The notes beneath the pieces are model-generated. The model saw only the letters and a program-made list of their open reading frames with translations, was not told the origin of the DNA and made no database searches. Below, piece by piece: positions 1 to 64,000 of a stretch of 64,000 bases of DNA. How positions within the stretch are numbered: the stretch's first letter is position 1; every line of letters begins with the position of its first letter. Source of the DNA: Minisyncoccota bacterium (GTDB lineage: Bacteria > Patescibacteriota > Minisyncoccia > Phycocordibacterales > UBA9973); contig DATKGV010000004.1 in the NCBI GenBank assembly GCA_035510575.1, forward strand, positions 88,419 through 152,418. The letters are read 5' to 3'. The translations under genes were made by a program, and so were the position numbers.

Positions 1-249
1 ATCATGATCATATACAACTACATTTCCTTCGGGTGGATATATTGATATAAGAATTTCTGTATGATTAGGTGCATCGCATTTTCTTTTAAATAACACTCGT
101 TCATTTCTCCAAGCTAAACGTCTTTGCATTCTGCATTCCGGGCAAAATGTCGGCGGAGGAACTTTTATTTTCTCATAAAAAGAAAAATCATCTGGCTCAA
201 TAATGAAGTCGTTTTTGCAGTTTTGGCAGGTTTTTGTTTGTGCTTCCAT
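1..249 (-). CDS. 5' part (83 codons, runs off window edge) of a Cys-rich zinc-ribbon protein, paralog of the 579-aa protein at 46082..47821
   Basis: Hand translation of the reverse complement gives MEAQTKTCQNCKNDFIIEPDDFSFYEKIKVPPPTFCPECRMQRRLAWRNERVLF..., about 70% identical over 50 aa to the N-terminus of the 46082..47821 protein. The DNA at 150..249 is about 85-90% identical to 47720..47821. The ATG is the reverse complement of 247..249 and the frame stays open to nt 1. The plus-strand ORFs in the track here are antisense shadows. Confidence 0.55.
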   Translation of the reverse strand, partial: MEAQTKTCQNCKNDFIIEPDDFSFYEKIKVPPPTFCPECRMQRRLAWRNERVLFKRKCDAPNHTEILISIYPPEGNVVVYDHD

Positions 250-313
250 ATCTATATACTACAACTATTCTTTTAAAAAACAATTGCAAAAATCCGCCTC
301 GGCTTTTTATTTA

Positions 314-3300
314 TTACGAATTATTAGCCAATTCTTCTTCAGTTTTTTCTTTTATTTTTCTTATTTTTTTGACGCCGAAGCCGGTACCTGCCGGAATCAG
401 ATTGCCAATAATGACATTTTCTTTGAGCCCGCGAAGATTATCAACTCCGCCGCGAATAGCGTTATTGATTAAGACACGATTAGTGTTTTGGAATGACGCA
501 GCAGAAAGCCATGACTTGGTTGTAAGCGAAACTTCAGTAATTCCAAGAACGATAGTTGAGGCCTCAGCTTTTTTGCCGTTTATAGCTTCCACGCGCTCAT
601 TCTCTTCAATAAGCTCTATCGCCTCGACTATTTCGCCGGGCGAGAATGTCGTATCTCCGGCATCTTTTATCTTTTTGCGCGAGAACATCTGGCGGATGAT
701 TATTTCAATATGCTTTCTGGAAATTGAGGCGCTTTGCAAATCATAAACTTTGTTTATTTCGCTCACGATATACTCTTCGGCTATTTCCTTGCCTCCATAT
801 TTGACAATATCATTGATATCGGCAGATCCGTCAGTAAGCAAGTCGCCTTTTTTAACCTTGCTTCCTTCTTTAACCAACGGCTGGCGCCTGAAGGCGACGA
901 CATATTCCATTTCGGATTTTTTAACGCCAGATTTTAACGTTGTTTGGGAAGACAAATCAGAAAGAACTTTTATAATTTTTTCCTTGCCATTATCCTTGAC
1001 TTCAATGACTTCGCCATCCGTAACAGAAATAACTGCCGGATTTTTAGGAACGCGCCTTTCAAATATTTCTTCAACGCGAGGAAGACCCGTGGTAATATCC
1101 ACAGTCGCCACGCCTCCGGCGTGGAATGTGCGGAGCGTCAGCTGAGTTCCCGGTTCGCCGATGGCTTGCGCGGCGATAATTCCGACGGCCTGCCCAAGCT
1201 CTATCATGCAGTTGCGTCCAAGATCAAGGCCGTAGCACATTCGGCAAATGCCATGGGTTGTTTCGCAAGAAAGCGGGGTTCTCACATGCGCTTCAGTAAT
1301 GCCCATCTTTTCAATCATTTTGGAATCTTCTTTCATAATTAGCGATCCCTTTTTAAATGCAACTTTGCCGCTCTTATCTTTGATATCGGCAAGCAAGACC
1401 CGCCCATGGACATACTTGGCTAATATTCCGCCAGTGGCGGTTATTTTTTTGCCATTTTTCGTGCCGCAATCTTCCTGCGTTATGACAACATCTTGAGCCA
1501 CATCCACCAAGCGTCGGGTAAGATATCCGGCCTTGGCGGTATTAAGAGCCGTGTCGGCAGCGCCTTTTCTGGAACCGTGAGTCGTAATGAAATATTCAAG
1601 AGGCGATAATCCTTCAATGTATGACGGAATAATCGGGAAATCAAGCGTTGCGCCGGAAGTATTGACAATCAAGCCCTTCATTCCGCACATTTGCACCAGA
1701 GAACCCATATTGCCGCGGGCGCCCGATGTGATAAGATCGTAAGTCGATCCTCTATTGTCCAATGTTTCAGGAATAATTTTTTCAATTTCCTTTTTCGCTT
1801 GCTCCCATATTTCGATCACTTTCTGATACTGTTCTTCCTCTGACAGAAGGCCTTCGCTGAATTGATCGCGGACAATTTCTTCTTCCTTGCGCGCCTTATT
1901 TACTATTGATGATTTGCCTTTCGGCACAGAAACATTATCAATGCCCCATGTCACTCCGGAATATGTGGCGTAATGATAGCCGAAGTCCTTTATTTTATCC
2001 AAGATTGAAGGCGTCGCATCGATGCTGTAGTGAACTATGAGCTCGTCAACAAGGAGCGACATGCGCTTGATGGTAATTTCTTCGTTTATAAATGGAAAAT
2101 CATCCGGGAAAATGCTGTTAAAGAACAATCGTCCGACAGTCGTCTCAAACGGCTTGCCTTCAAACTTTTTATATCTGGCTTTGTCGCTGCCAAGAACTTT
2201 TATCTTCGCTCTGAATGTTATTACTCCCAGATCAAACGCCGTTATAGCTTGATTTGGATTTGAAAATGCCATTCCCTCGCCTTTTTCTCCATCCATCAAT
2301 TTGGTCATCCAATAGCATCCAAGAACCATATCCATCTTAGGCATGACGATAGGAGTGCCGTCTTGGGGCTTGAGCAGATTTTTGTTTGATGCCATATAAT
2401 CATGAGCTTCTTTTTGAGCCATATCGGAAAGAGGCACATAGACAGCCATTTGGTCTCCGTCAAAGTCGGCATTGAAACCGGTGCATACTAGAGGATGAAC
2501 TTGAATAGCGTTGCCTTCGATAAGAATCGGATTGAAGGCCTGAATGCCCAAGCGGTGAAGCGTCGGAGCGCGATTGAGCAACACATATTTTCCTTTAATC
2601 ACTTCTTCAAGAATAGCCCAAACCTCCGGTATTCCTTCTTCAATCAGGCGATTGACGCCGCGAATATTGAAAGCCAGTTCTGTTTCAAGAACCTTGGCGA
2701 TGACGAACGGCCTGAAAAGTTCCAGCGCCATGTGCTTCGGCAGACCGCATTGATTGAGCTTGAGCTGAGGACCAACGACAATAACAGAACGGCCTGAATA
2801 ATCCACTCGCTTGCCGAGAAGATTCTGGCGGAACAGCCCTTGTTTTGATTTTAAATTATCTGAAAGGGATTTTAATGCGCGCTTCTGCGATGCGGATACG
2901 GCATGGGAATCATTCTGCTTGGCTATTGAATTGTCTATCAGCGCATCCACGGCTTCCTGCAAAATTCTTTTTTCATTGCGAAGAATAACGTCCGGCGCGC
3001 CTATTTCTTTCAATTTCTTCAAGCGATTATTTCGGTTGATGACTCGGCGATACAAATCATTCAGATCGGAAGTTGCGTGGCGTCCGCCGTCCAGCGCCAC
3101 CATCGGGCGGAGAGCCGGAGGAATGACCGGAATTACAGTCAAGAACATCCACTCGGGGCGGATGCCTGAAGCAATCATTGATCTTATTAAAGAAAGCCGT
3201 TTCTCGAGCTTCTCTTTTTCTAGGCTTGAGGCCTTCCCAAGCATGGCAAGGGTCTCGGTTCTTGTTTTCTCTAAATCGATATTCTTGAAAAGAGAATATA

Positions 3301-3952
3301 TCGCTTCAGCTCCTATATTCGCCTCGAAACAGCTTCCATATTTGAGTCCGAAATGATGATAAGCGATTTCATTAAGCACTTTTCCCAAGGTAATGTCGTT
3401 TATTTCCCTCTTGGTATTAGTCAAGAGTTCTTTTAATTTCTCTTTTTCTTCGTCATTGCTTGCGCTCTTTATTTTGGCTTTGAATTCGCTTTCAAGATTC
3501 TTGATTATTTTTTCTTTTTCCTCACTATAAACGTTTGTAATTATATATCCGGCAAAATATATGACCTTTTCAAGATCATTGACCGGTATATTCAAAAGGA
3601 CGGACATTCTGGAAGGAACCCCGCGCAAGAACCAAATATGGGCTACTGGGCTTGCCAATTCTATGTGGCCCATGCGATCGCGCCTGACTATCGAGCGAGT
3701 AACTTCAACTCCGCATTTTTCGCAGATGATGTCCTTGTAGCGTATGCGTCGGTATTTTCCGCAATAACATTCATAGTCCTTTTCAGGGCCGAATATGCGC
3801 TCATCAAAAAGCCCGTTGCGCTCGCTGCGGCCGGTTCGATAATTAATGGTCTCGGGCTTGGTAACCTCGCCATACGACCATTCGCGTATGCGTTCAGGGC
3901 TGGCCAGCTTGAGCGATATTGAATCAAAATTTGTTGTATCAATTGTTTTCAT
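314..3952 (-). CDS. rpoC: DNA-directed RNA polymerase subunit beta-prime
   Basis: The 1234-aa ORF carries rpoC hallmarks (ASPERIREWSYGEVTKPETINYRT, NADFDGDQMAV). The start was moved to the internal Met MKTIDTT (ATG rc of 3950..3952). The upstream 22 codons translate the rpoB-rpoC palindrome and overlap the rpoB stop. Confidence 0.95.
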   Translation of the reverse strand: MKTIDTTNFDSISLKLASPERIREWSYGEVTKPETINYRTGRSERNGLFDERIFGPEKDYECYCGKYRRIRYKDIICEKCGVEVTRSIVRRDRMGHIELASPVAHIWFLRGVPSRMSVLLNIPVNDLEKVIYFAGYIITNVYSEEKEKIIKNLESEFKAKIKSASNDEEKEKLKELLTNTKREINDITLGKVLNEIAYHHFGLKYGSCFEANIGAEAIYSLFKNIDLEKTRTETLAMLGKASSLEKEKLEKRLSLIRSMIASGIRPEWMFLTVIPVIPPALRPMVALDGGRHATSDLNDLYRRVINRNNRLKKLKEIGAPDVILRNEKRILQEAVDALIDNSIAKQNDSHAVSASQKRALKSLSDNLKSKQGLFRQNLLGKRVDYSGRSVIVVGPQLKLNQCGLPKHMALELFRPFVIAKVLETELAFNIRGVNRLIEEGIPEVWAILEEVIKGKYVLLNRAPTLHRLGIQAFNPILIEGNAIQVHPLVCTGFNADFDGDQMAVYVPLSDMAQKEAHDYMASNKNLLKPQDGTPIVMPKMDMVLGCYWMTKLMDGEKGEGMAFSNPNQAITAFDLGVITFRAKIKVLGSDKARYKKFEGKPFETTVGRLFFNSIFPDDFPFINEEITIKRMSLLVDELIVHYSIDATPSILDKIKDFGYHYATYSGVTWGIDNVSVPKGKSSIVNKARKEEEIVRDQFSEGLLSEEEQYQKVIEIWEQAKKEIEKIIPETLDNRGSTYDLITSGARGNMGSLVQMCGMKGLIVNTSGATLDFPIIPSYIEGLSPLEYFITTHGSRKGAADTALNTAKAGYLTRRLVDVAQDVVITQEDCGTKNGKKITATGGILAKYVHGRVLLADIKDKSGKVAFKKGSLIMKEDSKMIEKMGITEAHVRTPLSCETTHGICRMCYGLDLGRNCMIELGQAVGIIAAQAIGEPGTQLTLRTFHAGGVATVDITTGLPRVEEIFERRVPKNPAVISVTDGEVIEVKDNGKEKIIKVLSDLSSQTTLKSGVKKSEMEYVVAFRRQPLVKEGSKVKKGDLLTDGSADINDIVKYGGKEIAEEYIVSEINKVYDLQSASISRKHIEIIIRQMFSRKKIKDAGDTTFSPGEIVEAIELIEENERVEAINGKKAEASTIVLGITEVSLTTKSWLSAASFQNTNRVLINNAIRGGVDNLRGLKENVIIGNLIPAGTGFGVKKIRKIKEKTEEELANNS

Positions 3953-3965
3953 ATTGTTATTTGTT

Positions 3966-4007
3966 CCACATGTCGGACTTGTGGCTAGCCACAAGTCCGA
4001 CATGTGG
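3966..4007. repeat. 42-nt perfect palindrome CCACATGTCGGACTTGTGGCTAGCCACAAGTCCGACATGTGG in the rpoB-rpoC intergenic space
   Basis: The reverse complement, computed by hand, equals the sequence. It lies exactly between the rpoB stop (4018..4020) and the rpoC start (3952). Confidence 0.9.
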
Positions 4008-4017
4008 TCTTTTTCCA

Positions 4018-7000
4018 TTAATCATTCCGACTTCTTTTAAGATCAACATCGAGAGCCAGGCCTCGGAGATAATTCAGCAATACATTAAATGATGCCGGTA
4101 TATTCGGTTCTCCGATCGGCTGACCTTTAATAATGGCGTCAAAAGTCGCGGAGCGCCCCATGATATCGTCGGACTTGATAGTCAGCATTTCGCGAAGCGT
4201 ATAAGCGGCGCCGTGGCCTTCCAGAGCCCAGACCTCCATCTCGCCGAATCTTTGTCCGCCGCCTTGGGCCTTGCCGCCGAGCGGTTGCTGAGTAATAAGA
4301 GAGTAAGGGCCTATAGAACGCATATGCAGCTTGTCTTCAACCATGTGATGAAGCTTAAGCATGTACATATAGCCGATAGCGATATCTTGATTGAAAGCGT
4401 CTCCGGTGCGTCCGTCATACAGAGTCACTTTGCCGCTTTCGGGCAGCCCCGCTTTTACAAGTTCGGCTTTGATTTCCGGCACAGTCGCGGACGAGAAAGG
4501 AGGAATAATAGCTTGGTAGCCGAGAGTATGAGCGGCGTAGCCCAAATGCATTTCAAGAATCTGCCCCAAGTTCATGCGGGAAGGCACGCCGAGAGGCGTA
4601 AGAATTATGTCAATAGGAGTGCCATCCGCCATAAACGGCATTTCTTCTTCAGGCAGGATAATGGATATGACTCCTTTGTTTCCATGACGGCCGGCAAGCT
4701 TGTCGCCGACTGAAATATTTCTGACTTGGGCTATTTCAACAACTATCTTTTTGATAATGCCGGATTCAAGATTATGTCCTTGGTCGCGCGAGAAAATTTT
4801 CACTCCGACGACGCGTCCGCGCTTGCCATGCTCCAAGCGGAGCGATGTGTCTTTGACGTCGCGAGCTTTCTCGGTAAAAATAGATCGGAGCAAGCGCTCT
4901 TCCGGCGTAAGTTCGGTCTCGCCCTTAGGAGTAATTTTGCCGACAAGAATATCATTTTCTCCGACTTCGGCGCCGATAATCACTATTCCATCTTCGTCCA
5001 AATCCTTTAATTTATTCTCGCCGACATTCGGTATGTCGCGAGTGGTAATTTCAGGTCCGAGCTTCGTATCGCGAACGCTGCAGATGAATTCTGTAATATA
5101 AATGCTGGTAAATTTGCTTTGTTTAACTAACCTCTCGGATAATATGATGGCATCCTCATAGTTGGCGCCGCCCCACGACATGAATGCGACAAGAACATTC
5201 TGGCCGAGAGCTATCTGGCCGTTGCAGGTAGTGCTGGTATCGGCAAGAACCTCGCCTTTTTTGACGTGATCTTGGAGCGACACGCTCGGACGCTGATGAA
5301 AGATAGAAAAGTTGTTAGTGCGGGAGAAAGTGATAAGCGGATAAACGTGTTCTTTGCCTTTATCGTCTTTGACAATTATTTTTTTGGCATCGACATAAAT
5401 GACTGTTCCGCTTGTCTCTGAAATAATCAATCGTCCGGAATCGCGGCTGGCCGACTCTTCTATGCCGGTTGCAACCAGAGGAGCTTCGGGAATAACGCAT
5501 GGCAGCGCCTGCTTCTGCATGTTGCTTCCCATTAATGTTCTGTGAGCATCATCATGTTCTAGGAATGGAATCATCGAAGTAGCCACCGAAAAGGCCTGAT
5601 TGGTAGCTACGTCTATGTAGTCAATTTCACTGCGAGAAACCATTCCTGGATTGGTCTTGATGCGGGCTTCGACTCTGTCTTCTATAATATTGCCTTTTTC
5701 GTCATAATCAGTGCCGGCATGAGCAATATTGAATTTTTCTTCTTCAAGCGCATTCAAATAAACCACTTCATTGGTGATTTTTCCGTTCTTTACTTTTATA
5801 TACGGCGTTTCAATAATGCCAAATTCATTTATTTTGGCGTATGTTGAAAGGTGCAAGATAAGGCCGATATTCGGACCTTCAGGCGTATGAATAGGACATA
5901 CTCTGCCGTAGTGGGACGTGTGCACATCGCGAACTTCAAGTCCGGCGCGTTCGCGCGTCAATCCGCCTGGACCAAGCGCCGAGAGCGTTCGTAAGTGCTC
6001 AATTTCAGCCAGGACATTTTCCTGATTCATGAATTGCGAAAGTTGATTGGCGGTGAAAAATTCTTTTATGCGGGCTTGGAGCGGGCGCTGATTTATGATT
6101 TGAATTGGCATTGTCGTCCCAACATCAATAGTCGACATGCGGTCCTGAATATTTCGCTTTATCTGAGCCATGCCCATGCGTATTTTCTGCTGGAACATCT
6201 CGCCTATATAGCGCACTCGGCGCTGTCCTAAGTGATCGATATCATCGGCTTTGGCATTCAAAGTATTATTGAGCTCGACTATGTTTGAAATAATAGCTAC
6301 TATATCGTCAGCAGATATTGTGCGGCGTTCCATTTCCTTGTCATCCATGCTTTTGCCGAAACGCTTGTTAAAACGGAATCGGCCGACGGGAGAAAGATCA
6401 TAGCGCTCCCCTGAAAGCAAAGTATTTATGAATTCGCGGGCATTTTCGCCGGTCGCTAAATCGCCGTCCCTGAGGCGCTTGTATATCTCTATGAATGAAT
6501 CAGAAACAGTTTTGGCGGGGTCCTTTTCAATGCAGACCTTTATGACTTTTTCATCCAATTCGTTCCCGCCTGCTCCCGAACCTTCGTGAGGGCGGGCAGG
6601 TTTGCTGAATGCTTTCATTAGGCCTTCATTGGTCGCCAGTCCTAATACGCGAAGAAGGGACGCGATGGAAAATTTTCTTTTCTTGTCTATGCGGACATAG
6701 ATGCAGCCGTCCGGGTCGGATTCTATCTCGATCCAAACGCCTCGCGCCGGAATAATTTTCGCTCCGAAATAGCGCTTGCCTTTTATTTCTTGGTCGGTAA
6801 AAAATACGCCGAATGATCTGGTCAGCTGGGGAACAATAACGCGCTCTACCCCGTTGATTATGAAAGTGCCATGCTTGGTCATTAGCGGCACGTCAGCCAT
6901 GAATATTTCCTGCTCTTTGGAAATTCCCATGCTTTTATTAAGAAGCTTGACTCGCGCTTTGAGAGATCCTTCATAAGTCAGCTTGTTGATCTTTGAGTAT

Positions 7001-7227
7001 TCCTCGTCGAATTTCGGCTCGCCTAATGAGAATGAAGTGAAATCAAGCTGAAATTTCTTGTCGGAATAATCATTGATCGGGGAAAATTCTTTGAAAACTT
7101 CCGACAGGCCTTTTTCCACCAGCCAGTTGAAAGAAACCAGCTGATTTTCAATCAGATTAGGAAATGACACTAACGGCTTCTTATATCTGGCAAAATATTT
7201 CTTCTCTCGTTCAGCTGTTTTTTTCAT
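4018..7227 (-). CDS. rpoB: DNA-directed RNA polymerase subunit beta
   Basis: The 1081-aa ORF has conserved rpoB blocks (GPGGLTRERAGLEVRDVH, NMQKQALP, the GEMEVWALE region). The start was placed at MKKTAEREKK (ATG rc 7225..7227), which aligns with canonical rpoB N-termini. Confidence 0.95.
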   Translation of the reverse strand: MKKTAEREKKYFARYKKPLVSFPNLIENQLVSFNWLVEKGLSEVFKEFSPINDYSDKKFQLDFTSFSLGEPKFDEEYSKINKLTYEGSLKARVKLLNKSMGISKEQEIFMADVPLMTKHGTFIINGVERVIVPQLTRSFGVFFTDQEIKGKRYFGAKIIPARGVWIEIESDPDGCIYVRIDKKRKFSIASLLRVLGLATNEGLMKAFSKPARPHEGSGAGGNELDEKVIKVCIEKDPAKTVSDSFIEIYKRLRDGDLATGENAREFINTLLSGERYDLSPVGRFRFNKRFGKSMDDKEMERRTISADDIVAIISNIVELNNTLNAKADDIDHLGQRRVRYIGEMFQQKIRMGMAQIKRNIQDRMSTIDVGTTMPIQIINQRPLQARIKEFFTANQLSQFMNQENVLAEIEHLRTLSALGPGGLTRERAGLEVRDVHTSHYGRVCPIHTPEGPNIGLILHLSTYAKINEFGIIETPYIKVKNGKITNEVVYLNALEEEKFNIAHAGTDYDEKGNIIEDRVEARIKTNPGMVSRSEIDYIDVATNQAFSVATSMIPFLEHDDAHRTLMGSNMQKQALPCVIPEAPLVATGIEESASRDSGRLIISETSGTVIYVDAKKIIVKDDKGKEHVYPLITFSRTNNFSIFHQRPSVSLQDHVKKGEVLADTSTTCNGQIALGQNVLVAFMSWGGANYEDAIILSERLVKQSKFTSIYITEFICSVRDTKLGPEITTRDIPNVGENKLKDLDEDGIVIIGAEVGENDILVGKITPKGETELTPEERLLRSIFTEKARDVKDTSLRLEHGKRGRVVGVKIFSRDQGHNLESGIIKKIVVEIAQVRNISVGDKLAGRHGNKGVISIILPEEEMPFMADGTPIDIILTPLGVPSRMNLGQILEMHLGYAAHTLGYQAIIPPFSSATVPEIKAELVKAGLPESGKVTLYDGRTGDAFNQDIAIGYMYMLKLHHMVEDKLHMRSIGPYSLITQQPLGGKAQGGGQRFGEMEVWALEGHGAAYTLREMLTIKSDDIMGRSATFDAIIKGQPIGEPNIPASFNVLLNYLRGLALDVDLKRSRND

Positions 7228-7450
7228 ATAAAAAGAAAAACAAAAAAACACCAAGGCGACCAAACCTGTGCGTTATTATTTATTTATAATTGGCAGTGAT
7301 ATTGTTTTTAAGCACAAAAAATGCCTGCTACCCGCTTACAAAACTTATTAAATTAGTGCGATTGATGCCATAACTCAATCTAGTCAATCTGGGTCTGAGT
7401 ATACAGAAAAATAATTCTTTGTCAAGAAAGTTATCAACAGCATCATCGAA

Positions 7451-7540
7451 TTCCTCCTCCCCTGCGAAGGGGAGGATTAAGGAGGGGTGAATTAATTAAT
7501 GCACCCCCTCTGCCCTTTCGGGCATCTCCTTACAGGAGCA
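7451..7540 (-). promoter_or_regulatory. Cluster of four consecutive GC-rich hairpins in the rpoB 5' leader / RAYT 3' region (candidate structured RNA)
   Basis: Stems: CCTCCCC-TGCGAA-GGGGAGG, GGAGGGGTG-N11-CACCCCCTC, TGCCC-TTTC-GGGCA and CTCCT-TAC-AGGAG. On the minus strand the loops read GAAA and UUCGCA. A GGAGG segment is shared between alternative stems. The surrounding DNA is AT-rich. Confidence 0.3.
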
Positions 7541-7561
7541 GTACACCTTTTGGATACTTGG

Positions 7562-7588
7562 AGTAAGCTAGGACAGTCCTAGCTTACT
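7562..7588. repeat. REP-like palindrome AGTAAGCTAGGACAGTCCTAGCTTACT (core AAGCTAGGACAGTCCTAGCTT)
   Basis: Near-perfect palindrome with an unpaired centre base. It overlaps the last codons and the TAG stop of the RAYT gene. Confidence 0.85.
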
Positions 7589-8259
7589 GAAGTGAAATAA
7601 TTTTCAACAAATTTTTGGAATGACTGCTTTAATTGAAAATAATCTGGAAATGCTACTTTATTTAAAATATTACCTTCCACTCTATCGAGACCAAGATAAT
7701 CAAAATAACTTGAATAATTATATGATTCAAGAAAATCTTTCATTGCTTTATTGTCAACATTTTTATTCTTATCCTGTTTTTCCCAACCAGAAAACTTTAT
7801 ATCAAATACATTTAGATGGATATATGCAAAAAGTTGTCGCATATAATTATCATCTGTTTTTATACATTTTGATTTAAAAGGCCCACCGAATAAAGCACCT
7901 TGTCTTTGATATTTTATATTGAAGAACATTGAATATCCTGTACCTAATTTTTTCATAAATTTAGTAATACCACTATCTATTTCCTGTCTAACCAAAATAT
8001 GAAAATGGTTTGCCATAAGACACCATGCGCCAATTGAAACAAGCGGTTTACCCTTATCTAAAATCATAACTTCAAAAAAAGACTTTTTTTGTTGATTTAT
8101 AAGATTATTTAATTTAAATTCCTCCTGAGAATTTGAAATATAAATAAGCATAATAAATCTTTCAAAATCATATTTTGATTTGAAAATAATTCTTTTATCT
8201 ATACCACGATTGTACAAATGATAATATTCGCCAGTGATAAATGGATCTTTTCGCAACAT
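7579..8259 (-). CDS. HUH-family Y1 transposase (RAYT / IS200-like TnpA)
   Basis: Motifs: YHLYNRG N-terminal block, HUH motif NHFHILV, and the catalytic Tyr block YIHLN (compare YIYINP in E. coli RAYT). Confidence 0.75.
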   Translation of the reverse strand: MLRKDPFITGEYYHLYNRGIDKRIIFKSKYDFERFIMLIYISNSQEEFKLNNLINQQKKSFFEVMILDKGKPLVSIGAWCLMANHFHILVRQEIDSGITKFMKKLGTGYSMFFNIKYQRQGALFGGPFKSKCIKTDDNYMRQLFAYIHLNVFDIKFSGWEKQDKNKNVDNKAMKDFLESYNYSSYFDYLGLDRVEGNILNKVAFPDYFQLKQSFQKFVENYFTSVS

Positions 8260-8268
8260 GTCTTGTAT

Positions 8269-8309
8269 TATATACCATAAGCTAGGACAGTCCTAGCTTA
8301 TGGTATATA
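8269..8309. repeat. REP-like palindrome TATATACCATAAGCTAGGACAGTCCTAGCTTATGGTATATA
   Basis: 41-nt near-perfect palindrome 10 nt upstream of the RAYT start. It shares the 21-nt core with 7562..7588. Confidence 0.85.
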
Positions 8310-8343
8310 GAGTTAGAGAAAGATGAATTGATGAGAAATTAAA

Positions 8344-11300
8344 TTAATTTGCTGCATCACTTGGAGGAACTACAGGATCTGGAGCAGATGTAGAATCAGG
8401 CGCTGCAGGCGGAGTCACAACTTGATCGCTTGGGGGAACTGTTGTATCGTCTGCAGGCGGAGTTACTGATGAATCACTTGCAGGAGCTGTCGAATCTGAA
8501 GCTGGAACCGTTGAATCGGTGGTTGCGGGTTCGGTTGCAGATGGTGCTGATGAACCCGAATTGTCTGCGGTAGAGCTTACATGCGCATTATTTAAAATTT
8601 GAATCAATTGCGCTTCGTCAATGCAGGTATTATTGATGCAGATTTCATTGCTGCTATGAATTGTCTTGGCATACAGATCAGCGATGCCATTGGCTTGATC
8701 AGCTAAGAATTGCGTGATGAGCGAACCTAATGAAGTAGCCGAAGTCGTATCAAGAGACGAAAGATCTTTTATTTTGAGATCCATTTCTTGAATGGCTTTA
8801 ACCGCGTATGGCATCATGCCTAAGTAGTTGAGTGATAGAAGATTGGTATTTGGATCGGTAGAAACCAAATCAGGGAAGATTTGCTTTACATCTTGAGCAA
8901 TGAAGCCGGCATGCTTGGCATCGGTGTCTTGTTCAACTTTCCAATTATACGTTACTGGAACTAGAGCAAGTATTTTGTCCAGTGTTGTTATTGGAGTCGT
9001 GCCAAGTTCTGTTTCCGTCCATGCCATGCCATCTAGAGTGTTGACGTTCTTTTTTAAATTCATGTCTGAACTGCAAGCAAAACCGCTTGATATCGGCACA
9101 ACATCGCAAGTTCCTGCGGAAGTTTGAAATCTTCCTACAATTATATTAGCCGTAGTGGAAGCCGAGCCGACATGGAGAAGATAGCCGGGAGCAGTATTGG
9201 AAATTCCGACATCGCCGTTGCCTAATATTCTCATCGCTTCCGTCATTGTCTGCAATGTCGTGCCACTTCCAAGAGTTTTGCCCGTTGAGAAAATTATGTT
9301 CGAAGCTCCTGTGCCTGTGCCTAGACCAGAGTTTAGCAATAGATTTCCGCCAACCACGTTAGAAACAGAAGTTCCAGCGACAGTTGAACCTGATTGAATA
9401 GTCAGATTATTAGGCGCGACGTCAGTGGCGGAATTTTCAATCCACATGGTTCGATCAGCGCCGGCTCCGAATGATAAAATATTGGTCGGCGTACTTGTAC
9501 CAATACCCAAAGTCGTAATGCTGCTATTGCCTATCACCACCTGGTTGCTGGCGGTAGTGTAAGCGGCATTTCCCAGAGCCATTGAGTTGATAGCGCCTAC
9601 AAGCTGGCTGGCGTTACTTCCGGCGTTAGCTCCCAAAAATGTATTCTGATAGCCGACTGTTATAGACGAACCAGCCGAATTACCAATACCCGTATTAGAA
9701 CCATTATTTCCAGAACCATTCGTGAAAGAAGAAAGAGCGGAAACTCCGACAGCGACATTAGCGCCCGCGGCAGTAACGTTAGGCAGAGCGTTAGTTCCAA
9801 AAGCCGTATTGCCAGTAGTAGTTGTTTTTGCCAAAGCCCCATTGCCAACAGCCGTATTATTTCCTCCTGAAATATTTGCCGCCAGAGTGTTCCAACCAAT
9901 CGCTATATTTTGCGAGCCTGATGTCAATACATTCATAGCTCCTATGCCGATGCCGACATTCTTATCACCAGTCATTGCTGGCGGTCTGGCTCCAATAAGA
10001 ATTGAAAGAGGGTTAGCTGTGCCGATGCTCCCAGCGTTATAAACCGAGAATAGAGAACCGCCATTAGCGTCTGCCACGTTGAGAGTTGGAACATTTACTG
10101 TCGTGGTGATTGTCCAGGTAGCGCCTATGCCATGAGTAAGCTTTCCACCGAAAGTAACCGTCACGCCGTTAGATAATGCTTGAGCCGCAAGAGTAATCGC
10201 CGTATCAGCCGAACTAGCTCCGCCGTCCACATTCCAAGTGAACATATCATAACCCTGTAAAGCGGAAATATTGACTGTACAGCCCGTTCCAGTTCCGCCA
10301 GTTGTCGCTACTACTCCCGTTGAATATCCTGATCCGCCAGTCAAAAGTGTCATCGCATTACATCCCCCGCTTGATAAGCTCGTAACCTTTACGGTCGCCG
10401 CGCCATTGCCGCCAGTCAAAGTCAAAACATCATTCACTGTATAACCTGAACCGCCGACTGATTTGGCGACTGTCTTGACCGGATTTATCTCACTGATAGT
10501 AACGACATAAGACGAATTAGTATTGCCGACATAAGTTCCGCCCGCAGTAGCGTCGTTCGTTCCTGAACCTGAGAATACAACCGCTGACCGAGTCGCCAAA
10601 GATTTTACATCAAGAGTGGCGACGGGAGAAGTATTATTTATCCCTAGACGGATATTCGCCCCGTCATAAGCGGAACTAGCCCCGAAAAATATCTTGCCTT
10701 TCGTAGCGTTTGAAGTAGAATTTAAAGTTAGGTTTTCACCAGCGGCAGTACCGCCGTAAACAGTTTGCCCGCCGGCAATGCCGGTAGCCAGATTATCAGT
10801 AATGGTGTTTGTGGAACGAGTTAAGCCCGTGGAAAAAGTAAGAGGCACCTCGTAAGCGTTAGCGTTAGTGAACGCGGCTGAACCAAGAGTTCCCCCGCCA
10901 GTTGGAATAGTTAAAGTCGCTCCCGCCGCCGGCCAAGTTAAAGTTCCCGCCCCGCCGTTATTGGTGAATGTTGTAGTGAAAGTGGCGTTAGAAACGGCCA
11001 CTGCTGTTCCGCCCACTGCCAAAGCGCCAACGTCGGAATAAGTCAAATTCGTGCCATTGATTTTGTAATGAGAACCAGTCGCAATATTAACATCTCCATT
11101 AACATCTAATTTGTAGTTAGGCGCAGTTATTCCTATTCCCACTTTTTGAGCGCTATCTATTCTCATCGCTTCAGTCAAAACAGATGGCGAAGCGTCAGTC
11201 GCTGTAGAAAATGACAAATAAGTAGGAATACGAGTAGAAGCCACTGTACCGGAAACTCCGACATCTATGCTTCCCATTTCAAGATAACTTGCTCCGTCAT

Positions 11301-13923
11301 ATCCCCTGAATAGCAAACGGCCTAACATATCACCTGTGTTTACTGAAAGAAGCGCAGATGGAGTTCCGCGCGCTTTCCAAAATCCCAAGCGGGCAGAGTT
11401 TGTGCCGTTGTTTATTTGTGATGACACAATTCCTCGCGGATCAGAAGTATCAGTAGTAACGACTTGAAGTTTTGTAAGAGGAGCGGTAGTTCCGATTCCC
11501 AGACGATTATTTGTCTCATCATAAGCTGAAGCTCCCATGATTATTAAACCTTTTGTAGCGTTTGAAGTAGAAGTTAAAGTTAGATTTCCTGAAGCGGCAG
11601 TATCGCCGACTAAAGTCGTTCCGCCTGCTATGCCGACATTGTTTTGAAGATAGCCAGTGAGAGATGCAGAAGTCAAATAAGCAACATTGCTTCCCGATGT
11701 TACAAGCCCGCTTGTTCCTACTGTTACATTATTATAAGTTCCTGCAGATGTTCCTGCAGAAGTTAGGAATCCGCCGTAATTTCCCAGATCATTTGTGAAA
11801 GAAGAAAGAGCGGTCGGGAAAGTTGCCAGAGACAAATCACCTCTGAAATATTGAGATGTCGTGCCGGTGGTGATCGTGTTTTGTTTGGCATTGAGGGCAG
11901 TTTGAGTAGCAGTTGATATTGGTTTGTTAGCATCAGATGTATTATCAACATTACTTAGTCCAACTTGAGATTTGGTTAGGCCAGTTAAAGATGAACCATT
12001 GCCATTTGGAGCCAGGAAAACTGTGCCGGCATCAGTAGTGTAGACGCCGTTGGTGACTGTGCCTGCTGTTAATCCTGCGGCGGTACCAGTAATATTTGTG
12101 CCGACTAAAGCAGAAGGAGTTCCAAGGTTGGGAGTGGCAAGCGTCGGAGAGTTTCCAAATACAAGAGATCCGCTTCCCGTTTCATCCGAAATGACTCCTG
12201 CTAATTGAGCAGAAGTGGTAGCGGCAAATGCGGACAAATTATTAGTCGTCAAGGCCACGGTACCTGTAAGATCCGGGAAGGTATAAGTTTTGTCGGAAGA
12301 AGAAAGATGCGCTACATCAAAGATTCCAAATAGTGTCGGCGAAGGGCCATTTTCCAGCATTTTCAGTCCAGCGGAAGAATTATTGAGAACAATATTATAA
12401 GGTGCGGTTTGATTCCAATCCTGAGTCAAAGGACCTAAAGAAAGGACATTAGAAATATTTTGTAAACCATTGCCATAAGATAAGTTTACATTAGCGGATA
12501 GTTGTACCCATTTGGCGAGTGTTCCTGAATAAGTAAATGAAATACCGTAATAAAGAGAACTGGAGTTTTCCACAAAGCGAGCATCACCGCTTGTTGGAGC
12601 AATGCCTGTATAAGTAAAGGCCCCAGGCGTACCGCCTGTCACATTAAATATATAATCTTTAAAACCAGCAAATGTGCCAAAAGGCGCAGTTGAGGATACC
12701 AGCGCCACGCCAAATCGGTCGCCCAAAACCAAAGAATCCAGTTTTACCCACGCGCCATTTTTATATTCTACTATATCGCCCGGAGCAAAAGCGGACCAAA
12801 CACCGGTGTTTCCGCCTGTGTCAATGATATAACCGTCGCCTTCAACAGTGGTTCCGACCGGTGTAGCGGAATTGGCAATAACATTCACAGCTTGAAGCCC
12901 TGTTTTCCAATTCAATCCCATGGCATTATTATCAACGTATGTTTTTACCGCATTTTGCGTTGGATAGAGCGTGTTAGAGGTGCCAAGAGATGTGTTCGTA
13001 GATTTATTGGCAACATCTTCTGGTGTAAACCCTAAGGCAGTATTTACGTCACTCCCAGTAATTCCAGAAATGTATCCGGCAGGATTGGTGGCATTGTAAG
13101 GAGTATAGCCGATAAGTGATGCCACAGAAATATCGCCAGCCCCTAAAAGATTATTAGAATTGATTGTTTTGATATTTGTGCCGGAAACAAGAGTATCTTG
13201 TTTACCAGAAATATCAGTCGTTTGAGTAGCAGCATTTATTGTGAAATTCGGATAAGTGCCGGTAACCGAAGTGATATTAGTTCCCGCTGAAATAGCGACG
13301 GTTTGGTCGGGAGCAATAGATATATCTCCACTACCCAAAAGCGAACTAGAATTGATTGTTTTGATGTTTGTGCCGGCAGGCAAAGTTACCGTGCCGGTAA
13401 AAGTCGGCGAATTGAGAAGTGCGTATAAGCTTGAATCAATTCCTCCCAAGGTCTTGGCATTGATGGCAGCTCCGCTTGAAGTAATACGCCCTCGCGGACC
13501 GAGCGTTTCAAAAGTTATATTATTAGATGAGACCTCCACTTGAAGATAGACGGTATCATTATCTTGGAAATTATAAGTTAGAGCATCAGGATAGCCCGAT
13601 CCTGTATCTCCGATATTCACATCAAAAACACCGTTGGTAACAGAGAGAGTAGCTGTGCCGGGCGAACCTGATGGCCAAAGTTTCGCGCCAGAACCGACAG
13701 TCGGATTATCCCAAATAGAAAATTTAAAATAATAATTTGTGCCTGTTCCTCCCAAAAGAACTCCGTTTGAGTCCGTTAGCCGGCCTTGATAACTAATGAT
13801 ATTAGGAACGCCGGCGGCAGCGTGAGCAACAGAAAAAGAGAAAACGCCCAATATGAACACCGCTAAAATGGCATAGATGCTCTTTGACAAAAAATTATAT
13901 CTCCTTTCAAACATACTTTCCAA
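8344..13923 (-). CDS. Giant (1859 aa) secreted/anchored surface protein with tail-fibre-like repeats and a C-terminal intramolecular-chaperone (peptidase S74-like) domain
   Basis: N-terminal hydrophobic signal/anchor segment. Long G/T/S/N-rich repeat blocks (NTAIG..AL, GIGTTAPxxKLxV). Near the C-terminus, SSDMNLKKNVNTLDG...LALVPVTYNWK...HAGFIAQDVKQIFPDLV...LSLNYLGMMPYAVKAIQEM matches the phage tail-fibre / endosialidase chaperone domain. This is followed by a Pro/Ser/Thr-rich tail. DNA-level internal repeats are visible, for example around 13140..13400. Confidence 0.8.
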   Translation of the reverse strand: MESMFERRYNFLSKSIYAILAVFILGVFSFSVAHAAAGVPNIISYQGRLTDSNGVLLGGTGTNYYFKFSIWDNPTVGSGAKLWPSGSPGTATLSVTNGVFDVNIGDTGSGYPDALTYNFQDNDTVYLQVEVSSNNITFETLGPRGRITSSGAAINAKTLGGIDSSLYALLNSPTFTGTVTLPAGTNIKTINSSSLLGSGDISIAPDQTVAISAGTNITSVTGTYPNFTINAATQTTDISGKQDTLVSGTNIKTINSNNLLGAGDISVASLIGYTPYNATNPAGYISGITGSDVNTALGFTPEDVANKSTNTSLGTSNTLYPTQNAVKTYVDNNAMGLNWKTGLQAVNVIANSATPVGTTVEGDGYIIDTGGNTGVWSAFAPGDIVEYKNGAWVKLDSLVLGDRFGVALVSSTAPFGTFAGFKDYIFNVTGGTPGAFTYTGIAPTSGDARFVENSSSLYYGISFTYSGTLAKWVQLSANVNLSYGNGLQNISNVLSLGPLTQDWNQTAPYNIVLNNSSAGLKMLENGPSPTLFGIFDVAHLSSSDKTYTFPDLTGTVALTTNNLSAFAATTSAQLAGVISDETGSGSLVFGNSPTLATPNLGTPSALVGTNITGTAAGLTAGTVTNGVYTTDAGTVFLAPNGNGSSLTGLTKSQVGLSNVDNTSDANKPISTATQTALNAKQNTITTGTTSQYFRGDLSLATFPTALSSFTNDLGNYGGFLTSAGTSAGTYNNVTVGTSGLVTSGSNVAYLTSASLTGYLQNNVGIAGGTTLVGDTAASGNLTLTSTSNATKGLIIMGASAYDETNNRLGIGTTAPLTKLQVVTTDTSDPRGIVSSQINNGTNSARLGFWKARGTPSALLSVNTGDMLGRLLFRGYDGASYLEMGSIDVGVSGTVASTRIPTYLSFSTATDASPSVLTEAMRIDSAQKVGIGITAPNYKLDVNGDVNIATGSHYKINGTNLTYSDVGALAVGGTAVAVSNATFTTTFTNNGGAGTLTWPAAGATLTIPTGGGTLGSAAFTNANAYEVPLTFSTGLTRSTNTITDNLATGIAGGQTVYGGTAAGENLTLNSTSNATKGKIFFGASSAYDGANIRLGINNTSPVATLDVKSLATRSAVVFSGSGTNDATAGGTYVGNTNSSYVVTISEINPVKTVAKSVGGSGYTVNDVLTLTGGNGAATVKVTSLSSGGCNAMTLLTGGSGYSTGVVATTGGTGTGCTVNISALQGYDMFTWNVDGGASSADTAITLAAQALSNGVTVTFGGKLTHGIGATWTITTTVNVPTLNVADANGGSLFSVYNAGSIGTANPLSILIGARPPAMTGDKNVGIGIGAMNVLTSGSQNIAIGWNTLAANISGGNNTAVGNGALAKTTTTGNTAFGTNALPNVTAAGANVAVGVSALSSFTNGSGNNGSNTGIGNSAGSSITVGYQNTFLGANAGSNASQLVGAINSMALGNAAYTTASNQVVIGNSSITTLGIGTSTPTNILSFGAGADRTMWIENSATDVAPNNLTIQSGSTVAGTSVSNVVGGNLLLNSGLGTGTGASNIIFSTGKTLGSGTTLQTMTEAMRILGNGDVGISNTAPGYLLHVGSASTTANIIVGRFQTSAGTCDVVPISSGFACSSDMNLKKNVNTLDGMAWTETELGTTPITTLDKILALVPVTYNWKVEQDTDAKHAGFIAQDVKQIFPDLVSTDPNTNLLSLNYLGMMPYAVKAIQEMDLKIKDLSSLDTTSATSLGSLITQFLADQANGIADLYAKTIHSSNEICINNTCIDEAQLIQILNNAHVSSTADNSGSSAPSATEPATTDSTVPASDSTAPASDSSVTPPADDTTVPPSDQVVTPPAAPDSTSAPDPVVPPSDAAN

Positions 13924-13992
13924 TTATACAATGATACAAGATTTTTTACAAGATTAAAACAGATTTAGGCGTTAATTATTGGGATATATCGG

Positions 13993-14775
13993 CTACTGTC
14001 TTCTTCTATTTCTTTTAATTCGCGAATTGACGACGAGCAAGTATATGACCGCTGCCAAGAGCAATATTATTATGATGATGAGAATATAAAGGATATGAAT
14101 AAGGTCTTCAACTGTTATGGTAATGGTGGTCGTATAAACATTATCGGAAAGGTGCAATACCGATTGAGTGGGCTGTAATTCTATCGGCTGTTCTGGAACA
14201 TTAGTCGTGGTTGCATTAGGATTTAATTGATTTTGCTGTTCTTCCGGCAGAGGCGAAGGAATATTTTCATTTGCTTTTATTTCGGGCTCGGAAATTGATA
14301 TCGTGCTACCGGATGTGCCATTGAGCGCGTCGCCGGCATTGCCGTCATTTAATAAAACCTTGCCGCTGGCGATATTGATATTCGCATTGCCCACTTCGAT
14401 AGCCCTGAAAGTTATATTGCCTAAAGTGCCGGCTGATCCTTTGTATCCCGGCGATATTATGCCAGCCGAGAAGAAAACTTTGGTCTGGCTTTTATAAGGC
14501 GATCCGGGAGTTTGCATAGTAAAGGTCTGGCCGGGAGACACGCTTACCACCTCAAGTTTGTCAGAACTGAAATTAATTGTCGCTTCAGCGACATTGACTC
14601 TAGCGCCTTTGGTATCGGTCTTGATGGTAACGGTAAAAGTGGAACCGAGAGTTGTATTATAGCTTGCGGGAGTTATATAGAGCGTAGCGGCATCAGCGCG
14701 ATTCGCAAACAGCGCCAAAAAAATCGCTATTACGGCAAAACCAATAATAAATCTTTTTATATTTTCTTTATGCAT
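13993..14775 (-). CDS. Cohesin-like domain protein with signal peptide and C-terminal TM anchor
   Basis: Signal peptide ...ANRADA. Cohesin-like block TLYITPASYNTTLGSTFTVTIKTD...VNVAEATINFSSDKLEVVSVSPG. C-terminal hydrophobic helix plus RIKRNRRRQ. Confidence 0.6.
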   Translation of the reverse strand: MHKENIKRFIIGFAVIAIFLALFANRADAATLYITPASYNTTLGSTFTVTIKTDTKGARVNVAEATINFSSDKLEVVSVSPGQTFTMQTPGSPYKSQTKVFFSAGIISPGYKGSAGTLGNITFRAIEVGNANINIASGKVLLNDGNAGDALNGTSGSTISISEPEIKANENIPSPLPEEQQNQLNPNATTTNVPEQPIELQPTQSVLHLSDNVYTTTITITVEDLIHILYILIIIIILLLAAVIYLLVVNSRIKRNRRRQ

Positions 14776-15913
14776 GATGATTTATGCTATAGCGCCTGAT
14801 TAAAACAAAGCCACCGACAATAATAATAATTATTCCAAGTATAGCACAATATGAAGCGAATGTTGAAAGATATCCGCGATAGTAAACAGCCGCTACGCTT
14901 TCGTTGCCAGCCAAATCAGTGGCTTTTATTTTTACAAGATTTCCAAAAAGAGGCGGATCAAGCGGATATGGGCTCGCAGCTTCATGATAAAATCCGAACC
15001 AGCCGGTTTTCACTTTATAGTTTGCAATGCCGGATGCCTTATCGACAGCGAAAAAATTCAAGAATGATTTGCCGTTGAACATGGAATCATTTTTATCGAT
15101 AATATCCGACAAAAATGTCGGGGCGGTCTTGTCAATTTGCACTCGATAGACCCCGGCCTCTTCCAATATGCCATTAACGGGAATCGCAAGCTTGAAATAA
15201 TATATTCCATCAGGCAGATTATCGTATGTAATAGGGCCTGTGATCGGTTTCGGCTGCATGCTTGGAATAATTTCCGGATTGCTGCCGAAGCTATAGCTGT
15301 AAAGCTCGCCCGTTTTCGCGCCGACAAGAATGACTACGGTATTGTCGCGATACCATTTATTTTCATCCGGATGCGTCGGAGAAGTTATGCTATAAAGTTT
15401 GTTATTCCCAGATAAGACGGAGAAAGCAAGCGGCCGCATGGTGAGAGGAACGACAGTTCCCAATCCGTCATGAAGAAGGACTCGTGTGGGATTAATCGTC
15501 ATTATAACGGCATTGCCGGCCATTTTGGCCTTAAAAACTGTCCGCAGTAATGGGATATGAGAGCCATTTATGCCGCCCGGCGCGCCTCCGGTGAAAGTTA
15601 TAACGCCCGGAGCTATGACTTTCGGCTGATCAACCCAAAGAAGCAAGGCCGATGAGCCGATTGAAACCTCGGTGCTCTCGAGGATATCTGGCGAATAGTA
15701 AAGCTTCGCATCGACAATATTTATGGTTTTGCCTTCCGTGTCTAAAAACCAATCAGCTGAAAAAGTATCGCCGGCATAGACCGTCTGCTCGGCTACGCTG
15801 ACTGAAAGATTGGCGGCATTTGCGATATGGCGAACGCCGGTAAAAGCGCCTAACAGCATGATTAAGAAAATTAATAATTTGCAAGTTATTTTTTTATTAT
15901 CCTGTCCAATCAT
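14768..15913 (-). CDS. Second cohesin-like surface protein with C-terminal TM anchor
   Basis: Signal peptide. Block SVSVAEQTVYAGDTFSADWFLDTEGKTINIVDAKLYYSPDILEST resembles cohesin. C-terminal TM ILGIIIIIVGGFVLI. Confidence 0.55.
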   Translation of the reverse strand: MIGQDNKKITCKLLIFLIMLLGAFTGVRHIANAANLSVSVAEQTVYAGDTFSADWFLDTEGKTINIVDAKLYYSPDILESTEVSIGSSALLLWVDQPKVIAPGVITFTGGAPGGINGSHIPLLRTVFKAKMAGNAVIMTINPTRVLLHDGLGTVVPLTMRPLAFSVLSGNNKLYSITSPTHPDENKWYRDNTVVILVGAKTGELYSYSFGSNPEIIPSMQPKPITGPITYDNLPDGIYYFKLAIPVNGILEEAGVYRVQIDKTAPTFLSDIIDKNDSMFNGKSFLNFFAVDKASGIANYKVKTGWFGFYHEAASPYPLDPPLFGNLVKIKATDLAGNESVAAVYYRGYLSTFASYCAILGIIIIIVGGFVLIRRYSINHHA

Positions 15914-17237
15914 AAAGCATTATTGAAAGATCAATGACATCGACTATGCCATCCTTATTAATATCCGCCCTTGACGTTGCCGGCGGCTTCTTATGCCAGT
16001 AATACAGTAGCATGGAAAAATCAATTATGTTAACTTTACCATCCTTGTTCAAATCGCTGCGCTTATATGAAACAACAGACGGCTTGACTGAAGTGGTTCC
16101 GACGCTAAAAGCCACAATATTGCTTGGATCGGTAATGCGGTCATTTATGGCTGCTCTGGAAAAAGTGCTGTGATTCCCAATAGCCAGCACTGAGGTGTCA
16201 AACTGCTTGAACCAAATGCCGGCGGTTGATGAGATTATTTTCTTTATGAATTCTTGCGCCGAATGCACGTACATCGTAACCTCGGCTTTCGGAACGGTCA
16301 TGCCGAAAATATTAATCGGGTCGCCTTTCTTGACTTCCGTATTGCTTACTCCGATGGTCGGAGCCAAGAAAATATTATTAATATGAATAGTTATGGAATC
16401 GCTGATGCTGACCGGGAAGCTGTAAGTCGGCGATTTCAATCCGTTCGCATCCACGGCATAGACGCCGAAGTTATAATAAGCTGTCGGAAGATTCGCCACA
16501 GTTACGTTGAAAGCGGCGCCCGGATCGGCTGTAGTGACCGAAGCTATCGTGCCGTCTTTAAGAATAGTGACTTTCGTATTCGGATAGGCCATGCCGGAAA
16601 TTTCAACAGATCCGCCGTAAGTTTGCGGATTGCCATTTCCGCCGCCATTATTATTTGGAGGAGGAGTAATTGGATTAGCGCCATTTGGCACGACAGAAAT
16701 TTGAGTAGAAAAAGCGATTGGAAAATTGCCGGTTGTCTTTGCCTTGACGATGAAATAATAAGTTACTCCATTAACTAATCCTCCTTTGGTGAAAGAATTC
16801 ACATTGCCAACATCTTCAAACGTGTAGGAATATGGCGTAGTACTGACGCCGACATCATATCCGATAATTGGAGGATGGCCGATTATAACCGGAGTTGTCC
16901 AGACCAATACGACGCTGCCGGCAGTATTTGTCGAGCTGGTTCCAAGAAGAGTGAATGTGCTGCTGTTATAATATTGAAAGCCGCTCCATAATTGGAAATC
17001 CGAAGATGATGATTTGCCGATGACCATTTGTCCGAGCGATTGCCCTAACCCGAAATTGGCCGAGGAACTGCTGCCAAGGCCTTCCGTAATGACCGGATTT
17101 AATACGGTAAAATTGCTTGAGGATATGGTTGCGCCAAAGCCCGGCATCGGTCTTGAAAAACCGACGATAACGACAATAAGAATTAAAATAGGGAAAAAAT
17201 AGAAATATCTCTTACTCACAAGCATATTATACAACAA
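15897..17237 (-). CDS. Secreted protein with FN3-like region and C-terminal type-I dockerin
   Basis: The C-terminus has two canonical dockerin Ca-binding repeats: SDLNKDGKVNIIDFSMLLYYW and ADINKDGIVDVIDLSIMLYDW. There is an N-terminal signal/anchor segment. Confidence 0.75.
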   Translation of the reverse strand: MLYNMLVSKRYFYFFPILILIVVIVGFSRPMPGFGATISSSNFTVLNPVITEGLGSSSSANFGLGQSLGQMVIGKSSSSDFQLWSGFQYYNSSTFTLLGTSSTNTAGSVVLVWTTPVIIGHPPIIGYDVGVSTTPYSYTFEDVGNVNSFTKGGLVNGVTYYFIVKAKTTGNFPIAFSTQISVVPNGANPITPPPNNNGGGNGNPQTYGGSVEISGMAYPNTKVTILKDGTIASVTTADPGAAFNVTVANLPTAYYNFGVYAVDANGLKSPTYSFPVSISDSITIHINNIFLAPTIGVSNTEVKKGDPINIFGMTVPKAEVTMYVHSAQEFIKKIISSTAGIWFKQFDTSVLAIGNHSTFSRAAINDRITDPSNIVAFSVGTTSVKPSVVSYKRSDLNKDGKVNIIDFSMLLYYWHKKPPATSRADINKDGIVDVIDLSIMLYDWTG

Positions 17238-17279
17238 AATAAAAAATTAAACACTAAAAGAACCGACTAGGTCTTGGCT

Positions 17280-17310
17280 AATCAGCCATAAGTCCGACTT
17301 ATGGCTGATT
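17280..17310. repeat. 31-nt palindrome AATCAGCCATAAGTCCGACTTATGGCTGATT at the trmD 3' end, followed by a T-run on the plus strand
   Basis: The right arm encodes the last codons and the TAA stop of trmD. It shares the GTCGGACTT/AAGTCCGAC core with the rpoB-rpoC palindrome. Confidence 0.8.
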
Positions 17311-18090
17311 TTTATTATTTTTCCATTCTTCTATTTTTTTACGATCTCCTGACAGCAAGACCTTCGGAACTTTATATTTTTTATTGTTATATATTAATAT
17401 TTCTGGCTTGGTATAAATTTCGCTTGACGATATCCGCTCTTCTTCGCGGGAATCAAAATTGCCAAGCACTCCCTTTACTTGCCGAGAAATTGAATCAATC
17501 AAAACCATGGCTGGTATTTCCCCTCCGGTTAAGACATAATCTCCGATTGATATTCTTCTTGCCCCGCCAAGGCGGAGTGAATCTTTAAGAATCTTATCAA
17601 CACGCGCATCAATGCCTTCATAGCGGCCGCAAATCATTATGATGTCGGTATATTTTTTAGAAAAATTCTTGGCCAAAGCTGTCGTAAATTTTTCCGCTGA
17701 TGGAACAAAATTAATAACAAGAGTTTTTGGGCGAAGATTTTGAAAAGATTTTTGAAGTCTGGCCTCGCCTTTTTTAATTTTTCTAGTATTGGCGAGGAGA
17801 TCCGAGGACTTCAAAAATCTTTTCAAAATTGAAGCCCGGACTGATTCAACAGCATTTATAATAGGTTCTGCCATCATCACCATGCCCGGACCGCCGGCAT
17901 AAGGCCGATCATCAATACGTAAAGACATATTGCCGTCAGGCCAGATCTTTTTATATTTGCCGGTGGCAAATTTGCGGGGATTAATGAAGGATACAGAAAT
18001 TTTTTTTAACTTTATCGCCCGCCCCAAAATGGACTCCTTAAGATACGAGTCAAACATTTCCGGAAACAAAGTAATAATATGGAAATTCAT
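17299..18090 (-). CDS. trmD: tRNA (guanine37-N1)-methyltransferase
   Basis: MNFHIITLFPEMFDSYL and further TrmD blocks. Sits in the rpsP-KH-trmD context. Confidence 0.9.
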   Translation of the reverse strand: MNFHIITLFPEMFDSYLKESILGRAIKLKKISVSFINPRKFATGKYKKIWPDGNMSLRIDDRPYAGGPGMVMMAEPIINAVESVRASILKRFLKSSDLLANTRKIKKGEARLQKSFQNLRPKTLVINFVPSAEKFTTALAKNFSKKYTDIIMICGRYEGIDARVDKILKDSLRLGGARRISIGDYVLTGGEIPAMVLIDSISRQVKGVLGNFDSREEERISSSEIYTKPEILIYNNKKYKVPKVLLSGDRKKIEEWKNNKNQP

Positions 18091-18411
18091 TTATATCCCC
18101 TTCAAATCGTCTAACACATTATCAACTGATTTTGACGGACCGGGAGCTGCAGGCATCTTGCTGCCGCCTTCGGGCTCATTAATTTTAAGATTAACGCGAG
18201 CATTATTCTTCATGCCGATAACGCGCAACAGCGTCCTAATAGCTTTCGCAGTATTGCCTTGGCGGCCTATAATTTTCCCCATATCGGCGCTATTAACAGT
18301 CATAGTAATGAGCACGCCCATTTCATCAACCGTTCGGTCGATTTTCACATCGTCCGGATAATCAACCAATGCTTTCACGACATATTCAAGAAACGCTTTA
18401 TCATCTGCCAT
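18091..18411 (-). CDS. KH-domain RNA-binding protein (YlqC/UPF0109-like)
   Basis: Motif GKIIGRQGNTAKAIRTLL. Located between rpsP and trmD. Confidence 0.8.
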   Translation of the reverse strand: MADDKAFLEYVVKALVDYPDDVKIDRTVDEMGVLITMTVNSADMGKIIGRQGNTAKAIRTLLRVIGMKNNARVNLKINEPEGGSKMPAAPGPSKSVDNVLDDLKGI

Positions 18412-18515
18412 ATTTTTATAGTTCTTATAGTATTATTCGTAAATCTATGCAGTGTACCGACTACAAACTGCGTTGCCTACATTGTAACACAATGAGCTTT
18501 TTCGTTGCAATAAGT

Positions 18516-18821
18516 TTAGGACTTCTTAAGTTCTTTGCGGGCTTTTGTCGGAGATTTTTTTGAAAGGATATTTTTCTTTTTGCCTTCGATTAATTTCTTA
18601 TGCACTAGAAAATTATGGATCGTATCGGAAACTTGAGCGCCATTTTTCATCCAATGCGAAATACGGTCGATTTTGAATAATATTTCTCCAGTTTTAACGT
18701 TGTATGAACCGAGAATTTCTTTAAATTTTCCGCTTTTTGTTGAATTTTTTGAATCAGTCAAAACAACCCGGAAAGCCGGATCATTCTTGCGGCCTATTCG
18801 CTGCAGTCGTATCATTAACAT
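18516..18821 (-). CDS. rpsP: 30S ribosomal protein S16
   Basis: MLMIRLQRIGRKNDPAFRVVLTDSKN... matches bS16. Confidence 0.9.
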   Translation of the reverse strand: MLMIRLQRIGRKNDPAFRVVLTDSKNSTKSGKFKEILGSYNVKTGEILFKIDRISHWMKNGAQVSDTIHNFLVHKKLIEGKKKNILSKKSPTKARKELKKS

Positions 18822-18937
18822 AGCGCCATCCTAACATAAAGCCATAAATCAATCAAGTTTTATGCTATACTCTCTATGTGAAGAATCACAAAAAACATAT
18901 AAATTTTAGGCATGATGCAAAGCAAAACAGCCGATAT

Positions 18938-20833
18938 ATGGAAGGCATAATTGGCATATCCAATAAGGGATTTGGAACCGTCAGAATTAAAAACAGCGAT
19001 GAAACAATAGAAATTGATCATAGTTTTCTGCGCACTGCCTGCCATGGCGACACGGTGAAAATACTTCTTCACCCAAAAAAACAAAATAACGGCGAAACCG
19101 GCGAAGTTTCTGAAATAATCAGAAGATCAAAAAAAGGATATTCAGGAATTATTGGCAATAAGAACGGCATATATTTTCTAATGCCCAGCGATTTGAAAAT
19201 GTATTCGGATATTATCATTCCAGAGAACAAATTAAATGGCGCCAAAATTGGACAGAAGGTCTTCGCGTCTATTACTGACTGGGCTGATGCAAAAGTTGCG
19301 CCGATTGGAGAAGTAATAAAAATTCTCGGCAGACCGATGGATAATAATGTGGAAATGGAAGCCATCGCCCTTGAGAAAGGTTTTGATTCAATCTTCCCTA
19401 TTCAAGTTTTGAAAGAAGCTCAAAAAATATCTGAAGATGGAATAAAAGGTAAAGATATGGAAAATCGCCGTGATATGAGAGGAGTGGCGACATTCACTAT
19501 TGATCCAGAAGATGCTAAAGATTTTGACGATGCTTTATCGTTTAAAAAGCTTCCAAACAGCCGTTATGAGATTGGTATTCATATTGCTGATGTTTCATAT
19601 TATGTAAAATTAAATACTGTCTTGGATCAAGAAGCTCGACTTCGGGGCACGTCTGTTTATCTAGTGGATCGCACAATTTCAATGCTGCCCGAAGAGCTTT
19701 CAAATGATCTCTGCAGTTTAAAGCCCAATGCTGATCGGCTGACATTTTCAGCCATTTTTGAGATTGACGAGTATGGGAAAGTTTGGAGCGGTTGGTTCGG
19801 CAGAACAATTATCAGATCCGATAAGCGCTTCACCTATGAAGGCGCCCAGAAAATTCTTGACGATAAAAAGGGCGAATTCTTCGAAGAACTTAATATACTA
19901 AACAGCATCGCAAAGAAACTTTTAAAAAAGCGCTTTGATGAAGGAGCCATATCGCTTGAGCAGGATGAAGTCAAATTCAAACTGGACGAAAAGGGCGTTC
20001 CTATTTCCGTTTATGTAAAGGTGCGCGGCGATACACATAAGCTGATTGAAGAATTCATGCTATTGGCCAATCGCAAGGTTGCGGAGGCATTGTCTCATGA
20101 AGATAAAAATAAGCAGAATATATCTCTTTATAGAATACATGATCTGCCTAATAAAGAAAAAATGAGGGACTTGGCGAATTTTTTCAAAAAATTGGGATAT
20201 AACGTAAAGCTTGCGAATGGCATTATTCCATCGGAAGAAATAAATGCGCTCGTTGCAAAATTTGAAAATAGCCCTATGCGCGATACTATCAGCACCGCTA
20301 TCGTTAGAACTATGGCCAAGGCGGCTTATTCGACAAAAAATATCGGGCATTATGGATTGGGTTTTGAGTTTTATACCCATTTCACTTCGCCAATTCGCAG
20401 ATATCCGGATATAATCGTTCATCGAATGCTTGCAGATTTCCTCAAGGGAAAAATAATACCCAAAGAGCATTGGGCGCTATACGAAGAGATGGCGTTGGAA
20501 GCGTCAAATCGCGAGAAGGAAGCTGCCGAAGCCGAGCGCGCGTCCATTAAATATAAGCAAGTGGAATATATGGGGAGCCGCATTGGAGAAAAATATGACG
20601 GTATGATTACAGGCGTCACCGAATGGGGGCTTTATATTGAAGATAACAAAACAAAATGCGAGGGCATGGTTAAAGTGCGCGATTTGAAAGATGATTATTA
20701 TGTTTTTGATAAAAAGAATATGAGCATAACCGGCAAGAAGACGCATAAAAGATATACATTAGGAAATAAAGTCAGATTTGAAGTTATAGGCGCCGATATG
20801 AATAAAAAGACGATAGATTATGCTTTGGTATGA
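18938..20833 (+). CDS. rnr: Ribonuclease R (RNB-family 3'-5' exoribonuclease)
   Basis: RNB motif TIDPEDAKDFDDALS. C-terminal S1-like block EKYDGMITGVTEWGLYIE. The track ORF starts at 18878, only 56 nt from the divergent rpsP start. The Met at 18938 (MEGIIGISNKGFGTV) is the more likely start. Confidence 0.88.
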   Translation: MEGIIGISNKGFGTVRIKNSDETIEIDHSFLRTACHGDTVKILLHPKKQNNGETGEVSEIIRRSKKGYSGIIGNKNGIYFLMPSDLKMYSDIIIPENKLNGAKIGQKVFASITDWADAKVAPIGEVIKILGRPMDNNVEMEAIALEKGFDSIFPIQVLKEAQKISEDGIKGKDMENRRDMRGVATFTIDPEDAKDFDDALSFKKLPNSRYEIGIHIADVSYYVKLNTVLDQEARLRGTSVYLVDRTISMLPEELSNDLCSLKPNADRLTFSAIFEIDEYGKVWSGWFGRTIIRSDKRFTYEGAQKILDDKKGEFFEELNILNSIAKKLLKKRFDEGAISLEQDEVKFKLDEKGVPISVYVKVRGDTHKLIEEFMLLANRKVAEALSHEDKNKQNISLYRIHDLPNKEKMRDLANFFKKLGYNVKLANGIIPSEEINALVAKFENSPMRDTISTAIVRTMAKAAYSTKNIGHYGLGFEFYTHFTSPIRRYPDIIVHRMLADFLKGKIIPKEHWALYEEMALEASNREKEAAEAERASIKYKQVEYMGSRIGEKYDGMITGVTEWGLYIEDNKTKCEGMVKVRDLKDDYYVFDKKNMSITGKKTHKRYTLGNKVRFEVIGADMNKKTIDYALV

Positions 20834-22491
20834 ATAAGAAATATATATTTATATGCCTGATAATTATAGCTTCCATAGCGGGATCGCTGACAGGCCTTGC
20901 AGTTGCTAAAAAATTAATAAATATAAAAGAAAATAATTTAACGGCGCAAGTTTTAGAAAATACAAATATTACACCGGTACAACAAATACCGGACACTACC
21001 CTATTTTTTGTCGGAGACATGATGCTTGATCGGAGCGTAAAATCATCCGTTATTAAAAATTTCAATGGAGATTACAGCAAGCTTTTTACAAATCTTGAAG
21101 ATTTAAAATCCGCCGACATACTATTTGCCAATCTTGAAGGCGATGTATCAGATGTTGGCAATAATGTGGGGAGCATTTATTCATTCCGCATGGATCCAAA
21201 AGTTTTGCCTGCAATTAAAGATGCCGGTTTTGATATTGTCTCATTTGCCAATAATCATGCCGGTGATTGGAATATAAAAGCATTTAAAGATACCTTATTG
21301 CGACTGCAAGATATAGGCATATTAGAAACCGGAGCAGGCATGACAGAAGCCGAAGCGGAAGCGCCGGCTATTATAGAAAAAAATGGTGTAAAATTCGGCT
21401 TTATCGGATTCTCCGATGTCGGACCAGATTGGCTTGCTGCGAAAGATAATGCTCCTGGTATATTGCTTGCAAGCGATCCAAACTTGCCTGACATAATTAA
21501 AAATGCAAAAGCGAACTGCGATGTGCTTATTGTATCATTCCACTGGGGCATAGAATATAAGACAATTCATAATAAACGGCAAGAAACTTTGGCTCATACT
21601 GCTATAGATAACGGCGCGGATATGGTAATAGGCAGCCATCCTCATGTCATGGAAGATATAGAGACCTATAATAATCGTCCGATAGTGTATTCGCTGGGCA
21701 ATTTTATTTTTGATCAATCTTTCTCAAAAGATACTATGCACGGCATGCTTTTTGAAGCTGTTTTTTCTGGTAATAAATTAAAAAGTACAACACAAAAGAT
21801 AATAGAATTAAATGAATTCTACCAGCCGGAAGGCATATTTGACTGGCAAGATCAAATTACAAACAAACCAGAAACACAGAAAATTTTTTCATGCCCGAAA
21901 CCGACAAAAGAATATGAAGATGAAACTTATTTAAATATAGATCAAACAGTCAACCTTCCCGATGCTTCATATATTCCGTCTGATTTGGAAAAATTGCCTA
22001 AAAATATTTCAACTTCAAATATATGCCTTATAAAGGAAGCCAAAGACGCGCTTGAAGATATGCTTGAAGCTGCAAGCGAAGCCGGTTACACAATAGTGGC
22101 TTCTTCAGGATTCCGCGATTATGATACGCAAAAAGGCATATTTGATAATGATTTAAAAACAAAAAATATAGATGTTTCTAATTCAGTCGCCAAACCGGGG
22201 TTTTCCGAACACCAGCTGGGTGTGGCAGTAGATCTGACAAGCAAATCGATAGCATATGCATCGGCGAGCGGTAAGTTTGAAAATACAAATGAGGCGAAAT
22301 GGCTGGAAGCTAACGCATATCTGTATGGATTTATTCAAAGCTATCCAAAAGGCAAGGAAGATATTACCGGCTATATGTATGAACCGTGGCACTATCGCTA
22401 TGTCGGCGTAGAAAATGCTTTGGAGATAATAAAAACCGGAGAAACTGTAAATCAGTTTTTGAAAGACAAAATAGATCAGGAAACTCTTTAA
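20830..22491 (+). CDS. Membrane-anchored fusion: CapA/PGA-capsule-synthesis-like metallophosphatase plus VanY-type D-Ala-D-Ala carboxypeptidase (M15B)
   Basis: N-terminal TM. CapA-like blocks (FFVGDMMLDRSV, FANLEGDVSD, HWGIEY). C-terminal LAS/VanY motifs (SGFRDYDTQ, SEHQLGVAVDL, EPWHYRYVG). Confidence 0.7.
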   Translation: MNKKYIFICLIIIASIAGSLTGLAVAKKLINIKENNLTAQVLENTNITPVQQIPDTTLFFVGDMMLDRSVKSSVIKNFNGDYSKLFTNLEDLKSADILFANLEGDVSDVGNNVGSIYSFRMDPKVLPAIKDAGFDIVSFANNHAGDWNIKAFKDTLLRLQDIGILETGAGMTEAEAEAPAIIEKNGVKFGFIGFSDVGPDWLAAKDNAPGILLASDPNLPDIIKNAKANCDVLIVSFHWGIEYKTIHNKRQETLAHTAIDNGADMVIGSHPHVMEDIETYNNRPIVYSLGNFIFDQSFSKDTMHGMLFEAVFSGNKLKSTTQKIIELNEFYQPEGIFDWQDQITNKPETQKIFSCPKPTKEYEDETYLNIDQTVNLPDASYIPSDLEKLPKNISTSNICLIKEAKDALEDMLEAASEAGYTIVASSGFRDYDTQKGIFDNDLKTKNIDVSNSVAKPGFSEHQLGVAVDLTSKSIAYASASGKFENTNEAKWLEANAYLYGFIQSYPKGKEDITGYMYEPWHYRYVGVENALEIIKTGETVNQFLKDKIDQETL

Positions 22492-22503
22492 ATATTAAGT
22501 TTT

Positions 22504-23568
22504 TTATTTCTTATATATGGCCGAACTATTAGTTGGATAGTTATACAAGTAGGTTTTATTATTCCCAGTCATAACCTTGCCGGTGCTATCTGACCAGCTA
22601 AAATTGGAACTGTCTCCCAAGGATGCGGCTAGCGAAGCGGCGCCTGTTTTATTTATTGAAGCGATGCTGATATAAACTTTAAATGTCTGAGATTTTCCGG
22701 CTGTCAATGCATACCCTTTAGAAAAACTAATTACTGGATTTCCTGAAGTGACAGAGGTGTTGGTTGTAGCAACAACACTGTTACTGCTATCTTTTACAAT
22801 AATGGAAGAATTGCTTAAAGTAGCACCGATGACAGAGAGTTTTATAGGCAAAGAATTAAGTTTAATACTTCCGTGCGTATCAGCAGTAACAGTCGCATCA
22901 ATAACTTCATTGGAACCGACTGCCAAAACGGAGTTGCCGGATTGAGATACAGTGATAGCCGGTTTTGAATTAACCAGCATCATCATCGGCGCGGAGATAG
23001 AAGGAGTGATTGCAGTTATAATATTGCTGCCAGCATAATTATTGCCAGATTTAGCAGTAGCCCAGTACTTGACATAAGTTAGGGCAATTTGAGAAGTCGA
23101 ATTTGAAGCAACGCCACCTGAGCCGACTGCAGGATAAGAAACGTAAACGTCGACATTTAAATTAGAACTGCCAGCAGGAACAGTCAAACTAAGACCGGCA
23201 AGATAGGCCACGCCGCTGATAACAGGAGCGGATATGCCGCCTACTTTGACGCTTGTCGCATTAGTTGCGGAGAATTTAAGCTCTTTAATGCCGGCAATTG
23301 TGCAGCCATTATTGCCGAAAGTGAATTTATAAGTAAATTTTGCCGCATCGGCAATCCCAGTACTGCCAGCAGCTATATATTGCCCGGCTGTTGTTGATGA
23401 TGCAACAAGCACAGGAGTATTAAGATTGCTGCAAGTAACAGTCGTCGCTGAAGCGCCAAGATTCGACGGCTCCACAACTGAACTGCGACTATTAAATATG
23501 CTGCGGAAAGTTTGATACGAAAGCAATATTACAATAACAATAAGAACAGGAATAATATATTTTTTCAT
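22504..23568 (-). CDS. Secreted Ser/Thr-rich protein of unknown function
   Basis: N-terminal signal/anchor MKKYIIPVLIVIVILLS. Low-complexity S/T/N-rich body. No recognisable catalytic motif. Confidence 0.5.
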   Translation of the reverse strand: MKKYIIPVLIVIVILLSYQTFRSIFNSRSSVVEPSNLGASATTVTCSNLNTPVLVASSTTAGQYIAAGSTGIADAAKFTYKFTFGNNGCTIAGIKELKFSATNATSVKVGGISAPVISGVAYLAGLSLTVPAGSSNLNVDVYVSYPAVGSGGVASNSTSQIALTYVKYWATAKSGNNYAGSNIITAITPSISAPMMMLVNSKPAITVSQSGNSVLAVGSNEVIDATVTADTHGSIKLNSLPIKLSVIGATLSNSSIIVKDSSNSVVATTNTSVTSGNPVISFSKGYALTAGKSQTFKVYISIASINKTGAASLAASLGDSSNFSWSDSTGKVMTGNNKTYLYNYPTNSSAIYKK

Positions 23569-23632
23569 AATTTTTTAGTTAAATTTTTAATAATTGTAAT
23601 TATACCTCTCATTGCGTTATATGGCAAGCCAT

Positions 23633-25927
23633 TTACTTAGCGTACGCGCTTGCATCTTCAAGGTGAATTGAGAAAAGCTTGGAAGCGCCTTCGGCGCCCA
23701 TCGTTACGCCGTAAAGCACATTGGCTCGCGACATGGTCTCGCGATTATGAGTTACAACTATGAGTTGTGAAAATTTCGACAAATTCAGGAGCATATCCCC
23801 ATACTTGCGGGAATTCGATTCATCAAGCGCGGCATCCGTCTCATCAAGCACTAAAAATGGCGGCGGATTAACTTGGGAAATGGCAAAAAGAAGCGCAATT
23901 GACGTGAGCGATCGCTCGCCGCCGGAGAGCATATGCAGATCTTTTACTTTTTTCTTCGGCAAAGTCACATTAATCTCAATTCCCCTCTCAAATTCCAATT
24001 CCGTCTCTTCTTGTCCCAGTTCATCTGCGTCATTTGATTCGCCATCTTCTGAAATAGATTCATCTCTGTCAGATAGCATATTTCTCGGACGCTTATGTTC
24101 CATAGTAATCGAGATAAATGCCGAACCGCCGCCGAACATAAGAGAGAATAAATTCTGAAATTGCTTGTTAATTTTAGCCACTCCGTCCTTAAATTCCGCG
24201 TCCAGCTTTTCTTTTAATTCCTGTATGAGCAATTTGAGAGAGTCAATGCTTTTATTCAAATCGTCAATTTCTTTAGCAAGAAATTTATCACGCTCTTCCG
24301 CATCTTCATATTCCTTCATCACATCGGAGCCGCTGCCGCTGCCTGCATCTTCAAGCTTGATTTTTATGCGCTCAATTTTGCGCCGAAGCTCATCCATAAA
24401 TGAGCGCGATATTTCATTGCCCGCTTCAAGACGCGCATACGATGCAACTTCGCGGCCTACAAATCCTGCCGCTTCGGATAATTCTATTTCAAAAGAATTT
24501 TTAATTAGCGCCAAATTTTCCTCTTCAAAATGGAGCCCTTTCATATCAGCATCTACTTTATTCTTTTCATTAAGGAGCTCATAAAACAGCCGCTCGTTAT
24601 TACGCAGAGCTGATTGAGATTCCTGCTCTTTTTGCTTAAGATTCCCTATTATTTTTACAATATCAAGTTCTTCTTCTTTTATTTTTTTTAAATCAGATGT
24701 TATGCCATTTTTCGCATTCTGCATTTCCATATATTCTTTATTTTCATTCAGGGAAAGTTTTTTATTGTCAATCATCTCGGATTTCGGCAAAAATTCCGAG
24801 AGTTTGGATTTCATATTTCTAAGAATCCTCCCTATATTCGGCAAATCCGTCGATGCGATGGCCTCGTCAATGCGCGATTCAAGATCTTTCATGAATGATT
24901 TCCATTCAGATTCAGATATTACACGCTCTTTTTTTAGGGATATATTTGCAAATTGCCGTTCTAATCCCTCTATAATTCCCTCAATACGGCCAAGAGAGCG
25001 CGCCAAATCGTCTTTCTTTTCGCGGATTAAAGATAAATCATTATCATAGCTCTTTATTTGTTTTTCATGCTCGCTTTCAATTGCATTTTCATTTTTCTTC
25101 CTCTGCAACGATGAAATTTTCTCATCAAGCGAAAGTCCCTGTTCTAGAAGCGCGCTGCGCAAGCCGGCCAGGCGCTTAGTTTCATTATTTATATATGTCG
25201 ATTCATTTGAAAAATATGTCTTATAAAGATCCTTAAGTTCTTCCCGCATTAAGCGCGATTTTTCTATGACTTGGACTTGTTTTTTTAGAAATGCCAAATG
25301 CGGGGCGATTTCTCGGCGCTGCATCTGCGCTTCTTTCATATTTAGAAGGGTTTTATCAATCTTGCGTTCAGATTCGCGAATCCTATATTGGTAAATTTTC
25401 AACCCGAGAGCATCCTCAATCATGGCGCGCCTGTCTTTATTGGAAGCGTTGAGAACGTGGTCGGATTCGCCCTGCGAGATGATATGGTGGCCTGAGCTCC
25501 CGATATTCACCGATGCAAGCAGGTCGACAATATCTTTTAACCGCACTTCAGTGCCATTGATACTGTAGCGATTTATCCCATCGGAAAAAACTTCGCGGCC
25601 TATGACTATTTCATCATAATCAAGAGGTATGCCGAGCCCGCTATTCGTAAATGAAAAAATTTTCCGGCTATTGTCAAAGGTAATCGACACCAGAGCGCGA
25701 TTGGCGGAAGGCAAAGTTTTCGATCCCTTGAAGATAAGATCAACTCCGCCTTTGCCGCGAAGTGATTTCATGGATTGCTCGCCAAGGACAAAACGAATAG
25801 CCTCGACAATATTGGATTTGCCGGATCCGTTTGGCCCGACAATGGCGGTGATGGGCGCCGCAAACATGACGGAACTTTTCCGGCCGAACGATTTAAACGA
25901 CGCAAGCTCGATATTTTTCAAAGTCAT
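23633..25927 (-). CDS. smc: Short SMC-family chromosome partition ATPase
   Basis: Walker A GPNGSGKSN. C-terminal signature LSGGERSLTSIALLFA plus Walker B LVLDETDAALD. Coiled-coil middle. Sits in the rnc-smc synteny. Only 764 aa. Confidence 0.75.
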   Translation of the reverse strand: MTLKNIELASFKSFGRKSSVMFAAPITAIVGPNGSGKSNIVEAIRFVLGEQSMKSLRGKGGVDLIFKGSKTLPSANRALVSITFDNSRKIFSFTNSGLGIPLDYDEIVIGREVFSDGINRYSINGTEVRLKDIVDLLASVNIGSSGHHIISQGESDHVLNASNKDRRAMIEDALGLKIYQYRIRESERKIDKTLLNMKEAQMQRREIAPHLAFLKKQVQVIEKSRLMREELKDLYKTYFSNESTYINNETKRLAGLRSALLEQGLSLDEKISSLQRKKNENAIESEHEKQIKSYDNDLSLIREKKDDLARSLGRIEGIIEGLERQFANISLKKERVISESEWKSFMKDLESRIDEAIASTDLPNIGRILRNMKSKLSEFLPKSEMIDNKKLSLNENKEYMEMQNAKNGITSDLKKIKEEELDIVKIIGNLKQKEQESQSALRNNERLFYELLNEKNKVDADMKGLHFEEENLALIKNSFEIELSEAAGFVGREVASYARLEAGNEISRSFMDELRRKIERIKIKLEDAGSGSGSDVMKEYEDAEERDKFLAKEIDDLNKSIDSLKLLIQELKEKLDAEFKDGVAKINKQFQNLFSLMFGGGSAFISITMEHKRPRNMLSDRDESISEDGESNDADELGQEETELEFERGIEINVTLPKKKVKDLHMLSGGERSLTSIALLFAISQVNPPPFLVLDETDAALDESNSRKYGDMLLNLSKFSQLIVVTHNRETMSRANVLYGVTMGAEGASKLFSIHLEDASAYAK

Positions 25928-25928
25928 A

Positions 25929-26627
25929 TTATTTTTCCAGCCAATCTTTAACTTCTAATGCAAGCTTGGCCGCTTCCTGCTCGGCTTCCTGCTTGCTGTG
26001 GCCTTTGCCCTCCGCAATGCGATCATCGCCGAAGAATATGCCGACGGTAAAATGCTTATCATGATCAGGGCCGGACTCGTTTAAAACTTTGTATGAAGGA
26101 GTTATATTCAAATATTCCTGGGATTTTTCCTGAATCAAGCTCTTGGCATCGCGCCACAGCTTCTTGGAAACAATAGTATCGACTTTGACAAGCAATGTGC
26201 GCGATATGAATTGCAAGGCCTTTTCATATCCTTGATCCAAATATACCGCTCCGACATAGGATTCGTAAGTATTGGCCAAGATATAGCTGCGAGCTTTGCC
26301 GATATCTTTGGCTTCGCCTTTTGAAAGAAGCAGGTAATCGTTCATTCCGAGAGATAAAGCTACTTCGCCGATAATAACGGCATTAACAAGAGCTGACCTA
26401 TAAGCGGTCAAGTCGCCTTCGTCGCGATCAGGATATTTTTTATACAGATAATCGGTGACGATGAGTTCAAGCACTGCGTCGCCTAAGAATTCCAAACGTT
26501 CATTGTGCGACAGCTTTGAATCGTTATTTTCATTTATATAGGAACGATGAATAAACGCCTGTTCGAGCAGTTTTTTGTTTTTAAAAAAAATATTTGTCTT
26601 GTTTTCGAATTCAGAAAAATCAATCAT
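25929..26627 (-). CDS. rnc: Ribonuclease III
   Basis: Signature ERLEFLGDAVLEL. C-terminal dsRBD-like region. Confidence 0.9.
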   Translation of the reverse strand: MIDFSEFENKTNIFFKNKKLLEQAFIHRSYINENNDSKLSHNERLEFLGDAVLELIVTDYLYKKYPDRDEGDLTAYRSALVNAVIIGEVALSLGMNDYLLLSKGEAKDIGKARSYILANTYESYVGAVYLDQGYEKALQFISRTLLVKVDTIVSKKLWRDAKSLIQEKSQEYLNITPSYKVLNESGPDHDKHFTVGIFFGDDRIAEGKGHSKQEAEQEAAKLALEVKDWLEK

Positions 26628-26633
26628 AAAAAA

Positions 26634-27593
26634 TTAATTCGCTTTTTTTGTAAGAATCTCTATCGCTTTAGTTAAAAGAGGTACCATGTTGTCATACATT
26701 TTAAGATTCGGAATTTCTTCAAGCGCAAACCATCTTGCGTCATCCAATCCTCCAGTGCCTTTTTCAAGGACAATATTTGCATACGGAGATTCGCCGAGAA
26801 AGAATACGACTTGCTTGCGAATTTTCCCTTTTTCCGGATGCGAGGCTATATATTCATTGCGTCCAAGCAATTCTTTTATTTTAATATCAAGGCCCATTTC
26901 TTCCTTTATCTCGCGAATGGCGCCTTGTTCTTCATTTTCATTTTCTTCAATGCTTCCTTTAGAAAGAGTCCAGTAGCCAAACACGTCATGAACGAAGGCG
27001 AAATAAATTTGGCTGTTTTCTATCGCATAAACGACGGCGCCGGCTTTTTTCTCTATCGGGAATTTAGCGGGATCAGTTTCAAAATGCTTGTTCTTCCTGC
27101 TGACATCATTCTTGCCTGGCTCGCCTATTTCCTTATAGACCCCGCCCAGAACTCCGTTTATGAATTTGCTGGAGTTTTCCCCGCCGAAACTCTTGGCAAG
27201 CTCGATTGATTCGTTGATTGCCACTTTGGGCGGCACTTCCTTATGATCGCCGAACAATAATTCATATAATCCTATACGCAGAATATTGCGGTCCACTATT
27301 GATATCTTATCAATCGGCCAATCCGGAGCGGCTTTCTCGATGATTTCATCGATAATCGGCTTTTTCTTTATAATGCCGAGAAAAAGCTCCTGCATAAATT
27401 GCGAGTCGTCAAGCCCCGGTCCGAATTCTAGAATGTTGCGATTAAGCATCTCTTTTGGATTCATTTCATTATTCAATGAAAAATCCCACTCAAAGAGCGT
27501 CTGAAGAACAATTGAACGTGAAAGGTGCCTGTTTGCCATAAAAAATCTAGAAAATAAAATCTTGAAATGTTTCTTGTATAAGAAACATTTCAA
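26634..27593 (-). CDS. nusB: NusB-like antitermination domain fused to a NUDIX hydrolase
   Basis: N-terminal NusB blocks (RHLSRSIVLQTLFEWDF...ILRIGLYELLF...FINGVLGGV). C-terminal Nudix box GSIEENENEEQGAIREIKEEMGL. Confidence 0.75.
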   Translation of the reverse strand: MKCFLYKKHFKILFSRFFMANRHLSRSIVLQTLFEWDFSLNNEMNPKEMLNRNILEFGPGLDDSQFMQELFLGIIKKKPIIDEIIEKAAPDWPIDKISIVDRNILRIGLYELLFGDHKEVPPKVAINESIELAKSFGGENSSKFINGVLGGVYKEIGEPGKNDVSRKNKHFETDPAKFPIEKKAGAVVYAIENSQIYFAFVHDVFGYWTLSKGSIEENENEEQGAIREIKEEMGLDIKIKELLGRNEYIASHPEKGKIRKQVVFFLGESPYANIVLEKGTGGLDDARWFALEEIPNLKMYDNMVPLLTKAIEILTKKAN

Positions 27594-27597
27594 GATT

Positions 27598-27807
27598 TTA
27601 TTTTTTCTTTTTAGCTTGCTTCTTCTCTACTTTCTTTACCACATCTATAACCTTGCGCCCGTTGTAAAAACCGCAATTTTTGCAAATTATATGAGTTTCC
27701 TTTGCTCCCTTGCAATTTGAACACGTGGCAAAAACCTTGGCTTTCAAGGCATGATGTGATCGGCGGTTCCCCGTATGAGCTCGCGTATGTCGCATTCGTA
27801 CTACCAT
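27598..27807 (-). CDS. rpmF: 50S ribosomal protein L32
   Basis: RMRHTRAHTGNRRSHHAL N-terminal block plus a CxxC...CxxC zinc ribbon. Confidence 0.7.
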   Translation of the reverse strand: MVVRMRHTRAHTGNRRSHHALKAKVFATCSNCKGAKETHIICKNCGFYNGRKVIDVVKKVEKKQAKKKK

Positions 27808-27846
27808 AATTATCAGTATACTAATTTTTATATAAAATGCAAATAA

Positions 27847-27884
27847 AAAGACACCTTACTATTGTTTAAGTAGTAGGTGTCTTT
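27847..27884 (-). terminator. Rho-independent terminator after the hypothetical gene
   Basis: Stem of about 14 bp, AAAGACACCT(T)ACTA...TAGTAGGTGTCTTT. On the minus strand it is followed by a U-rich tract (27821..27846). Confidence 0.55.
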
Positions 27885-27889
27885 AAATT

Positions 27890-28624
27890 TTATTTGTTAG
27901 CAGTTAAAAACTTATTTAACTTGAAAGCATTCGGATGAAATCCTAATCTAATAGTTTGGGCTAATCCTTCCTGGAATTTTGATTGATGACCATTAAACAA
28001 ACTACTTGCTGTATGTTCATCAATATACTCCCAAAATGACTCCAAAACTTTTGGATCAGTTAAACTTTTGTAATAAATTGGAGCTTCTACTTCCACTGAA
28101 GTAAATCCAATTTTATGATGACCCTTACTGTCCGAAGGAGCTGAGGAGATATAAAAGTTACCCATTTTAGATGCATCTGTTTCTTCTCGAAGTTCATGCT
28201 TAACTGTATTTAAGTGGGTATTCTTTAAAATTTCCTTAAACTCTTCTGTCTTTAATGATTTACAATTTTGTAATTTTTTATGTAATTCAGCTGTAAATTC
28301 ATTAAAATACCTATTACGCAAATCCTGATCTTGAGTTGATTTATCAAGGAATTCATATCCTTTATTAAGATTCTCAGCTTCATAAGTAAGAAATACTAAA
28401 TCTCTGTGATCATCATTTTGTTCTAAAAATGAATTAATAGCAAGTAATAAATCTGCAACTCTGAATTTTCCTGCAGGTAATCTTTTTGATGGTTTTTCAA
28501 ATTCATTCTGGTATTTAACAAGAAGAATCTTTGGGTCCTCATTCAAATTAAAAGCTGCAATAGATACAGCATAATTGAGGGTATTTGGATCCTCAACTAA
28601 CGGAATAAAATCTTTGCTTTCCAT
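27890..28624 (-). CDS. Hypothetical protein (compositionally distinct, AT3-rich codons)
   Basis: 244-aa ORF with no confident motif; there is a weak, degenerate Nudix-like segment GKFRVADLLLAINSFLEQ. Its codon usage (tta, aga, third-position A/T) differs from the neighbouring core genes. Confidence 0.5.
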   Translation of the reverse strand: MESKDFIPLVEDPNTLNYAVSIAAFNLNEDPKILLVKYQNEFEKPSKRLPAGKFRVADLLLAINSFLEQNDDHRDLVFLTYEAENLNKGYEFLDKSTQDQDLRNRYFNEFTAELHKKLQNCKSLKTEEFKEILKNTHLNTVKHELREETDASKMGNFYISSAPSDSKGHHKIGFTSVEVEAPIYYKSLTDPKVLESFWEYIDEHTASSLFNGHQSKFQEGLAQTIRLGFHPNAFKLNKFLTANK

Positions 28625-28730
28625 ATTATTTATATTTTAAAATTATTTGGTAAAATAGTAACATATTTAATATAATAAGTCAATAAGCCAAAAACCTAAC
28701 AAATATAAGCTTTTATGCTATTATAGAGAA

Positions 28731-30461
28731 ATGGAAAATAACGAACATTTAGCGCATATTCGCCACTCTTTAGCTCACCTCTTGGGCGCATCCGTGCTTG
28801 AGCTATATCCTGGGTCTAAACTTACCCTCGGTCCTGCCATAGATAACGGCTTTTATTACGATATTGATGTTGCAGGAAAAATAACTGATGCTGATTTGGG
28901 AAAAATTGAAAAAAAGATGCATGAACTGCTGAAAAAATGGACAACTTTTGAAAAGCAAATAATTAACGAAAAGGAAGCAAAAAAAATATTTAAAGGCAAT
29001 GAATATAAAGAAGAACTTATAAATGGCATAGAAGAAAAAGGCGAAGAAATAACCTTATACACTTCCGGAGAATTTACTGATCTCTGCCGCGGCGGGCATG
29101 TGGAGAATATGAAAGAAATAAAACTGGATTCATTCAAGCTTGATCGAGTGGCTGGAGCATATTGGCGCGGAGACGAGAAAAATAAAATGTTGACTCGCAT
29201 TTACGGGCTAGCTTTCGAGACAAAAGAAGAGCTTGAAAATTATTTAAAAATGCGCGAGGAAGCGGAAAAAAGAGATCATAAAAGACTTGGGAAAGAATTA
29301 GGATTATTAATGTTCCATGAGACAGCTCCCGGCATGCCCTACTGGTTGCCAAAAGGCCTGATTATTTATAAAGAACTTGAAAATTATTGGAGAATTGAAC
29401 ATAGTAAGCTTGGATATCAAGAAATTTCTAGTCCCCTTGTAAACAAGGCCGATCTTTGGAAAATTTCCGGCCATTGGGATCATTACAAAGATGATATGTT
29501 TATCGCCGATATGGGAGAAGGTGAAGTTTATGGAATTAAACCGATGAATTGTCCTAATGCAATGATTGTTTTTAAATCAATGCAAATTAGTTATAAGGAC
29601 TTACCTCTTCGTCTTTCGGATACTGACCGTTTGCATAGATACGAACGTTCTGGAACTTTAAACGGACTTTTGCGTTGCAGATCTTTCCAGCAAGATGATT
29701 CGCATAATTATATTTCTGAAGAAATGATTGAATCCGAATACTCTTCTATTATGTCTATATGTAAGAATTTTTACGGAATTTTCGGGCTTGAATATAAGTT
29801 TCGTCTTGGCACACGCCCAGAAAATTTTATGGGTGATATTGAAACGTGGAATAAAGCGGAGGAGGCATTAAAAAGAGTTCTGAATTCCTCAAAGAAAGAA
29901 TATTCTGTAGCAGAAAAAGATGGAGCATTTTATGGACCTAAGATTGATATTATTATGAAAGATGCTCTCGGTCGCGATTGGCAAATGGGAACTATGCAGT
30001 TAGATTTTCAACAACCTAGACGTTTTGAATTGGAATATACGGATAAAGACGGCAAGAAAAAAACTCCAGTCGTTGTTCATAGGGTTATATATGGGTCGCT
30101 TGAGCGTTTTATAGGAATTTTGATAGAGCATTTTGCTGGCGCTTTCCCTGTCTGGCTATCTCCTGTTCAGGTTGCAATTTTGCCGATATCAGAACATCAG
30201 AAAGAGTATGCCGATACTATCTATAAAAAATTAAAAGATTCAGATATAAGAGTAGAATTAGACGATACGAATGAGTCTTTAGGCAAGCGCATTCGCAGCG
30301 CCAAAATGCAAAAAATTCCTTATATCGTAGTCGTTGGAGACAAGGAAAAAGATGCAGAGACAATAACAGTTGAAGGGCGAGTGGAAAAACTGGAAGGAAT
30401 TACTGTAGAAAAATTCTTGGAAAGAATTCAAAAAGAAATAAAAGAAAGAACTTTAAACTAA
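28731..30461 (+). CDS. thrS: Threonine--tRNA ligase (short form)
   Basis: Class II aaRS motifs: RDHKRLGKELGLLMFHETAPGMPYWLPKG and an anticodon-binding C-terminus. Confidence 0.9.
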   Translation: MENNEHLAHIRHSLAHLLGASVLELYPGSKLTLGPAIDNGFYYDIDVAGKITDADLGKIEKKMHELLKKWTTFEKQIINEKEAKKIFKGNEYKEELINGIEEKGEEITLYTSGEFTDLCRGGHVENMKEIKLDSFKLDRVAGAYWRGDEKNKMLTRIYGLAFETKEELENYLKMREEAEKRDHKRLGKELGLLMFHETAPGMPYWLPKGLIIYKELENYWRIEHSKLGYQEISSPLVNKADLWKISGHWDHYKDDMFIADMGEGEVYGIKPMNCPNAMIVFKSMQISYKDLPLRLSDTDRLHRYERSGTLNGLLRCRSFQQDDSHNYISEEMIESEYSSIMSICKNFYGIFGLEYKFRLGTRPENFMGDIETWNKAEEALKRVLNSSKKEYSVAEKDGAFYGPKIDIIMKDALGRDWQMGTMQLDFQQPRRFELEYTDKDGKKKTPVVVHRVIYGSLERFIGILIEHFAGAFPVWLSPVQVAILPISEHQKEYADTIYKKLKDSDIRVELDDTNESLGKRIRSAKMQKIPYIVVVGDKEKDAETITVEGRVEKLEGITVEKFLERIQKEIKERTLN

Positions 30462-30464
30462 ATT

Positions 30465-30487
30465 TCCCATAGGTCTGACCTATGGGA
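30465..30487. repeat. REP-like palindrome TCCCATAGGTCTGACCTATGGGA
   Basis: Palindrome with arms of about 11 bp and an unpaired centre base. Lies 3 nt after the thrS stop and contains the TAG stop of RAYT2. Confidence 0.85.
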
Positions 30488-31205
30488 TTTGGTCATGGTC
30501 TAAATTAATCCAATTAAAAAGATCATTTATATGAGAATTCTTTAGATATTCAGGTAAAAATTTTTTATTAATAATTTTAATTTCTTTTCTATTTTCTAAA
30601 AAATAATCATAAAAACTGGAGTAGTAGTATTTTTTTAAATATTCTTTCGCTTTATTTTTATCTTTAATTCCCTTTTGTTTCCAGTCTGATTGAATTAATT
30701 TTATAGGGTTTAGATGTATATATGAAAATAAATAATTAAAATAGTTCTCTTCTTTTACAATTTTAGATTTAAATTTTCCTTCAAATAATGATCCAGTACG
30801 ACTATATTTTTTATTAAAGTACATTGCATAAGCAGTAGATAGTTTCCTCATGAATTCAGTAATTGGATTATATTCTTCTTCCCATAGGTCAGACCTATGG
30901 GAAATAACAAATAAATGAAAATGGTTAGGCATTAACACCCAAGCTAGTATAGATACAATAGGTGTTCCTATTTCAAAATCAAAAGCTTCAATTTTGGGAT
31001 TAACTATATTTTCACGAAAAACAAGCTTTCTTTTGGAATTACAGACATAAAGCAATTTAATAAAATGATCATAATCTTCTTTGTCTAAGAAAATATCATT
31101 TTTACCATTTCCACGATTATATAAATGGTAATATTCTTTACAAACTAAATTTTCTACTCTTAATCCCATAGTTATATTATATAATAATAGATACAAATCT
31201 CCCAT
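30480..31205 (-). CDS. HUH-family Y1 transposase (RAYT / IS200-like), second copy type, with an in-frame internal palindrome
   Basis: Motifs YHLYNRG, NHFHLFV and YIHLNP. The likely true start is MGLRVENL (ATG rc 31167..31169). The annotated ATG at 31203..31205 is itself created by the upstream palindrome. Residues SHRSDLWEE are encoded by the internal palindrome at 30879..30903. Confidence 0.7.
   Translation of the reverse strand: MGDLYLLLYNITMGLRVENLVCKEYYHLYNRGNGKNDIFLDKEDYDHFIKLLYVCNSKRKLVFRENIVNPKIEAFDFEIGTPIVSILAWVLMPNHFHLFVISHRSDLWEEEYNPITEFMRKLSTAYAMYFNKKYSRTGSLFEGKFKSKIVKEENYFNYLFSYIHLNPIKLIQSDWKQKGIKDKNKAKEYLKKYYYSSFYDYFLENRKEIKIINKKFLPEYLKNSHINDLFNWINLDHDQIP
30879..30903. repeat. 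Internal copy of the RAYT2 palindrome (TTCCCATAGGTCAGACCTATGGGAA) inside the RAYT2 coding sequence
   Basis: Same arms as the flanking copies, but the centre base is inverted (GGTCAGACC versus GGTCTGACC). It is in-frame and corresponds to an extra segment relative to RAYT1, placed right after the HUH motif. Confidence 0.85.
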
Positions 31206-31225
31206 AGGTCTGACCTATGGGAGAT
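31197..31225. repeat. REP-like palindrome ATCTCCCATAGGTCTGACCTATGGGAGAT upstream of RAYT2
   Basis: Palindrome with 14-bp arms and the same core as 30465..30487. Confidence 0.85.
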
Positions 31226-31263
31226 TTAGTTAACTTATAAACCAAGAAAAATCTTAAATTAAT

Positions 31264-31584
31264 TTAAGGATTAAAAATTAATATATAACAAAGTATTATC
31301 GGAACAATAAAACTGATAATAAATGCAATTAAATCATACCTCTTACCTTTTTGTCTTGTTTTCAAAAACAAATAAAGAGAAAATATAGGTGAAACTATAA
31401 CAATAATATGGATTATTTTTATAATTTCTATAGCTTTATTAGATGATGAATCCCACTGACCCATCATAACCAAAACTGAAAATATGATTAATAAAATTTG
31501 CAAGAATGGCATACCAACTTCCCAACTACTTGATTGTCGTTTTATACTTTCAACATTTATATTTTTATTATTTTCTTGCTCCAT
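31264..31584 (-). CDS. Small 3-TM membrane protein, hypothetical
   Basis: Three hydrophobic helices. AT-rich with no recognisable motifs. Confidence 0.4.
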   Translation of the reverse strand: MEQENNKNINVESIKRQSSSWEVGMPFLQILLIIFSVLVMMGQWDSSSNKAIEIIKIIHIIVIVSPIFSLYLFLKTRQKGKRYDLIAFIISFIVPIILCYILIFNP

Positions 31585-31606
31585 AAATATTTATATAGTA
31601 ACTAAT

Positions 31607-33733
31607 TTATATATCCAATTTTGCCATCTTGGCGTGAGATTGAATGAATGCTTTGCGAGGTGGTACTTCTGACCCCATAAGCATATCAAATATCTTACTG
31701 GCCTCTTCAGCATCGTTTATGGCAACCTGCTTTAGAATGCGCTTACTTGGATCCATAGTCGTTTCCCAGAGCTCTTCGGCATTCATTTCTCCGAGACCTT
31801 TGTATCGTTGGACGTGAATTTTAACAGTTTTCTTTCCTTTCTCCTCTCCTGTTTGGGCAGGAAGGTTTTCTTCAACTTCAACTTCCGCAACTTGCTCGCT
31901 ATCATTAGCCGACTCTTGAAGCAATTGCTCGATTGAAGGCGCATCCTTGCCAAGCAGTCGGTCACGCTCTTCATCGCTATACGCATACATAATCTCTTTG
32001 CCTTTTTTAATTTTGAAAAGTGGCGGCTGGGCAATATAAATATATCCAGCATCAAGCAGCGGCCTGAAATAACGATACATGAGAGTAAGAATTAAAGTCG
32101 TAATATGCGCGCCGTCCACGTCGGCATCGGTCGCGATAATTATTTTGTGATAGCGCATTTTTTCAAGATCAAAAGTATCGCCTATGGATGTGCCCATGGC
32201 AATAACCAAATTTTTTATTTGTTCTGACGAAAGCATCCGATCAAGACGAGCCCGTTCAACATTCAGAATTTTCCCGCGAAGCGGAAGTATGGCTTGGGTT
32301 TTCCTATCGCGGCCCATTTTGGCCGTGCCGCCTGCCGAGTCCCCTTCCACGATAAATAATTCTGCGCTTGCCGCATCTTTGACTTGACAATCGGCAAGCT
32401 TGCCGGGCAGCGTCATGCCTTCAAGAGCGCCTTTGCGCAAAACTGAGTCCTTGGCAGCTTTGGCGGCTTTGCGGGCGCGAAGAGCCAGTATGGATTTATT
32501 TATGATTGCCTTGGCCTCATCAGGATTTTCTTCAAGGAATAAAGCAAATGCGTCTCCAAAAACCGTAGCCACGGCGCCTTGAGCTTCAGTGGAGCCGAGC
32601 TTGCCTTTTGTCTGTCCCTCAAACTGAATTTCGCGAAGTTTGACTGACACGACAGCCATCAGGCCTTCCAAAACATCATCTCCCGTAAATCCTCCATCGG
32701 CTTCTTTGACCATATTATTCTTTTTGGCGTATGTATTTAAAATTCTGGTAAGAGCCGTCTTAAAGCCGGTAACATGAGTGCCTCCTTCCTGGTTATAAAT
32801 ATTATTGGCAAACGGCACGATAGTCGCGCTTATGTCATCCACATATTGGAGAGCAACTTCCACTCCCACTCCGTCCTGCTCGCGTTCAACATAAAATACG
32901 CTCTTGTGTATCGGCTTCTGCAATTTATTGTAAAATTTGACTAAAGAAACCAATCCTCCTTCAAAATAAAAAGTTGTTGATGGAACTTCAAGCTCAAGTT
33001 CCCTAAACCAAAATATGTCATTGAAATTTTTCTTCTCTTTGCTGCCTGTAAGCGGATCCCACTCGCGGGCGTCAATTATGTCTATGCGAAGACCTTTCAC
33101 AAGATACGCCTGCTGGCGCAGATGATTGATTATCGTATTCCAATCAAATCTTATCTGCTTGAAAATCTCCTGGTCGGGTTCAAAAGAAATAATAGTGCCA
33201 TGCTCTTTGGAAGAACCGACTTTTTTAACTGCGGCTTTTCTTTTGCCTTGGGAATATTCCTGAACATATTTCCCTCCATTGAGATGAACTTCGGCCTTAG
33301 TGTAAATGGAAAGAGCATTGACTACGGACGCTCCTACGCCGTGCAAGCCGCCGGAAATTTTATAGCCGCTTTTCTCTCCACCAAATTTGCCTCCGGCATG
33401 CAAAGTCGTCATGACTGTTTCAAGAGCTGAGACCTTGGTTTTGGAATGTATGTCAACCGGTATGCCGCGCCCATTATCAGCTACTCTGACAGAATTGCCA
33501 GGCAATAATACAACTTCAATGCGATCACAAAACCCTCCCATGGCTTCATCGCGTGAGTTGTCAAAAATTTCCCAAACTAAGTGATGCAAGCCCTCAATGC
33601 CGGTTGAACCAATGTACATTCCCGGGCGGCGACGAACTGGCTCAAGGCCCTCAAGAACTAAAATTTCATCAGCTCCATATTTGACTGTTTTTTTTCCGCC
33701 GGCTAGCTGATTTTTTTCTTCTTTGTTTACCAT
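31607..33733 (-). CDS. gyrB: DNA gyrase subunit B
   Basis: Motifs GLEPVRRRPGMYIGST, the GHKL ATPase block and the TOPRIM block. Confidence 0.9.
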   Translation of the reverse strand: MVNKEEKNQLAGGKKTVKYGADEILVLEGLEPVRRRPGMYIGSTGIEGLHHLVWEIFDNSRDEAMGGFCDRIEVVLLPGNSVRVADNGRGIPVDIHSKTKVSALETVMTTLHAGGKFGGEKSGYKISGGLHGVGASVVNALSIYTKAEVHLNGGKYVQEYSQGKRKAAVKKVGSSKEHGTIISFEPDQEIFKQIRFDWNTIINHLRQQAYLVKGLRIDIIDAREWDPLTGSKEKKNFNDIFWFRELELEVPSTTFYFEGGLVSLVKFYNKLQKPIHKSVFYVEREQDGVGVEVALQYVDDISATIVPFANNIYNQEGGTHVTGFKTALTRILNTYAKKNNMVKEADGGFTGDDVLEGLMAVVSVKLREIQFEGQTKGKLGSTEAQGAVATVFGDAFALFLEENPDEAKAIINKSILALRARKAAKAAKDSVLRKGALEGMTLPGKLADCQVKDAASAELFIVEGDSAGGTAKMGRDRKTQAILPLRGKILNVERARLDRMLSSEQIKNLVIAMGTSIGDTFDLEKMRYHKIIIATDADVDGAHITTLILTLMYRYFRPLLDAGYIYIAQPPLFKIKKGKEIMYAYSDEERDRLLGKDAPSIEQLLQESANDSEQVAEVEVEENLPAQTGEEKGKKTVKIHVQRYKGLGEMNAEELWETTMDPSKRILKQVAINDAEEASKIFDMLMGSEVPPRKAFIQSHAKMAKLDI

Positions 33734-33826
33734 AAAATAATAGAAATGCCTTCTTAATAAGGCCTTTTTCTATGTGTATTATACCAAAATTAACTATAAA
33801 ATGCCAGCATATTTATAAACAATCAC

Positions 33827-35719
33827 TCATCTTATCTGCCAGCCGAGAGACTCTATTTTTTCGCTTATATTTGCCATTATGGCATTAACTTCATTATCAG
33901 TCAGAGTTCGATCAAAGGACTGAAAAACAAGATGAAATGCGTATGATGTTTTGCCTCCTTTGGTGAACTGGTCAAAAAGTTTTGGTTCATTAGCAAGCAA
34001 ATCCGTGCCAAATTCATGATAAATACTTTTTAATTTGTCAGAATTAATTCCTTCCGGCACCCAGACAGCTATGTCGCGGGCAATGAATGGATACAAACTC
34101 CATGGTTTGAAAATTTTAACTTCATCAGAATTTAAATTTTCAGGTCCTCGGATCTCCTCACTGATACTTTGTTTTTTAAAAGAATCAGCTCGGCCAGACC
34201 GTGAAAATTCAAATTCTGATTTCGTTTTTGATGAAGTAAATTTATCCAATGTCATTTCTTTAATTTCTTTTTTGTCAGCATAGGCAACATGAATTTCTTC
34301 CCCGCCCGCATCGCCTTGCGAAGCATGGCGGGCAGGCCTATTTTTAGCAAATATTGTTCCAATTTCAAAAATTTTTATTTCAGAAAGTCCAAGAAGGGGC
34401 ATATTCAATTTATTGAATTCATAGGATTTTTTTATTCCATCAGAAAGATTTGTACGTAGGAATTTCTTATCGCTTGCGCTCGCCAGCACTTCTATGTCGC
34501 CCTTATCGGCAAACGCGTAAGTCATGACCTCTCTATATCCTAAAGAAACAAGGTTTCTTTTAATATGAGATATTTTGATATATGTTTCATTTTCTTTTGG
34601 AATAAAATCAATTTTAGGAATTGATGGCTTAATCTTATCGTATCCAACAATACGTCCGATTTCTTCTACCATGTCTTCAGGAATATTTAAATCTAAGCGA
34701 AGCGAAGGTACTTTTATTTCCCACATATCAGACATGCGGGAAAAATCATAAGAATAATTTTTTAATATTGTTTCTATCTCTCCATTTTTTATATTGCTTC
34801 CAAGTTTTTTATTTATTATCTCTGTTTTAAAAGATAGCTTTTTTTCTATTTGTTTGTGCGGATACATATCTACAATATCTTCAAATTGCGCATCTGGCAA
34901 AAATTCCAAAAGCAGCGCTGAAAGTTCAAGCATGGCAAGATCGCCAAGTGTTGGAGACAGATCGTTCTCAAATCGCTTGGCTGAATCGCTTAAAAGTTCA
35001 AGCCGGCGAGCGGTCTTTCTGACTGCTGCCGGATCAAAGTTGGCAACTTCAAGAACAATTTCTGTCGTGGTATCGCTAATACCGGAATCAGCACCGCCTT
35101 TTACTCCGGCAAGCGCAAGCGATTTCACGCCATCACTAATAACAACATCTGTATCTATAAGCTTAGCTACAATACTATCTCGGCCGACAACAGGCAATTT
35201 TTCGCCATTTTTAGCTTTTGTAATAACGATTTTTTCACCAGAGAGTTTCTTCAAGTCAAAAGCATGGCACGGCTGGCCGCAATCATACATGACAATATTC
35301 GTAGCATCAACTACATTATTAATGCTCCTCTGGCCTATTGATTCCAAATAATTAACTACCCATTCCGGAGAAGGGCCAATTTTAATATTGCGAATGATTC
35401 TTCCCATATAACGGCGGCATTTGTCTGACTGAATGTCTATTTTTAAATTAGTTTCTTTAGATACCTGGGCTTTATACATTGGTTTTGGATCCTTAAATGG
35501 AATTCCAAGCAACCCTGATAACTCAATAGATATGCCTTGGTGGGAAAGCAGGTCATGGGTGCGGTTTGGCAGAATGCCAAGATCAAATATGAAATCGCCG
35601 CCAGGCAGCTTCTCAAAATTTTCAACTTCACAAAGGTGATATGTAAAAATATCCGCCAAACGATGCGGTTCCGGAATATCTGGTATATATGATTTGAGCC
35701 ATTTGTAAGATACTTTCAT
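33827..35719 (-). CDS. pheT: Phenylalanine--tRNA ligase beta subunit (short)
   Basis: B3/4 and B5 domain blocks (MKVSYKWLKSYIPD...). Immediately downstream of pheS. Confidence 0.85.
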   Translation of the reverse strand: MKVSYKWLKSYIPDIPEPHRLADIFTYHLCEVENFEKLPGGDFIFDLGILPNRTHDLLSHQGISIELSGLLGIPFKDPKPMYKAQVSKETNLKIDIQSDKCRRYMGRIIRNIKIGPSPEWVVNYLESIGQRSINNVVDATNIVMYDCGQPCHAFDLKKLSGEKIVITKAKNGEKLPVVGRDSIVAKLIDTDVVISDGVKSLALAGVKGGADSGISDTTTEIVLEVANFDPAAVRKTARRLELLSDSAKRFENDLSPTLGDLAMLELSALLLEFLPDAQFEDIVDMYPHKQIEKKLSFKTEIINKKLGSNIKNGEIETILKNYSYDFSRMSDMWEIKVPSLRLDLNIPEDMVEEIGRIVGYDKIKPSIPKIDFIPKENETYIKISHIKRNLVSLGYREVMTYAFADKGDIEVLASASDKKFLRTNLSDGIKKSYEFNKLNMPLLGLSEIKIFEIGTIFAKNRPARHASQGDAGGEEIHVAYADKKEIKEMTLDKFTSSKTKSEFEFSRSGRADSFKKQSISEEIRGPENLNSDEVKIFKPWSLYPFIARDIAVWVPEGINSDKLKSIYHEFGTDLLANEPKLFDQFTKGGKTSYAFHLVFQSFDRTLTDNEVNAIMANISEKIESLGWQIR

Positions 35720-35724
35720 AATTA

Positions 35725-36498
35725 TTAAAATTGATTCAAACGAAGATCTCCTTGATAAAAAATTCTGACATCGGGAATATTCCAGCGAATCATCGCTATG
35801 CGGTCAAGGCCTCCGCCAAAAGCGAAACCTTGAACTTTTCCCGGATCAAGACCCGCATTGCGAAGAACATTCGGATGAATCATTCCTCCTCCCATCATTT
35901 CAAGCCATCTGCCATTAAATTTGGCATGAACTTCAACGGACGGTTCGGTAAACGGGAAAAAGCTCGGTCTGAATTCTATTTCCACATCTTCTCCGAGAAC
36001 TTTTTTATAAAATTCAATAAGTATGCCTTTTAAGTTGGCAAGATTAATATCTTTTCCAATCATTACGCCGTCAACTTGATAGAACTGCATTTCATGGGTA
36101 ATATCGGTCGCTTCATTGCGGAATACTTTTCCGACAGAAATAAAAGCTCCTGTATCTTTGCCTTCCTTTGCCAATCTTTCAAGCATGCGTATAGAAACGC
36201 TTGTGGTGTGAGTGCGAAGCACCAAATTAGAAGCAGAAAAAGAAGTTTTTTCGCGGTCTGGTGAACCAACCCGAGGACCCGAAAAAACTTCTTTTTCTGC
36301 TGGAGATTTAATCCAAAAAGTATCCTGCATATCGCGGGCAGGATGATCTTTGGACACATTTAAAGCATCAAAGTTATACCATTCTGTTTCAAGCTCAGGA
36401 CCCATGGCAATTTCAAATCCAAGTTTTGAGAATACAGAATATGTTTCTTCTTGAAGCAAAGTTAACGGATGCAAACTTCCCTTTGGTATATCTTCCAT
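35725..36498 (-). CDS. pheS: Phenylalanine--tRNA ligase alpha subunit (short, lacks N-terminal extension)
   Basis: Class II motifs FRPSFFPFTEPSVEV and GFAFGGGLDRIAM. Confidence 0.9.
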   Translation of the reverse strand: MEDIPKGSLHPLTLLQEETYSVFSKLGFEIAMGPELETEWYNFDALNVSKDHPARDMQDTFWIKSPAEKEVFSGPRVGSPDREKTSFSASNLVLRTHTTSVSIRMLERLAKEGKDTGAFISVGKVFRNEATDITHEMQFYQVDGVMIGKDINLANLKGILIEFYKKVLGEDVEIEFRPSFFPFTEPSVEVHAKFNGRWLEMMGGGMIHPNVLRNAGLDPGKVQGFAFGGGLDRIAMIRWNIPDVRIFYQGDLRLNQF

Positions 36499-36529
36499 AA
36501 TTAAAATAATAGCATTTTAAGGCCTTTTT

Positions 36530-39500
36530 TCAATATAATATTAATTCGGCAATCATATCCCTTAAATGACAAAATTCGCACTCCTTGTCATCGCAGCGCT
36601 TATCCCAGAATGAAAGCGAGAGTATTTCATCGGCCACGCGATATATGACCAGCTTCAATTCTTCGACATCCTTATCATTTATTTCAAAAACTTCTTTATG
36701 GTATTTGCCGTTATCTCCCGGTTCAATGAAATCTATCGTTCCGGATTTCATATCATACTTGCCATCGCCGTAATTGTTCAGAAGCAATCTGTAAAAAACA
36801 AGCTGGCGATGATAATCGCCGTTCGCATTCTTGGTTTTGCCCAGAAGTTCATTGCGAGTTTTCGGTTTTCCGGTCTTATAATCGACGACATTGACGGCAT
36901 TGCCGCCGATAAATTCAACCTTATCCAATACGCCGGTTAAGCGGATTTCCGGCGATAATATTACGCCATTGATGCGGAATTCGCTTTCCGTATTTCTCTC
37001 CCATAAGCCATTGTAAGCGTCATACCAGCCGGAAAGAGAATGACTGCCCTTTTCCAAAAGTTCTTTATATTCGGTTTCAGCTATCGGCTGCCTGCCAAGA
37101 GCCATAATAAAGTTTTTAATTAAAAATTCTTTGCCTATATCCTCTTCTTTCCACATGCTGAAGAATTCTTGCAGCGCCGCATGAATGGCAGTTCCATAGG
37201 ACAAATATTTTTCCGGAGCGGTCGGGATGCGGATTAAATTGCGATAAAAATATTTCCATGGGCAAGACAGATAATTATTCAGCGCCGAGACCGAAAGGCC
37301 GTTTTTTAAGAATAAATCACGGACAAAATCTTTATCTTTCAAATTATGAGCTTCATGCATTTCAGGCATAAATAATATTTCTTTTTTTAGAAGAGCTTCC
37401 GATTCATAAGGAGCGGTGTCTATTTCAGCCACTAAATTATTATCAATTTCCAAGATAAACGGGCTTGGCAACTGTTCACGCCCGTCATCGCTTTCTTTGG
37501 CATAGGAAATGCCGACCCACTTTTTAGCTCGAGTAATCGCAACATATAAAAGACGGCGATCATCGTCCTCGCTTGAACCAGCCGCATCAGGCAGTCCAGA
37601 ACCCAGATCATAAACGCGCTCTAACATAGGCAAGCGATCAATGTCGCGGCGACCGCCAAGATGGCCGGAATAGCAATTGACTACATAAACATATTCAAAT
37701 TCCAGCCCTTTTGACTTGTGAATCGTCATCAAGCGTATTCTGCCGGACGGTATGCGAGAACGGTTCTTTTTGATAAATAAATTATGCTTGGCTATGGTAT
37801 CAAGATAAGAGAAAAAATCTTCAAGTTCGGCTTTCGGATTCGACTCAATCAATAATTTAATTTCGTCGATAATGCTATTGATAGCGTCAAGGCGGTCCTC
37901 CCTGCCAGACGAGGACAGTATATCCTCCAGCATTCCAGTATCGCGCAAAACTTCAGGTATGAATGCGAGCAGTTCCATATTATGGCTTTTGCTGACAAGA
38001 TTGGAAAATAATTCGCAGAAATTTAAGAATTGCTTAACTGATTTGACACCGGCATCATTGAGCAATTTCTTGTCAGATATTATTTCCCACAAGCCGATGC
38101 GCTTGTCGCTGCCATGAGCATGCATATTATCCGCTTTGCGTATAACTCTATAGACATCAAGCGGCGGAAGCTTGAATATATTCAAATGCAATACATAGGC
38201 AAGCGCTGCGCCGCGCTCATGCTCGCGAAGCGAACGGAGAATGAGAAGCAGTTTTTTTACGTCAGGATCCGAGAACAAATCAAGGTCGGATTCAATAACG
38301 TAAGGCACGCCGAACTTTTCCGCCAAAGATGCGAATAAAAATGCGTCCTTATTATTGCGGTATAATATGGCGATTTCGCTCGGTTTTACGCCATTATCTA
38401 TGCGTTCCTTGATATTCTTAATCACAAAATAAGTTTCGGCAAAAGCGGTTTGAAACGGATATAAATGCACAAGCGAGGAATCTTTATTTTTATCTGAAAC
38501 GGAAAAAAGCTTGGCGCCGCCCGAATTTATAAGGCCGCCTGAAGCATCAAGAATATTCTGAGTCGATCTGTAATTATCGGTCAAAGTAATAAGCTTGGCA
38601 TCGGGATAAAGCGCGCGGAAATAATAAAAGTTTTCAAGCGATGCGCCTTGAAATCGGAATATGGCCTGCTTGTCATCGCCGACGATGAAAAGATTCGGAT
38701 TAGGCGCATGATATTTGGCCAAGAGCTCTAATATCTTATTTTGAGCATTATTCGTATCCTGATGCTCATCAACAAGAAAATACTGATATCTTTCCTGAAG
38801 AATAAGAAGCAGAGATTCATCGGATTTTAAAGCTTTCAATACTTCCATTATCATATCGGAGTAATCATAAATCTTATTATTTGAAAGCTTATCCTGATAG
38901 GACTTATACAGTATGGACAGCTCGCGATTTTTCTTTATTTTCTTTTCAATTTTCTGATAATCGCCTTTCATCTTGCCGCTATACGGCCCTTTGACATGGA
39001 ATTTATCCGGCAATATTTCAAAAGCTGCTTGTTCTCTGTTGACAAGATCAATGAATGAATTTTCGTCCACGCCCTCGCGCTTAAGCTCATTAATGGATGA
39101 CAAGATATCGCGGACATAAAAATATCTGTCACCGAAAGGCGACAATAAGGATAATGAGCTGTTTGCCATATGTTCGTCGATTAATTTTTCAATTAGAGCT
39201 ATTTGATCAACTTCAGTCGACGGCTTTGAACCTATAATCCTCGGAAAGTGCTCGGGATTTTCACTGATAATATTTTGGCAAAAGGAATGGAATGTGGCGA
39301 TGCTAACCTGATAGGCGCGCGAACCGATAAGCTCTGATAATCTTTTGCGCATGGCCTGCACGCCGGCATCGGTAAAAGTGAGGGCTAAAATATTTTCCGG
39401 GCTCGCATCCGTTTTTTTTAAGATATTCCCTATGCGAAGCGTAAGTATCTGGGTTTTGCCAGTACCCGGCCCCGCCACCACCATCACTGGGCCTTCTATC

Positions 39501-39568
39501 GCATCTACGGCTTCTTTCTGCGCTTTATTCAATTTTTTGTAGGCCTCGCCAAAAATAAGATTGCTCAT
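36530..39568 (-). CDS. UvrD/PcrA-type helicase fused to a C-terminal PD-(D/E)XK (RecB/Cas4-like) Fe-S nuclease
   Basis: Walker A AGPGTGKTQ and UvrD blocks. C-terminal nuclease motifs GVLDKVE and VVDYKTG plus a Cys cluster C...C-x4-C-x2-C. Confidence 0.8.
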   Translation of the reverse strand: MSNLIFGEAYKKLNKAQKEAVDAIEGPVMVVAGPGTGKTQILTLRIGNILKKTDASPENILALTFTDAGVQAMRKRLSELIGSRAYQVSIATFHSFCQNIISENPEHFPRIIGSKPSTEVDQIALIEKLIDEHMANSSLSLLSPFGDRYFYVRDILSSINELKREGVDENSFIDLVNREQAAFEILPDKFHVKGPYSGKMKGDYQKIEKKIKKNRELSILYKSYQDKLSNNKIYDYSDMIMEVLKALKSDESLLLILQERYQYFLVDEHQDTNNAQNKILELLAKYHAPNPNLFIVGDDKQAIFRFQGASLENFYYFRALYPDAKLITLTDNYRSTQNILDASGGLINSGGAKLFSVSDKNKDSSLVHLYPFQTAFAETYFVIKNIKERIDNGVKPSEIAILYRNNKDAFLFASLAEKFGVPYVIESDLDLFSDPDVKKLLLILRSLREHERGAALAYVLHLNIFKLPPLDVYRVIRKADNMHAHGSDKRIGLWEIISDKKLLNDAGVKSVKQFLNFCELFSNLVSKSHNMELLAFIPEVLRDTGMLEDILSSSGREDRLDAINSIIDEIKLLIESNPKAELEDFFSYLDTIAKHNLFIKKNRSRIPSGRIRLMTIHKSKGLEFEYVYVVNCYSGHLGGRRDIDRLPMLERVYDLGSGLPDAAGSSEDDDRRLLYVAITRAKKWVGISYAKESDDGREQLPSPFILEIDNNLVAEIDTAPYESEALLKKEILFMPEMHEAHNLKDKDFVRDLFLKNGLSVSALNNYLSCPWKYFYRNLIRIPTAPEKYLSYGTAIHAALQEFFSMWKEEDIGKEFLIKNFIMALGRQPIAETEYKELLEKGSHSLSGWYDAYNGLWERNTESEFRINGVILSPEIRLTGVLDKVEFIGGNAVNVVDYKTGKPKTRNELLGKTKNANGDYHRQLVFYRLLLNNYGDGKYDMKSGTIDFIEPGDNGKYHKEVFEINDKDVEELKLVIYRVADEILSLSFWDKRCDDKECEFCHLRDMIAELILY

Positions 39569-39621
39569 AAATTCATTATACCGCCAGTGGCCAATAAAAA
39601 GAAAATTCCTGATAATATAAG

Positions 39622-40398
39622 CTATAGATCCACTTTTTTCGCAAGAATTTCATTTCCAAACCATCTTCGAACAAATTCTTTAAACGTCTCAGTTTCTTTA
39701 GTTACTAGTATAGATAAGCTACCATTATGTGAAAAGAATTTTTCTCTTTCGGGAAATTCTTTAAAATAATCTTCCAGATATTTGGGAATTAAATCTTCCT
39801 GATAAATCCACTCTTTAATAGAAGGAAAAGCTTTTTTGAAATCATTGCGCACAATTCCATAATGAGTGCAAAGCAATGCTCCTCTTGTGATATCATTTGG
39901 CACTTTATCTTTAAAAGAAGAAATATATGAATATGTATCTCCCCCATTTTCTATAAGATAGGCAAGTTCGGGCATTGGAATTTTTATATAATTTTTAATA
40001 TGCGAATTTAAGAACTTCTCATATACTTCCGATTCGCATGTGCGAGGCGTGGCAAAAATCACAACAGTATTGTCGTTACCTAAAGATTCCACTGTCGGGC
40101 GAACTATGCCGAAAAGAATTTTTCCAGGATATTTAATGTCTTTCCAATCTTTCAATCTGTCATAAATAGTAGAGCTGATAGTATTGCAAGCAAGCACAAT
40201 TCCAGAGCAATTCTTCTTTCCATATAGAAAATCGAGCGCTTTAGTAGCAAGCAGAAAGAGTTCGTCTGGAGTTTTATTACCATAAGATACATTTAACTGA
40301 TCACCCAGAAATATATAATCATATTCCGGCAGAGCTTCCTTTAAATGCTTCAATATCCATAATCCGCCAAGTCCTGAATCAAAAACGCCTATATTCAT
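39622..40398 (-). CDS. murI: Glutamate racemase
   Basis: IGVFDSGLGGL and VLACNTIS motifs. Confidence 0.8.
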   Translation of the reverse strand: MNIGVFDSGLGGLWILKHLKEALPEYDYIFLGDQLNVSYGNKTPDELFLLATKALDFLYGKKNCSGIVLACNTISSTIYDRLKDWKDIKYPGKILFGIVRPTVESLGNDNTVVIFATPRTCESEVYEKFLNSHIKNYIKIPMPELAYLIENGGDTYSYISSFKDKVPNDITRGALLCTHYGIVRNDFKKAFPSIKEWIYQEDLIPKYLEDYFKEFPEREKFFSHNGSLSILVTKETETFKEFVRRWFGNEILAKKVDL

Positions 40399-40423
40399 GA
40401 AGCTATTCTAACATATTTTTTAA

Positions 40424-41803
40424 TCAATCCGACTTTAATATAGTTACCAGCTTTGAAGCAAGGCCGGTATATGACAAAGGCGTCAATTTTTTAAGTTCTG
40501 ATTTTAATTGCGGAGAAACTTTCAAACTGTCTATGAATTTCGCAAAATCATTCATAGATACTTTCTTGCCGCGAGTAAGTTCTTTGAGGGCCTCATAAGG
40601 TATCGGATAACCTTCTCGCCGCAAGATCGTCTGGATCGCTTCGGCTATGATTTCCGGATGCGATAGCAAATCATCTTTAATCTTCTCTTCATTGGCGCTG
40701 ATTTTGCTTAAACCCTTTTCAAGTGCAAGATAAGCCACATGCGAGTGCCCGAATGCCGTACCAAATGTTCGCTTAACAGTTGAATCAGACAAGTCGCGCT
40801 GAAGCCGGGAAATCGGCAATTTCTGCGAGAAAAATGAAAACAGCGCGTTTGCTATGCCAAGGTTGCCTTCGCTGTTTTCAAAATCAATTGGATTGATTTT
40901 ATGCGGCATAGTCGATGATCCTACTTCGCCTGCTTTCGGCTTTTGAATTATGTATCCGTCGCTGATATATCGCCAGATATCTTGATTAAAATCCAAAAGA
41001 ATAGCATTGGCGCGCCTGATAATATCGAAAAGTTCCGCGTACGTGTCATGAGGTTCGATCTGGGTCGTAATTAAATTGGCTTCAAAAGAAACATGCGCTA
41101 TTTTGCCGATGTGATCTGCAAAATCTTTGGAAAATTTTATCCAATTTGCCTTTGGATAGGCGGAGACGAAAGCATTATAGTTGCCAGTCGCGCCGTTTAA
41201 TTTTATTAAAATTTTATTGGAAGAAAGCTGATCAATCTGGCGATTCAATCTGGCGATATACACCGCGAATTCTTTGCCAAGAGTCGTTGGGCTGGCTGGC
41301 TGGCCGTGAGTGCGGGCAAGCATGGGCAAAGATTTGTATAATTTTGAAAATGATTGCAGTTTGTTTTTTATATCAATAAGCTCTGGAATAATGGCATCTT
41401 TGCAAGCGAGTGAAAGTATTAATCCATAAGCGCAATTATCCGTATCTTCAGATGTCAGCCCGAAATGCACCCATTCAATAATATCTTTCAAGCTGGTGCT
41501 CTGTAAATTTTCCTTTATGAAATATTCAACCGCTTTGACATCATGATTTATCGCCGCTTCAAAATCCTTGATTTTTTTATACGATTTATCGTCAAACTTT
41601 TCATACAGCAAGCGCAATATTTTTATTTCATTAGAAGTAAATTTCCTGAGCCCTGTTATATTCGCGCTAGATAAGCGAATTAAAAATTCGCATTCCACCA
41701 TAACGCGATATTTCATTAATGCCTGCTCGGAAAAATACGGCGAAAGCGACCTGGTTTTCTCGTAATATCTGCCGTCCAAAGATGATATATTTTCGCCTTT
41801 CAT
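40424..41803 (-). CDS. purB: Adenylosuccinate lyase
   Basis: Fumarate-lyase signature GSSTMPHKINP. TSEDTDN block. Confidence 0.9.
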   Translation of the reverse strand: MKGENISSLDGRYYEKTRSLSPYFSEQALMKYRVMVECEFLIRLSSANITGLRKFTSNEIKILRLLYEKFDDKSYKKIKDFEAAINHDVKAVEYFIKENLQSTSLKDIIEWVHFGLTSEDTDNCAYGLILSLACKDAIIPELIDIKNKLQSFSKLYKSLPMLARTHGQPASPTTLGKEFAVYIARLNRQIDQLSSNKILIKLNGATGNYNAFVSAYPKANWIKFSKDFADHIGKIAHVSFEANLITTQIEPHDTYAELFDIIRRANAILLDFNQDIWRYISDGYIIQKPKAGEVGSSTMPHKINPIDFENSEGNLGIANALFSFFSQKLPISRLQRDLSDSTVKRTFGTAFGHSHVAYLALEKGLSKISANEEKIKDDLLSHPEIIAEAIQTILRREGYPIPYEALKELTRGKKVSMNDFAKFIDSLKVSPQLKSELKKLTPLSYTGLASKLVTILKSD

Positions 41804-41812
41804 AAAATATGT

Positions 41813-42775
41813 TTACTTTATTTTGCTTAAATTGTTTTTAATGCGCTCCATTATCGGCCGTGAAAAATCATGCAGAAACGGCTTGCCTGTAATCGTTTCG
41901 TATATCTCAATATAACGCCTGGAAAGCTCGGCGACAAGTTCAATCGGTGCTTCAGGCAGCACTTTGTCATTATACGGATCGCAGTGTTCTTTAAACCATA
42001 AGCGTAGAAATTCTTTGTCAAAATATTCAGGTTCAAGCCCCGCATTGAAGCGTTCATTATAGCTGTTGGCCTTCCAATAACGCGATGAATCAGGCGTATG
42101 TATTTCATCAATCAGAGTCAACTTGCCGTCTTCATCAATGCCGAATTCATATTTAGTATCGACAAGAATCAACCCGCGAGACAATGCTATTTCTTGTCCT
42201 CGGATAAATAATTCTTTGGCTATGCGTTCAACTTCGTCGGCCATTTCTTTAGCAAGCAATCCTTCGGAAACAATTTCGGCAGGAGTAATCGGGCGATCAT
42301 GCTCGTCTGATTTTGTCGTCGGAGTAAAAAGCGGTTCTGGAAGCTTTTGATTTTTCTTCAGTCCTTCAGGCAATATAAAGTTACCGAAATCGCGCTTGCC
42401 GTCCTTGTAATGAGTCCAAAGCGACGTGCCAGTTACTCCGGTAATATATCCGCGGACAACAGCTTCAATAGGAAGCGGCTTGCATTTCTTGGCTACAAGC
42501 ACATTCGGGTCAGGCACGCTTAAAACATGATTCTGTATGATATCTTTGGTATTTTCAAACCAAAAAGCGCTGATCTGATTCAGAACTTCCCCTTTGAAAG
42601 GTACATGTGCAATAATTCTATCGAATGAAGAATGGCGGTCGGTTGAAATAAGTATTATTTTATCCGGATTAATATACACATCACGCACTTTGCCGACTTT
42701 TTTTTGTCCAATACCAGCAAAATTCGTTTCTGTTATGACATCGCCTATATGCTGTTTTATTTTTTCTATATCCAT
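41813..42775 (-). CDS. purC: SAICAR synthetase
   Basis: GKVRDVY and LISTDRHSSFDRI blocks. Confidence 0.9.
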   Translation of the reverse strand: MDIEKIKQHIGDVITETNFAGIGQKKVGKVRDVYINPDKIILISTDRHSSFDRIIAHVPFKGEVLNQISAFWFENTKDIIQNHVLSVPDPNVLVAKKCKPLPIEAVVRGYITGVTGTSLWTHYKDGKRDFGNFILPEGLKKNQKLPEPLFTPTTKSDEHDRPITPAEIVSEGLLAKEMADEVERIAKELFIRGQEIALSRGLILVDTKYEFGIDEDGKLTLIDEIHTPDSSRYWKANSYNERFNAGLEPEYFDKEFLRLWFKEHCDPYNDKVLPEAPIELVAELSRRYIEIYETITGKPFLHDFSRPIMERIKNNLSKIK

Positions 42776-42780
42776 ATATA

Positions 42781-43935
42781 TTAATAAATAATTTTTTTAT
42801 TGGCAGTTAATTTTGAAATTATGGAAACCTGAGGTTTATTTTCTTTGGTTATTCTTCCGGCAACTTTGGCTTGTATATTAAACTCTTGAGCTCTTTTTAT
42901 GCAGTAATCGGCATCTTTCTCGTCTATGACAAGCAGCATTCCTTGCCCGCCATGCCATACTTCATAAAATTCTTCATCAGTCAATTTGCGCCATTCCGCG
43001 CAATCTCTCATAATCTGCGGAGGATCCCATAAATCGGTAAGCAGGGCGGAAAGCCCTCGCTGGAAAAGAATATCTTTGGCAAACTTTTCTTTTAAAGCTC
43101 CGCCAGAAAGATGAACAATTAAGTGGATTTTAATTTCCGGCTTGAAATCCTCAGCAAACCATCCGTGCAGAGTATTGATAAACATATCATAAAGAACAGA
43201 AGGAGTTGCCGCCAGTTTTATGCTTTCTTTCGCATCTTTATTTGCCCACCATTTTTCGCCGAATTTTTCTTTCAGAGCTTTTCTCAATGAACTTATTCCA
43301 TTACAGCGAAAACCGTTTTCTTTTAAGGCGATAATCGTCTGCCCCGGCGCCAAAGTATCGCCTGTAATCATTTTGTCTTTATGGTAGGCGCCGATCATCG
43401 TGCCGGACCAATTCAATTTGGTTTTGGAGTCGGATATTTCAGAGCCGATAGCATCTCCCATTTGGGCGGTTTCGCCTTTCAAGACCACGATTTTGCTTTG
43501 TTTTGCCACTTCGCCTAATCCCAAAATGGCGCTTTTGTATGTCTCACTCACTTCATCCCCTTCATTTCCGATAGAACTTGTATCAAAAACATTTATAAAA
43601 ACAAGCGGGATTCCGCCGAAACGGGTAATGTCGCTTGAAGTCATCGCGATAATGTCGTATGCCGCCAGATGATGAGTTTTGGCTGCATCAATAATGATGC
43701 CTTTCGTGCCAATGCCATCGGTAGACGCTTCAATGGAAAATCCAGCTGGCAGGTTTTTAAAATTAAAAGGCCGAGGTCCGCGGAAGTTACCGCCAGAGAG
43801 ATCATGCACTTCTATATATGGAGAATTATTATAACTTGCTTTACAAATTGATCCGGCGAAACTGCTAAAAGAAGATTCTTCTTCAACATCAACTCCGTCT
43901 TGCGAATAGATTTTCTTCTTTGTTAGTTCGCTCAT
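42781..43935 (-). CDS. purM: AIR synthetase (phosphoribosylformylglycinamidine cyclo-ligase)
   Basis: YSQDGVDVE, ASTDGIGTK and HLSGGAL blocks. Confidence 0.9.
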   Translation of the reverse strand: MSELTKKKIYSQDGVDVEEESSFSSFAGSICKASYNNSPYIEVHDLSGGNFRGPRPFNFKNLPAGFSIEASTDGIGTKGIIIDAAKTHHLAAYDIIAMTSSDITRFGGIPLVFINVFDTSSIGNEGDEVSETYKSAILGLGEVAKQSKIVVLKGETAQMGDAIGSEISDSKTKLNWSGTMIGAYHKDKMITGDTLAPGQTIIALKENGFRCNGISSLRKALKEKFGEKWWANKDAKESIKLAATPSVLYDMFINTLHGWFAEDFKPEIKIHLIVHLSGGALKEKFAKDILFQRGLSALLTDLWDPPQIMRDCAEWRKLTDEEFYEVWHGGQGMLLVIDEKDADYCIKRAQEFNIQAKVAGRITKENKPQVSIISKLTANKKIIY

Positions 43936-44459
43936 TTTTTATTTTCTTCCAGATAATTTTTAACTCCAATTTCAGAAAGTTTATCACCTTTAGTTTTAAC
44001 TTCATCATTCATCTTTTTCTTGTAGTTTATCATTTTATCTAAAAGATCCTTATCAGAAAGCGCCAATATTTGAATAGCAAGCAGAGCGGCGTTCTTAGCG
44101 CTATCGATGCCTACTGTCGCCACAGGCACGCCGGGTGGCATCTGGACAGTTGATAGAAGCGAATCAAAGCCATCTAAGGTTTTCGCTTTAACAGGAAGAC
44201 CGATAACTGGAAGCGGTGTCAATGATGCAATTACGCCTGCCAAATGAGCTGCTCCGCCTGCACAGGCAATAATAACTTTTAATCCATTAGACAATGCAGA
44301 AGTCGCATAGGCATGAACTAATTCAGGGGCTCTGTGAGCTGATGCAACTGTTATATCGTATGACACTCCAAATTCTTCTAATAAAATTGAAGCCCCAGAA
44401 GCAACTGAAAGGTCAGAATCTGACCCCATAACTATTCCCACTTTTGCATCTTTTTTCAT
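43932..44459 (-). CDS. purE: N5-CAIR mutase
   Basis: VGIVMGSDSDL, SAHRAP and ACAGGAAHLAGV blocks. Confidence 0.9.
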   Translation of the reverse strand: MKKDAKVGIVMGSDSDLSVASGASILLEEFGVSYDITVASAHRAPELVHAYATSALSNGLKVIIACAGGAAHLAGVIASLTPLPVIGLPVKAKTLDGFDSLLSTVQMPPGVPVATVGIDSAKNAALLAIQILALSDKDLLDKMINYKKKMNDEVKTKGDKLSEIGVKNYLEENKK

Positions 44460-44723
44460 AATGTGATTTTATCATTTCAAGAGAAATGTAACAAGCGCAA
44501 AAAAAAGACCTTTTTAAGAAGATCTTTTTTTATTTTTGACTATGTTCATAAGTGCTGTCATAATCATTGCCATTATCAATCTTCTCAGGATTATGATCAG
44601 AAGATTTTAATATTTTTGCACTTTCACTTCCTTGAAGATCAAATACTTGATTCTCTACATGCATACAATTATGAATTTAATTTATTTTCCTGAATCATAA
44701 CAAATGTCCGCCTTGGTGTCAAA

Positions 44724-46016
44724 TTATTTCTTCAAATATTTTAGCGCTTTTTGCCCTATATCGCGCCGGTATTGCATGCCATCAAATGAAATTTTTGATA
44801 CGGCTTCATAGGCACTTTTGAGCGCTTCTTTTAAAGTATTACCTATTGCGCTTACTCCAAACACACGTCCGCCATTTGTCACAAAATTTCCATTTTCATC
44901 AAGCTTCGTTCCAGCATGAAAAACAAAAATATTTGAATTATTTTCTGCTTCTTTTATTCCAGAAATAATTTTGCCTTTTTCATAATTCCCCGGATATCCG
45001 CCTGAAGCAAGCACTATTGTGCAAGCAAAAAGCGGTTTCCATTTTATATTAATAGTGGAAAGTGTGCCATTTATGCAAGCTTCAAATATATCCAGAATAT
45101 CGGTTTCCAAAAGCCGCATGTAACTTTGCGTTTCGGGGTCGCCGAAGCGGGCATTGTATTCAAGTATTTTGGGACCATCTTTTGTAAGCATCAATCCCGG
45201 ATAAAGTACGCCGACAAACGGCATTCTTTGCGCATTCATGGAAGATAATGTCAGTTTGATAATACTGCTTTCTACATCCGCCATAATATCATCCGTTACA
45301 AACGGCAACGGCGCAATCGTTCCCATACCGCCGGTGTTTAATCCCATATCTCCTTCGCCGATTCTTTTATGATCTTGCGATGGCGGGAAAATTGAATATG
45401 ATTTGCCGTCAGAAAACGCATGCGTTGATATTTCAATGCCTTCCAAAAATTCTTCAATCACGACTTCATTGCCTGATTCGCCGAATATTTTTTTTACCAA
45501 AATATCAGAAAGGGCCTCTTTGGCTTCTTCGTAATTGGCGCAAATAAATACTCCTTTGCCTAGAGCCAGTCCGCTTGCTTTAATTACAATAGGCAATTTT
45601 TGATTATCTAAATATTTAATGGCCTCATCAAAATCAGTAAAAGTTTTAAAGCTGGCAGTTGGTAAGTTATAGGTCTCCATAAAATGCTTGGCAAATGCTT
45701 TTGATGATTCAAGTTGAGCCGCTGCTTTGGTAGGTCCGAAAATTTTCAAGCCATTTGCCGTAAATATATCAACTATTCCAAGGGCAAGCGGGTCATCCGG
45801 AAGCGCCAATGTCATATCTATATTTTCTTTTTTGGCAAAATCAAGCAACGCATTAATATCAGTCGCTTTTATATCCACATTCTTTCCCAAACTAGCTGTA
45901 CCTCCATTCCCCGGCGCAAAAAATAACTCTTCTGCGCGCGGCGACTGCGCAACTTTCCATCCTATCGCATGCTCCCGTCCCCCGCTTCCAATGATTAAAA
46001 TTTTTAGTTTGTTCAT
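44724..46016 (-). CDS. purD: Phosphoribosylamine--glycine ligase
   Basis: KILIIGSGGREHAIGWK plus an ATP-grasp body. Confidence 0.9.
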   Translation of the reverse strand: MNKLKILIIGSGGREHAIGWKVAQSPRAEELFFAPGNGGTASLGKNVDIKATDINALLDFAKKENIDMTLALPDDPLALGIVDIFTANGLKIFGPTKAAAQLESSKAFAKHFMETYNLPTASFKTFTDFDEAIKYLDNQKLPIVIKASGLALGKGVFICANYEEAKEALSDILVKKIFGESGNEVVIEEFLEGIEISTHAFSDGKSYSIFPPSQDHKRIGEGDMGLNTGGMGTIAPLPFVTDDIMADVESSIIKLTLSSMNAQRMPFVGVLYPGLMLTKDGPKILEYNARFGDPETQSYMRLLETDILDIFEACINGTLSTINIKWKPLFACTIVLASGGYPGNYEKGKIISGIKEAENNSNIFVFHAGTKLDENGNFVTNGGRVFGVSAIGNTLKEALKSAYEAVSKISFDGMQYRRDIGQKALKYLKK

Positions 46017-46037
46017 AAATAATTTAATTTCTCTTAG

Positions 46038-46071
46038 TGCTACAAACTCTGCACGTGCAGAGTTTGTAGCA
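46038..46071. repeat. 34-nt perfect palindrome TGCTACAAACTCTGCACGTGCAGAGTTTGTAGCA (copy 1)
   Basis: The reverse complement, computed by hand, equals the sequence. Lies between the purD start and the stop of the Cys-rich gene. Confidence 0.9.
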
Positions 46072-46081
46072 TTTTGTTATT

Positions 46082-47821
46082 TTAATACACCTCTTGTTGA
46101 TAACACTTTTCACAATAAATAATTTCTGGCCTCTCAGGTGCATAACTTGTCTCAAATTCCACTTGGCATTTTCCTTGATGAATATGAGTGGTTTTATCGC
46201 ACATGCATGATCTATGCCAGAGTTTCATGGGGTTTCTTTGAGCTAGTCGCTCATAGTGCCGACAGTTAGGACAGAGATGAGGTAATGGCAAGTTCATTCT
46301 CTTGTAGAATTGAAGCTCTTCAGGGATGATCTTGAAGGCCTCGGTGCATTGTTGGTTACAGGTTCCTTTATGATTACATTCTATGACTTTACCTATGATG
46401 TCGTCTGTTATGTCTTTTATGTTATCGGGAATGTCTTTATTGTATATATCTATCTCATAGTTTCTTTCTTCTTTGTCTTTCCATTTGTAACCTTGATTTA
46501 AAGCTTGTTCTTTAGTTAATGGGAAGTACTCTTGAGCTATTGTTTCGTTGTAGCAGAATGGTGATAGTTCGCTTGGGAAGAATTCTCCATATTTATATAT
46601 TCTACCTTTACTATCTATGTAGGGCATATCGTTCATGTGCTTGATGATTTTGGGGACTAATTCTTCATATTCTTCTTTGGTGTATTGACGGTTTAGGATG
46701 CAGAATTGATTACTCTTTAAACTAGTACACCCAAACAAATCAGAAGAAGACGCACAAAAATCTGAATAAAAAACATTTCTTAGATTTTTTAATCCATTAT
46801 TTGCAAATAATAAATTATAGCTATTATTTGCTCCCCCTCCGGAAAATTCATAAATTAATTCGCAATCCGCTATATTATTACCTTCATAACAATCTTTGGA
46901 TCCATAACACCTAAATATATTTTTTGTATTTTCGATATTATATGCATCAAAAGACATTTTTGCATTTTTTGCATTAGATAATTCATCGCCTGTACTACTT
47001 GTAGATTTTATTATTTGAGCGTATTTACGAGGAAATTTTTTCATAATATTTTCAAATTCTTCTTTTGTTTTTTGGATATTTCTAAAACTACCAAAATCAA
47101 AAGTTTTAATTTTCTCTTTATACTCTTTCTCATTAAGTTGTATGTTGTTAAAAACATATTTTTTATTTCTTAACCCTACTGAACAAAAACAATTCTGACA
47201 ATCAATACAATCAAAAAGAAAAGATGAATCAATGCAATTTCGGCAAAGTATCAAAAAAGACGAATTATAGTTATTTTCTCCTCGAATATTTTCATAGCAT
47301 AAATTAGAGTTAATAAGACTCAAGCTATCAAAAACATCTTTGGATCTATCAATGCTTTTGCAAAAAAATATATTTTCCGAATTATTTACCGAAAATGATA
47401 AGTAAAGATTTTTACTTTCGCCAATTATATTGGAATATTCGCTATTTAAACAATTTCTGTTGAATAAGTTAGGTCTTGGAACTTTTTGATTTAATTCTTT
47501 CAATTGTTCAAAGAATGATTTAGAAAAATCATATTTTAAACCAAACGACAAAGGGTCCCAATTGTCGGAATACCAACAATTTATGCAATATATGGGAAAA
47601 GAAGAATTCTGATGGTACATAGTTATGCCTTTTTTACCACAAATACCGCAAGTAAAATGATAAAGTGATCTTTCGTTACGAAATTGAATACGGCGCATTG
47701 TTCTACATTCAAAACAAAAAGTCGGCAGAGGAACTTTTATTTTTTCATAAAAAGAAAAGTCGTCTAGCTCAATAATAAAGTTGTTTTTGCAATTTTGGCA
47801 GATTTTAGTTTCTGAATTCAT
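46082..47821 (-). CDS. Cys-rich multi-zinc-ribbon protein (579 aa) with N/S-rich low-complexity centre; unknown function
   Basis: N-terminal CQNC...CFEC and C-x2-C...C-x2-C pairs. The C-terminal ribbon repeats the N-terminal motif (FY.K...PLP..C..CR...R...RN occurs at both ends). More than 40 Cys in total. No RuvC, HNH or radical-SAM motif was recognised. AT3-biased codons. A paralog lies at 1..249. Confidence 0.7.
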   Translation of the reverse strand: MNSETKICQNCKNNFIIELDDFSFYEKIKVPLPTFCFECRTMRRIQFRNERSLYHFTCGICGKKGITMYHQNSSFPIYCINCWYSDNWDPLSFGLKYDFSKSFFEQLKELNQKVPRPNLFNRNCLNSEYSNIIGESKNLYLSFSVNNSENIFFCKSIDRSKDVFDSLSLINSNLCYENIRGENNYNSSFLILCRNCIDSSFLFDCIDCQNCFCSVGLRNKKYVFNNIQLNEKEYKEKIKTFDFGSFRNIQKTKEEFENIMKKFPRKYAQIIKSTSSTGDELSNAKNAKMSFDAYNIENTKNIFRCYGSKDCYEGNNIADCELIYEFSGGGANNSYNLLFANNGLKNLRNVFYSDFCASSSDLFGCTSLKSNQFCILNRQYTKEEYEELVPKIIKHMNDMPYIDSKGRIYKYGEFFPSELSPFCYNETIAQEYFPLTKEQALNQGYKWKDKEERNYEIDIYNKDIPDNIKDITDDIIGKVIECNHKGTCNQQCTEAFKIIPEELQFYKRMNLPLPHLCPNCRHYERLAQRNPMKLWHRSCMCDKTTHIHQGKCQVEFETSYAPERPEIIYCEKCYQQEVY

Positions 47822-47857
47822 GCGTAAATTATAACCCCAAAAACCCTCTTCTACAAG

Positions 47858-47891
47858 TGCTACAAACTCTGCACGTGCAGAATTTGTAGCA
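47858..47891. repeat. 34-nt palindrome copy 2 (1 mismatch) centred in the divergent promoter region; candidate operator
   Basis: TGCTACAAACTCTGCACGTGCAGAATTTGTAGCA. Each arm contains a TTGTAG hexamer roughly 16-17 nt upstream of a TATAAT-like element, one for each divergent gene. Confidence 0.85.
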
Positions 47892-47915
47892 TATTATTTT
47901 TGATTAATATATAAT

Positions 47916-48398
47916 ATGAACATGTCTATTGTTATGGAAATTTTAGAAGAACTTTGGAACACTGAGCTTAATTATAAAGGAATTAAAGTAAATATTTTTG
48001 GTATTCCTCGTTTTAAACAATATTCATCTAAAAGCGTTAGGGCAACTATTGATCGCCTAAAAAGAAAGGGCGTCATAGAAAAAGAATTAACTGGAATAGT
48101 ACTCTCAAAATATGGCAAAGAATATGTCAGAAGAAAAATTGATTCATTAAAACAATTTGATAGACCAGAAAATATATCTAAAGATAAAAATCTTCTAGTA
48201 ATGTTTGATATACCTGTTGAGAAAAAAGGGGAACGCGAATGGTTCCGATGGCATCTCAAAAAATTTGGTTATATTATGATTCAACATAGTGTATGGGTTG
48301 GACCATCTCCCCTACCCAAAGAATTTCTTGATTATGTTAAAAGTATAAAACTTGATAAATGTATTAAAACTTTTAAACTTGAAAAACCTTATAAATAA
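47916..48398 (+). CDS. Minimal PaaX-like regulator: winged-HTH plus Cas2-like domain
   Basis: The N-terminal wHTH (VRATIDRLKRKGVIEKE...LSKYGKEYVRRK) parallels PaaX (VRTALFRLNKEGWL...LSDKGLRLTRR). The block LLVMFDIPVEKKGEREWFRWHLKKFGYIMIQHSVWV fits the Cas2 / PaaX-central-domain pattern (beta-strand with Asp, basic helix, G...Q.SVF/W). Confidence 0.65.
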   Translation: MNMSIVMEILEELWNTELNYKGIKVNIFGIPRFKQYSSKSVRATIDRLKRKGVIEKELTGIVLSKYGKEYVRRKIDSLKQFDRPENISKDKNLLVMFDIPVEKKGEREWFRWHLKKFGYIMIQHSVWVGPSPLPKEFLDYVKSIKLDKCIKTFKLEKPYK

Positions 48399-48401
48399 GA
48401 A

Positions 48402-48435
48402 TGCTACAAACTCTGCAGGTGCAGAGTTTGTAGCA
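48402..48435. repeat. 34-nt palindrome copy 3 (centre CAGGTG instead of CACGTG)
   Basis: TGCTACAAACTCTGCAGGTGCAGAGTTTGTAGCA. Starts 4 nt after the stop of the PaaX-like gene. Confidence 0.85.
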
Positions 48436-48459
48436 TTCTTGGAAAACGATTACATGAGA

Positions 48460-49179
48460 TTATCCTTTCGGATACATCTTAATTGCAAGCTGTTTGCATT
48501 CTTCTAAAATTTTCTCTTCACTTGGTAATACAAGAGGTGTTTCGCGAATAAATTCTGAAACATTTCCATTGGCAAAATCGCGGAGAGTTTCAATCTGCAC
48601 TTCATGCTCAATCGGAAGCACTCGCGCTTGGAGTATTTCTGCAGTATCGTTTTGAAATATTGGCACTTGCTTTCTTTTCACAATTTTTCCTTCATCAAAA
48701 TCAACTGTAACTCTATGGGCTGTAGCTTCTGTCCAAAAATCTTTGTTCGTCCTGCGGACAAATTCCAGTCGCGCTTGGTGAACGCGCATTCCATACATTC
48801 CAACTCCGCCAAAGTCAGGTCGCCCTGTGTCCAATGGTCCTGGATGCTGATTGATAATCATATTTTTGTAGGCCTCTATGACATTGCTTGGCGTTTTAAC
48901 TAGCCAGCCATATTGGCCGATAAAATCAACATTTCTCTTCTTGCATTCGGCAAGAATAGCTTCTCCATATAAGCTGTTATCAGCAAATGCTTTTGGATTT
49001 AAAACTAGAATATCTTTTTCTTTAATGCCGAGATCGAGCGCTTTTTGTATTCCTCCAATTCCCTCTTTGCTGGCAATAACAAGAGCAGGAACAACGCCTT
49101 GCAAAGCATTATCTTTGCAGGCCTTTATAATTGCCTGCATAGTAGTTCCGCCGCCAGATATGAGCAAAGCGATTTTCAT
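48460..49179 (-). CDS. purN: Phosphoribosylglycinamide formyltransferase
   Basis: MKIALLISGGGTTMQAII plus a formyltransferase core (INQHPGPL). Confidence 0.85.
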   Translation of the reverse strand: MKIALLISGGGTTMQAIIKACKDNALQGVVPALVIASKEGIGGIQKALDLGIKEKDILVLNPKAFADNSLYGEAILAECKKRNVDFIGQYGWLVKTPSNVIEAYKNMIINQHPGPLDTGRPDFGGVGMYGMRVHQARLEFVRRTNKDFWTEATAHRVTVDFDEGKIVKRKQVPIFQNDTAEILQARVLPIEHEVQIETLRDFANGNVSEFIRETPLVLPSEEKILEECKQLAIKMYPKG

Positions 49180-49184
49180 AAAAA

Positions 49185-50582
49185 TTATTCGTAATGGATA
49201 TTATAATTGACTTCTTCTTTTCTTTCTAAAATATCAATCGGATAAACGCCGGTAAAAGCCGATAATGAAAAATTTTCTTTCGGGAGCCCTGTGGCCTTGA
49301 CCATGCCGTCAATTGACAGGAATGACAAAGAAGTCGCTCCCAAATATTCTCTTGTCTCTTCTATTGTTCTTTGCGAGGAAATCAAATTAACTTGCTTGGG
49401 AGTATCAATGCCGTAAAAATCAGGAAATCGGACAGGCGCCGAACTGACCATAAAATGCACTTCTTTGGCGCCGGCATCAAAAAGCATTTTGACTATCTGC
49501 TGGCTGGTCGTGCCCCGCACGATAGAATCATCAACGACTGCTACTCGCTTTCCTCGTATTGTTTCTTCAAGCGGAGTCAGTTTCATTTTGACCTTCTGCT
49601 CGCGATTTGCCTGTGTCGGTTCGATGAATGTGCGATGTATGTAGCGATTTTTGACTAAAGCCATTTCAAACGGTATGCCTAATTCCTGCGAATATCCGAT
49701 TGCCGCCGGAATTGCGGTTTCCGGCACGGGTATTACGATGTCAACTTCTTTCTTGTGTTCCTGCGCTAATATTTTGCCGAAATTCTTGCGGACTTCATAG
49801 ACCGATTTGCCCATTATGACGCTGTCATAGCGAGCAAAATAAACGAATTCGAAAATATCAAACTTCGGTTCAGCTTTTTTGAGAATTTTGCTTTCTATCC
49901 CATTTTTCGTGATAATCACCATCTCGCCGGGACTGACATCTCGCAAGAATTTTGCGCCGACAGTACGAAAGGCGCAAGTTTCAGAAGCCACGACTATTTC
50001 ATTTTTATCCGATTTGCCGATGACAAGCGGACGAACGCCGCAGTAATCGCGAAATGCCACCAGGCAGTCGCATGATAAAGCCACGCATGAAAATGCTCCG
50101 GTAAAAAGCGGATAGGCCTTTTCTACGGCAATCGGCAAAGAAAATCCGTCATCCATGTAAGCTCCGATGGCTTTAGACATTAATTTAGAATCAGAACAAT
50201 CTGAAATATCTTCGCCTCTGTCGCTTAAGAATTGAATAAGGGCTTTGGCGCTGGGAAGATTGCCATTATGGGCGAATGCCATTTTGCCTTTATACATTAT
50301 GGGCTGCGCATGCTGTATGCCTAAACCGCGCGAAGTCGAGTAGCGATTATGCCCTATCGCCGCAAATCCTGGAAGCTCTTTAAGAATTTCTTCCGTATAA
50401 ATCTGGCTGACAAGCCCTGTTTTCTTGTATAAAAATATATTCGAGCCGTCGGTCGTTGCAATGCCAGAATGCTCTTGGCCCCTATGCTGAAGAGCGAACA
50501 ATCCGAAATAGGCCTGGCGAGCCGCATCGCTTCCATCCCAGATTCCGAAAACCGCGCATTTTTCATTTAGTTTATTATTCAT
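49185..50582 (-). CDS. purF: Amidophosphoribosyltransferase
   Basis: N-terminal nucleophile Cys (CAVFGIW), LQHRGQEHSGI, and a PRTase motif. Confidence 0.9.
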   Translation of the reverse strand: MNNKLNEKCAVFGIWDGSDAARQAYFGLFALQHRGQEHSGIATTDGSNIFLYKKTGLVSQIYTEEILKELPGFAAIGHNRYSTSRGLGIQHAQPIMYKGKMAFAHNGNLPSAKALIQFLSDRGEDISDCSDSKLMSKAIGAYMDDGFSLPIAVEKAYPLFTGAFSCVALSCDCLVAFRDYCGVRPLVIGKSDKNEIVVASETCAFRTVGAKFLRDVSPGEMVIITKNGIESKILKKAEPKFDIFEFVYFARYDSVIMGKSVYEVRKNFGKILAQEHKKEVDIVIPVPETAIPAAIGYSQELGIPFEMALVKNRYIHRTFIEPTQANREQKVKMKLTPLEETIRGKRVAVVDDSIVRGTTSQQIVKMLFDAGAKEVHFMVSSAPVRFPDFYGIDTPKQVNLISSQRTIEETREYLGATSLSFLSIDGMVKATGLPKENFSLSAFTGVYPIDILERKEEVNYNIHYE

Positions 50583-51376
50583 TATTTTTTAAAATAATTA
50601 ACGGCATTCTTGAACAAAGTAAGGCCGGGCCCGTCTGCGGGAATATTTTTTTTCTTTCTTAATAAAATTTCTTTCTTTATCTGCCAATTCGGCATTTGCT
50701 GGAAGAACATGGCGCGCTCTGGATGAGGCATCAGCCCTAATACTCTCCCATTATACCCCAGTACTCCGGCAATATCTCGCATAGCGCCGTTTGGATTGGC
50801 TTTTAAATTCTGATACTTGCACATTTCGCCTTTTGTATAAATAAAAGCGATCTGTCTGCCTTTTCGCATTTCTTTATATTCTTTTTCTGAGATGACATAT
50901 CGTCCTTCGCCGTGCGCTATAGGCAACGATATTTTCTTAAGATTGCCAAGCCACGGGCTCCTGCCAAGAACTTTAAGATCTACCCATCTATCTATATATT
51001 GTCCGCTTTCATTATGCGCGAGTCCGCCCGGAAGCAAACCGAGATTAGTGATTATTTGAAAGCCGTTGCATATGCCTATGGTCAAAGTGTCGCGATTGAC
51101 AAACCCTTCCAATTCTTTCTTTAAATGATTTTTAATCTTATTGGCATAGGCCTTGCCGCTGCCGGTATCATCGCCATAAGAAAATCCGCCCGGAAATACG
51201 AGAATTTGGTATTTCAAAAACATTGCAGGATTTTTAATTAAATCATTTATATGCACAATATCTGCTTCCCCTCCCGCTTTCTCAAAAGCAAATTTTGTCT
51301 CTTCTTCACAATTAAGCCCATATCCGGACATTATGAGTGCTTTTGGCTTTTTAAAATTTTTTTTGTCTTTTTTCAT
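50582..51376 (-). CDS. purQ: FGAM synthase glutaminase subunit
   Basis: Class-I GATase with a GICNGFQI nucleophile elbow. Confidence 0.9.
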   Translation of the reverse strand: MKKDKKNFKKPKALIMSGYGLNCEEETKFAFEKAGGEADIVHINDLIKNPAMFLKYQILVFPGGFSYGDDTGSGKAYANKIKNHLKKELEGFVNRDTLTIGICNGFQIITNLGLLPGGLAHNESGQYIDRWVDLKVLGRSPWLGNLKKISLPIAHGEGRYVISEKEYKEMRKGRQIAFIYTKGEMCKYQNLKANPNGAMRDIAGVLGYNGRVLGLMPHPERAMFFQQMPNWQIKKEILLRKKKNIPADGPGLTLFKNAVNYFKK

Positions 51377-51377
51377 A

Positions 51378-54300
51378 TTATTCCATCTTATTTGAAAAAT
51401 AGTTATACGATCCTGATAGTTTTTTAAGGTTTGTATCTATGACATTATTACCTTTTTCATCTTTGACAATCAGCTTCTTGTTGTTAGAAACAATCCCAAT
51501 CTTTGCAAATGGAATATTTTTCATCAATTTTTCGAACGAAGCCACATTTTTCTTCCCAACTGTCACAACAATTCTTCCTTGGCTTTCAGAAAAAAGTTTT
51601 GAATCAATAGTTGTGGCTTTTCCTTTCATATTCTTTATTGAAATATTGGCGCCAAGCATGCCACCTATGCTTCCTTTCGCAAGCGCGCACGCAAACCCGC
51701 CAGAAGCAATGGAAATGGAAGATGCTATCAATTTTTTATATATCGCCTTCTCTAAAGCTCTATATATTTTTGTATTTTTCTTGAAATCTACTTTAGGCAC
51801 ATTATTGCCAATCTTTGAGGTATTATTCCCGGAAAGTAATTTAAAATATTCCGACGCGCCAAGCTCGTCGTGCGTTTCGCCGATTAGATATATGATATCT
51901 CCCGCCATTTTGAAATCGGGCGTAACGCATTTATTAATATCAGGAATAACGCCGATAGCCGAAATAAGAAGCGTAGGAGGTATGGAAATCGCAACGGGAT
52001 TGCCTTTATCATCATAGCCCTTAAAATCATTGAACATGCTGTCTTTGCCTGAAATAAATGGCGTGCCATAACCGACAGCATAATCATAACAAGCGCGAAC
52101 GGCTTTTATGAGTTCTGCCAGCCGATTTTTGTCATAAGAAGAGCACCAGCAGAAGTTATCAAGAATTGCCAGATTATCAAGCGATGCTCCGCAAGCGACT
52201 GCGTTCCTGATGGCCGTATCTATAGCGCAAGCAGCCATGTGATAAGCATTTATATCGGAATATGAAGGATATAAGCTGGATGAAAGCGCAACTCCTTTCA
52301 TTGATGGCAATACCGGGCGGATGATTTGAGCGTCCGTATTGATGCGGCCGGCGCCGAATAACGGCTTGATAACCGATCCGGCCTGCACTTCATGATCGTA
52401 CTGCTCGGATATCCATTTGAAGCTTCCGATATTGCCGGTCTTTAAAAGTTCCAGCAAATATTTCGTTCGTGAATTGCCTTTCGGCAAATCAGGTTCGGCA
52501 TAATTTTTCGGCATAGCAAGCGATTCCAAGTGGCGATGAGGCAAGCCGTTATGCAAGAATTCCATTTCAATATCCATAATAATTTTGCCATTATGCCTGA
52601 CAACGCAATGCGAAGAATCAGTGAATTCTCCTATTCGGCAAGCTAGCACCCCGCGGGACTCCATTAAATCATTGAATGCCTTCCATTTATCTTTTGGCAC
52701 AGAAAGAGTCATGCGTTCCTGCGATTCAGAAATCCAAATCTGCCACGGCATAAGTCCGGGGTATTTAAGAGGCACTTTTTCAATATCAACAATTGCTCCG
52801 CCATATTTGCTGTTAGAAGAAAAAATTTCTTTAGCCATCTCGGCAACTGAACACGATAAACCGCCGGCGCCGTTATCGGTAATGCTGGTGTATAGCCCCA
52901 AGTTTCTCGCCTCTTTGACTATGGCATCGCTTAATTTCTTTTGAGTGATCGGATCGCCTATCTGGACAGCTGTCGCCGGACTTGATGAATCCATTGCCAC
53001 AGACGAGAACGTCGCTCCATGAATGCCGTCAGCTCCGACTTTTCCTCCGATAATGACTATGTAATCGCCTTTTTGCGCGCATTTTTCATGAGACGGCTTG
53101 CCGTTGATAATTCTCGGCAAAAGACCGATAGTGCCGACAAAAACCAGTGGCTTTGCGCGAAATCTGTCATCATATCTGGCAAATCCAGAGACAGTAGGAA
53201 TTCCAGAACAGTTGCCGCCGACATTTACGCCTCTGATAACTCCGTCAATAATGCGCTTCGGCGGAAGCATTTTTTGCGTGAGATTTTTGTCGCGAAATAG
53301 CGGCCTTTTGTCGTCGGGATTGCCAAAACAAAATCCGTACATATTTGCCACCGGCTTTGCTCCCATGCCAAAACCGATAGTGTCGCGATTGACACCGACA
53401 ATGCCAGTAATAGCCCCGCCGAATGGATCAAGCGCCGATGGGCTGTTATGCGTCTCCACTTTGTGAGTAACCATAAAATCCTTGTCAAAAACAATTCCTC
53501 CGGAATTATCCGAAAATACTGAAATGCAAAAATCGTTCTTTCCTTTCTGCTTGCGAATAAGATTTGTCGCGCCCTTTATGTACGTCTTATATAATCCATC
53601 TTTTATATCATCAATCGAATTTGCAAATATCGTGTGCTTGCAGTGCTCGCTCCAGGTCTGCGCCAATGATTCCAATTCAATATCGGTCGGGTCACGCTGT
53701 AAATCTCTAAAATGTTTCTGAATTATTTTCATTGATGACAAGTCAAGAGCCAGCGGTCCGCGGCGCGAGCCTGCTTGCGCAGATAGGCCATCTCTATCTT
53801 GTATTCCTTCTTTTCCTATTTTTATAAGTTCATCGTCAGATACATTAAGAGGCACATTAATGACGGGAATTTTTTTAGGCAAGATAACTTGAGGCACTAT
53901 AAGAGGCAAAGAATTATTTTTCTTAACAATGCCAGCTTCCGTAATTCCAAACCTTTCTATAAGCGGATTATGAAGAGACAAGGCGATTTTTTTCATATCA
54001 GATTCCGTGACATTGCCTGAAACGAAAAAAAGCCGCGAGGTATAGACAGCTTCATTCGCGCCAAGCGCGCGTCCTATGCAGTCGGAAATTTCTTCTTTGG
54101 CGGTTTGTCCGACATTATCCGTAACTCCCGGCAAAAAGCCGATTTCGCAGACAAAAGAAAAATCGCCTATTCCAGGCAATGTATTTATGCTATGCGTTTC
54201 AATGACGGGATTAGTTAAAGTAATGGCTGATTTTGCAAGTTCATCACTTGAAAGTTTGGCATCTATGGTATATGAATCAACCAAAGAAACATGCGCCACC

Positions 54301-54392
54301 TTGCCGTTAATATCAAGCTTATTGAATGATTTTTGATGCAATATCCCGCGACTATCTTTACCTTTTGGTGCAATATATATGCGCGAAATCAT
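51378..54392 (-). CDS. purL: FGAM synthase PurS-PurL fusion
   Basis: An N-terminal PurS-like domain of about 80 aa, followed by PurL AIRS-type domains. 1004 aa. Confidence 0.9.
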   Translation of the reverse strand: MISRIYIAPKGKDSRGILHQKSFNKLDINGKVAHVSLVDSYTIDAKLSSDELAKSAITLTNPVIETHSINTLPGIGDFSFVCEIGFLPGVTDNVGQTAKEEISDCIGRALGANEAVYTSRLFFVSGNVTESDMKKIALSLHNPLIERFGITEAGIVKKNNSLPLIVPQVILPKKIPVINVPLNVSDDELIKIGKEGIQDRDGLSAQAGSRRGPLALDLSSMKIIQKHFRDLQRDPTDIELESLAQTWSEHCKHTIFANSIDDIKDGLYKTYIKGATNLIRKQKGKNDFCISVFSDNSGGIVFDKDFMVTHKVETHNSPSALDPFGGAITGIVGVNRDTIGFGMGAKPVANMYGFCFGNPDDKRPLFRDKNLTQKMLPPKRIIDGVIRGVNVGGNCSGIPTVSGFARYDDRFRAKPLVFVGTIGLLPRIINGKPSHEKCAQKGDYIVIIGGKVGADGIHGATFSSVAMDSSSPATAVQIGDPITQKKLSDAIVKEARNLGLYTSITDNGAGGLSCSVAEMAKEIFSSNSKYGGAIVDIEKVPLKYPGLMPWQIWISESQERMTLSVPKDKWKAFNDLMESRGVLACRIGEFTDSSHCVVRHNGKIIMDIEMEFLHNGLPHRHLESLAMPKNYAEPDLPKGNSRTKYLLELLKTGNIGSFKWISEQYDHEVQAGSVIKPLFGAGRINTDAQIIRPVLPSMKGVALSSSLYPSYSDINAYHMAACAIDTAIRNAVACGASLDNLAILDNFCWCSSYDKNRLAELIKAVRACYDYAVGYGTPFISGKDSMFNDFKGYDDKGNPVAISIPPTLLISAIGVIPDINKCVTPDFKMAGDIIYLIGETHDELGASEYFKLLSGNNTSKIGNNVPKVDFKKNTKIYRALEKAIYKKLIASSISIASGGFACALAKGSIGGMLGANISIKNMKGKATTIDSKLFSESQGRIVVTVGKKNVASFEKLMKNIPFAKIGIVSNNKKLIVKDEKGNNVIDTNLKKLSGSYNYFSNKME

Positions 54393-54461
54393 AATAGTAG
54401 TATTCTATTACATATTTTGATTTGCCACAACTATATTAGAATGTGTGATATGATATAAATT

Positions 54462-54944
54462 ATGGAAAAGATAAATATCTACATAGATGGTAACAATTTA
54501 TACCGATCGGCTAAAGAATTAGGATTTGAAATTGATTACAAAAAATTTAGAGGATGGCTTAGGCAGAAATATAATGCAAGCAATATCTATTTATTCATTG
54601 GTCTTGTGCCCGAAAGAGTAAAATTCTATGAACACCTGCAAAGTTGTGGCTATATTTTAGTTTTTAAACAAACAGTTTCTATTGGAGAAAAAATAAAAGG
54701 AAATTGTGATGCGGAACTTGTATTAAAAACCGTATCTGACTTTTACATTAAATCTTTTTCAAAATGCATTTTGATCACTGGTGATGGAGATTTTGGATGT
54801 TTAGTAGAATTTTTAAAAGAAAATAAAGTTATAAATATAGTAATAGCTCCCGATGAAAATAAATGCTCCATTTTATTAAGAAATAAAAATATAGAAATTA
54901 CCTTTTTAAACGAGCTTTATCATAAATTTTCAAATAAGATATAA
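54462..54944 (+). CDS. NYN/LabA-like domain protein (putative RNase)
   Basis: INIYIDGNNLYRSAK start and an ILITGDGDF block typical of NYN. Confidence 0.7.
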   Translation: MEKINIYIDGNNLYRSAKELGFEIDYKKFRGWLRQKYNASNIYLFIGLVPERVKFYEHLQSCGYILVFKQTVSIGEKIKGNCDAELVLKTVSDFYIKSFSKCILITGDGDFGCLVEFLKENKVINIVIAPDENKCSILLRNKNIEITFLNELYHKFSNKI

Positions 54945-54954
54945 AAAGAAAAAG

Positions 54955-54990
54955 CCCCCAATGCAGACGAATCTGCATAAGGGTCTTTTT
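54955..54990 (+). terminator. Rho-independent terminator downstream of the NYN gene
   Basis: CCC-A-ATGCAGA-CGAA-TCTGCAT-AA-GGG hairpin followed by TCTTTTT. Confidence 0.5.
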
Positions 54991-55060
54991 CATAGTGATG
55001 CGGATATTATATCACAATGTCTGATGTATGCAAGTAGTTAGAGAGATATTTTTAATATAT

Positions 55061-55930
55061 TTACGCAAGCGGTATTGAATCAGACACTTCTATTTGTCCA
55101 TCGTAATCATTACGACCATGCTCAATATCTTCATTATCCATTACTAATTCTGCTGCTTTAATATTTTCAGTAATAAAATCAAGTTTTGATCCACCAAACA
55201 ATGCAACCACATTTTTCTGTGAGATCAACCAACTTATTGCAAGCTCGGCATGGGTATATCCTACATATTTATCAGCAAAATCAAGCATCACAGAATTACC
55301 AGTATTAGCAAGTTTGCCAAGTTCAACAGCACGATATGCCACCAACATAATGTCATTATCTTGGCAATATTTTAATAAGCCGTCTCGCTCTGGACCTCTA
55401 AAAATAAGATTATAATGCACCTGATTTGCAACTATAGGATATTTACAATAACTCTGAGCTTCTCTTAATGTTTCTGTTTTAAAATTACTAACGCCAATAT
55501 TTTTTATTAATCCTTCTTCATATAATTCTTCAAGTGCTTCCATTTGTATTTTTAATGGAACTTCTTTATTACGCCAATGTAAATAATATAAATCAAAATA
55601 ATTGGTATTAACTCGCTTTAAACTTTCCCTACAAGCATTTTTTATCCCTTCCTTTGTTAACAAACTATCAAGACTTGCCTTTGAAGCAATAATCAAATTT
55701 TTTCTATCGTATCCTTCAATTGCTTTACCTAATATAATTTCGGAATAACCACGAGCATATAACTCAGCTGTGTCGATATGAGTAACACCATTATCAATAG
55801 CAAATCGTAATGCCTTTATATCTCTTTCATCATCATTATTTTTATCGTGTTTCCTATATCCGCCCATTGGCCAAGTACCTATGCCAATCACAGGCAATGA
55901 AAAGCCGTTTTTTAATGTCTTTATTTTCAT
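55061..55930 (-). CDS. Aldo/keto reductase
   Basis: LPVIGIGTW N-terminus and the AKR fold. Confidence 0.85.
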   Translation of the reverse strand: MKIKTLKNGFSLPVIGIGTWPMGGYRKHDKNNDDERDIKALRFAIDNGVTHIDTAELYARGYSEIILGKAIEGYDRKNLIIASKASLDSLLTKEGIKNACRESLKRVNTNYFDLYYLHWRNKEVPLKIQMEALEELYEEGLIKNIGVSNFKTETLREAQSYCKYPIVANQVHYNLIFRGPERDGLLKYCQDNDIMLVAYRAVELGKLANTGNSVMLDFADKYVGYTHAELAISWLISQKNVVALFGGSKLDFITENIKAAELVMDNEDIEHGRNDYDGQIEVSDSIPLA

Positions 55931-55970
55931 AAATTTATTATATCAAAATAATAAATGTTAAAAAACCTAT

Positions 55971-56588
55971 TTAAATCTCTTTATCGGCAAATACCACAAG
56001 GCGGTCGGAGTGGCTTTTCAGAATTTTATTCCAAAATCCTGTGCAAGTTATCAGATTAAGGTGCGCTTTGCCGTCGTTTGAACCAAACACATCGGAATCA
56101 TCTTCATTCGGACTGTATGTCTTAAAATCACGAGCTATGAAAGTTATGGTATCTCCTTTTTCATCTTCAACATATATTTTGTCTCCTTTTTGCAGCTTGT
56201 ATAAATCGTCAAATACGGCCGGTATCCCATTTTTCCAGCCGGAATGTCCGGCAATAACAGAACTGCCCGGTTCTCCAGGACGAGGGCCTAAATAAAACCA
56301 GGCCGTATCAGCAGGGCCTTTTGGCACATCCATTGCTCCATCAGGCGAAACGCCTACATATTCAATAACAGAATCAATGTTTAGTTTTGGAATTTTAAGG
56401 CGCACTGGCAATGAAATGCTTGCTTTTTCATTATTCAAAATAGGAATGATATTTGAATTAAGCAATAAAGAATCATTTTTAAAATTTTTAAAAATAGAAT
56501 GATAAATAAAAACCAAAGAAAAAACGCAACAAATCGATACAGCGATAATCGCTATTTTTCTTTTTAATAAAAATTTTGATAAATTCAT
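55971..56588 (-). CDS. Sortase-family transpeptidase
   Basis: N-terminal TM, His block VIAGHSG, and the catalytic TLxTC motif (LNLITCTG). Confidence 0.8.
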   Translation of the reverse strand: MNLSKFLLKRKIAIIAVSICCVFSLVFIYHSIFKNFKNDSLLLNSNIIPILNNEKASISLPVRLKIPKLNIDSVIEYVGVSPDGAMDVPKGPADTAWFYLGPRPGEPGSSVIAGHSGWKNGIPAVFDDLYKLQKGDKIYVEDEKGDTITFIARDFKTYSPNEDDSDVFGSNDGKAHLNLITCTGFWNKILKSHSDRLVVFADKEI

Positions 56589-56601
56589 ACTGACATTAAA
56601 T

Positions 56602-58860
56602 TCAAATCTTATATTTTCTCAAAATCAAAACAATTGAGAGCGCAACTATAGAAAGACCGGAGAGCATGATTATATTTTCAGCAGTATTTTCATCATAAGG
56701 TGGAAATCCCGTGTTCGGCAATTTCGGAGCAACATTGGCCACCACGACGGTAACAATGGCGAAGTCTTTCGCCGAGAGGCCATTAGCATCGCCTTCCGCT
56801 GTGATAGTATTTGTGGTTGTTTTGGCGAGATTCATGCTGCATGTGTACGTCCATGTTTCAGCAGGATCAAGCTTGGCGTCGCCATTCATATCGCCGGAGA
56901 TATATTTTACTGAATTACATTTATCATCAGCAAGGCGTATATTGCTTAAAGCAACAGTTCCCGGATTAGTGACTGTGTTAGTGTATGTAACCATTCCCCC
57001 AAGGGTGGCCAACAAGATCGGGCTTGGAATTTTCGTCACATGAATTAAAGGCGGTACCACTGATACCCCGACAACAACAGTGGCGCTTGCAATATCAATT
57101 GCAGAGATGCCATTGGCCCATCCGGTCGCGACAACGGTGTTTGTTTGAGTTTTTGAGAGCACCGCCGTGCAGTGATAAATCCATGTTTCATTCACATCAA
57201 GTTTGGCATTTGCATTAGCGTCTCCGGAAGATAGAATTATCGGACTGCACGCATCTCCAGTCATCGTTATGTTGGCTACTGGAACTGTTCCAATATTGCG
57301 AAGCGTGTAAGTGTATGTTACCGGGCCGGGACCGGCCGGCAAAGATAGAGGACTTGGTACTTTGACTAAATCAATAAGAGGCGGCATAGGCAAGACGATA
57401 CCTCCGCTTCCCGATATGGGTGGAGCCGATGGCGCAACATAGGTATTAGTGATAGTGCAGGTTTTTGGGGTGCCTAGAGTAAGAGTCACGATGCCATTGG
57501 GACAAAAGCCGGAGAATGTCGTCAGATAATTCGGGTTGGAGGTTTCAGTTACAGTATACGCCGCGGGCGCGTTAAAACTATTAGTGTCTCCGGAAGCAAC
57601 CGGCGAACCATTAACAAACAGCGGAAAGTCGGCAATACCTTTAGTTCCGCCGACTATCACATTGATAACAGTAATTGTCTCGGTTGTGGGAGTAATAATA
57701 TAAGTGTTAGCGATAGTGCAAGTCGCGTTGTCGCCATTGGCAAGAGCTATTGAATTGCTTATAACTGCTCCCCCGCCGTTTTTTATGCAGGAATAAGCGC
57801 TTGCAGTGTAGCCAGAAGGCCCGCCGTTCTCAGCAAGAGTGTAAGTATCGGCTTTAAATGCAGCATTGCTGTCAACAGGCGTAGTGCCTGTCAAGTTGGT
57901 TGGTGATCCTAAAATGCCAGTTGCAGTAAGAGTCCAAGCAGTGTTCGATGCCGTGCCGCCGCCAGTATTATCTACTGTCTTTCTAAGATGAAGGAACGGG
58001 GCGATATCGTTGTCAGTAATTGTGCATGTGTAAGTCGCGCCTGAAACTGCATTACCAATCGTGCAATCGGTGCTTGAACTGGCGCTATATCCGCTTGGAC
58101 CGCCGCTCTCGGCAACGCTATATGCTTTGCCGGCTTGCAATGCGTATGTAGAACCCAATTCAGTGCCTGATGCACTGCCGCCAGTCCCGCCATTCGACGA
58201 GGTAACTGCCAGCGTCCAAGCGTTCGCAACCGCCGCGCCGCCATTGTCATTAATAACATGCTTAATAACATTAAGAGTGATAGGGGCATCCGCAACAGTT
58301 ATCGTAGGCGGATTGCTAATGGGTGTAACTGCGCCGGCGCCAATATCAACAGCAGTGCCTATAGCAAGAGCTGTCGGCCCCATTGCTGCAGGAGATTGCC
58401 CTTGATATGTAAGAGTGATTGAATCGGGAGGCGTAAATCCAGTTGCGCAAGTTGTTGTGACATCGACTGTAATTACTTGGCCGGAAGCAATGGTTAAACC
58501 AGCATCGGGAGTATTAACTGTACAAGTGCCGCCGTTGCTGCTGCCAGTCGCTGTGACGGACCATTTGCCGTCAGCATCTACAAGTCCTGCGTTTGCGACA
58601 GGATTAGTGTTTGGCGCAGTAAAGCCAGCCGGAATAGTAAAGGTCGGATTTTGAGCGTTGGCAGTTATTCCAGACACGCCAATCGTTAAAACTATGGTAA
58701 ATTTATGCGAGGTTGCCGTCGTGACAGTCACATTTCCGCCAGGCGCGCTGCCATCTATCGTTGCCGTACCTTGGCCGCCTACAGCTTGCCCAATATTGGG
58801 GAAAATAAAACTAAGCGTTAGAAGAAGAATGAGTACAATTTTTGAATGATTATATTCCAT
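56602..58860 (-). CDS. LPXTG-anchored surface protein with DUF11-type repeats
   Basis: Signal peptide (cleavage near GQA). Repeated VTYTYT..N.GT..L.N....D..C blocks. C-terminal LPNTG plus a TM plus RKYKI. Confidence 0.75.
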   Translation of the reverse strand: MEYNHSKIVLILLLTLSFIFPNIGQAVGGQGTATIDGSAPGGNVTVTTATSHKFTIVLTIGVSGITANAQNPTFTIPAGFTAPNTNPVANAGLVDADGKWSVTATGSSNGGTCTVNTPDAGLTIASGQVITVDVTTTCATGFTPPDSITLTYQGQSPAAMGPTALAIGTAVDIGAGAVTPISNPPTITVADAPITLNVIKHVINDNGGAAVANAWTLAVTSSNGGTGGSASGTELGSTYALQAGKAYSVAESGGPSGYSASSSTDCTIGNAVSGATYTCTITDNDIAPFLHLRKTVDNTGGGTASNTAWTLTATGILGSPTNLTGTTPVDSNAAFKADTYTLAENGGPSGYTASAYSCIKNGGGAVISNSIALANGDNATCTIANTYIITPTTETITVINVIVGGTKGIADFPLFVNGSPVASGDTNSFNAPAAYTVTETSNPNYLTTFSGFCPNGIVTLTLGTPKTCTITNTYVAPSAPPISGSGGIVLPMPPLIDLVKVPSPLSLPAGPGPVTYTYTLRNIGTVPVANITMTGDACSPIILSSGDANANAKLDVNETWIYHCTAVLSKTQTNTVVATGWANGISAIDIASATVVVGVSVVPPLIHVTKIPSPILLATLGGMVTYTNTVTNPGTVALSNIRLADDKCNSVKYISGDMNGDAKLDPAETWTYTCSMNLAKTTTNTITAEGDANGLSAKDFAIVTVVVANVAPKLPNTGFPPYDENTAENIIMLSGLSIVALSIVLILRKYKI

Positions 58861-60311
58861 ATGGTACTTTCTTCTTTAGGAGGAAAACCTGTTTTAGGCA
58901 ATTTCGGCGGAGTTACCGCGACCGTAGCAAGTGAGAAGTCGGTGGCTATCAAACCATTAGCGGTTCCATAAGCTACTCCAGTATTTGTCGTTGTCTGTGT
59001 AAGATTTGTTTGGCAGGTGAAAGACCATGATTCATTGCTTTCAAGAAGATCATTTTTATTAAGATCTCCGGGATGTCCTACGACACGGCCTGGCAATCCA
59101 GTACATTTGTCATCAGTAATAGTAACATTGCTTAATGGCGCAGTACCGGGATTTGTTACTGTATATGTGTAAGTAACTGCTCCACCGCCGGCTGGAAGAA
59201 GGAAAACGCTGGGCTTTTTTACTACATGAATCAATGGAGGTATTATCGGCACGCCGACGACAACCATTGCATTTGCAGTGTCAATCGCGGTGAATCCATT
59301 GGCTTGACCCGTTGCGGTAGCAGTATTTGCAGTTGTCTGCAAGACAGTCGCCGTACAGCGATACTTCCATGTCTCATTAACATTAAGTTTTGAATCATTA
59401 TTAATGTCGCCCGAAATAAAATTTACTGGAGCGCATTTATCATCAGTAACAGTGACATTGCTCATAGCCACTGTTCCAGTATTTGAAACTGTATAATCAT
59501 ACGCCACTACTCCGCCTCCGGCAGATAATGACAATAAAGTAGGTATTTTTACAATGTTAATAAGCGGCGGAACTTGCGCGACAAGAGGCAGACCGCCTGA
59601 AACTGCCGGCGTTACTGGCGCAGTCGTGCAAAGAGAACTAATAGTATCCGTATCAGTCGTGACTGTATGACCAAATGTTAAAGCTCGTCCAAGCCATGAT
59701 ACCAGATGTCCTACATAAATATCCTGAGCTACAGGAATATCCGTTCCTATGAATGTACTATTTGCACCGAGAGTTGTATCACCATTCGGAGTCCAAAATA
59801 CATCGCAAGATGACGCGCCATTAGCAAGCGCAATAATTGAGTTGGCTCCAGTGGTGATCGCCCCGCCTGATCTGAAAATGTAAGTTCCGGCGCCGCTTAG
59901 AGTTACTGTCGTTCCTAAAGTTATATCCATAGTTCCACTGCTTGAATAACAACCAGGGGTATATGTTCCAGCCAGAAGAACGTTAGTGCCAAGAGAGGTA
60001 CATGACTGGCCATTAAGATTAGCCAAGGCCGTGCCTTGATCTGTTCCCGCTTGTCCAGGAGGAGTAACAACGGTCAAACCAGTAACCGTATCTGTTCCTG
60101 ATCCGCTTAATGTCGTATATCCAAGATCTCCGGTAATAGCCGTTAACCCTACATTACGAGTAAAAGTACTGGAAAGAATACCATAAGGAGCAGCTGTTCC
60201 AAGCGATGGAGTTGTTGCCGCAAGCACAGAACTTGGACTAGTAAAACCAAACATAAACATGAAAGAAACAATTAATGCGATTACTATTGAATTTTTCTTA
60301 AACTTTTTCAT
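58818..60311 (-). CDS. Secreted DUF3494 (ice-binding-like) plus DUF11-repeat protein ending in LPKTG
   Basis: Signal peptide. The LGTAAPYGILS...ITGDLG block is typical of DUF3494. LPKTG lies near the C-terminus but is not followed by a clear TM. The gene overlaps the next one by 43 nt. Confidence 0.7.
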   Translation of the reverse strand: MKKFKKNSIVIALIVSFMFMFGFTSPSSVLAATTPSLGTAAPYGILSSTFTRNVGLTAITGDLGYTTLSGSGTDTVTGLTVVTPPGQAGTDQGTALANLNGQSCTSLGTNVLLAGTYTPGCYSSSGTMDITLGTTVTLSGAGTYIFRSGGAITTGANSIIALANGASSCDVFWTPNGDTTLGANSTFIGTDIPVAQDIYVGHLVSWLGRALTFGHTVTTDTDTISSLCTTAPVTPAVSGGLPLVAQVPPLINIVKIPTLLSLSAGGGVVAYDYTVSNTGTVAMSNVTVTDDKCAPVNFISGDINNDSKLNVNETWKYRCTATVLQTTANTATATGQANGFTAIDTANAMVVVGVPIIPPLIHVVKKPSVFLLPAGGGAVTYTYTVTNPGTAPLSNVTITDDKCTGLPGRVVGHPGDLNKNDLLESNESWSFTCQTNLTQTTTNTGVAYGTANGLIATDFSLATVAVTPPKLPKTGFPPKEESTIWNIIIQKLYSFFF

Positions 60312-60347
60312 ATATTTTTTATTATTATTTATTAATATCGATCATGA

Positions 60348-61430
60348 CTAATTATTTTTTGCTTCAGCATTCATCTTTGCTTTTGTTTTCGCGCCGATAA
60401 GGCCATCAGCGGCTAGACCATGATCCTTTTGCCATTTCTTGATAACAGCAATTGTTTTTGGACCTAGTTTGCCATCAAGCTTTAGATTCATCTTCAAAAC
60501 TTGATTTAAGAATTTTTGAAGTTCCATAACTGCCTGACCTCTACTGCCATTCTTAAGAGTGGCAGATCCAAAGTTATACACAGTTGTAACCCCATTAGTA
60601 GTTGCAGAGACCGAAACATTGTAAACCGTTCCATTATTAGCCGGCGCTGGAGTTACCGCTTGAATGGGAACTACATAAGTTGGCATAGTAACAATGTTTG
60701 AATCCAAAGTGACTGCTGACTGCGCCAATGCCCGACCATTGAGTGTTGCGCCAGTATTCAGCACAATCGTTGTTTGATCTAATATATTCCCATTGAACAC
60801 TGATGTCGTCCCAAGAGTCGTTTGACCTCCTACAATCCAAAAAATATTATTGGCTTGAGCCCCGCCGCTAAGTACAACTTTTGTCGCGGAACTGATATCA
60901 AGATTCTGAGCTATTTGAAAAATCCAGACATCGTTTGCGCTACCAGACAAAGTGACATCTGTTGGTATTGTCACGCCAGTGCTCCATTTATAAATCCCTG
61001 GAGTAATTGTCATCCCGCCGATATTTCCAGCACCCAATTCCGTTGCAGTCGGATTTGTTCTTCCCATACCATCAATGTATGCCGTTTCCATATTACTAAC
61101 TGCAGTAGTTATATTTGCAGGTGTTGGATCGGCATATCCGGGCGCATAAATCTTCCCAGTAACTTGTGCTGAAGTAGAAAATGCGCCGTATGCAGGAAGA
61201 TTTAAACTAAATCCAGTTATATAACTAGCTTCCGCCGGACTAATTCCAACGTCTCCAGTAATTGATGTTGTTCCAGTAGTTGAGACCCCTGTTTTTGCCA
61301 GAATTGCAAAATTACCCGCTGTTCCAAGATTTACCGCTTCTGGGCCGGCCGCAAATGCAATCTTTCCAGACAAATCGAACATAAACATAATAGCCAATGC
61401 AATTATTGAAATCTTACTAAACTTTTTCAT
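60348..61430 (-). CDS. Secreted DUF3494 (ice-binding-like) protein with C-terminal peptidoglycan-binding domain
   Basis: LGTAGNFAILAKTG...ITGDVGISP block. C-terminal PG_binding_1-like segment GQAVMELQKFLN...DGKLGPKT...DGLIGAKT. Confidence 0.7.
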   Translation of the reverse strand: MKKFSKISIIALAIMFMFDLSGKIAFAAGPEAVNLGTAGNFAILAKTGVSTTGTTSITGDVGISPAEASYITGFSLNLPAYGAFSTSAQVTGKIYAPGYADPTPANITTAVSNMETAYIDGMGRTNPTATELGAGNIGGMTITPGIYKWSTGVTIPTDVTLSGSANDVWIFQIAQNLDISSATKVVLSGGAQANNIFWIVGGQTTLGTTSVFNGNILDQTTIVLNTGATLNGRALAQSAVTLDSNIVTMPTYVVPIQAVTPAPANNGTVYNVSVSATTNGVTTVYNFGSATLKNGSRGQAVMELQKFLNQVLKMNLKLDGKLGPKTIAVIKKWQKDHGLAADGLIGAKTKAKMNAEAKNN

Positions 61431-61554
61431 ACATTTTATTTATTATTTAATTAATAATGAGCGACCAAAAAGTGAATATAGAGGGAATTCTCTTTGTCGG
61501 CTTAATTATAACATTTTCCTTTGTATAACCATGGGGATAACTTTCTTATTTTTA

Positions 61555-62241
61555 TCAGTTTTTTATGGGTCTTTGAATAACAAGCTCTTTTTCTGGATTT
61601 TCTAATTTAAGATTATTAACAACCTTTTGGGCTACATATTCTGGATCCATAAAACTATCCCAATCATCGGGCTTAGAATCGCCAAAAATGTTCGTTTTCA
61701 TTCCTCCTGGATATACGGATAAAACTGATATATTATCATTTTCTTCTCGTATTGATTTTGTAAAACCATTGACTGCCCATTTGCTTGCGCAATAAGTTGA
61801 TAATGTTGGTCTTCCTGCCAAAGCGCTAGTTGAAATTATGTTAACAATTGTACCAATTCCTTTTTCTTTCATATACCGCAAAGCAACTCGAGTGCCGTTT
61901 ATTGTTCCAATAACATTTACATCAAACATAGTTCTAACTTTATCCATATCAAAATTTTCTGCAAAATCATTTCCCATCCAAAGCCCGGCATTATTAACCC
62001 AAATATCAATTTGACCGAATTTTTTAATCGTTTCATTCGCAAGAGACGTCAAATCTTCTTCTTTTGTCACATCAGCGCAAATACCAAATGCATCTATTTC
62101 ATTTGCAGTATTTTGTATTTCTTTCTCGTTACTGGAACTTATAACAACCTTTGATCCCTCATTCAAAAAAGCTTGGGCTAGTGCTTTGCCTAATCCTCTT
62201 GATCCGCCCGTTATTATTATGATTTTATCTTTGAGATTCAT
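61555..62241 (-). CDS. SDR-family oxidoreductase
   Basis: TGGSRGLGKA and YCASKWAV (YxxxK) motifs. Confidence 0.85.
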   Translation of the reverse strand: MNLKDKIIIITGGSRGLGKALAQAFLNEGSKVVISSSNEKEIQNTANEIDAFGICADVTKEEDLTSLANETIKKFGQIDIWVNNAGLWMGNDFAENFDMDKVRTMFDVNVIGTINGTRVALRYMKEKGIGTIVNIISTSALAGRPTLSTYCASKWAVNGFTKSIREENDNISVLSVYPGGMKTNIFGDSKPDDWDSFMDPEYVAQKVVNNLKLENPEKELVIQRPIKN

Positions 62242-62289
62242 GACTGCATTATTCTCCCGCCAAAACTTTTAACATAAAATCTAGAATTA

Positions 62290-62694
62290 TTAAATCACTT
62301 TTTGCACTGCATCAAGAATCTTTTTTACTCGTTCAACAAATTCTTCATTAGTTACGCCTTTATGGATATAGTCCGTTACTCCAAAGTCCTTCATCCATTT
62401 GAGCATTTCAATAGGAAGATCTGCGTTTGTAAGAAATACAATTGGAATATCCGCCGCCGGAGAATTCGGCTCATTTTTGATGGAATTGGCTGTTTTGTAG
62501 CCATCCGGTCCAGATGACATGTTGATATCGAGCAAAATAAGATCGGGATGGAGTCGGCGCGCTACCTCTCGCCCTTCGTCACCATCTTTAGCATAAATAA
62601 CTTCATAGCCAGCCCTGCCTAGCAAGCTGCCAAAAAGCCTGCGGCTTACCATATCATCATCAATTATTAAAATGTGCTTAGGCAATGAATCCAT
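62290..62694 (-). CDS. Stand-alone response-regulator receiver domain
   Basis: ILIIDDD...DLILLDINM with the conserved Asp and Lys positions. Confidence 0.8.
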   Translation of the reverse strand: MDSLPKHILIIDDDMVSRRLFGSLLGRAGYEVIYAKDGDEGREVARRLHPDLILLDINMSSGPDGYKTANSIKNEPNSPAADIPIVFLTNADLPIEMLKWMKDFGVTDYIHKGVTNEEFVERVKKILDAVQKVI

Positions 62695-62710
62695 AATTTT
62701 CTTTCGAGTT

Positions 62711-63172
62711 CTATAATTTTATCAAGGGCTTATTAATAGCTAGCCAATAGAGACCCGCCTCACTTAACGCTTTTACAAAATTTGCGGCATCAATCGGCTT
62801 TACAATATAACTATTAACCCCGAGTTTATATGCTTCTTTCAGGTCTCTATCTTCTTGAGATGAGGTTACAATTACGACAGGAATTGTCTTTGTATGTTCA
62901 TTTGCTTTGATTTTAGCTGCCACCTCAAGACCGTTCACTTTTGGCAATTTTAAATCAAGCAAAATAACTTTTAGAGGATTAATAGCGGCATTGCGAATCG
63001 AATATCTCCCAGTACAGAAAATAAACTCAAGAGCTTCTTCGCCGTCCTTTACCCAGTAAATTTTATTGGCAATATTAATTTTGGATAAAGCGCGAGAAAT
63101 AAGCTCAGCATCATTGGGACTATCTTCAACCATCAATACGTCAACTTCATTAATATTCGTTTGATTTTCCAT
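62711..63172 (-). CDS. Stand-alone response-regulator receiver domain
   Basis: [10 protein letters not shown]...[13 protein letters not shown]. Confidence 0.8.
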
Positions 63173-63206
63173 AATGTGTATTTGATATGCGCTCTTAAAT
63201 TATAAT

Positions 63207-64000
63207 TTATATTTTTGGCAAAGTAAAATAAAAGGTTGCTCCCTCCCCAACCTTTCCTTCCGCCCAGACCTTGCCGCCGTGCCGTTCGATAACGCGCTTG
63301 ACGTTGGCAAGACCCACGCCGGTTCCTTCAAATTCATCGCTGGAATGCAAGCGCTGAAAAACACCAAAAAGTTTAGCAATATATTTCATATCAAAACCAG
63401 CGCCATTGTCTTTCACGAAATATGTAGTGGTAGTATTATCACTACTACTACCAACCTCGATTTTTGGTTTCTCATTTTTACTTGTAAATTTGATGGCATT
63501 TGAAAGGAGATTCGTCCAAACCACACGCATCATATTTATATCCGCTTTGGTATCAGGTATTTTACTTATAATAAATTCTATATCTTTCTCTGGAGTAGCT
63601 TTTTTTAATTCCTTATACACATCGTCAGCAAGAGTATACATAGCAACAGAATTCTTATTCACTTCTTGGCGTCCTAAACGCGAGAAAGATAAAAGGTCAT
63701 CAATGAGTTTTCCCATTTGCACAGTACTTGTTCTAATAACTGAAGCGACTCTTTTACCTTCGTCGTCTAATTTTTCACCGTAATCTTCAACAAGTATTTG
63801 CGTAAATCCATCAATCGCGCGAAGCGGAGCCCGAAGATCATGAGATACTGAGTAACTGAAAGCTTCCATTTCTTTATTTGCTTTCAATGCTTCATCTAAC
63901 GCCAATTTTTCTCTGGCTAGAAGCGGCTTTTCCACAAGATTTCCCATGACAAATATATTTATAAGATAATTCACTAACAGATAAAATAATAGTCCGATAA
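63207..64000 (-). CDS. Sensor histidine kinase (C-terminal part; N-terminus likely beyond the window)
   Basis: H-box SHDLRAPL. HATPase G-box GTGVGLANVKRVIERHGG. Confidence 0.8.
   Translation of the reverse strand, partial: IGLLFYLLVNYLINIFVMGNLVEKPLLAREKLALDEALKANKEMEAFSYSVSHDLRAPLRAIDGFTQILVEDYGEKLDDEGKRVASVIRTSTVQMGKLIDDLLSFSRLGRQEVNKNSVAMYTLADDVYKELKKATPEKDIEFIISKIPDTKADINMMRVVWTNLLSNAIKFTSKNEKPKIEVGSSSDNTTTTYFVKDNGAGFDMKYIAKLFGVFQRLHSSDEFEGTGVGLANVKRVIERHGGKVWAEGKVGEGATFYFTLPKI

Follow-up and report, generated by a model that had tools for sequence, protein, structure and literature searches.

Bacteria of the CPR/Patescibacteria have no outer membrane, and the prevailing view is that they live fastened to host cells; few answers are at hand as to what keeps their attachment organelles in place. 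The locus described here encodes cohesin and dockerin modules. Outside cellulosomes, the structures 2w1n, 2vo8 and 2jh2 are Clostridium perfringens cohesin plus FN3 and dockerin modules belonging to secreted glycoside hydrolase/toxin complexes, and 2xdh is a cohesin of Archaeoglobus fulgidus. The Pam pilus is a CPR-specific surface filament that is donor-strand-assembled from Sec-exported Ig-like subunits (Troman et al. 2026, bioRxiv 10.64898/2026.03.03.709456). Its pilins occur mainly in Saccharimonadia and Microgenomatia, its accessory and anchor proteins are held by TM helices at their C-termini, a gene resembling a tail fibre lies in the same locus, and in the Pam model PamR is a membrane-anchored FnIII terminator; the preprint does not mention cohesin or dockerin (bioRxiv 10.64898/2026.03.03.709456). 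Of the N-terminal domain in the mosaic adhesive trimer (MAT) fibres of Bdellovibrio, the authors write that it “would presumably tightly bind a surface element”, one that had yet to be found (PMC10769870).

Here we analyse three genes, gA, gB and gC, that lie beside a giant fibre gene in a 64,000-nucleotide stretch of DNA (the window). The annotation of their domains is not new: gC is listed at NCBI as a “cohesin domain-containing protein”, and gA relatives are listed there as “dockerin type I domain-containing protein”; we found no paper that describes this cohesin-dockerin system. New relative to an earlier, sequence-only reading of the window are the PamT-like N-terminal module of gA (gA_N), the CPR-wide distribution of the trio with its gene order kept, and the parallel with MAT fibres.

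A dockerin protein and two membrane-anchored cohesin proteins

The sequence-only reading had described two TM-anchored proteins with cohesin-like N-terminal domains and an adjacent, co-directional gene ending in two dockerin Ca-binding repeats, and all of these elements are present on the minus strand at the coordinates given there (Table 1). The reading frames overlap in operon-like fashion, gA sharing 17 nt with gB, and gB 8 nt with gC. A gap of 69 nt lies between gC and the fibre gene and contains a promoter-like TTGTAA-17-TATAAT sequence at 13951-13923. The trio supplies two cohesin proteins per one dockerin protein, which we count against the tether reading set out below.

Table 1. Features of the trio and the adjacent fibre gene (coordinates in the window)
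Feature	Nucleotides	Strand	Length or residues	Basis
gA, dockerin protein	17237-15897	minus	446 aa	ORF
gA_N, module directly after signal peptide	16953..17132	minus	~60 residues	alignment conservation, NCBIfam PamT match
gA stalk: FnIII, Gly-rich linker, two Ig-like domains	16083..16952	minus	~96-185, 189-203, ~205-385	Pfam, AlphaFold, Foldseek
gA dockerin	15900..16061	minus	393-446	Pfam Dockerin_1, loop pattern, AlphaFold helices
gB, cohesin protein	15913-14768	minus	381 aa
gB cohesin	15404-15823	minus	31-170
gB two Ig-like domains	14876-15391	minus	175-346
gB C-terminal TM helix, basic tail after	14795-14863	minus	~351-373
gC, second cohesin protein, short form	14775-13993	minus	260 aa
gC cohesin	14281-14694	minus	28-165
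gC Pro/Gln/Thr-rich linker	14101-14280	minus
gC C-terminal TM helix, then tail RIKRNRRRQ	14026-14100	minus		hydropathy
Giant fibre gene	13923-8344	minus	1,859 aa
fibN, conserved beta-rich N-terminal domain of fibre	13444-13842	minus	28-160
Fibre S74 intramolecular chaperone-protease	8863-9069	minus	1619-1687	Pfam Peptidase_S74

gA is composed of a signal peptide, the PamT-like N-terminal module, an FnIII domain, a Gly-rich linker, two Ig-like domains and a dockerin, in that order. Pfam Dockerin_1 (PF00404) matched residues 394-440 above its cut-off (E 3.6e-9, 37.1 bits vs 22.9), and the two loops, DLNKDGKVNIID at 16020-16055 and DINKDGIVDVID at 15930-15965, are each followed by a helix (residues 404-412 and 434-442 in the AlphaFold model). 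When searched against the PDB, the family profile found cellulosomal dockerins (e.g. 2y3n_B, E 2.5e-5). Across 47 family members the domain is almost invariant and its Ca ligands are invariant, the unchanging positions being D395, D399, D406, S408, D436, S438, W444 and G446. Judged by the profile match and by two DxNxDGxxxxxD Ca loops, each with its predicted helix, the C-terminus of gA is a type I dockerin. The loop pattern matched nowhere else in the six frames of the 64-kb window. Within the stalk, Pfam recognized fn3 (E 1.7e-5) and Big_6 (E 2.1e-5), the AlphaFold model (pLDDT 79.5 for gA) has the strand pattern, and Foldseek found tandem FnIII chains. The only hydrophobic segment is N-terminal, and gA is predicted to be secreted and to lack a membrane anchor. 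gA has more than 148 homologues of ~435 aa, all from CPR wherever the source names an organism.

Cohesin assignments were obtained differently for gB and gC. Pfam Cohesin (PF00963) matched residues 42-149 of gC (E 4.6e-7, 30.6 bits vs a cut-off of 24.1), gC is identical to P0176, a [quoted passage not shown], and its family profile found the Clostridium thermocellum anchoring cohesin 5g5d (E 0.004). The Pfam check proposed in the sequence-only reading succeeded for gC and failed for gB, which by itself had no Pfam match. Pfam Cohesin did match 10 of 35 gB orthologues (best E 1.3e-7), BLASTP aligned gB with gC (33% identity over 120 aa, E 4e-10), and hhalign aligned the two families with a probability of 100% (E 3.8e-40, 170 columns). 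The AlphaFold model of gB (pLDDT 90.7, with a helix at residues 351-380) had cohesins as its best Foldseek matches in the PDB (2w1n, E 6.7e-10; 2vo8, target TM-score 0.80, rmsd 2.6 Å) and also matched 2xdh (TM-score 0.72). Cohesin modules predominated among these matches, in keeping with the nine-stranded beta-sandwich (jelly-roll) fold of the family. By its paralogy to gC, its orthologues and its predicted fold, we conclude that gB is a cohesin protein. With gC recognized by Pfam and gB by its family profile, the cohesins did not fail profile searches and the dockerin is not left alone. Each cohesin protein has only one cohesin, an N-terminal hydrophobic segment taken as a signal peptide, and a second hydrophobic segment at the C-terminus, after which comes a basic tail; Pfam returned no SLH match, and reading the C-termini of gB and gC revealed no LPXTG. 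The 55 homologues of gB are, where the source names an organism, all from CPR.

The N-terminal module of gA, the giant fibre and the distribution of the trio

Directly after its signal peptide, gA contains three S-x-[NS]-[FY]-x-[LV] motifs, and this module, gA_N, is the block of highest conservation in the gA family alignment. AlphaFold predicted it to be disordered in the monomer (pLDDT <50, residues 39-91), and such high conservation in a segment predicted to be disordered suggests that the module is buried or partner-bound. With the signal peptide removed, gA_N of 6 of 6 diverse members matched positions 26-83 of the NCBIfam PamT model, in register (E 1e-5 to 3e-2); the similarity is short, ~55 residues and ~25 bits, vs a PamT equivalog cut-off of 240. 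Full-length gA scored 26.2 bits against PamT (NF058579; the same cut-off of 240), with only model positions 7-95 matching. These alignments make gA_N a homologue of the PamT N-terminus; PamT is one subunit of the donor-strand-assembled CPR pilus. A gA_N profile retrieved 1,321 cluster representatives (clusters at 50% identity), and the module was always located at ~residues 25-95, directly after the signal peptide. These carriers are ~100-640 aa long, and a protein of 1,636 aa in L112 also has the module; 7 of 10 carriers sampled for lengths unlike that of gA have a C-terminal dockerin. A protein family in which the two ends, gA_N and the dockerin, are conserved and the stalk between them varies in length looks like an adaptor. 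The module is thus widespread, occurring in more than 1,300 clusters and mostly paired with a C-terminal dockerin, and it extends the story of the Pam pilus.

The fibre protein consists of a signal peptide, the conserved domain fibN, a long variable Gly/Thr/Ser/Asn-rich body, an S74 chaperone-protease and a Pro/Thr-rich tail, and its only hydrophobic segment is N-terminal. Pfam Peptidase_S74 matched with E 4.1e-14 (53 bits vs a cut-off of 22), and the SDxxxK motif is present as S-D-M-N-L-K at S1619. NCBIfam Bdello_MAT_N gave a match that is weak against its cut-off of 60 (E 1.3e-4, 21.8 bits), at the same position and of the same size, and we regard homology of the two domains as insecure. fibN is 72-73% identical to its counterparts in two related loci (L003 and L009), whereas gB there is only 41-43% identical and the fibre bodies differ; such a difference is typical of a domain on which a conserved partner imposes constraint. 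The giant fibre is a probable cargo or partner of the trio.

The gene order dockerin protein, cohesin plus Ig plus TM protein, second cohesin protein was present in 26 of 28 sources (the window and 27 loci), these 26 being all of the examined ones with a true gB orthologue. Among the lineages represented are Doudna-, Komeili-, Kerfeld-, Uhr- and Terrybacteria and Paceibacterota, all of them Patescibacteria, and even a miniature trio (L028; proteins of 261, 298 and 666 aa) keeps the order. This conservation across CPR strengthens the earlier proposal of a non-cellulosomal anchor with a dockerin-bearing partner beside the fibre, which our results support. In most loci with enough flank, an ORF of 1,000-9,700 aa adjoins the trio. 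The gene order came back in loci found in metagenomes via fibN, among which gA or the trio adjoins in L033, L034, L051, L053, L066, L080, L089 and L110. The association varies: the giant neighbours in L013, L017 and L019 are other proteins that end in Gly-rich tails and are not fibN/S74 fibres, the trio of L011 is accompanied by glycosyltransferase-like genes (judged by sequence alone) instead of a giant gene, fibN fibres occur with no adjacent trio in L112 and L107, and short fibN proteins of ~340 aa are found in glycosyltransferase-rich loci. The genome of L017 contains extra cohesin and dockerin ORFs. When the tree of the dockerin was compared with that of either cohesin (mirror-tree), their correlation did not exceed the background level set by unrelated domains. 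We count this result, the varying neighbourhood and the shortness of the PamT similarity against the tether reading set out below.

Some related loci also resemble Pam loci. Pam_pilin_C (NF058581) had no match in gA, gB, gC or the fibre, and only below-cut-off matches in the distant related loci L001 and L005. No PapD/FimC-like chaperone of the PamC/PamD type was seen in gB, whose predicted fold is cohesin plus Ig-like, not PapD-like; the PamC/D candidates in related loci are genes separate from gB and gC. In L001, L005 and L021-L025, a short gA (Ig plus dockerin) followed by gB occupies the position where the Pam model puts PamR, and by analogy this arrangement suggests a “split” anchor.

A proposed tether and its alternatives

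We propose that the trio is a non-cellulosomal cohesin-dockerin tether on the patescibacterial cell surface, probably anchoring the fibre, and we give this reading a probability of roughly 0.55. gB and gC would be Sec-exported and kept in the cytoplasmic membrane by their C-terminal helices, with the basic tails in the cytoplasm, and the single cohesin of each would be held off the membrane, by the two Ig-like domains in gB and by the flexible Pro/Gln/Thr-rich linker in gC. gA would be secreted, and its internally symmetric, Ca-binding C-terminal dockerin would plug into the cohesin of gB or gC; we consider it quite likely that the dockerin pairs with one or both of them. The three FnIII/Ig-like domains of gA would project outward through the wall, with the PamT-like module at the distal end, and gA_N, disordered alone, may fold by beta-strand addition onto a partner. 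The likeliest partner here would be fibN, the strongly conserved N-terminal domain of the S74-processed, trimeric fibre next door, and the trio would then serve to anchor a host-attachment fibre at the cell surface. The data show the domain identities, the predicted topology, the overlap of the genes, the conservation of the trio and of its order across CPR, the frequent giant neighbours and the repeated pairing of gA_N with a dockerin. Binding of the dockerin to these particular cohesins, binding of gA_N to the fibre and a role of the trio in host attachment are what we infer, and it is only tentatively that we name the fibre as the thing anchored.

Alternatively, the trio could be a self-contained surface adhesin or spacer, in which the dockerin docks on gB or gC, gA_N is the working tip for a host or matrix ligand, and the fibre is merely a co-located and co-regulated host-attachment gene. 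The trio does lie beside differing giant genes and once beside none, some fibN fibres occur without it, the 69-nt gap supplies the fibre gene with a separate promoter-like site, and gA_N is found on proteins of many sizes, including the 1,636-aa protein. A host-binding tip, however, is expected to vary between lineages, and yet no part of gA is more conserved than gA_N, which is predicted to be unable to fold alone; the variable element is the fibre body, and the high conservation of fibN suggests an internal partner. We consider this explanation unlikely. A variant of the donor-strand Pam pilus, in which gA is a PamT-like tip or base subunit and gB and gC are assembly factors (PamC/PamD counterparts) that hold the gA dockerin transiently during assembly, would account for the match of gA_N to the PamT N-terminus, for the Pam_pilin_C matches in related loci (E 2.2e-11 and 4.3e-7) and for the C-terminal-TM accessory proteins and co-located tail-fibre-like gene that the Pam system also has. 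It appears quite improbable, given that the window has no Pam pilin, that gA reaches ~26 bits vs 240, and that the fold of gB is a cohesin, with no PapD/FimC chaperone among the best 50 PDB matches listed. Moreover, Pam-like loci hold gB and gC plus two separate TM-anchored proteins of ~300-330 aa that are better PamC/D candidates, which argues that gB and gC are an addition and not chaperones.

The cohesin-like and dockerin-like modules might also not bind each other, with the cohesins binding wall glycan or the host surface and the dockerin being a Ca-stabilised fold or binding a partner encoded elsewhere. Consistent with this possibility, the dockerin showed no extra co-variation with either cohesin, and the additional cohesin and dockerin ORFs in some genomes (L017) indicate that partners need not be neighbours. 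Against it, every orthologous locus has the dockerin gene directly upstream of a pair of cohesin genes, in many cases with reading frames that overlap, and the dockerin has kept its Ca ligands and its two helices almost unchanged across deep CPR lineages. To our knowledge, every solved structure that contains a cohesin and a dockerin is a cognate complex (from cellulosomal or Clostridium perfringens systems). We regard a lack of mutual binding as very improbable. Cellulosome-like enzyme display, for which nothing speaks but the cohesin and dockerin modules themselves, is scarcely credible: gA has FnIII/Ig domains only, there is a single cohesin per protein, and the 64 kb hold no other dockerin loop. 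The sequence-only reading had noted an absence of glycoside hydrolases, and the scan bears this out: no GH, CE, PL or CBM was found in the ~33 ORFs scanned (small ORFs in part), which effectively refutes a cellulosome for the window.

The tether reading can be extended to a generalization that we find doubtful, namely that Patescibacteria fasten giant host-attachment filaments to the cytoplasmic membrane via cohesin and dockerin, with gA_N/PamT-N as the universal filament-binding end of length-adjustable adaptors. In loci such as the window these filaments would be S74 trimeric fibres of a MAT-like kind, and elsewhere they would be Pam-like pili with giant tip adhesins; the adaptors would share a layout of gA_N, a variable number of FnIII/Ig domains and a dockerin. 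A conserved trio beside giant fibre genes provides a concrete anchor hypothesis for CPR attachment organelles, and it bears on the question left by the Bdellovibrio MAT work of what binds the conserved fibre N-domain (PMC10769870). If the generalization is true, it would identify for the first time what sort of surface element holds the N-domains of MAT-type fibres, and would give CPR biology a modular, exchangeable “fibre socket”. The tether would also broaden the known uses of cohesin and dockerin from enzyme display to the anchoring of cell appendages. If only the pairing is as it appears, the result would still be a useful annotation of a set of protein families widespread in CPR.

Comparison with MAT fibres, Pam pili and cohesin-dockerin systems

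Like Bdellovibrio MAT fibres and phage S74 tail fibres or spikes, the fibre has a signal peptide, a conserved beta-rich N-domain of ~130 aa, a long variable body and a C-terminal S74 domain with SDxxxK (PMC10769870). It differs from the Bdellovibrio MATs in its weak Bdello_MAT_N match, in belonging to a monoderm CPR bacterium and in the linkage of its gene to a cohesin-dockerin trio, which is unreported for MATs. With the Pam pilus, the trio shares its place in a CPR surface system and the similarity of gA_N to the PamT N-terminus, and distant related loci carry Pam_pilin_C-like genes; in contrast to Pam loci, the window, which comes from Paceibacterota, has neither PamA/B/E pilins nor PapD-like chaperones.

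In the anchoring scaffoldins of cellulosomes (C. thermocellum SdbA/OlpB/Orf2p and R. flavefaciens ScaE), a cell-bound cohesin captures a dockerin-tagged partner, as is proposed for the trio, and the dockerin of gA resembles cellulosomal type I dockerins in its above-threshold Dockerin_1 match and its two symmetric Ca loops. The predicted anchor of the trio, however, is a TM helix with neither SLH domain nor sortase signal, and there are no enzymes, CBM or multi-cohesin scaffoldin. The non-cellulosomal pairs of C. perfringens and A. fulgidus also have single cohesin modules outside a cellulosome and are the best structural matches of the gB model, and in 2w1n, as in gB, the cohesin is followed by an FnIII/Ig-like domain. 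Unlike these pairs, the cohesins of the trio appear to be held by a C-terminal membrane helix, its dockerin is borne by a stalk of FnIII/Ig domains that contains no enzyme and has a conserved module at its N-terminus, and the three genes form a fixed unit that is found in Patescibacteria only, beside giant fibre genes.

Domain content and setting of the trio

The sequence-only reading had proposed that two membrane-anchored proteins with cohesin-like N-terminal domains are encoded beside a co-directional gene ending in dockerin repeats, next to a giant fibre gene. This arrangement was confirmed: gA (the dockerin stalk protein), gB (a cohesin, Ig and TM protein), gC (a second, short cohesin and TM protein) and the fibre gene are four co-directional genes between trmD and an IS200-like gene, beyond which lie rpoB and rpoC. 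gA overlaps gB by 17 nt and gB overlaps gC by 8 nt, while a 69-nt gap carrying a promoter-like site precedes the fibre gene. Across the window, promoter-like sites (38 found versus 27.6 +/- 5.6 expected from shuffling) and terminator-like sites (8 versus 10.9) are close to shuffle level, and the only noteworthy ones are the promoter-like site 5' of the fibre gene and, following trmD, a strong hairpin. The hairpin, a perfect palindrome with a 14-bp stem (AATCAGCCATAAGTC-CGA-CTTATGGCTGATT), lies across the 3' end of trmD, with the gA start about 45 nt further downstream, and may be a terminator that separates trmD transcription from gA.

Coordinates of features in the window
Feature	Position	Strand	Length
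trmD	17299-18090		
hairpin	17280-17310		
gA	17237-15897	minus	446 aa
gA dockerin repeat, first	16020-16055		
gA dockerin repeat, second	15930-15965		
gB	15913-14768	minus	381 aa
gC	14775-13993	minus	260 aa
fibre gene	13923-8344	minus	1,859 aa
IS200-like gene (Y1 transposase-like ORF)	7579-8259	minus	
rpoB	4018-7263		
rpoC	314-4018		
second Y1 transposase-like ORF	30480-31205	minus	
ORF without Pfam match	27890-28624	minus	244 aa
ORF without Pfam match	39622-40398	minus	258 aa
purine biosynthesis genes	~40400-54400	minus	
ORF without Pfam match	46082-47821	minus	579 aa
surface-protein cluster	56602-61430	minus	

gA consists of a signal peptide, a module of ~60 residues (gA_N), one FnIII domain, a Gly-rich linker, two Ig-like domains and the dockerin. 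Both calcium-binding repeats are present as proposed; Pfam Dockerin_1 matches residues 394-440 at 37.1 bits (cut-off 22.9), the AlphaFold model places a helix behind each loop, and the dockerin family profile retrieved cellulosomal dockerins from the PDB. Foldseek comparison of the gA model returned generic tandem FnIII chains only, the gA_N region being unmodelled. In related loci, most gA dockerins carry a Cys within the first Ca loop (DLNCDG) and a second one ~6-8 residues earlier, and the two could form a disulfide; the gA of the window has K and Y at these positions.

Profile searches upheld the cohesins as well. gC exceeds the Pfam Cohesin cut-off (30.6 bits versus 24.1) and is 100% identical to an NCBI 'cohesin domain-containing protein [Candidatus Paceibacterota bacterium]', which assigns the window to a CPR (Patescibacteria) genome; gB as a single sequence has no Pfam Cohesin match, but 10 of 35 gB orthologues do. 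gB aligns with gC by BLASTP (33% identity over 120 aa, E 4e-10), and the two families align in hhalign with a probability of 100% (E 3.8e-40). Neither gB nor gC had a significant match when searched as a single sequence against PDB sequences, and because the gB family profile reached PDB cohesins only at E 0.45-0.89, we used fold comparison: the best PDB matches of the gB AlphaFold model (pLDDT 90.7) are cohesins, headed by 2w1n, a cohesin-FN3 module from Clostridium perfringens that is non-cellulosomal, and by the cohesin 2vo8 (target TM-score 0.80). Four independent lines (BLASTP, hhalign, orthologues and fold) identify gB as a cohesin. In gB the cohesin is followed by two Ig-like domains and a TM helix; gC of the window is a short form, with a cohesin, a Pro/Gln/Thr-rich linker and a TM helix. 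By hydropathy and model, both proteins have a signal peptide, a C-terminal TM helix and a basic tail, in agreement with the proposed membrane anchoring, and by hydropathy gA and the fibre have a signal peptide only and no C-terminal TM helix (signal-peptide cleavage sites were placed by eye).

The remainder of the window is housekeeping (gyrB, pheST, thrS, smc, rnc, nusB and the purine pathway), and Rfam and tRNA scans of it gave no matches. A phage origin of the module was rejected: its flanks are housekeeping genes (trmD, rpsP, rpoB/C), and a pattern-based scan of IMG/VR, requiring exact short patterns, found no relatives of gB or of fibN, the N-terminal domain of the fibre; since our genome-collection scans rest on short exact patterns, absences in them are weak evidence. 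The two IS200/IS605-type Y1 transposase-like ORFs match Pfam Y1_Tnp at E 5e-6 and 2.7e-5, and the first, directly downstream of the fibre gene and before rpoB, also weakly matches a REP-associated tyrosine transposase. A separate cluster encodes three predicted surface proteins of 752 aa (SpaA_2 + DUF7507), 497 aa (Ice_binding-like + DUF7507/DUF11) and 360 aa (Ice_binding-like + PG_binding_1), with no sequence kinship to the trio. Many CPR (Patescibacteria) genomes lack nucleotide biosynthesis, so the purine genes of the window, which make up a nearly complete set for the de novo pathway (adenylosuccinate lyase, SAICAR synthetase, AIR synthase-like, GARS, formyltransferase, amidophosphoribosyltransferase and parts of FGAM synthase), are worth attention. 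Three ORFs matched no Pfam family at the thresholds applied; the longest (579 aa) lies in a low-GC stretch (0.30 versus ~0.40 for the window), and GC is also low at 30-32 kb and 54-56 kb.

Distribution of the trio across CPR

Homologues of gA (>148) and gB (55) all come from metagenomes, and all those with an assigned organism are CPR. When per-domain HMMs were searched in 27 loci and the window, the order dockerin protein, cohesin-Ig-TM protein, second cohesin protein was found in 26 of the 28 sources; these 26 are all the sources in which a true gB orthologue occurs. Among the lineages are Doudna-, Komeili-, Kerfeld-, Uhr- and Terrybacteria and Paceibacterota, and a miniature trio (261, 298 and 666 aa) has the same gene order. 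The trio adjoins a giant ORF (1,000-9,700 aa) in the majority of loci whose flanks are long enough (synteny counts cover ~110 loci, many of them truncated).

Two types of locus can be distinguished. Type 1 loci, like the window, have a long gA with gA_N, often beside a fibre with fibN and an S74 C-terminus. In type 2 loci gA is short, with Ig and dockerin and without gA_N, and upstream of it are a giant protein, a 340-420-aa protein matching NCBIfam Pam_pilin_C below its cut-off (E 2.2e-11 and 4.3e-7), and two ~300-330-aa proteins with C-terminal TM helices, which in L001 lie at 7128-8033 and 8088-9083. In L001, L005, L021 and L023-L025, all of type 2, the giant protein and the Pam_pilin_C-like protein (for example L001:3-5858 and L001:6014-7051) share the C-terminal motif ...AGxYxxTVTYVTVGLF; on the strength of this motif, the giant protein may therefore be a tip adhesin that is built into a pilus.

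The second cohesin protein of most other lineages is larger (400-850 aa), with an added gB-like Ig region. The long form (in L005, L012, L013, L017:11157-13226, L018, L019 and L028) has a conserved, charged, coiled-coil-like cytoplasmic tail after the TM helix, ...LLxDLxxIExYxxKEIWDIE..., that is absent from gC of the window; its sequence may point to a connection of the surface tether with something in the cytoplasm. Many loci also have, directly upstream of gA, a small N-terminally membrane-anchored protein of ~135-166 aa (L011:7543-8025, L012:7615-8064, L017:8131-8625, L019:7510-8010, L028:4716-5571 in two copies, and L089:16410-17338) with the conserved core ...ATITDPEKLKDQPFFANAK...LIEVAPL... 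(L028) or ...YQAVFLTNGQVYFG...ILFWENM... (L017, L019); in the window trmD occupies this place. The 797-kb contig of L017 carries, downstream of the trio (14800-19065, +), one more cohesin ORF (440 aa) and two ORFs with dockerin-like segments, so the cohesin-dockerin network of some CPR genomes may be larger.

The gA N-terminal module and the fibre

gA_N, with three S-x-[NS]-[FY]-x-[LV] motifs, is the most conserved part of the gA family, and is modelled at pLDDT <50 in the monomer. Its profile matched 1,321 cluster representatives among 1.84 billion proteins (294 at E <= 1e-10), always at about residues 25-95 of carriers of ~100-640 aa. Ten carriers that differ from gA in length were sampled: seven had a dockerin at the end and three matched the PamT N-terminus. 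One plan recurs, with gA_N first, FnIII/Ig domains in variable number next and a dockerin last; with two conserved ends and a stalk of adjustable length, it looks like an adaptor. At L112, which lacks the trio, a 1,636-aa protein (9696-14603, +) two genes after an 837-aa fibN/S74 fibre starts with a gA_N-like motif (...FADEATSTNFT...); therefore, gA_N is not restricted to dockerin stalks.

The fibre consists of a signal peptide, fibN (~130 aa), a long low-complexity body and a Peptidase_S74 domain (an intramolecular chaperone-protease) with its SDxxxK motif at S1619. Loci with only 41-43% identity between their gB proteins have fibN domains that are 72-73% identical. A metagenome scan recovered 208 fibN relatives, most on contigs that break within the fibre gene. 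Most of the 80 contigs of L033-L112, recovered through fibN, end inside the fibre ORF a few kb from its start, and such broken assemblies fit strain-level hypervariability or repeats of the fibre body. Short fibN proteins occur in glycosyltransferase-rich surroundings at three loci.

A proposed surface tether and its alternatives

We favour, at a probability of about 0.55, the reading that the trio is a surface tether for an appendage. gB and gC would sit in the membrane with their cohesins facing outward, and the Ca-loaded dockerin of gA would plug into one of these; the three-domain stalk would carry gA_N outward, where it would fold onto a partner, most plausibly fibN of the adjacent trimeric fibre, and the trio would thereby anchor a host-attachment fibre. 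Dockerin-cohesin pairing within the trio is judged likely. The rival view, that these modules do not bind each other, has to be set against a dockerin almost invariant in 47 family members, Ca ligands included; in mirror-tree comparisons of 23 non-redundant trios, dockerin-cohesin correlations (r 0.43-0.55) fall below those of pairs with no expected contact such as the gA middle and the gB C-domain (r 0.82), which for so short and highly conserved a dockerin speaks neither for nor against binding. We rejected a cellulosome: the ~33 window ORFs scanned contain neither a glycoside hydrolase, as the sequence-only reading had stated, nor a CBM, and six-frame inspection of the 64 kb found no dockerin loop besides the two of gA.

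That the fibre is the cargo is a tentative proposal, and the trio might instead be a self-contained adhesin. gA or the trio adjoins a complete, flanked fibN fibre in eight loci (L033, L034, L051, L053, L066, L080, L089 and L110) and is absent beside one in two (L107 and L112). A variant of Pam-type assembly is a further rival. In the Pam pilus of CPR, the pilins PamA/B/E are assembled via donor-strand exchange, PamT is the tip subunit, the chaperones PamC/D are membrane-anchored, and a tail-fibre-like gene is co-located (10.64898/2026.03.03.709456). gA scores 26 bits against the PamT model (cut-off 240), and gA_N of six diverse members, without the signal peptide, aligns in register with PamT positions 26-83, a weak but specific match. 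Because gA_N is in register while the score is far below the cut-off, gA shares a module with PamT without being PamT itself. No Pam pilins were found in the window, and gB and gC were rejected as PamC/PamD, as their fold is that of cohesins and better chaperone candidates coexist in type 2 loci.

For the tether that we favour, some elements have precedents: non-cellulosomal cohesin-dockerin pairs and the NCBI annotation of these domains were already known, and a preprint on Omnitrophota giant genes discusses dockerin-like repeats, not in CPR. Our searches of the literature found no description of a CPR-wide trio, of its anchoring by membrane helices, of its pairing with a PamT-like N-module or of its linkage to a giant fibre. 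The fibre has the layout of the mosaic adhesive trimer (MAT) fibres of Bdellovibrio and weakly matches their N-domain model; the invariant MAT N-domain is presumed by its authors to bind a surface element still to be found (PMC10769870). PamR, the proposed terminator and anchor of the Pam pilus, has two FnIII domains between an N-terminal strand and a TM helix (10.64898/2026.03.03.709456). By analogy, the short gA and gB of type 2 loci look like PamR split in two, in which a dockerin, plugging into a TM-anchored cohesin, would take the place of the TM helix.

Follow-up and report, generated by a model that had tools for sequence, protein, structure and literature searches.

The stretch of DNA analysed here (64,000 nucleotides from a Candidatus Paceibacterota genome, Patescibacteria/CPR; "the window" in the following) raises the question of why genes should end inside palindromes. 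Three of its genes, i.e., trmD and the two transposase-like genes RAYT1 and RAYT2, have their stop codon within a perfect palindrome, exactly as described by a first-pass annotation, which took all three cases as REP insertions at gene 3' ends that act as terminators or mRNA stabilisers and slightly remodel C-termini. The last codons of trmD, AAT CAG CCA TAA (N-Q-P and stop, with TAA at 17299-17301), are the 12 final bases of the gene and occupy the 5' arm of AATCAGCCATAAGTC-C-GACTTATGGCTGATT (15-bp arms, one central base), such that this palindrome codes only for N-Q-P and the stop of TrmD. RAYT1 ends with ...T S V S TAG and RAYT2 with ...D Q I P TAG, the respective stop codons (7579-7581 and 30480-30482) being located inside the 3' palindromes listed in Table 1.

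Table 1. Genes and palindromes of the window with their positions and distinguishing properties.
Feature	Position	Strand	Remarks
trmD (tRNA m1G37 methyltransferase), 263 aa	17299..18090	minus	Pfam tRNA_m1G_MT PF01746, 114 bits; ends ...EEWKNNKNQP (stop)
RAYT1, 226 aa, Y1 (HUH) transposase-like	7579..8259	minus	Pfam Y1_Tnp 27.1 bits (cut-off 23)
RAYT2, 230 aa, RAYT-like Y1 transposase	30480..31172	minus	Pfam Y1_Tnp 24.7 bits (cut-off 23)
D-type REP-like palindrome	17280-17310	.	AATCAG-CCATAAGTC-C-GACTTATGG-CTGATT; overlaps trmD end
Doublet of two D-like palindromes, inverted	3966-4007	.	CCACATGTCGGACTTGTGG CTAG CCACAAGTCCGACATGTGG; REPIN-like
A-type palindrome at RAYT1 3' end	7562-7588	.	AGTAAGCTAGGAC-A-GTCCTAGCTTACT; contains RAYT1 stop
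A-type palindrome, 20-bp arms	8269-8309	.	10 nt upstream of RAYT1 start
B-type palindrome at RAYT2 3' end	30465-30487	.	TCCCATAGGTC-T-GACCTATGGGA; contains RAYT2 stop
B-type palindrome within RAYT2 CDS	30879-30903	.	in frame (ISHRSDLWE)
B-type palindrome, 16-bp arms	31195-31227	.	22 nt upstream of RAYT2 start
C-type palindrome, intergenic	46038-46071	.	TGCTACAAACTCTGCAC/GTGCAGAGTTTGTAGCA
C-type palindrome, 1 mismatch	47858-47891	.	25 nt upstream of PaaX_M/Cas2-like gene 47916..48398 (Pfam, NCBIfam)
C-type palindrome, 21-bp arms	48397-48440	.	shares 2 bases with TAA of gene 47916..48398
Unique AT-rich palindrome	27551-27604		

We compared the number of perfect hairpins (stem of at least 10 bp, loop of at most 8 nt) in the window with 30 dinucleotide-preserving shuffles. 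Given 11 such hairpins versus a shuffle mean of 0.63 (maximum 3), palindromes are far more frequent than expected by chance, and stems of at least 13 bp are found eight times in the window and never in the shuffles. The count of at least five palindrome families with about ten copies likewise holds, namely types A, B, C and D plus one unique AT-rich palindrome. Six B/D-type hairpins (the doublet counting as two) and two A-type hairpins make up the repeated palindromes of these types. Type C is a separate family, for which no transposase partner was seen and no match was found among all fetched loci. Since the entire window gave no hit in Rfam (gathering thresholds) or in a tRNA/tmRNA scan, the palindromes are not a known RNA family and do not mark a tRNA-adjacent integration site.

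We consider it probable that the palindromes represent a REP/RAYT-type system of this genome, with the trmD palindrome as a dispersed copy and the stop overlap of the RAYT genes as a conserved layout. REPs and REPINs with their RAYT (REP-associated tyrosine transposase) are known from E. coli and Pseudomonas (PMC3116915, PMC3337134, PMC5581495; structure 4ER8).

RAYT1 and RAYT2 appear to be distant Y1 HUH transposases. Both exceed the Pfam cut-off for Y1_Tnp, and the alignment of RAYT1 with the RAYT2 family contains the HUH motif NHFH as well as the conserved tyrosine motif YIHLNP. Their best NCBIfam match is REP_Tyr_transpos (NF047646), with scores (RAYT1 26.4 bits, RAYT2 41.9 bits) that are in both cases far below the cut-off of 80. 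A sequence search of the PDB gave no match for RAYT2. The top PDB fold match of its AF2 model (pLDDT 83.8) is 4ER8, i.e., the E. coli RAYT with REP hairpin (E = 4.5e-6, TM 0.42/0.56), followed by the TnpA structures of ISDra2, IS608 and IS200, such that the predicted fold of RAYT2 is RAYT-like. Some RAYT2 homologues also carry the JGI name 'REP element-mobilizing transposase RayT'. Each gene is bracketed by copies of its own palindrome type, i.e., A for RAYT1 (unit of 748 bp, 7562-8309) and B for RAYT2 (unit of 763 bp, 30465-31227). The Y1_Tnp matches, the fold match with 4ER8 and the cognate flanking palindromes together bear out the earlier view that the palindromes are REP-like and associated with RAYT-like transposases.

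We next relate this anatomy to other genomes. RAYT2 holds a further B-type palindrome directly 3' of its HUH motif NHFH, which is missing from RAYT1 according to the alignment with the RAYT2 family. The complete arrangement of 5' palindrome, RAYT gene with internal palindrome, and 3' palindrome with the stop codon is also observed at loci L014, L036, L042, L043 and L059, while L030 is similar with no stop seen within its 3' palindrome. RAYT genes between copies of their own palindrome type are found at these six loci as well as at L106, L107 and L140. Internal and flanking copies never differ in type, and 10 RAYT genes from other genomes likewise have a palindrome at the position after the HUH motif. 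Of the 120 proteins closest to RAYT2, 65 contain HRSDLW and 38 have a C-terminal P. For type A, palindrome pairs about 700-745 nt apart bracket ORFs of 217-265 aa that end within the 3' palindrome, and the RAYT1-like layout (A type, stop in the 3' palindrome) recurs on metagenome contigs L106, L107, L111, L140, L146 and L152. Given this recurrence in other genomes and the P-ending RAYT2 homologues, the stop within the 3' palindrome of RAYT1 and RAYT2 belongs to the conserved, compact organisation of the RAYT/REP unit and did not come about by a secondary insertion. That is, the three overlaps are not three independent REP insertions at gene 3' ends, and trmD is the only one of them that has the appearance of a dispersed copy landed on the end of a host gene.

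The core of the trmD palindrome, CCATAAGTCNGACTTATGG (covarying form CCATAGG...CCTATGG), is present in several copies per genome in many Patescibacteria MAGs. A search for the core CCATARGTCNGACYTATGG among 185,579 species genomes returned 90 stretches, mostly from Paceibacterota, Nomurabacteria and other Patescibacteria MAGs. About 35 matches are expected by chance over this whole collection, which accounts for single core matches outside CPR. In related MAGs (e.g., CAZKPK01, JAENWX01, JBAYHJ01, CAYHBT01, MFUC01), the exact core is found 3-7 times per MAG, spread over different contigs, a copy number that is low compared to classical REPs. The arms covary (AAG..CTT in 37 copies, AGG..CCT in 66, mixed in 7), which yields the family consensus CCA-TA[A/G]-GTC-N-GAC-[T/C]TA-TGG. 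REPIN-like inverted doublets are found in the window (3966-4007) and at four loci elsewhere (spacers 20-22 nt). A strict pattern for a second hairpin family (GTCCTCGG...CCAGAC, perfect adjacent arms) matched only trmD copies. We tallied 93 copies with their context: 52 are intergenic, 21 are in frame in host genes, 10 are in frame in RAYT genes, 7 contain a RAYT stop and 3 a host stop (put at 2-3 overall), such that 10/93 overlap a stop codon. The second host-stop case is a PBP2-like gene that ends with TSITP and stop. An 83-aa ORF that also ends in a palindrome looks spurious.

RAYTs derive from IS200/IS605 transposases, and a reading of RAYT1 and RAYT2 with their flanks as ordinary IS200/IS605 insertion sequences of about 750 bp therefore overlaps with the RAYT reading. 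The palindromes would then be the left- and right-end hairpins, and solo copies would be remnants or MITE-like derivatives. Such an assignment is in accordance with the HUH/Tyr single-strand transposase fold (ISDra2, IS608 and IS200 TnpA are matched as well, besides Pfam Y1_Tnp), with compact units of about 0.75 kb that are terminated on either side by a hairpin, one of which contains the stop, with several A-type palindromes at unit spacing on L106, and with RAYT1 and RAYT2 scores below the RAYT equivalog cut-off. The ends of the units, however, are mutually identical perfect palindromes, unlike the distinct left and right ends of IS200/IS605 elements, and only one unit of each type is present, i.e., there is no sign of several full-length RAYT units of one type within the 64-kb window. 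Dispersed solo and doublet palindromes are in the majority compared to transposase-linked ones (52 + 21 + 3 vs. 17 of 93), the proteins are with 226-230 aa longer than the matched TnpA chains (about 125-150 aa), and RAYTs come out on top in both the structural and the NCBIfam comparison. We thus regard ordinary insertion sequences as an unlikely explanation.

We now turn to the reading frames of the palindromes and to the copies inside genes. The core reads Pro-stop (CCA TAA or CCA TAG) in frame 1, SH[K/R]SDLW in frame 2, and xIGxTYG or AISxTYG in frame 3. Since it is palindromic, the same readings are obtained in either orientation, with one frame closed by a stop and the other two open. A copy in frame is thus tolerated in two frames, while the third can be used only at the extreme 3' end of a gene, where it replaces the stop. 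REPs are extragenic by name and definition, while 31/93 of the copies here are located in frame inside ORFs. The affected host genes (Pfam-confirmed) encode LigA, MnmA, CysS, PurH, UvrB, TopA, MurC, MurB, TruB and MiaA. A DHKSDLW in a Ser/Thr kinase was counted as chance, since this motif is native to kinases and the palindrome there has mismatches. For two sites, orthologues without the in-frame palindrome are at hand, namely the internal RAYT2 copy (compared to RAYT1) and a loop of RNase HII, for which about one third of 120 homologues are without insert, while in many others one peptide or two in a row seem to be encoded by palindromes. This variable occupancy is the sole indirect hint that the copies are mobile. 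Longer in-frame hairpins were found in trmD and pheS (70-105 nt) as well as in murB and rnhB, with gene-specific arms that are perfectly complementary. This wider rule, i.e., that the palindrome is often in frame inside genes including RAYT2, had been missed by the first-pass annotation. The copy at 17280-17310 is the stop-frame variant and not itself an in-frame insertion.

For trmD we compared C-termini and loci of orthologues. The TrmD tail following EEW varies between 3 and 10 aa among 120 homologues, of which 83 end in K. None of the 120 ends in P or NQP except the identical protein, and the D-type palindrome is absent from the trmD 3' end at all seven orthologue loci read as DNA. Based on this unique ending and the absence of the palindrome at these loci, the trmD palindrome is best read from sequence comparison as a lineage-specific acquisition that replaced the last few codons. 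The idea that it lengthened the protein was rejected, as the tail of the window protein (7 aa) is within the ordinary range. Of the suggested remodelling of C-termini, what remains is that the final three residues of TrmD are palindrome-coded; the effect is minimal given a normal tail length. An empty trmD site in a close strain was not found, and the palindrome is present in 3/3 other contigs with exactly the same TrmD. Two of these three contigs break off 70-75 nt past the trmD stop codon. The trmD copy is one covarying base pair apart from the B type of RAYT2, and no D-type RAYT is encoded within the window. Its outer extension (AATCAG/CTGATT) is perfectly complementary and copy-specific as in other copies, which is not explained by simple cut-and-paste of a fixed element and counts against such an insertion.

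Alternatively, the palindromes could be host-evolved intrinsic terminators or stabilisers of mRNA 3' ends, for which the overlap with the stop saves space in a compact genome. The sense-strand RNA of the trmD palindrome is indeed predicted to fold very stably (14-bp stem; -29.6 kcal/mol for the whole region of 121 nt, z = -3.9). Some family members elsewhere, e.g., at five loci, have A-runs and T-runs on their flanks (AAAAATTCCCATAGG...CCTATGGGAATTTTT) like bidirectional terminators, and 25/52 intergenic copies of other genomes are close to a T-rich tract. Furthermore, palindrome 30465-30487 is placed between two convergent genes, beginning 3 nt past the TAA of a thrS-like gene (28731..30461, Pfam). 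For trmD itself, however, the sense strand continues with AGCCAAGACC after the hairpin and has no U-tract. A hairpin followed by a T-run exists only on the plus strand, i.e., antisense to trmD, where the T-run corresponds to the Lys/Asn codons of the tail, and the palindrome was thus rejected as trmD terminator. The sister doublet 3966-4007 separates the stop codon of rpoB (4018-4020) from the start of the conserved N-terminal part of RpoC (ATG 3952), where transcription must pass, and the reading frame is open through it. About one third of the related copies (31/93) are in frame within ORFs of essential and RAYT genes, the same 19-nt core is found in unrelated contexts of many genomes, which argues for spread instead of local evolution, and loops of 0-1 nt are ill-suited to RNA hairpins as such. 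The terminator role that had been proposed is therefore unsupported for trmD, and we assign host-evolved terminators or stabilisers in general a low probability. A terminator role is possible for some of the intergenic copies given their T-rich tracts, as is a putative stabilisation of the mRNA 3' end by the trmD palindrome. Mobile hairpins at or just past host stops are also known as terminator-like MITEs or REPs (SPRITE, Correia elements). The trmD case differs from these in that the stem itself contains the stop codon and that no U-tract follows on the sense strand. In E. coli, a REP located no more than about 15 nt from a stop codon lowers expression through ribosome stalling.

Finally, operators of a dimeric DNA-binding protein with a regulatory position at gene ends are highly improbable: perfect dyad symmetry, conserved half-sites, and C-type copies that flank a wHTH/PaaX-like gene (one 25 nt upstream of its start) would suit them, but the gene next to types A, B and D is a transposase instead of a regulator, many unrelated loci as well as coding sequences contain copies, and the covarying arms keep their pairing, as expected for a hairpin and not for a fixed duplex recognition sequence.

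For the REP/RAYT-type system, we thus propose the following scenario. RAYT-like Y1 (HUH) transposases acting on single strands would spread, or would once have spread, short hairpin palindromes, with each RAYT gene placed between copies of its own palindrome type and RAYT as the presumed mover. A dispersed copy of the consensus family given above would have landed on the last trmD codons, i.e., the trmD copy presumably arrived by insertion. It could have been tolerated in its stop frame at the extreme 3' end, where it provides N-Q-P and TAA on a C-terminal tail that varies freely. The copy is probably close to neutral, with stabilisation of the mRNA 3' end as the most it might do, and the consequence for trmD alone is small (three C-terminal residues changed).

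With known REP/REPIN-RAYT systems, the one described here shares repeated short hairpin palindromes, inverted doublets, a Y1 HUH-like gene flanked by cognate palindromes, and RAYT-REP as best fold match, with two RAYTs that each have a different palindrome type. It differs in its host (Patescibacteria, CPR), in proteins (226-230 aa) below the RAYT equivalog cut-off, in perfect palindromes with loops of 0-1 nt, and in a low exact-core copy number. Furthermore, roughly one copy in three is not extragenic but part of a gene's reading frame, and a conserved internal copy is built into the RAYT gene, besides the stop in its 3' copy.

The in-frame copies can also be related to Rickettsia palindromic elements (RPEs), i.e., selfish palindromic DNA of about 100-150 bp found in frame in protein-coding genes and with no known transposase (PMC10969869). 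As for RPEs, the palindromes here are in frame in housekeeping genes that are unrelated to each other, which gain a short peptide and stay intact. In contrast to RPEs, the unit is 19-31 bp (about 60-70 bp as doublet) and linked to a RAYT-like gene, and one of its frames is a stop frame that is able to end a gene. The longer in-frame hairpins of trmD and pheS are closer to RPEs in size.

Going beyond the window, we tentatively suggest, at somewhat less than even confidence, that RAYT-associated REP palindromes of CPR are coding-compatible mobile elements, that the RAYT gene is built from and possibly regulated or processed via its own hairpins, and that a process which makes or keeps palindromes at the DNA level shapes proteins throughout CPR. 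The first part is suggested since essential genes are colonised in two open frames while genes are ended in the third, the same loops are revisited across lineages, and palindromes are kept perfect by covariation. The second part is based on the internal copy after the HUH motif together with the stop in the 3' copy, and the third on the long hairpins in trmD, pheS, murB and rnhB that keep gene-specific arms complementary.

To our knowledge, work on RAYTs has been confined almost entirely to Proteobacteria. A literature search for REP/RAYT or in-frame palindromes in CPR/Patescibacteria returned nothing relevant, which is not proof of novelty. A system of the REP/RAYT kind would here operate in ultra-small Candidate Phyla Radiation genomes with little intergenic space, in which palindromes overlap stops, sit in frame in essential genes and form part of the transposase gene. 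If this holds genome-wide, it would account for part of the many odd insertions in CPR proteins. The palindromes also affect gene calling and assembly, and they offer a natural system for the mutual accommodation of a selfish hairpin and a compact genome.

A fourth stop overlap in the window, between the TAA of gene 47916..48398 and the C-type palindrome 48397-48440, is trivial since only 2 bases are shared.

The first-pass annotation had placed the stop codons of trmD and of two Y1 (HUH) transposase-like genes, RAYT1 and RAYT2, within perfect palindromes, and both coordinates and shuffle counts show that this description is correct. Perfect hairpins with a stem of at least 10 bp occur 11 times in the window and those of at least 13 bp 8 times, compared to a mean of 0.63 and to 0, respectively, in dinucleotide-preserving shuffles. 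We distinguish four types (A to D), of which B and D differ in a single base pair altered on both arms. Around the conserved core, the outer extension is perfectly complementary but specific to each copy (total palindrome at most 49 nt), e.g., in the two A copies beside RAYT1, the two B copies flanking RAYT2, and in loci L005, L054, L070 and L090 from other genomes or metagenome contigs. Such extensions are not accounted for by cut-and-paste of an element with fixed ends.

Palindromes, hairpins and associated genes of the window
Feature	Position	Sequence	Context
trmD (Pfam tRNA_m1G_MT, 114 bits)	17299..18090, minus	...GAA TGG AAA AAT AAT AAA AAT CAG CCA TAA	3' end in minus-strand reading
D type (core CCATAAGTC-N-GACTTATGG), trmD copy	17280-17310	AATCAGCCATAAGTC-C-GACTTATGGCTGATT (+ strand)	perfect; first 12 bases are the last four trmD triplets (N, Q, P, stop)
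D type, variant doublet	3966-4007		4-nt spacer; between rpoB stop and conserved RpoC N-terminus
rpoB stop/upstream ATG overlap	4016-4020	TAATG	
Conserved RpoC start	3952		frame open through the doublet (HMSDLWLATSPTCG) to here
RAYT1	7579..8259, minus		ends T-S-V-S-TAG
A type (core TAAGCTAGGAC-N-GTCCTAGCTTA), 3' copy	7562-7588	AGTAAGCTAGGAC-A-GTCCTAGCTTACT	contains RAYT1 stop
A type, upstream copy	8269-8309		flanks RAYT1
Surface-type genes	8344-17237		adjoin RAYT1
RAYT2	30480..31172, minus		ends D-Q-I-P-TAG
B type (core CCCATAGGTC-N-GACCTATGGG), 3' copy	30465-30487	TCCCATAGGTC-T-GACCTATGGGA	contains RAYT2 stop
B type, internal copy	30879-30903		within RAYT2
B type, upstream copy	31195-31227		flanks RAYT2
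C type (core TGCTACAAACTCTGCAC and complement)	46038-46071, 47858-47891, 48397-48440	TGCTACAAACTCTGCAC, then GTGCAGAGTTTGTAGCA	intergenic; 34-44 nt, perfect (47858-47891 with 1 mismatch)
PaaX_M/Cas2-like gene	47916..48398		160 aa; surrounded by C copies
AT-rich perfect palindrome	27551-27604		unique; 25-bp arms, 4-nt loop
nusB-NUDIX fusion ORF	26634..27593		start overlapped by AT-rich palindrome
trmD internal hairpin	17737-17829		93 nt, in frame; perfect 23-bp arms, 47-nt loop
pheS ORF	35725..36498		
pheS hairpin	36232-36301	codes PAEKEVFSGPRVGSPDREKTSFSA	in frame; perfect 22-bp arms, 26-nt loop

The host is a Candidatus Paceibacterota (Patescibacteria/CPR) MAG. Both RAYT proteins score weakly above the cut-off of Pfam Y1_Tnp (27.1 and 24.7 bits vs 23) and far under that of their best NCBIfam model, REP-associated tyrosine transposase (26.4 and 41.9 bits vs 80). 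Their alignment shows a common NHFH (HUH motif) and YIHLNP tyrosine motif. For the AlphaFold model of RAYT2 (pLDDT 83.8), the best match is the E. coli RAYT with bound REP hairpin (4ER8, E = 4.5e-6), followed by the ISDra2, IS608 and IS200 transposases. The family is very large (over 7,500 members with E < 1e-10), its proteins being labelled 'transposase' or 'REP element-mobilizing transposase RayT' by their sources.

RAYT2 belongs to a recurrent unit. Palindrome triplets spaced like those of the window (30467, 30882, 31202), about 320 and 410 nt apart, are found in L014, L030, L036, L042 and L043, each with a RAYT ORF of 229-258 aa (stop-to-stop) and copies upstream, inside and at the 3' end. 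The internal copy is read in frame as ISH[R/K]SDLW immediately after the HUH motif, and the 3' copy contains the RAYT stop codon in L014, L036, L042, L043, L059 and the window; in L030 the gene apparently ends just ahead of it. The type of the internal copy always matches the flanking ones (B with B, D with D), and at the protein level B and D differ by a conservative (R/K) or a silent (CTA/TTA Leu) change, i.e., the DNA palindrome is kept and not the peptide alone. Among the 120 closest RAYT2 homologues, HRSDLW occurs in 65, most others having the RSDL core with a different outer residue pair (PRSDLG, HRSDLC, DRSDLL), and P is the last residue in 38, the mark left by CCA/CCC before TAG/TAA in the palindrome. 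RAYT1 lacks the internal segment in the alignment. Its arrangement also recurs, since A-type pairs 700-745 nt apart enclose ORFs of 217-265 aa with TAG in the 3' palindrome in metagenome contigs (L106, L107, L111, L140, L146); L152 represents the window's own RAYT1 locus. REP insertion had been proposed for all three gene ends. Given this recurrence in other genomes, the stop-in-palindrome of RAYT1 and RAYT2 is a built-in feature of a RAYT/REP unit and not the result of palindromes landing on a gene end, so that the proposal is retained for trmD only.

For trmD, the palindrome starts directly after ...EEWKNNK, which by itself would make a typical C-terminus for this family. Across 120 homologues, 3-10 residues follow the conserved EEW (7 in the window protein) and the C-terminal residue is K in 83, while P is found only in the window protein and its identical database twin. 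None of seven orthologue loci read as DNA has such a palindrome at the trmD 3' end; they carry plain TAA or TAG stops. Looking through homologue C-termini and orthologue DNA for the same ending without palindromic DNA left the insertion reading standing. From these comparisons, we infer that a D-type copy came down on or beside the ancestral stop, took its place and added N-Q-P. No empty site was found in a close strain, the palindrome being present in all three other contigs with identical TrmD.

Two contigs with identical trmD (L001, L002) both end 70-75 nt past its stop codon, i.e., 50-60 nt beyond the palindrome, which suggests that short-read assemblies break in this region. The run of large surface-type genes adjoining RAYT1 includes one for a 1859-aa protein containing Peptidase_S74 (endosialidase chaperone), one for a protein with a cohesin domain and, directly downstream of trmD, one for a dockerin/fn3/Big_6 protein; a cohesin-dockerin pair is unusual in a CPR genome.

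With regard to dispersal, an exact scan for CCATARGTCNGACYTATGG in one genome per species (596 Gb) gave 110 matches in 90 stretches, mostly in MAGs of Paceibacterota, Nomurabacteria and other Patescibacteria; a MAG has several copies, located on different contigs. About 35 matches are expected by chance, which fits the isolated non-CPR occurrences (Proteobacteria, Streptomyces, others). The arms covary (AAG/CTT n=37, AGG/CCT n=66, mixed n=7, the latter mostly chance matches), and inverted doublets with a spacer of 20-22 nt occur in L064, L077, L078 and L086. Repeated covarying hairpins and inverted doublets are hallmarks of REPs/REPINs (PMC3116915, PMC5581495). In metagenome loci (L098, L100-L103, L105, L115, L118, L122, L126, L128, L129, L136, L139, L145, L149, L151), the A-type core lies inside a longer, highly conserved repeat CAATGAAAAAAGCTAGGACAGTCCTAGCTTTACGCATTA, with many copies in contigs of 43-50% G+C (FWPU01...); this is apparently a REP family of another organism.

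As a palindrome, the core gives identical readings in both orientations: P-stop in frame 1, SH[K/R]SDLW in frame 2, and xIGxTYG or AISxTYG in frame 3. We classified the context of 93 Patescibacteria-type copies by simple ORF rules. Intergenic or unclear contexts account for 52, in-frame positions within host genes for 21 and within RAYT genes for 10; 7 copies contain a RAYT stop and 3 a host-gene stop, i.e., that of the window's trmD, of a PBP2-like gene in L022 (ends TSITP*) and of one probably spurious ORF. Pfam-confirmed hosts of in-frame copies are LigA, MnmA, CysS, PurH, UvrB (doublet), TopA, MurC, MurB, TruB and MiaA. A loop of RNase HII has no insert in about a third of 120 homologues; in many of the rest there are one or two peptides of palindrome-coded appearance, in several variants (PIGQTYG, AISRTYG, TSPTGG, TCQTCG, IGPSY). 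Back-translation of these peptides suggests a palindrome superfamily CCA-NNN-GTC-N-GAC-NNN-TGG, together with a site that either is a hot spot or has preserved an old insertion in palindromic form.

Such copies also bear on the suggested function as terminators or mRNA stabilisers. The trmD hairpin is strong in RNA folding and followed by AGCCAAGACC on the sense strand; the hairpin/T-run pattern of our scan lies on the antisense strand, its T-run being complementary to Lys/Asn codons. The rpoB-rpoC doublet has an open frame throughout, and RpoC may have a predicted palindrome-coded N-terminal extension. Whether intergenic or part of such an extension, the doublet must be crossed by transcription and perhaps translation. 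This and the abundance of in-frame copies speak against a general role as terminators. Some copies in other genomes have A-runs and T-runs at their sides and may well act as terminators, and a role in protecting mRNA 3' ends is possible. In our best account, the palindromes would be selfish or domesticated REP-type elements whose stop frame is tolerated at the extreme gene end only; we infer both their mobility and RAYT activity.

The system works like REP/REPIN-RAYT and has most of the defining traits in common with it, namely hairpins in repeated copies, doublets, a single RAYT-like gene between cognate palindromes and a predicted RAYT-like fold. It differs, however, in that its palindromes are not confined to 'extragenic' DNA, its proteins score under the curated RAYT cut-off, the RAYT gene has an extra internal palindrome, the stop codon lies inside the 3' palindrome, and in-frame copies occur in essential genes of other Patescibacteria genomes. 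The in-frame behaviour is closer to Rickettsia palindromic elements (PMC10969869) than to classical REPs. Our literature search turned up no account of either REP/RAYT or palindromes read in frame for CPR bacteria; this speaks weakly for novelty.

C-type palindromes could act as operators or represent a different mobile unit. One copy (47858-47891) lies 25 nt upstream of the start of the PaaX_M/Cas2-like gene, which also has wHTH-like matches. In L095, a trmD orthologue locus, a PaaX_M gene directly follows trmD with another palindrome in between.

Longer in-frame hairpins were also observed. The one inside trmD codes ILKRFLKSSD...ARLQKSFQN, an insert present in about a third of close homologues and missing from the others. 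Its counterparts in orthologue loci lie at L094 1753-1863, L096 1761-1834, L097 1761-1834, L154 561-634 and L155 543-638. In 8 orthologues its arm sequences vary, with long perfect arms (15-33 bp) kept in 6 and partly decayed in 2; RNAalifold gives 27 pairs, 14 of them changed on both sides, with G-U almost absent. Arm 1 opens with 12 nt of native sequence (ILKR), so arm 2 holds an inverted copy of host sequence. The trmD and pheS hairpins share a central motif GTCCTCGG...CCAGAC, the pheS arms being gene-specific. Further long in-frame hairpins with gene-specific arms have the same core (L081 7804-7892), a related core (L067 6885-6989, murB) or no common core that we could see (L019 7054-7125, rnhB). 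Their structure suggests either palindrome conversion or a core element joined to an inverted duplicate of the host flank.

Finally, an element of about 125 nt with perfect arms of 21-24 nt and a structured interior of 80-82 nt is conserved between the KH-domain gene and trmD in L094 (1270-1393), L096 (1360-1486) and L156 (151-278). The window lacks it, and the two genes abut there. A near-identical copy is found in L090 (5375-5502), and both a MITE and an unknown RNA are conceivable identities for the element.

What the first reader, a model, noticed from the sequence alone, without database searches (positions are those of the whole stretch)
26634..27593. NusB fused to a NUDIX hydrolase, adjacent to rnc
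A single ORF joins a complete NusB antitermination domain to a C-terminal Nudix domain with an intact Nudix box (GSIEENENEEQGAIREIKEEMGL). If the Nudix part acts on RNA 5' ends (RppH-like) or on nucleotide alarmones, the fusion would couple RNA end chemistry to the transcription antitermination complex. The gene sits directly upstream of RNase III.
Basis: partly seen in the sequence, partly recalled or inferred. Interest (0 to 1): 0.5.

Follow-up and report, generated by a model that had tools for sequence, protein, structure and literature searches.

The report
NusB fused to a Nudix domain
In a large group of ultra-small Patescibacteria, the rRNA transcription factor NusB carries an extra Nudix domain of the diadenosine-polyphosphate-hydrolase type; the fusion is real, conserved and undescribed, and its role can so far only be inferred.

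Summary
It consists of a canonical NusB domain, a roughly 20-aa disordered linker and a Nudix domain with a perfect Nudix box. It lies 6 nt upstream of rnc, in a tight rpmF-nusB::nudix-rnc-smc operon. It is not a frameshift artefact: all 80 related genomes inspected, of at least 484 with a relative, keep one continuous ORF and the same gene order. All named sources are Patescibacteria (Paceibacteria class).

By sequence profile and predicted fold the Nudix domain is an asymmetric Ap4A/Ap6A-hydrolase type (Aquifex aq_158, Thermus Ndx1, NUDT2). RppH and Dcp2 are more distant relatives.

The new point concerns catalysis. The catalytic glutamates are 93-100% conserved in this gene's own clade but are lost repeatedly in distant orthologues (E210 kept in 22%). 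The residues that align with NUDT2's adenine-stacking and phosphate-binding residues stay about 80-93% conserved.

I therefore read the domain as an adenine-polyphosphate-binding module tethered to NusB and still hydrolytic in this genome. Its target is not established: Np4/triphosphate RNA 5' ends or free ApnA. No literature describes this fusion.

The parts
26634..27539 (-). nusB::nudix coding sequence (301 aa plus stop), starting at the ATG at 27537-27539
   Evidence: An identical 301-aa protein, P0001, is in NCBI. Homologues all start at this Met.
27120..27539 (-). NusB domain (aa 1-140)
   Evidence: PF01029 E 4e-34 and TIGR01951 121 bits against a cut-off of 88. PDB sequence hits are Thermotoga NusB 1tzt (1.3e-20) and E. 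coli NusB including the entries 5ms0/6tqn/6tqo. Foldseek TM 0.86 to E. coli NusB 3imq. R4, R8, Q13, D83, L87, R88, E93, F126 and G129 are nearly invariant.
27060..27119 (-). Flexible linker (aa 141-160). It begins with a conserved GEPxK motif and is otherwise poorly conserved.
   Evidence: pLDDT is below 50 for residues 145-154. Mean column conservation is 0.28, against 0.56 for NusB and 0.43 for Nudix. GEPxK occurs in 214/260 full-length members.
26637..27059 (-). Nudix domain of the Ap4A/Ap6A-hydrolase type (aa 161-301)
   Evidence: PF00293. The family profile against PDB gives Aquifex Ap4A hydrolase 2.9e-19, CT771 2.4e-14, NUDT2 8.5e-14 and Ndx1 9e-13. Foldseek TM 0.90 to 3i7u and 0.87 to 1vc8.
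26889..26957 (-). Nudix box GSIEENENEEQGAIREIKEEMGL (aa 195-217), with catalytic/metal-binding residues E201, R209, E210, E213 and E214
   Evidence: Read directly from the sequence and confirmed. In the clade of at least 60% identity (n=201), conservation is R209 99%, E210 99%, E213 93% and E214 100%.
25929..26627 (-). rnc (RNase III), 6 nt downstream of the fusion's stop codon
   Evidence: TIGR02191 237 bits. It occupies the same position in all 79 related loci that extend past the fusion gene and in a 36%-identical orthologue.
27598..27807 (-). rpmF (ribosomal protein L32), the first gene of the conserved block
   Evidence: PF01783. It is conserved upstream of the fusion in 75 of the 80 loci; the other five start too close to the contig end.
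27556..27599 (-). A 20-25 bp perfect AU-rich hairpin in the 58-nt rpmF-nusB spacer, followed by a U-rich tract. It could be a terminator/attenuator or an RNase III site.
   Evidence: MFE -33.8 kcal/mol, z = -10.6. Strong hairpins with unrelated sequences occur at the same place in 37/69 related loci, against 0 in shuffled controls.
23633..25927 (-). smc (764 aa), the last gene of the conserved block, 1 nt after rnc
   Evidence: It is conserved in most related loci. SMC_N domains are found in the orthologous locus.

Best explanation
This is the NusB of a Paceibacteria (Patescibacteria) genome. A Nudix domain of the asymmetric Ap4A/Ap6A-hydrolase type is attached to it through a flexible linker of about 20 residues.

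Shown:
- The fusion is real and conserved in hundreds of species, and sits in an rpmF-nusB::nudix-rnc-smc operon.
- The NusB part is canonical.
- The Nudix part has the Ap4A-hydrolase fold. It keeps the residues that align with the adenine-stacking and P1-phosphate-binding residues of Ap4A hydrolases.
- In this gene's clade it also keeps every catalytic residue.

Inferred:
- NusB, with S10, binds boxA on nascent pre-rRNA (and other boxA transcripts) at the RNA exit of RNA polymerase. The tethered Nudix domain is therefore held at the antitermination complex.
- There it binds, and in this clade hydrolyses, an adenine-nucleotide polyphosphate group.
- My preferred target is the 5'-terminal Np4/triphosphate group of the nascent leader RNA, or the ApnA that would otherwise prime such caps. 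This would add 5'-end deprotection to the co-transcriptional RNase III processing that the Nus complex already promotes.
- In the many distant orthologues that have lost the catalytic glutamates, the same pocket would only bind the ligand.
For: - Domains and motif.
At least 484 species genomes encode a relative. All 80 loci inspected have a continuous ORF, with rnc directly downstream wherever the contig extends, rpmF upstream in 75 and smc in 73. The same order holds in a 36%-identical orthologue on a 657-kb contig.
- Structure: the AF2 model has pLDDT 91.4, two well-folded domains and a disordered linker.
- NusB domain: TM 0.86 to E. coli NusB, and sequence hits to the NusB chains of 5ms0 and 6tqn/6tqo, which I recognise as the lambda-N and rrn antitermination complexes.
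- Nudix domain: the nearest solved structures are Aquifex Ap4A hydrolase (TM 0.90; profile E 2.9e-19), Ndx1, NUDT2, CT771 and the mycobacterial diadenosine polyphosphatase MutT1. Dcp2 scores 3.5e-10.
- Residue mapping: the alignment to human NUDT2, together with PMC4734340, maps K194 to Lys42 (P1 phosphate), Y230 to Tyr82 and Y282 to Phe128 (adenine stacking).
- Conservation: these residues are 100% conserved in the close clade and 78-93% in distant members. Catalytic R209, E210 and E214 are 99-100% conserved in the close clade.
- Precedent: Nudix enzymes of this branch act on RNA 5' ends and Np4 caps (RppH: PMC8833179, PMC7044304). [quoted passage not shown]
Against: - No biochemical data exist for any member.
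- In 46 of 59 distant cluster representatives E210 is lost. E210 is conserved at only 22%, ranking 114th of 135 columns. Hydrolysis is therefore dispensable in most of the family, which fits a binding or sensing role at least as well as an enzymatic one.
- No inter-domain interface is predicted (pTM 0.60), and the linker is poorly conserved.
- The Nudix domain is acidic (pI about 5.1) and shows no evident RNA-binding surface.
- The domain scores far below the cut-off for every RppH model.
- NusB-only relatives with the same rpmF-nusB-rnc order exist, so the Nudix domain is an accessory and the link to rnc is inherited from NusB.
- The distance from the transcript 5' end to boxA in these genomes is unknown.
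Confidence: 0.45

Rival explanations
1. Ligand sensor, following the logic of NrtR and CFIm25. The Nudix domain binds free Ap4A or a related alarmone and thereby modulates the assembly of NusB with S10, boxA or polymerase. This would tune rRNA transcription and processing to the cell's translational or stress state. Where hydrolysis is retained, it only resets the sensor.
For: The residues aligned with ligand-pocket positions (K194, Y230, Y282, W190, W270) are retained in 38-43 of the 46 orthologues that lost catalytic E210. Members with an intact box are scattered across the tree, which implies repeated loss of catalysis without loss of the domain. There are precedents. [quoted passage not shown] Non-catalytic Nudix domains typically sit in multidomain proteins and bind small molecules (PMC5389931). 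The NrtR and AraR Nudix regulators appear among the fold and profile hits.
Against: In this gene's own clade the catalytic residues are 99-100% conserved, so turnover matters here. The linker is flexible and poorly conserved, and no docked state is predicted, which makes allosteric transmission hard to picture. No ligand has been identified.
Confidence: 0.2
2. Functionally unlinked fusion. A housekeeping Ap4A/NTP 'house-cleaning' hydrolase became fused to NusB during genome streamlining, so it is simply co-expressed and has no role in transcription.
For: The linker is flexible and no interface is predicted. NusB-only relatives exist. The domain looks like an ordinary small Ap4A hydrolase.
Against: A house-cleaning enzyme that loses its catalytic glutamates should decay or be deleted. 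Instead, the dead-box orthologues keep a full-length domain (median 140 aa) with conserved residues at the pocket-aligned positions, and stay fused at the same locus. The fusion is stable across proteins only 31-35% identical.
Confidence: 0.15
3. Structural accessory of the antitermination complex, analogous to SuhB. SuhB is an enzyme-fold protein (an inositol monophosphatase) that stabilises the E. coli rrn complex. The Nudix domain would act here mainly as a protein-protein scaffold.
For: Catalysis is dispensable in most of the family. SuhB is an integral component of the rrn antitermination complex (PMC6614797, PMC6614801), and its recruitment stabilises the complex and boosts RNase III processing (bioRxiv 10.64898/2026.03.17.712431).
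Against: Several of the most conserved residues of the domain (K194, Y230, Y282) align with nucleotide-contacting residues of Ap4A hydrolases, not with an obvious separate surface patch. Whether these genomes lack SuhB was not tested.
Confidence: 0.1
4. Artefact. Two adjacent genes, nusB and a nudix gene, were merged by a sequencing or assembly error.
For: One related contig (L083) has separate nusB and nudix gene calls.
Against: The L083 split is a single in-frame TAA within the otherwise continuous reading frame (GAV*KELGEP). All 80 independent genomes and hundreds of independent metagenome clusters carry one ORF of about 300 aa.
Confidence: 0.01

Closest known systems
NusB (E. coli, Thermotoga, Aquifex): the antitermination factor that binds boxA RNA together with S10/NusE
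   Same: The N-terminal 140 aa score above the TIGR01951 equivalog cut-off. They have the same all-helical fold (TM 0.86, 36% identity to E. coli NusB). The N-terminal arginines and the core motif KVAINE.IELAK.FG...S.KF.NGVL are conserved.
   Different: This protein carries about 160 extra C-terminal residues (linker plus Nudix domain). The known NusB multidomain relative, RsmB, fuses a NusB-like domain to a methyltransferase, not to a Nudix domain (RsmB models match only through the NusB-like part).
Asymmetric Ap4A/Ap6A hydrolases of the Nudix family (Aquifex aq_158 3i7u, Thermus Ndx1 1vc8, human NUDT2 3u53, Chlamydia CT771)
   Same: These are the best sequence-profile and fold matches. The Nudix box is canonical. 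Equivalents of NUDT2 Lys42, Tyr82 and Phe128 are conserved (PMC4734340).
   Different: Those enzymes are stand-alone single-domain proteins, whereas this domain is tethered to NusB. Identity is only 22-29%. The substrate is untested. Most distant orthologues of the fusion have lost the catalytic glutamates.
RppH and Dcp2 (Nudix RNA 5'-end pyrophosphohydrolase and decapping enzymes)
   Same: They belong to the same broad branch of Nudix enzymes. RppH models are matched by 21/28 family members and Dcp2 by the family profile at 3.5e-10. Like Dcp2, this protein pairs an N-terminal helical domain with a Nudix domain, and the helical partner brings the enzyme to its RNA or complex.
   Different: Scores are far below the RppH cut-offs (25.6 against 118 bits). 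The NusB domain is not homologous to the Dcp2 regulatory domain: the two-domain Foldseek alignments have rmsd of 11-12 A. No RNA activity has been shown.
Non-catalytic Nudix modules: NrtR regulators and CFIm25 (NUDT21)
   Same: In these proteins a Nudix fold serves as a ligand-binding module joined to, or working with, a nucleic-acid-binding function. Catalytic residues are lost while ligand binding is kept (PMC2425470, PMC5389931). This matches the pattern in the distant orthologues.
   Different: The protein in this window has a fully intact box. The partner domain binds RNA within a transcription elongation complex, rather than DNA (NrtR) or a pre-mRNA 3'-end signal (CFIm25).
SuhB in the E. 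coli rRNA antitermination complex
   Same: SuhB is an enzyme-fold protein recruited into the Nus complex, where it stabilises the complex and promotes RNase III processing (PMC6614797, PMC6614801; bioRxiv 10.64898/2026.03.17.712431).
   Different: SuhB has a different fold (inositol monophosphatase) and is a separate polypeptide. This is a functional analogy only.

Membership tests
NusB (TIGR01951 / PF01029) | Score above the curated family cut-off | tested here: met
   TIGR01951 121.2 bits against 88.35; PF01029 118 bits against 23.1.
NusB (TIGR01951 / PF01029) | All-helical NusB fold | tested here: met
   The AF2 model has seven helices at pLDDT above 90. Foldseek TM 0.86 and rmsd 1.6 A to E. 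coli NusB 3imq.
NusB (TIGR01951 / PF01029) | Binds S10/NusE and boxA RNA and acts in antitermination | not testable with these tools
   Only indirect evidence is available. R4 and R8 align with E. coli R6 and R10, and position 16 (F or Y) aligns with E. coli Y18.
NusB (TIGR01951 / PF01029) | Is the genome's only NusB | tested here: inconclusive
   There is no other NusB-like ORF in the 64-kb window. The rest of the genome could not be searched.
Nudix hydrolase superfamily (PF00293) | Nudix box Gx5Ex7REUxEExGU and a score above the cut-off | tested here: met
   The box matches exactly. PF00293 scores 51.6 bits against 21.1.
Nudix hydrolase superfamily (PF00293) | Alpha/beta/alpha Nudix fold | tested here: met
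   Foldseek TM 0.86-0.90 to solved Nudix enzymes.
Asymmetric Ap4A/ApnA hydrolase (NUDT2 / aq_158 / Ndx1 type) | Closest relatives by sequence profile and by fold | tested here: met
   The profile gives 3i7u 2.9e-19, CT771 2.4e-14, NUDT2 8.5e-14, Ndx1 9e-13 and C. elegans 2.5e-12. Foldseek ranks 1-3 are 3i7u and 1vc8.
Asymmetric Ap4A/ApnA hydrolase (NUDT2 / aq_158 / Ndx1 type) | Substrate-contacting Lys (P1 phosphate) and two aromatic residues that stack the adenine | tested here: met
   K194, Y230 and Y282 align with NUDT2 Lys42, Tyr82 and Phe128 (residue roles from PMC4734340). They are 100% conserved in the close clade.
Asymmetric Ap4A/ApnA hydrolase (NUDT2 / aq_158 / Ndx1 type) | Hydrolyses Ap4A (or Ap5A/Ap6A) asymmetrically | not testable with these tools
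   This needs an enzyme assay.
RppH (NCBIfam NF001934-NF001938) | Score above the equivalog cut-off | tested here: not met
   The best score is 25.6 bits against a cut-off of 118.
RppH (NCBIfam NF001934-NF001938) | Removes pyrophosphate, phosphate or Np4 caps from RNA 5' ends | not testable with these tools
   This needs an assay on ppp-, pp- and Np4-RNA.
Non-catalytic Nudix modules (NrtR / CFIm25 type) | Loss of catalytic Glu residues of the box with a retained fold | tested here: not met
   The window protein has all of E201, R209, E210, E213 and E214. The feature is met in 46/59 distant orthologue clusters.

The most novel reading that the evidence does not exclude
NusB delivers a Nudix 'decapping' or cap-reading domain to the 5' end of nascent boxA-bearing transcripts (pre-rRNA). 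Paceibacteria would then have a co-transcriptional 5'-end surveillance step built into the antitermination complex. In clades like this one, Np4A or triphosphate ends would be hydrolysed. In the dead-box clades the domain would act as a bacterial 5'-cap-binding module. In either case it would link aminoacyl-tRNA-synthetase-made ApnA alarmones directly to ribosome production.
Probability: 0.2. Interest if true: 0.8.

Novelty: new variant of a known kind. Interest (0 to 1): 0.55.

Why it matters
NusB is a universal and almost invariably single-domain component of the bacterial rRNA antitermination and chaperone complex. A nucleotide-polyphosphate-binding or -hydrolysing domain permanently attached to it, across hundreds of species, implies an extra input or activity at that complex. 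That input could be alarmone sensing or RNA 5'-end chemistry, and neither is known in model bacteria. The family also offers a natural experiment: catalytically intact and catalytically dead versions sit at the same locus, which makes the question directly testable with recombinant proteins. It could also connect the still unclear biology of Ap4A and Np4 caps to ribosome synthesis. Public annotation currently names these proteins only 'NusB', so the Nudix part is invisible to database users.

Tried and rejected
- **Single-sequence AF2 prediction** gave an unusable model (pLDDT 36.6). It was repeated with a 52-sequence alignment.
- **The afdb50 fold library** was unavailable, so I could not survey this architecture in UniProt or AFDB.
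- **The 'split gene' lead.** L083 has separate nusB and nudix calls, but this is one in-frame stop codon in a continuous frame. It is not an ancestral unfused state.
- **A second Nudix or NusB gene nearby.** HMMs built from the family found none in the window. The neighbouring 244-aa ORF (27890-28624), which contains 'ELREETD', is not Nudix-like (E = 3) and has no Pfam or NCBIfam hit.
- **The hairpin as a repeated REP-like element** linked to the two IS200-like genes. The arm sequence occurs only once in the window, as the two arms of the hairpin itself.
- **Isoelectric point as a test of RNA binding.** Both domains are acidic, including the RNA-binding NusB domain, so this is uninformative.
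- **Literature searches** for NusB with Nudix, fusion or Patescibacteria found nothing relevant. The Nudix-clan review does not mention NusB in its main text.
- **Rfam** found no RNA family in the window, so no rrn leader or boxA could be examined.

Full report
**What is there.** The real start is almost certainly the ATG at 27539, giving 301 aa. A 301-aa protein that is 100% identical over its full length is deposited at NCBI (P0001). Every aligned homologue begins at this methionine. The 18 extra codons overlap a very stable hairpin.

Pfam finds NusB at residues 7-136 (E 4e-34) and NUDIX at 188-284 (E 1e-13). The NCBIfam nusB equivalog model scores 121 bits against a cut-off of 88. The motif GSIEENENEEQGAIREIKEEMGL (aa 195-217) fits the Nudix box Gx5Ex7REUxEExGU at every defined position.

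The stop codon lies 6 nt before the ATG of a canonical RNase III gene (25929-26627; TIGR02191 237 bits). That gene is followed after 1 nt by smc. rpmF (L32) lies 58 nt upstream. The factual observation is confirmed.

**Not an artefact, and not rare.** The best 120 are all about 300 aa and all carry both Pfam domains. The names given by sources are Candidatus Nomurabacteria, Paceibacterota or Patescibacteria, and the product is called simply 'NusB'.

All 80 loci retrieved hold one continuous ORF of about 299-306 aa. Wherever the contig extends that far, they show the same order rpmF - fusion - rnc - smc.

An exhaustive HMMER search of 1.84 billion 50%-identity cluster representatives found 163 clusters at E < 1e-30. 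These include full-length two-domain proteins down to about 31-35% identity. One of them (P0186, 36% identity, on a 657-kb contig) again sits between rpmF and rnc-smc. The one apparent 'split' version (L083) is a single in-frame TAA in an otherwise continuous frame.

**The two domains.** With a 52-sequence alignment, AlphaFold2 gives a confident model (mean pLDDT 91.4). It shows a seven-helix N-terminal domain, a disordered segment at residues 145-154 and an alpha/beta/alpha C-terminal domain. The pTM of 0.60 means the relative orientation of the domains is not defined.

The NusB domain matches Thermotoga NusB (1.3e-20). It also matches the E. coli NusB chains of PDB entries 5ms0 and 6tqn/6tqo, which I recognise as the lambda-N and rrn antitermination complexes. 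Its TM-score to E. coli NusB is 0.86. Its N-terminal arginines (R4, R8) and its core motif are nearly invariant in the family.

The nearest solved relatives of the Nudix domain are asymmetric dinucleoside-polyphosphate hydrolases:
- Foldseek gives TM 0.90 to Aquifex Ap4A hydrolase and 0.87 to Thermus Ndx1 (an Ap6A hydrolase). Next come mycobacterial MutT1/Rv2985, the C. elegans and human Ap4A hydrolases, and CT771.
- A profile of 28 family members gives 3i7u 2.9e-19, CT771 2.4e-14, NUDT2 8.5e-14, Ndx1 9e-13 and Dcp2 3.5e-10.
- No NCBIfam equivalog is reached. RppH models are matched by the most members (21/28) but at about 25 bits against cut-offs of 116 bits or more.

The domain therefore belongs to the Ap4A-hydrolase/RppH branch and is not an RppH by the curated test.

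**The unexpected result: catalysis is optional in the family, the aligned pocket residues are not.** Sequences at 60% identity or more to the query (n = 201, a redundant set) conserve R209 at 99%, E210 at 99%, E213 at 93% and E214 at 100%.

Among 59 more distant cluster representatives the figures are E210 22% (rank 114 of 135 domain columns), R209 56%, E213 53% and E214 69%. Only 11 of these keep all three glutamates.

On a neighbour-joining tree the intact-box members are scattered. This suggests an active ancestor and many independent losses.

The domain is nevertheless never degraded. In the 46 representatives lacking E210 its median length is 140 aa. Counts there are K194 43/46, W270 41/46, Y282 41/46, W190 40/46 and Y230 38/46, plus 4 with Phe at position 230.

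The alignment to human NUDT2 and the roles described in PMC4734340 give this mapping: K194 corresponds to Lys42 (P1 phosphate), Y230 to Tyr82 and Y282 to Phe128 (the two adenine-stacking residues).

The family-wide conserved property therefore appears to be binding of an adenine-nucleotide polyphosphate. Hydrolysis is under strong selection in this gene's own clade but has been abandoned elsewhere. This is the pattern known from non-catalytic Nudix modules:
- CFIm25 binds but does not hydrolyse Ap4A and ATP within an RNA-processing factor (PMC2425470).
- Non-catalytic Nudix domains typically sit in multidomain proteins and bind small molecules (PMC5389931).

**Context.** The rnc adjacency is inherited rather than specific to the fusion. 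A relative 54% identical in the NusB part has rpmF - nusB (144 aa) - rnc with no Nudix domain. About 27 NusB-only clusters of similar divergence were seen. The Nudix domain is thus an accessory gained, or sometimes lost, within an older rpmF-nusB-rnc arrangement.

That arrangement makes biological sense. [quoted passage not shown] No second NusB or Nudix gene lies in the window. The rest of the genome could not be searched.

**How it most likely works.**

Shown:
- A canonical NusB is joined to an Ap4A-hydrolase-type Nudix domain by a flexible tether.
- Catalytic residues are intact and conserved in this clade.
- The residues aligned with ligand contacts of Ap4A hydrolases are conserved throughout the family.

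Inferred:
- NusB-S10 binding to boxA places the tethered domain at the RNA exit of the transcribing polymerase.
- There it binds, and in this clade hydrolyses, an adenine-polyphosphate group.
- I favour the 5'-terminal Np4 or triphosphate group of the nascent leader, or the ApnA that primes such caps. Proximity is the obvious benefit of tethering, and enzymes of this branch do act on such ends (PMC8833179, PMC7044304).

I give this reading about 0.45. The rivals are:
- An Ap4A-type ligand sensor that modulates NusB (0.2). It is favoured by the dead-box orthologues and disfavoured by the strong conservation of catalysis here.
- A functionally unlinked house-cleaning enzyme (0.15). It is disfavoured because dead-box domains are retained with conserved residues at the pocket-aligned positions.
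- A SuhB-like scaffold (0.1). It is disfavoured because the ligand-contact-aligned residues are among the most conserved.
- An artefact (about 0.01).

**Novelty and score.** Both domains are well known, and these proteins have been in public databases for years under the name NusB. I found no paper that describes or discusses a NusB-Nudix fusion, and the main Nudix-clan review does not mention NusB.

I class it as a new variant of a known kind. It is a lineage-wide accessory domain on a universal transcription factor, with a clear and experimentally tractable split between catalytic and non-catalytic forms. Interest is 0.55: a specialist would find it notable rather than astonishing. It offers a concrete way to test a link between ApnA or Np4-cap biology and rRNA synthesis.

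Noticed in passing
window 27556-27599 (minus strand), between the rpmF stop codon and the nusB::nudix ATG: A perfect AU-rich hairpin of 20-25 bp followed by a U-rich tract (MFE -33.8 kcal/mol, z = -10.6). It overlaps the rpmF stop codon and ends 16 nt before the ATG. Strong hairpins with unrelated sequences occupy the same spacer in 37/69 related loci, against none in shuffled controls. It could be an rpmF terminator or attenuator. Because it is a long perfect duplex at the head of an operon that encodes RNase III, it could also be an RNase III autoregulatory site. It is unique in the window, so it is not a repeat element.
   Followed up: partly
window about 27108-27122 (aa 140-144, GEPGK), and family alignments: A short GEPxK motif directly after the NusB domain occurs in 214/260 full-length fusion proteins. 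It also appears in the tails of some NusB-only relatives (P0208, P0253). It may be a lineage-specific short linear motif at the NusB C-terminus that is independent of the Nudix domain.
   Followed up: partly
L084 513-947, and L083 542-1459: L084 is a related contig with rpmF - nusB (144 aa, no Nudix) - rnc, which shows that the Nudix domain is an accessory. In L083 the fusion gene is interrupted by one in-frame TAA at the Tyr of 'GAVYKE'. This could be a nonsense mutation, a sequencing error or read-through.
   Followed up: partly
window 7579-8259 (-) and 30480-31205 (-): Two genes with weak IS200-like Y1 transposase hits (27 and 25 bits). They may be domesticated or REP-associated tyrosine-transposase-like proteins. 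Their relationship to each other was not examined.
   Followed up: no
window 8344-13923 (-), 13993-14775 (-), 15897-17237 (-): A giant 1859-aa ORF has a Peptidase_S74 (endosialidase chaperone) domain near its C-terminus. Next to it are genes with cohesin and with dockerin/fn3/Big_6 domains. This looks like a cell-surface or attachment cluster, typical of epibiotic Patescibacteria.
   Followed up: no
window 20830-22491 (+): A single ORF combines a PGA_cap (capsule synthesis) domain with a VanY D-Ala-D-Ala carboxypeptidase domain. This is another domain fusion in the same window.
   Followed up: no
window 27890-28624 (-): A 244-aa ORF upstream of rpmF has no Pfam or NCBIfam hit. Homologues (32-38% identity) were seen at the same position in only 3 of 80 related loci (L013, L023, L049). 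It contains an 'ELREETD' string but is not Nudix-like by HMM.
   Followed up: partly
window 1-64000: No Rfam family reaches its gathering score anywhere in the 64 kb, so there is no tRNA, rRNA or riboswitch. The window does hold many core genes: rpoB, rpoC, trmD, RNase R, smc (only 764 aa), rnc, thrS, gyrB, pheST and purB/C/M.
   Followed up: no
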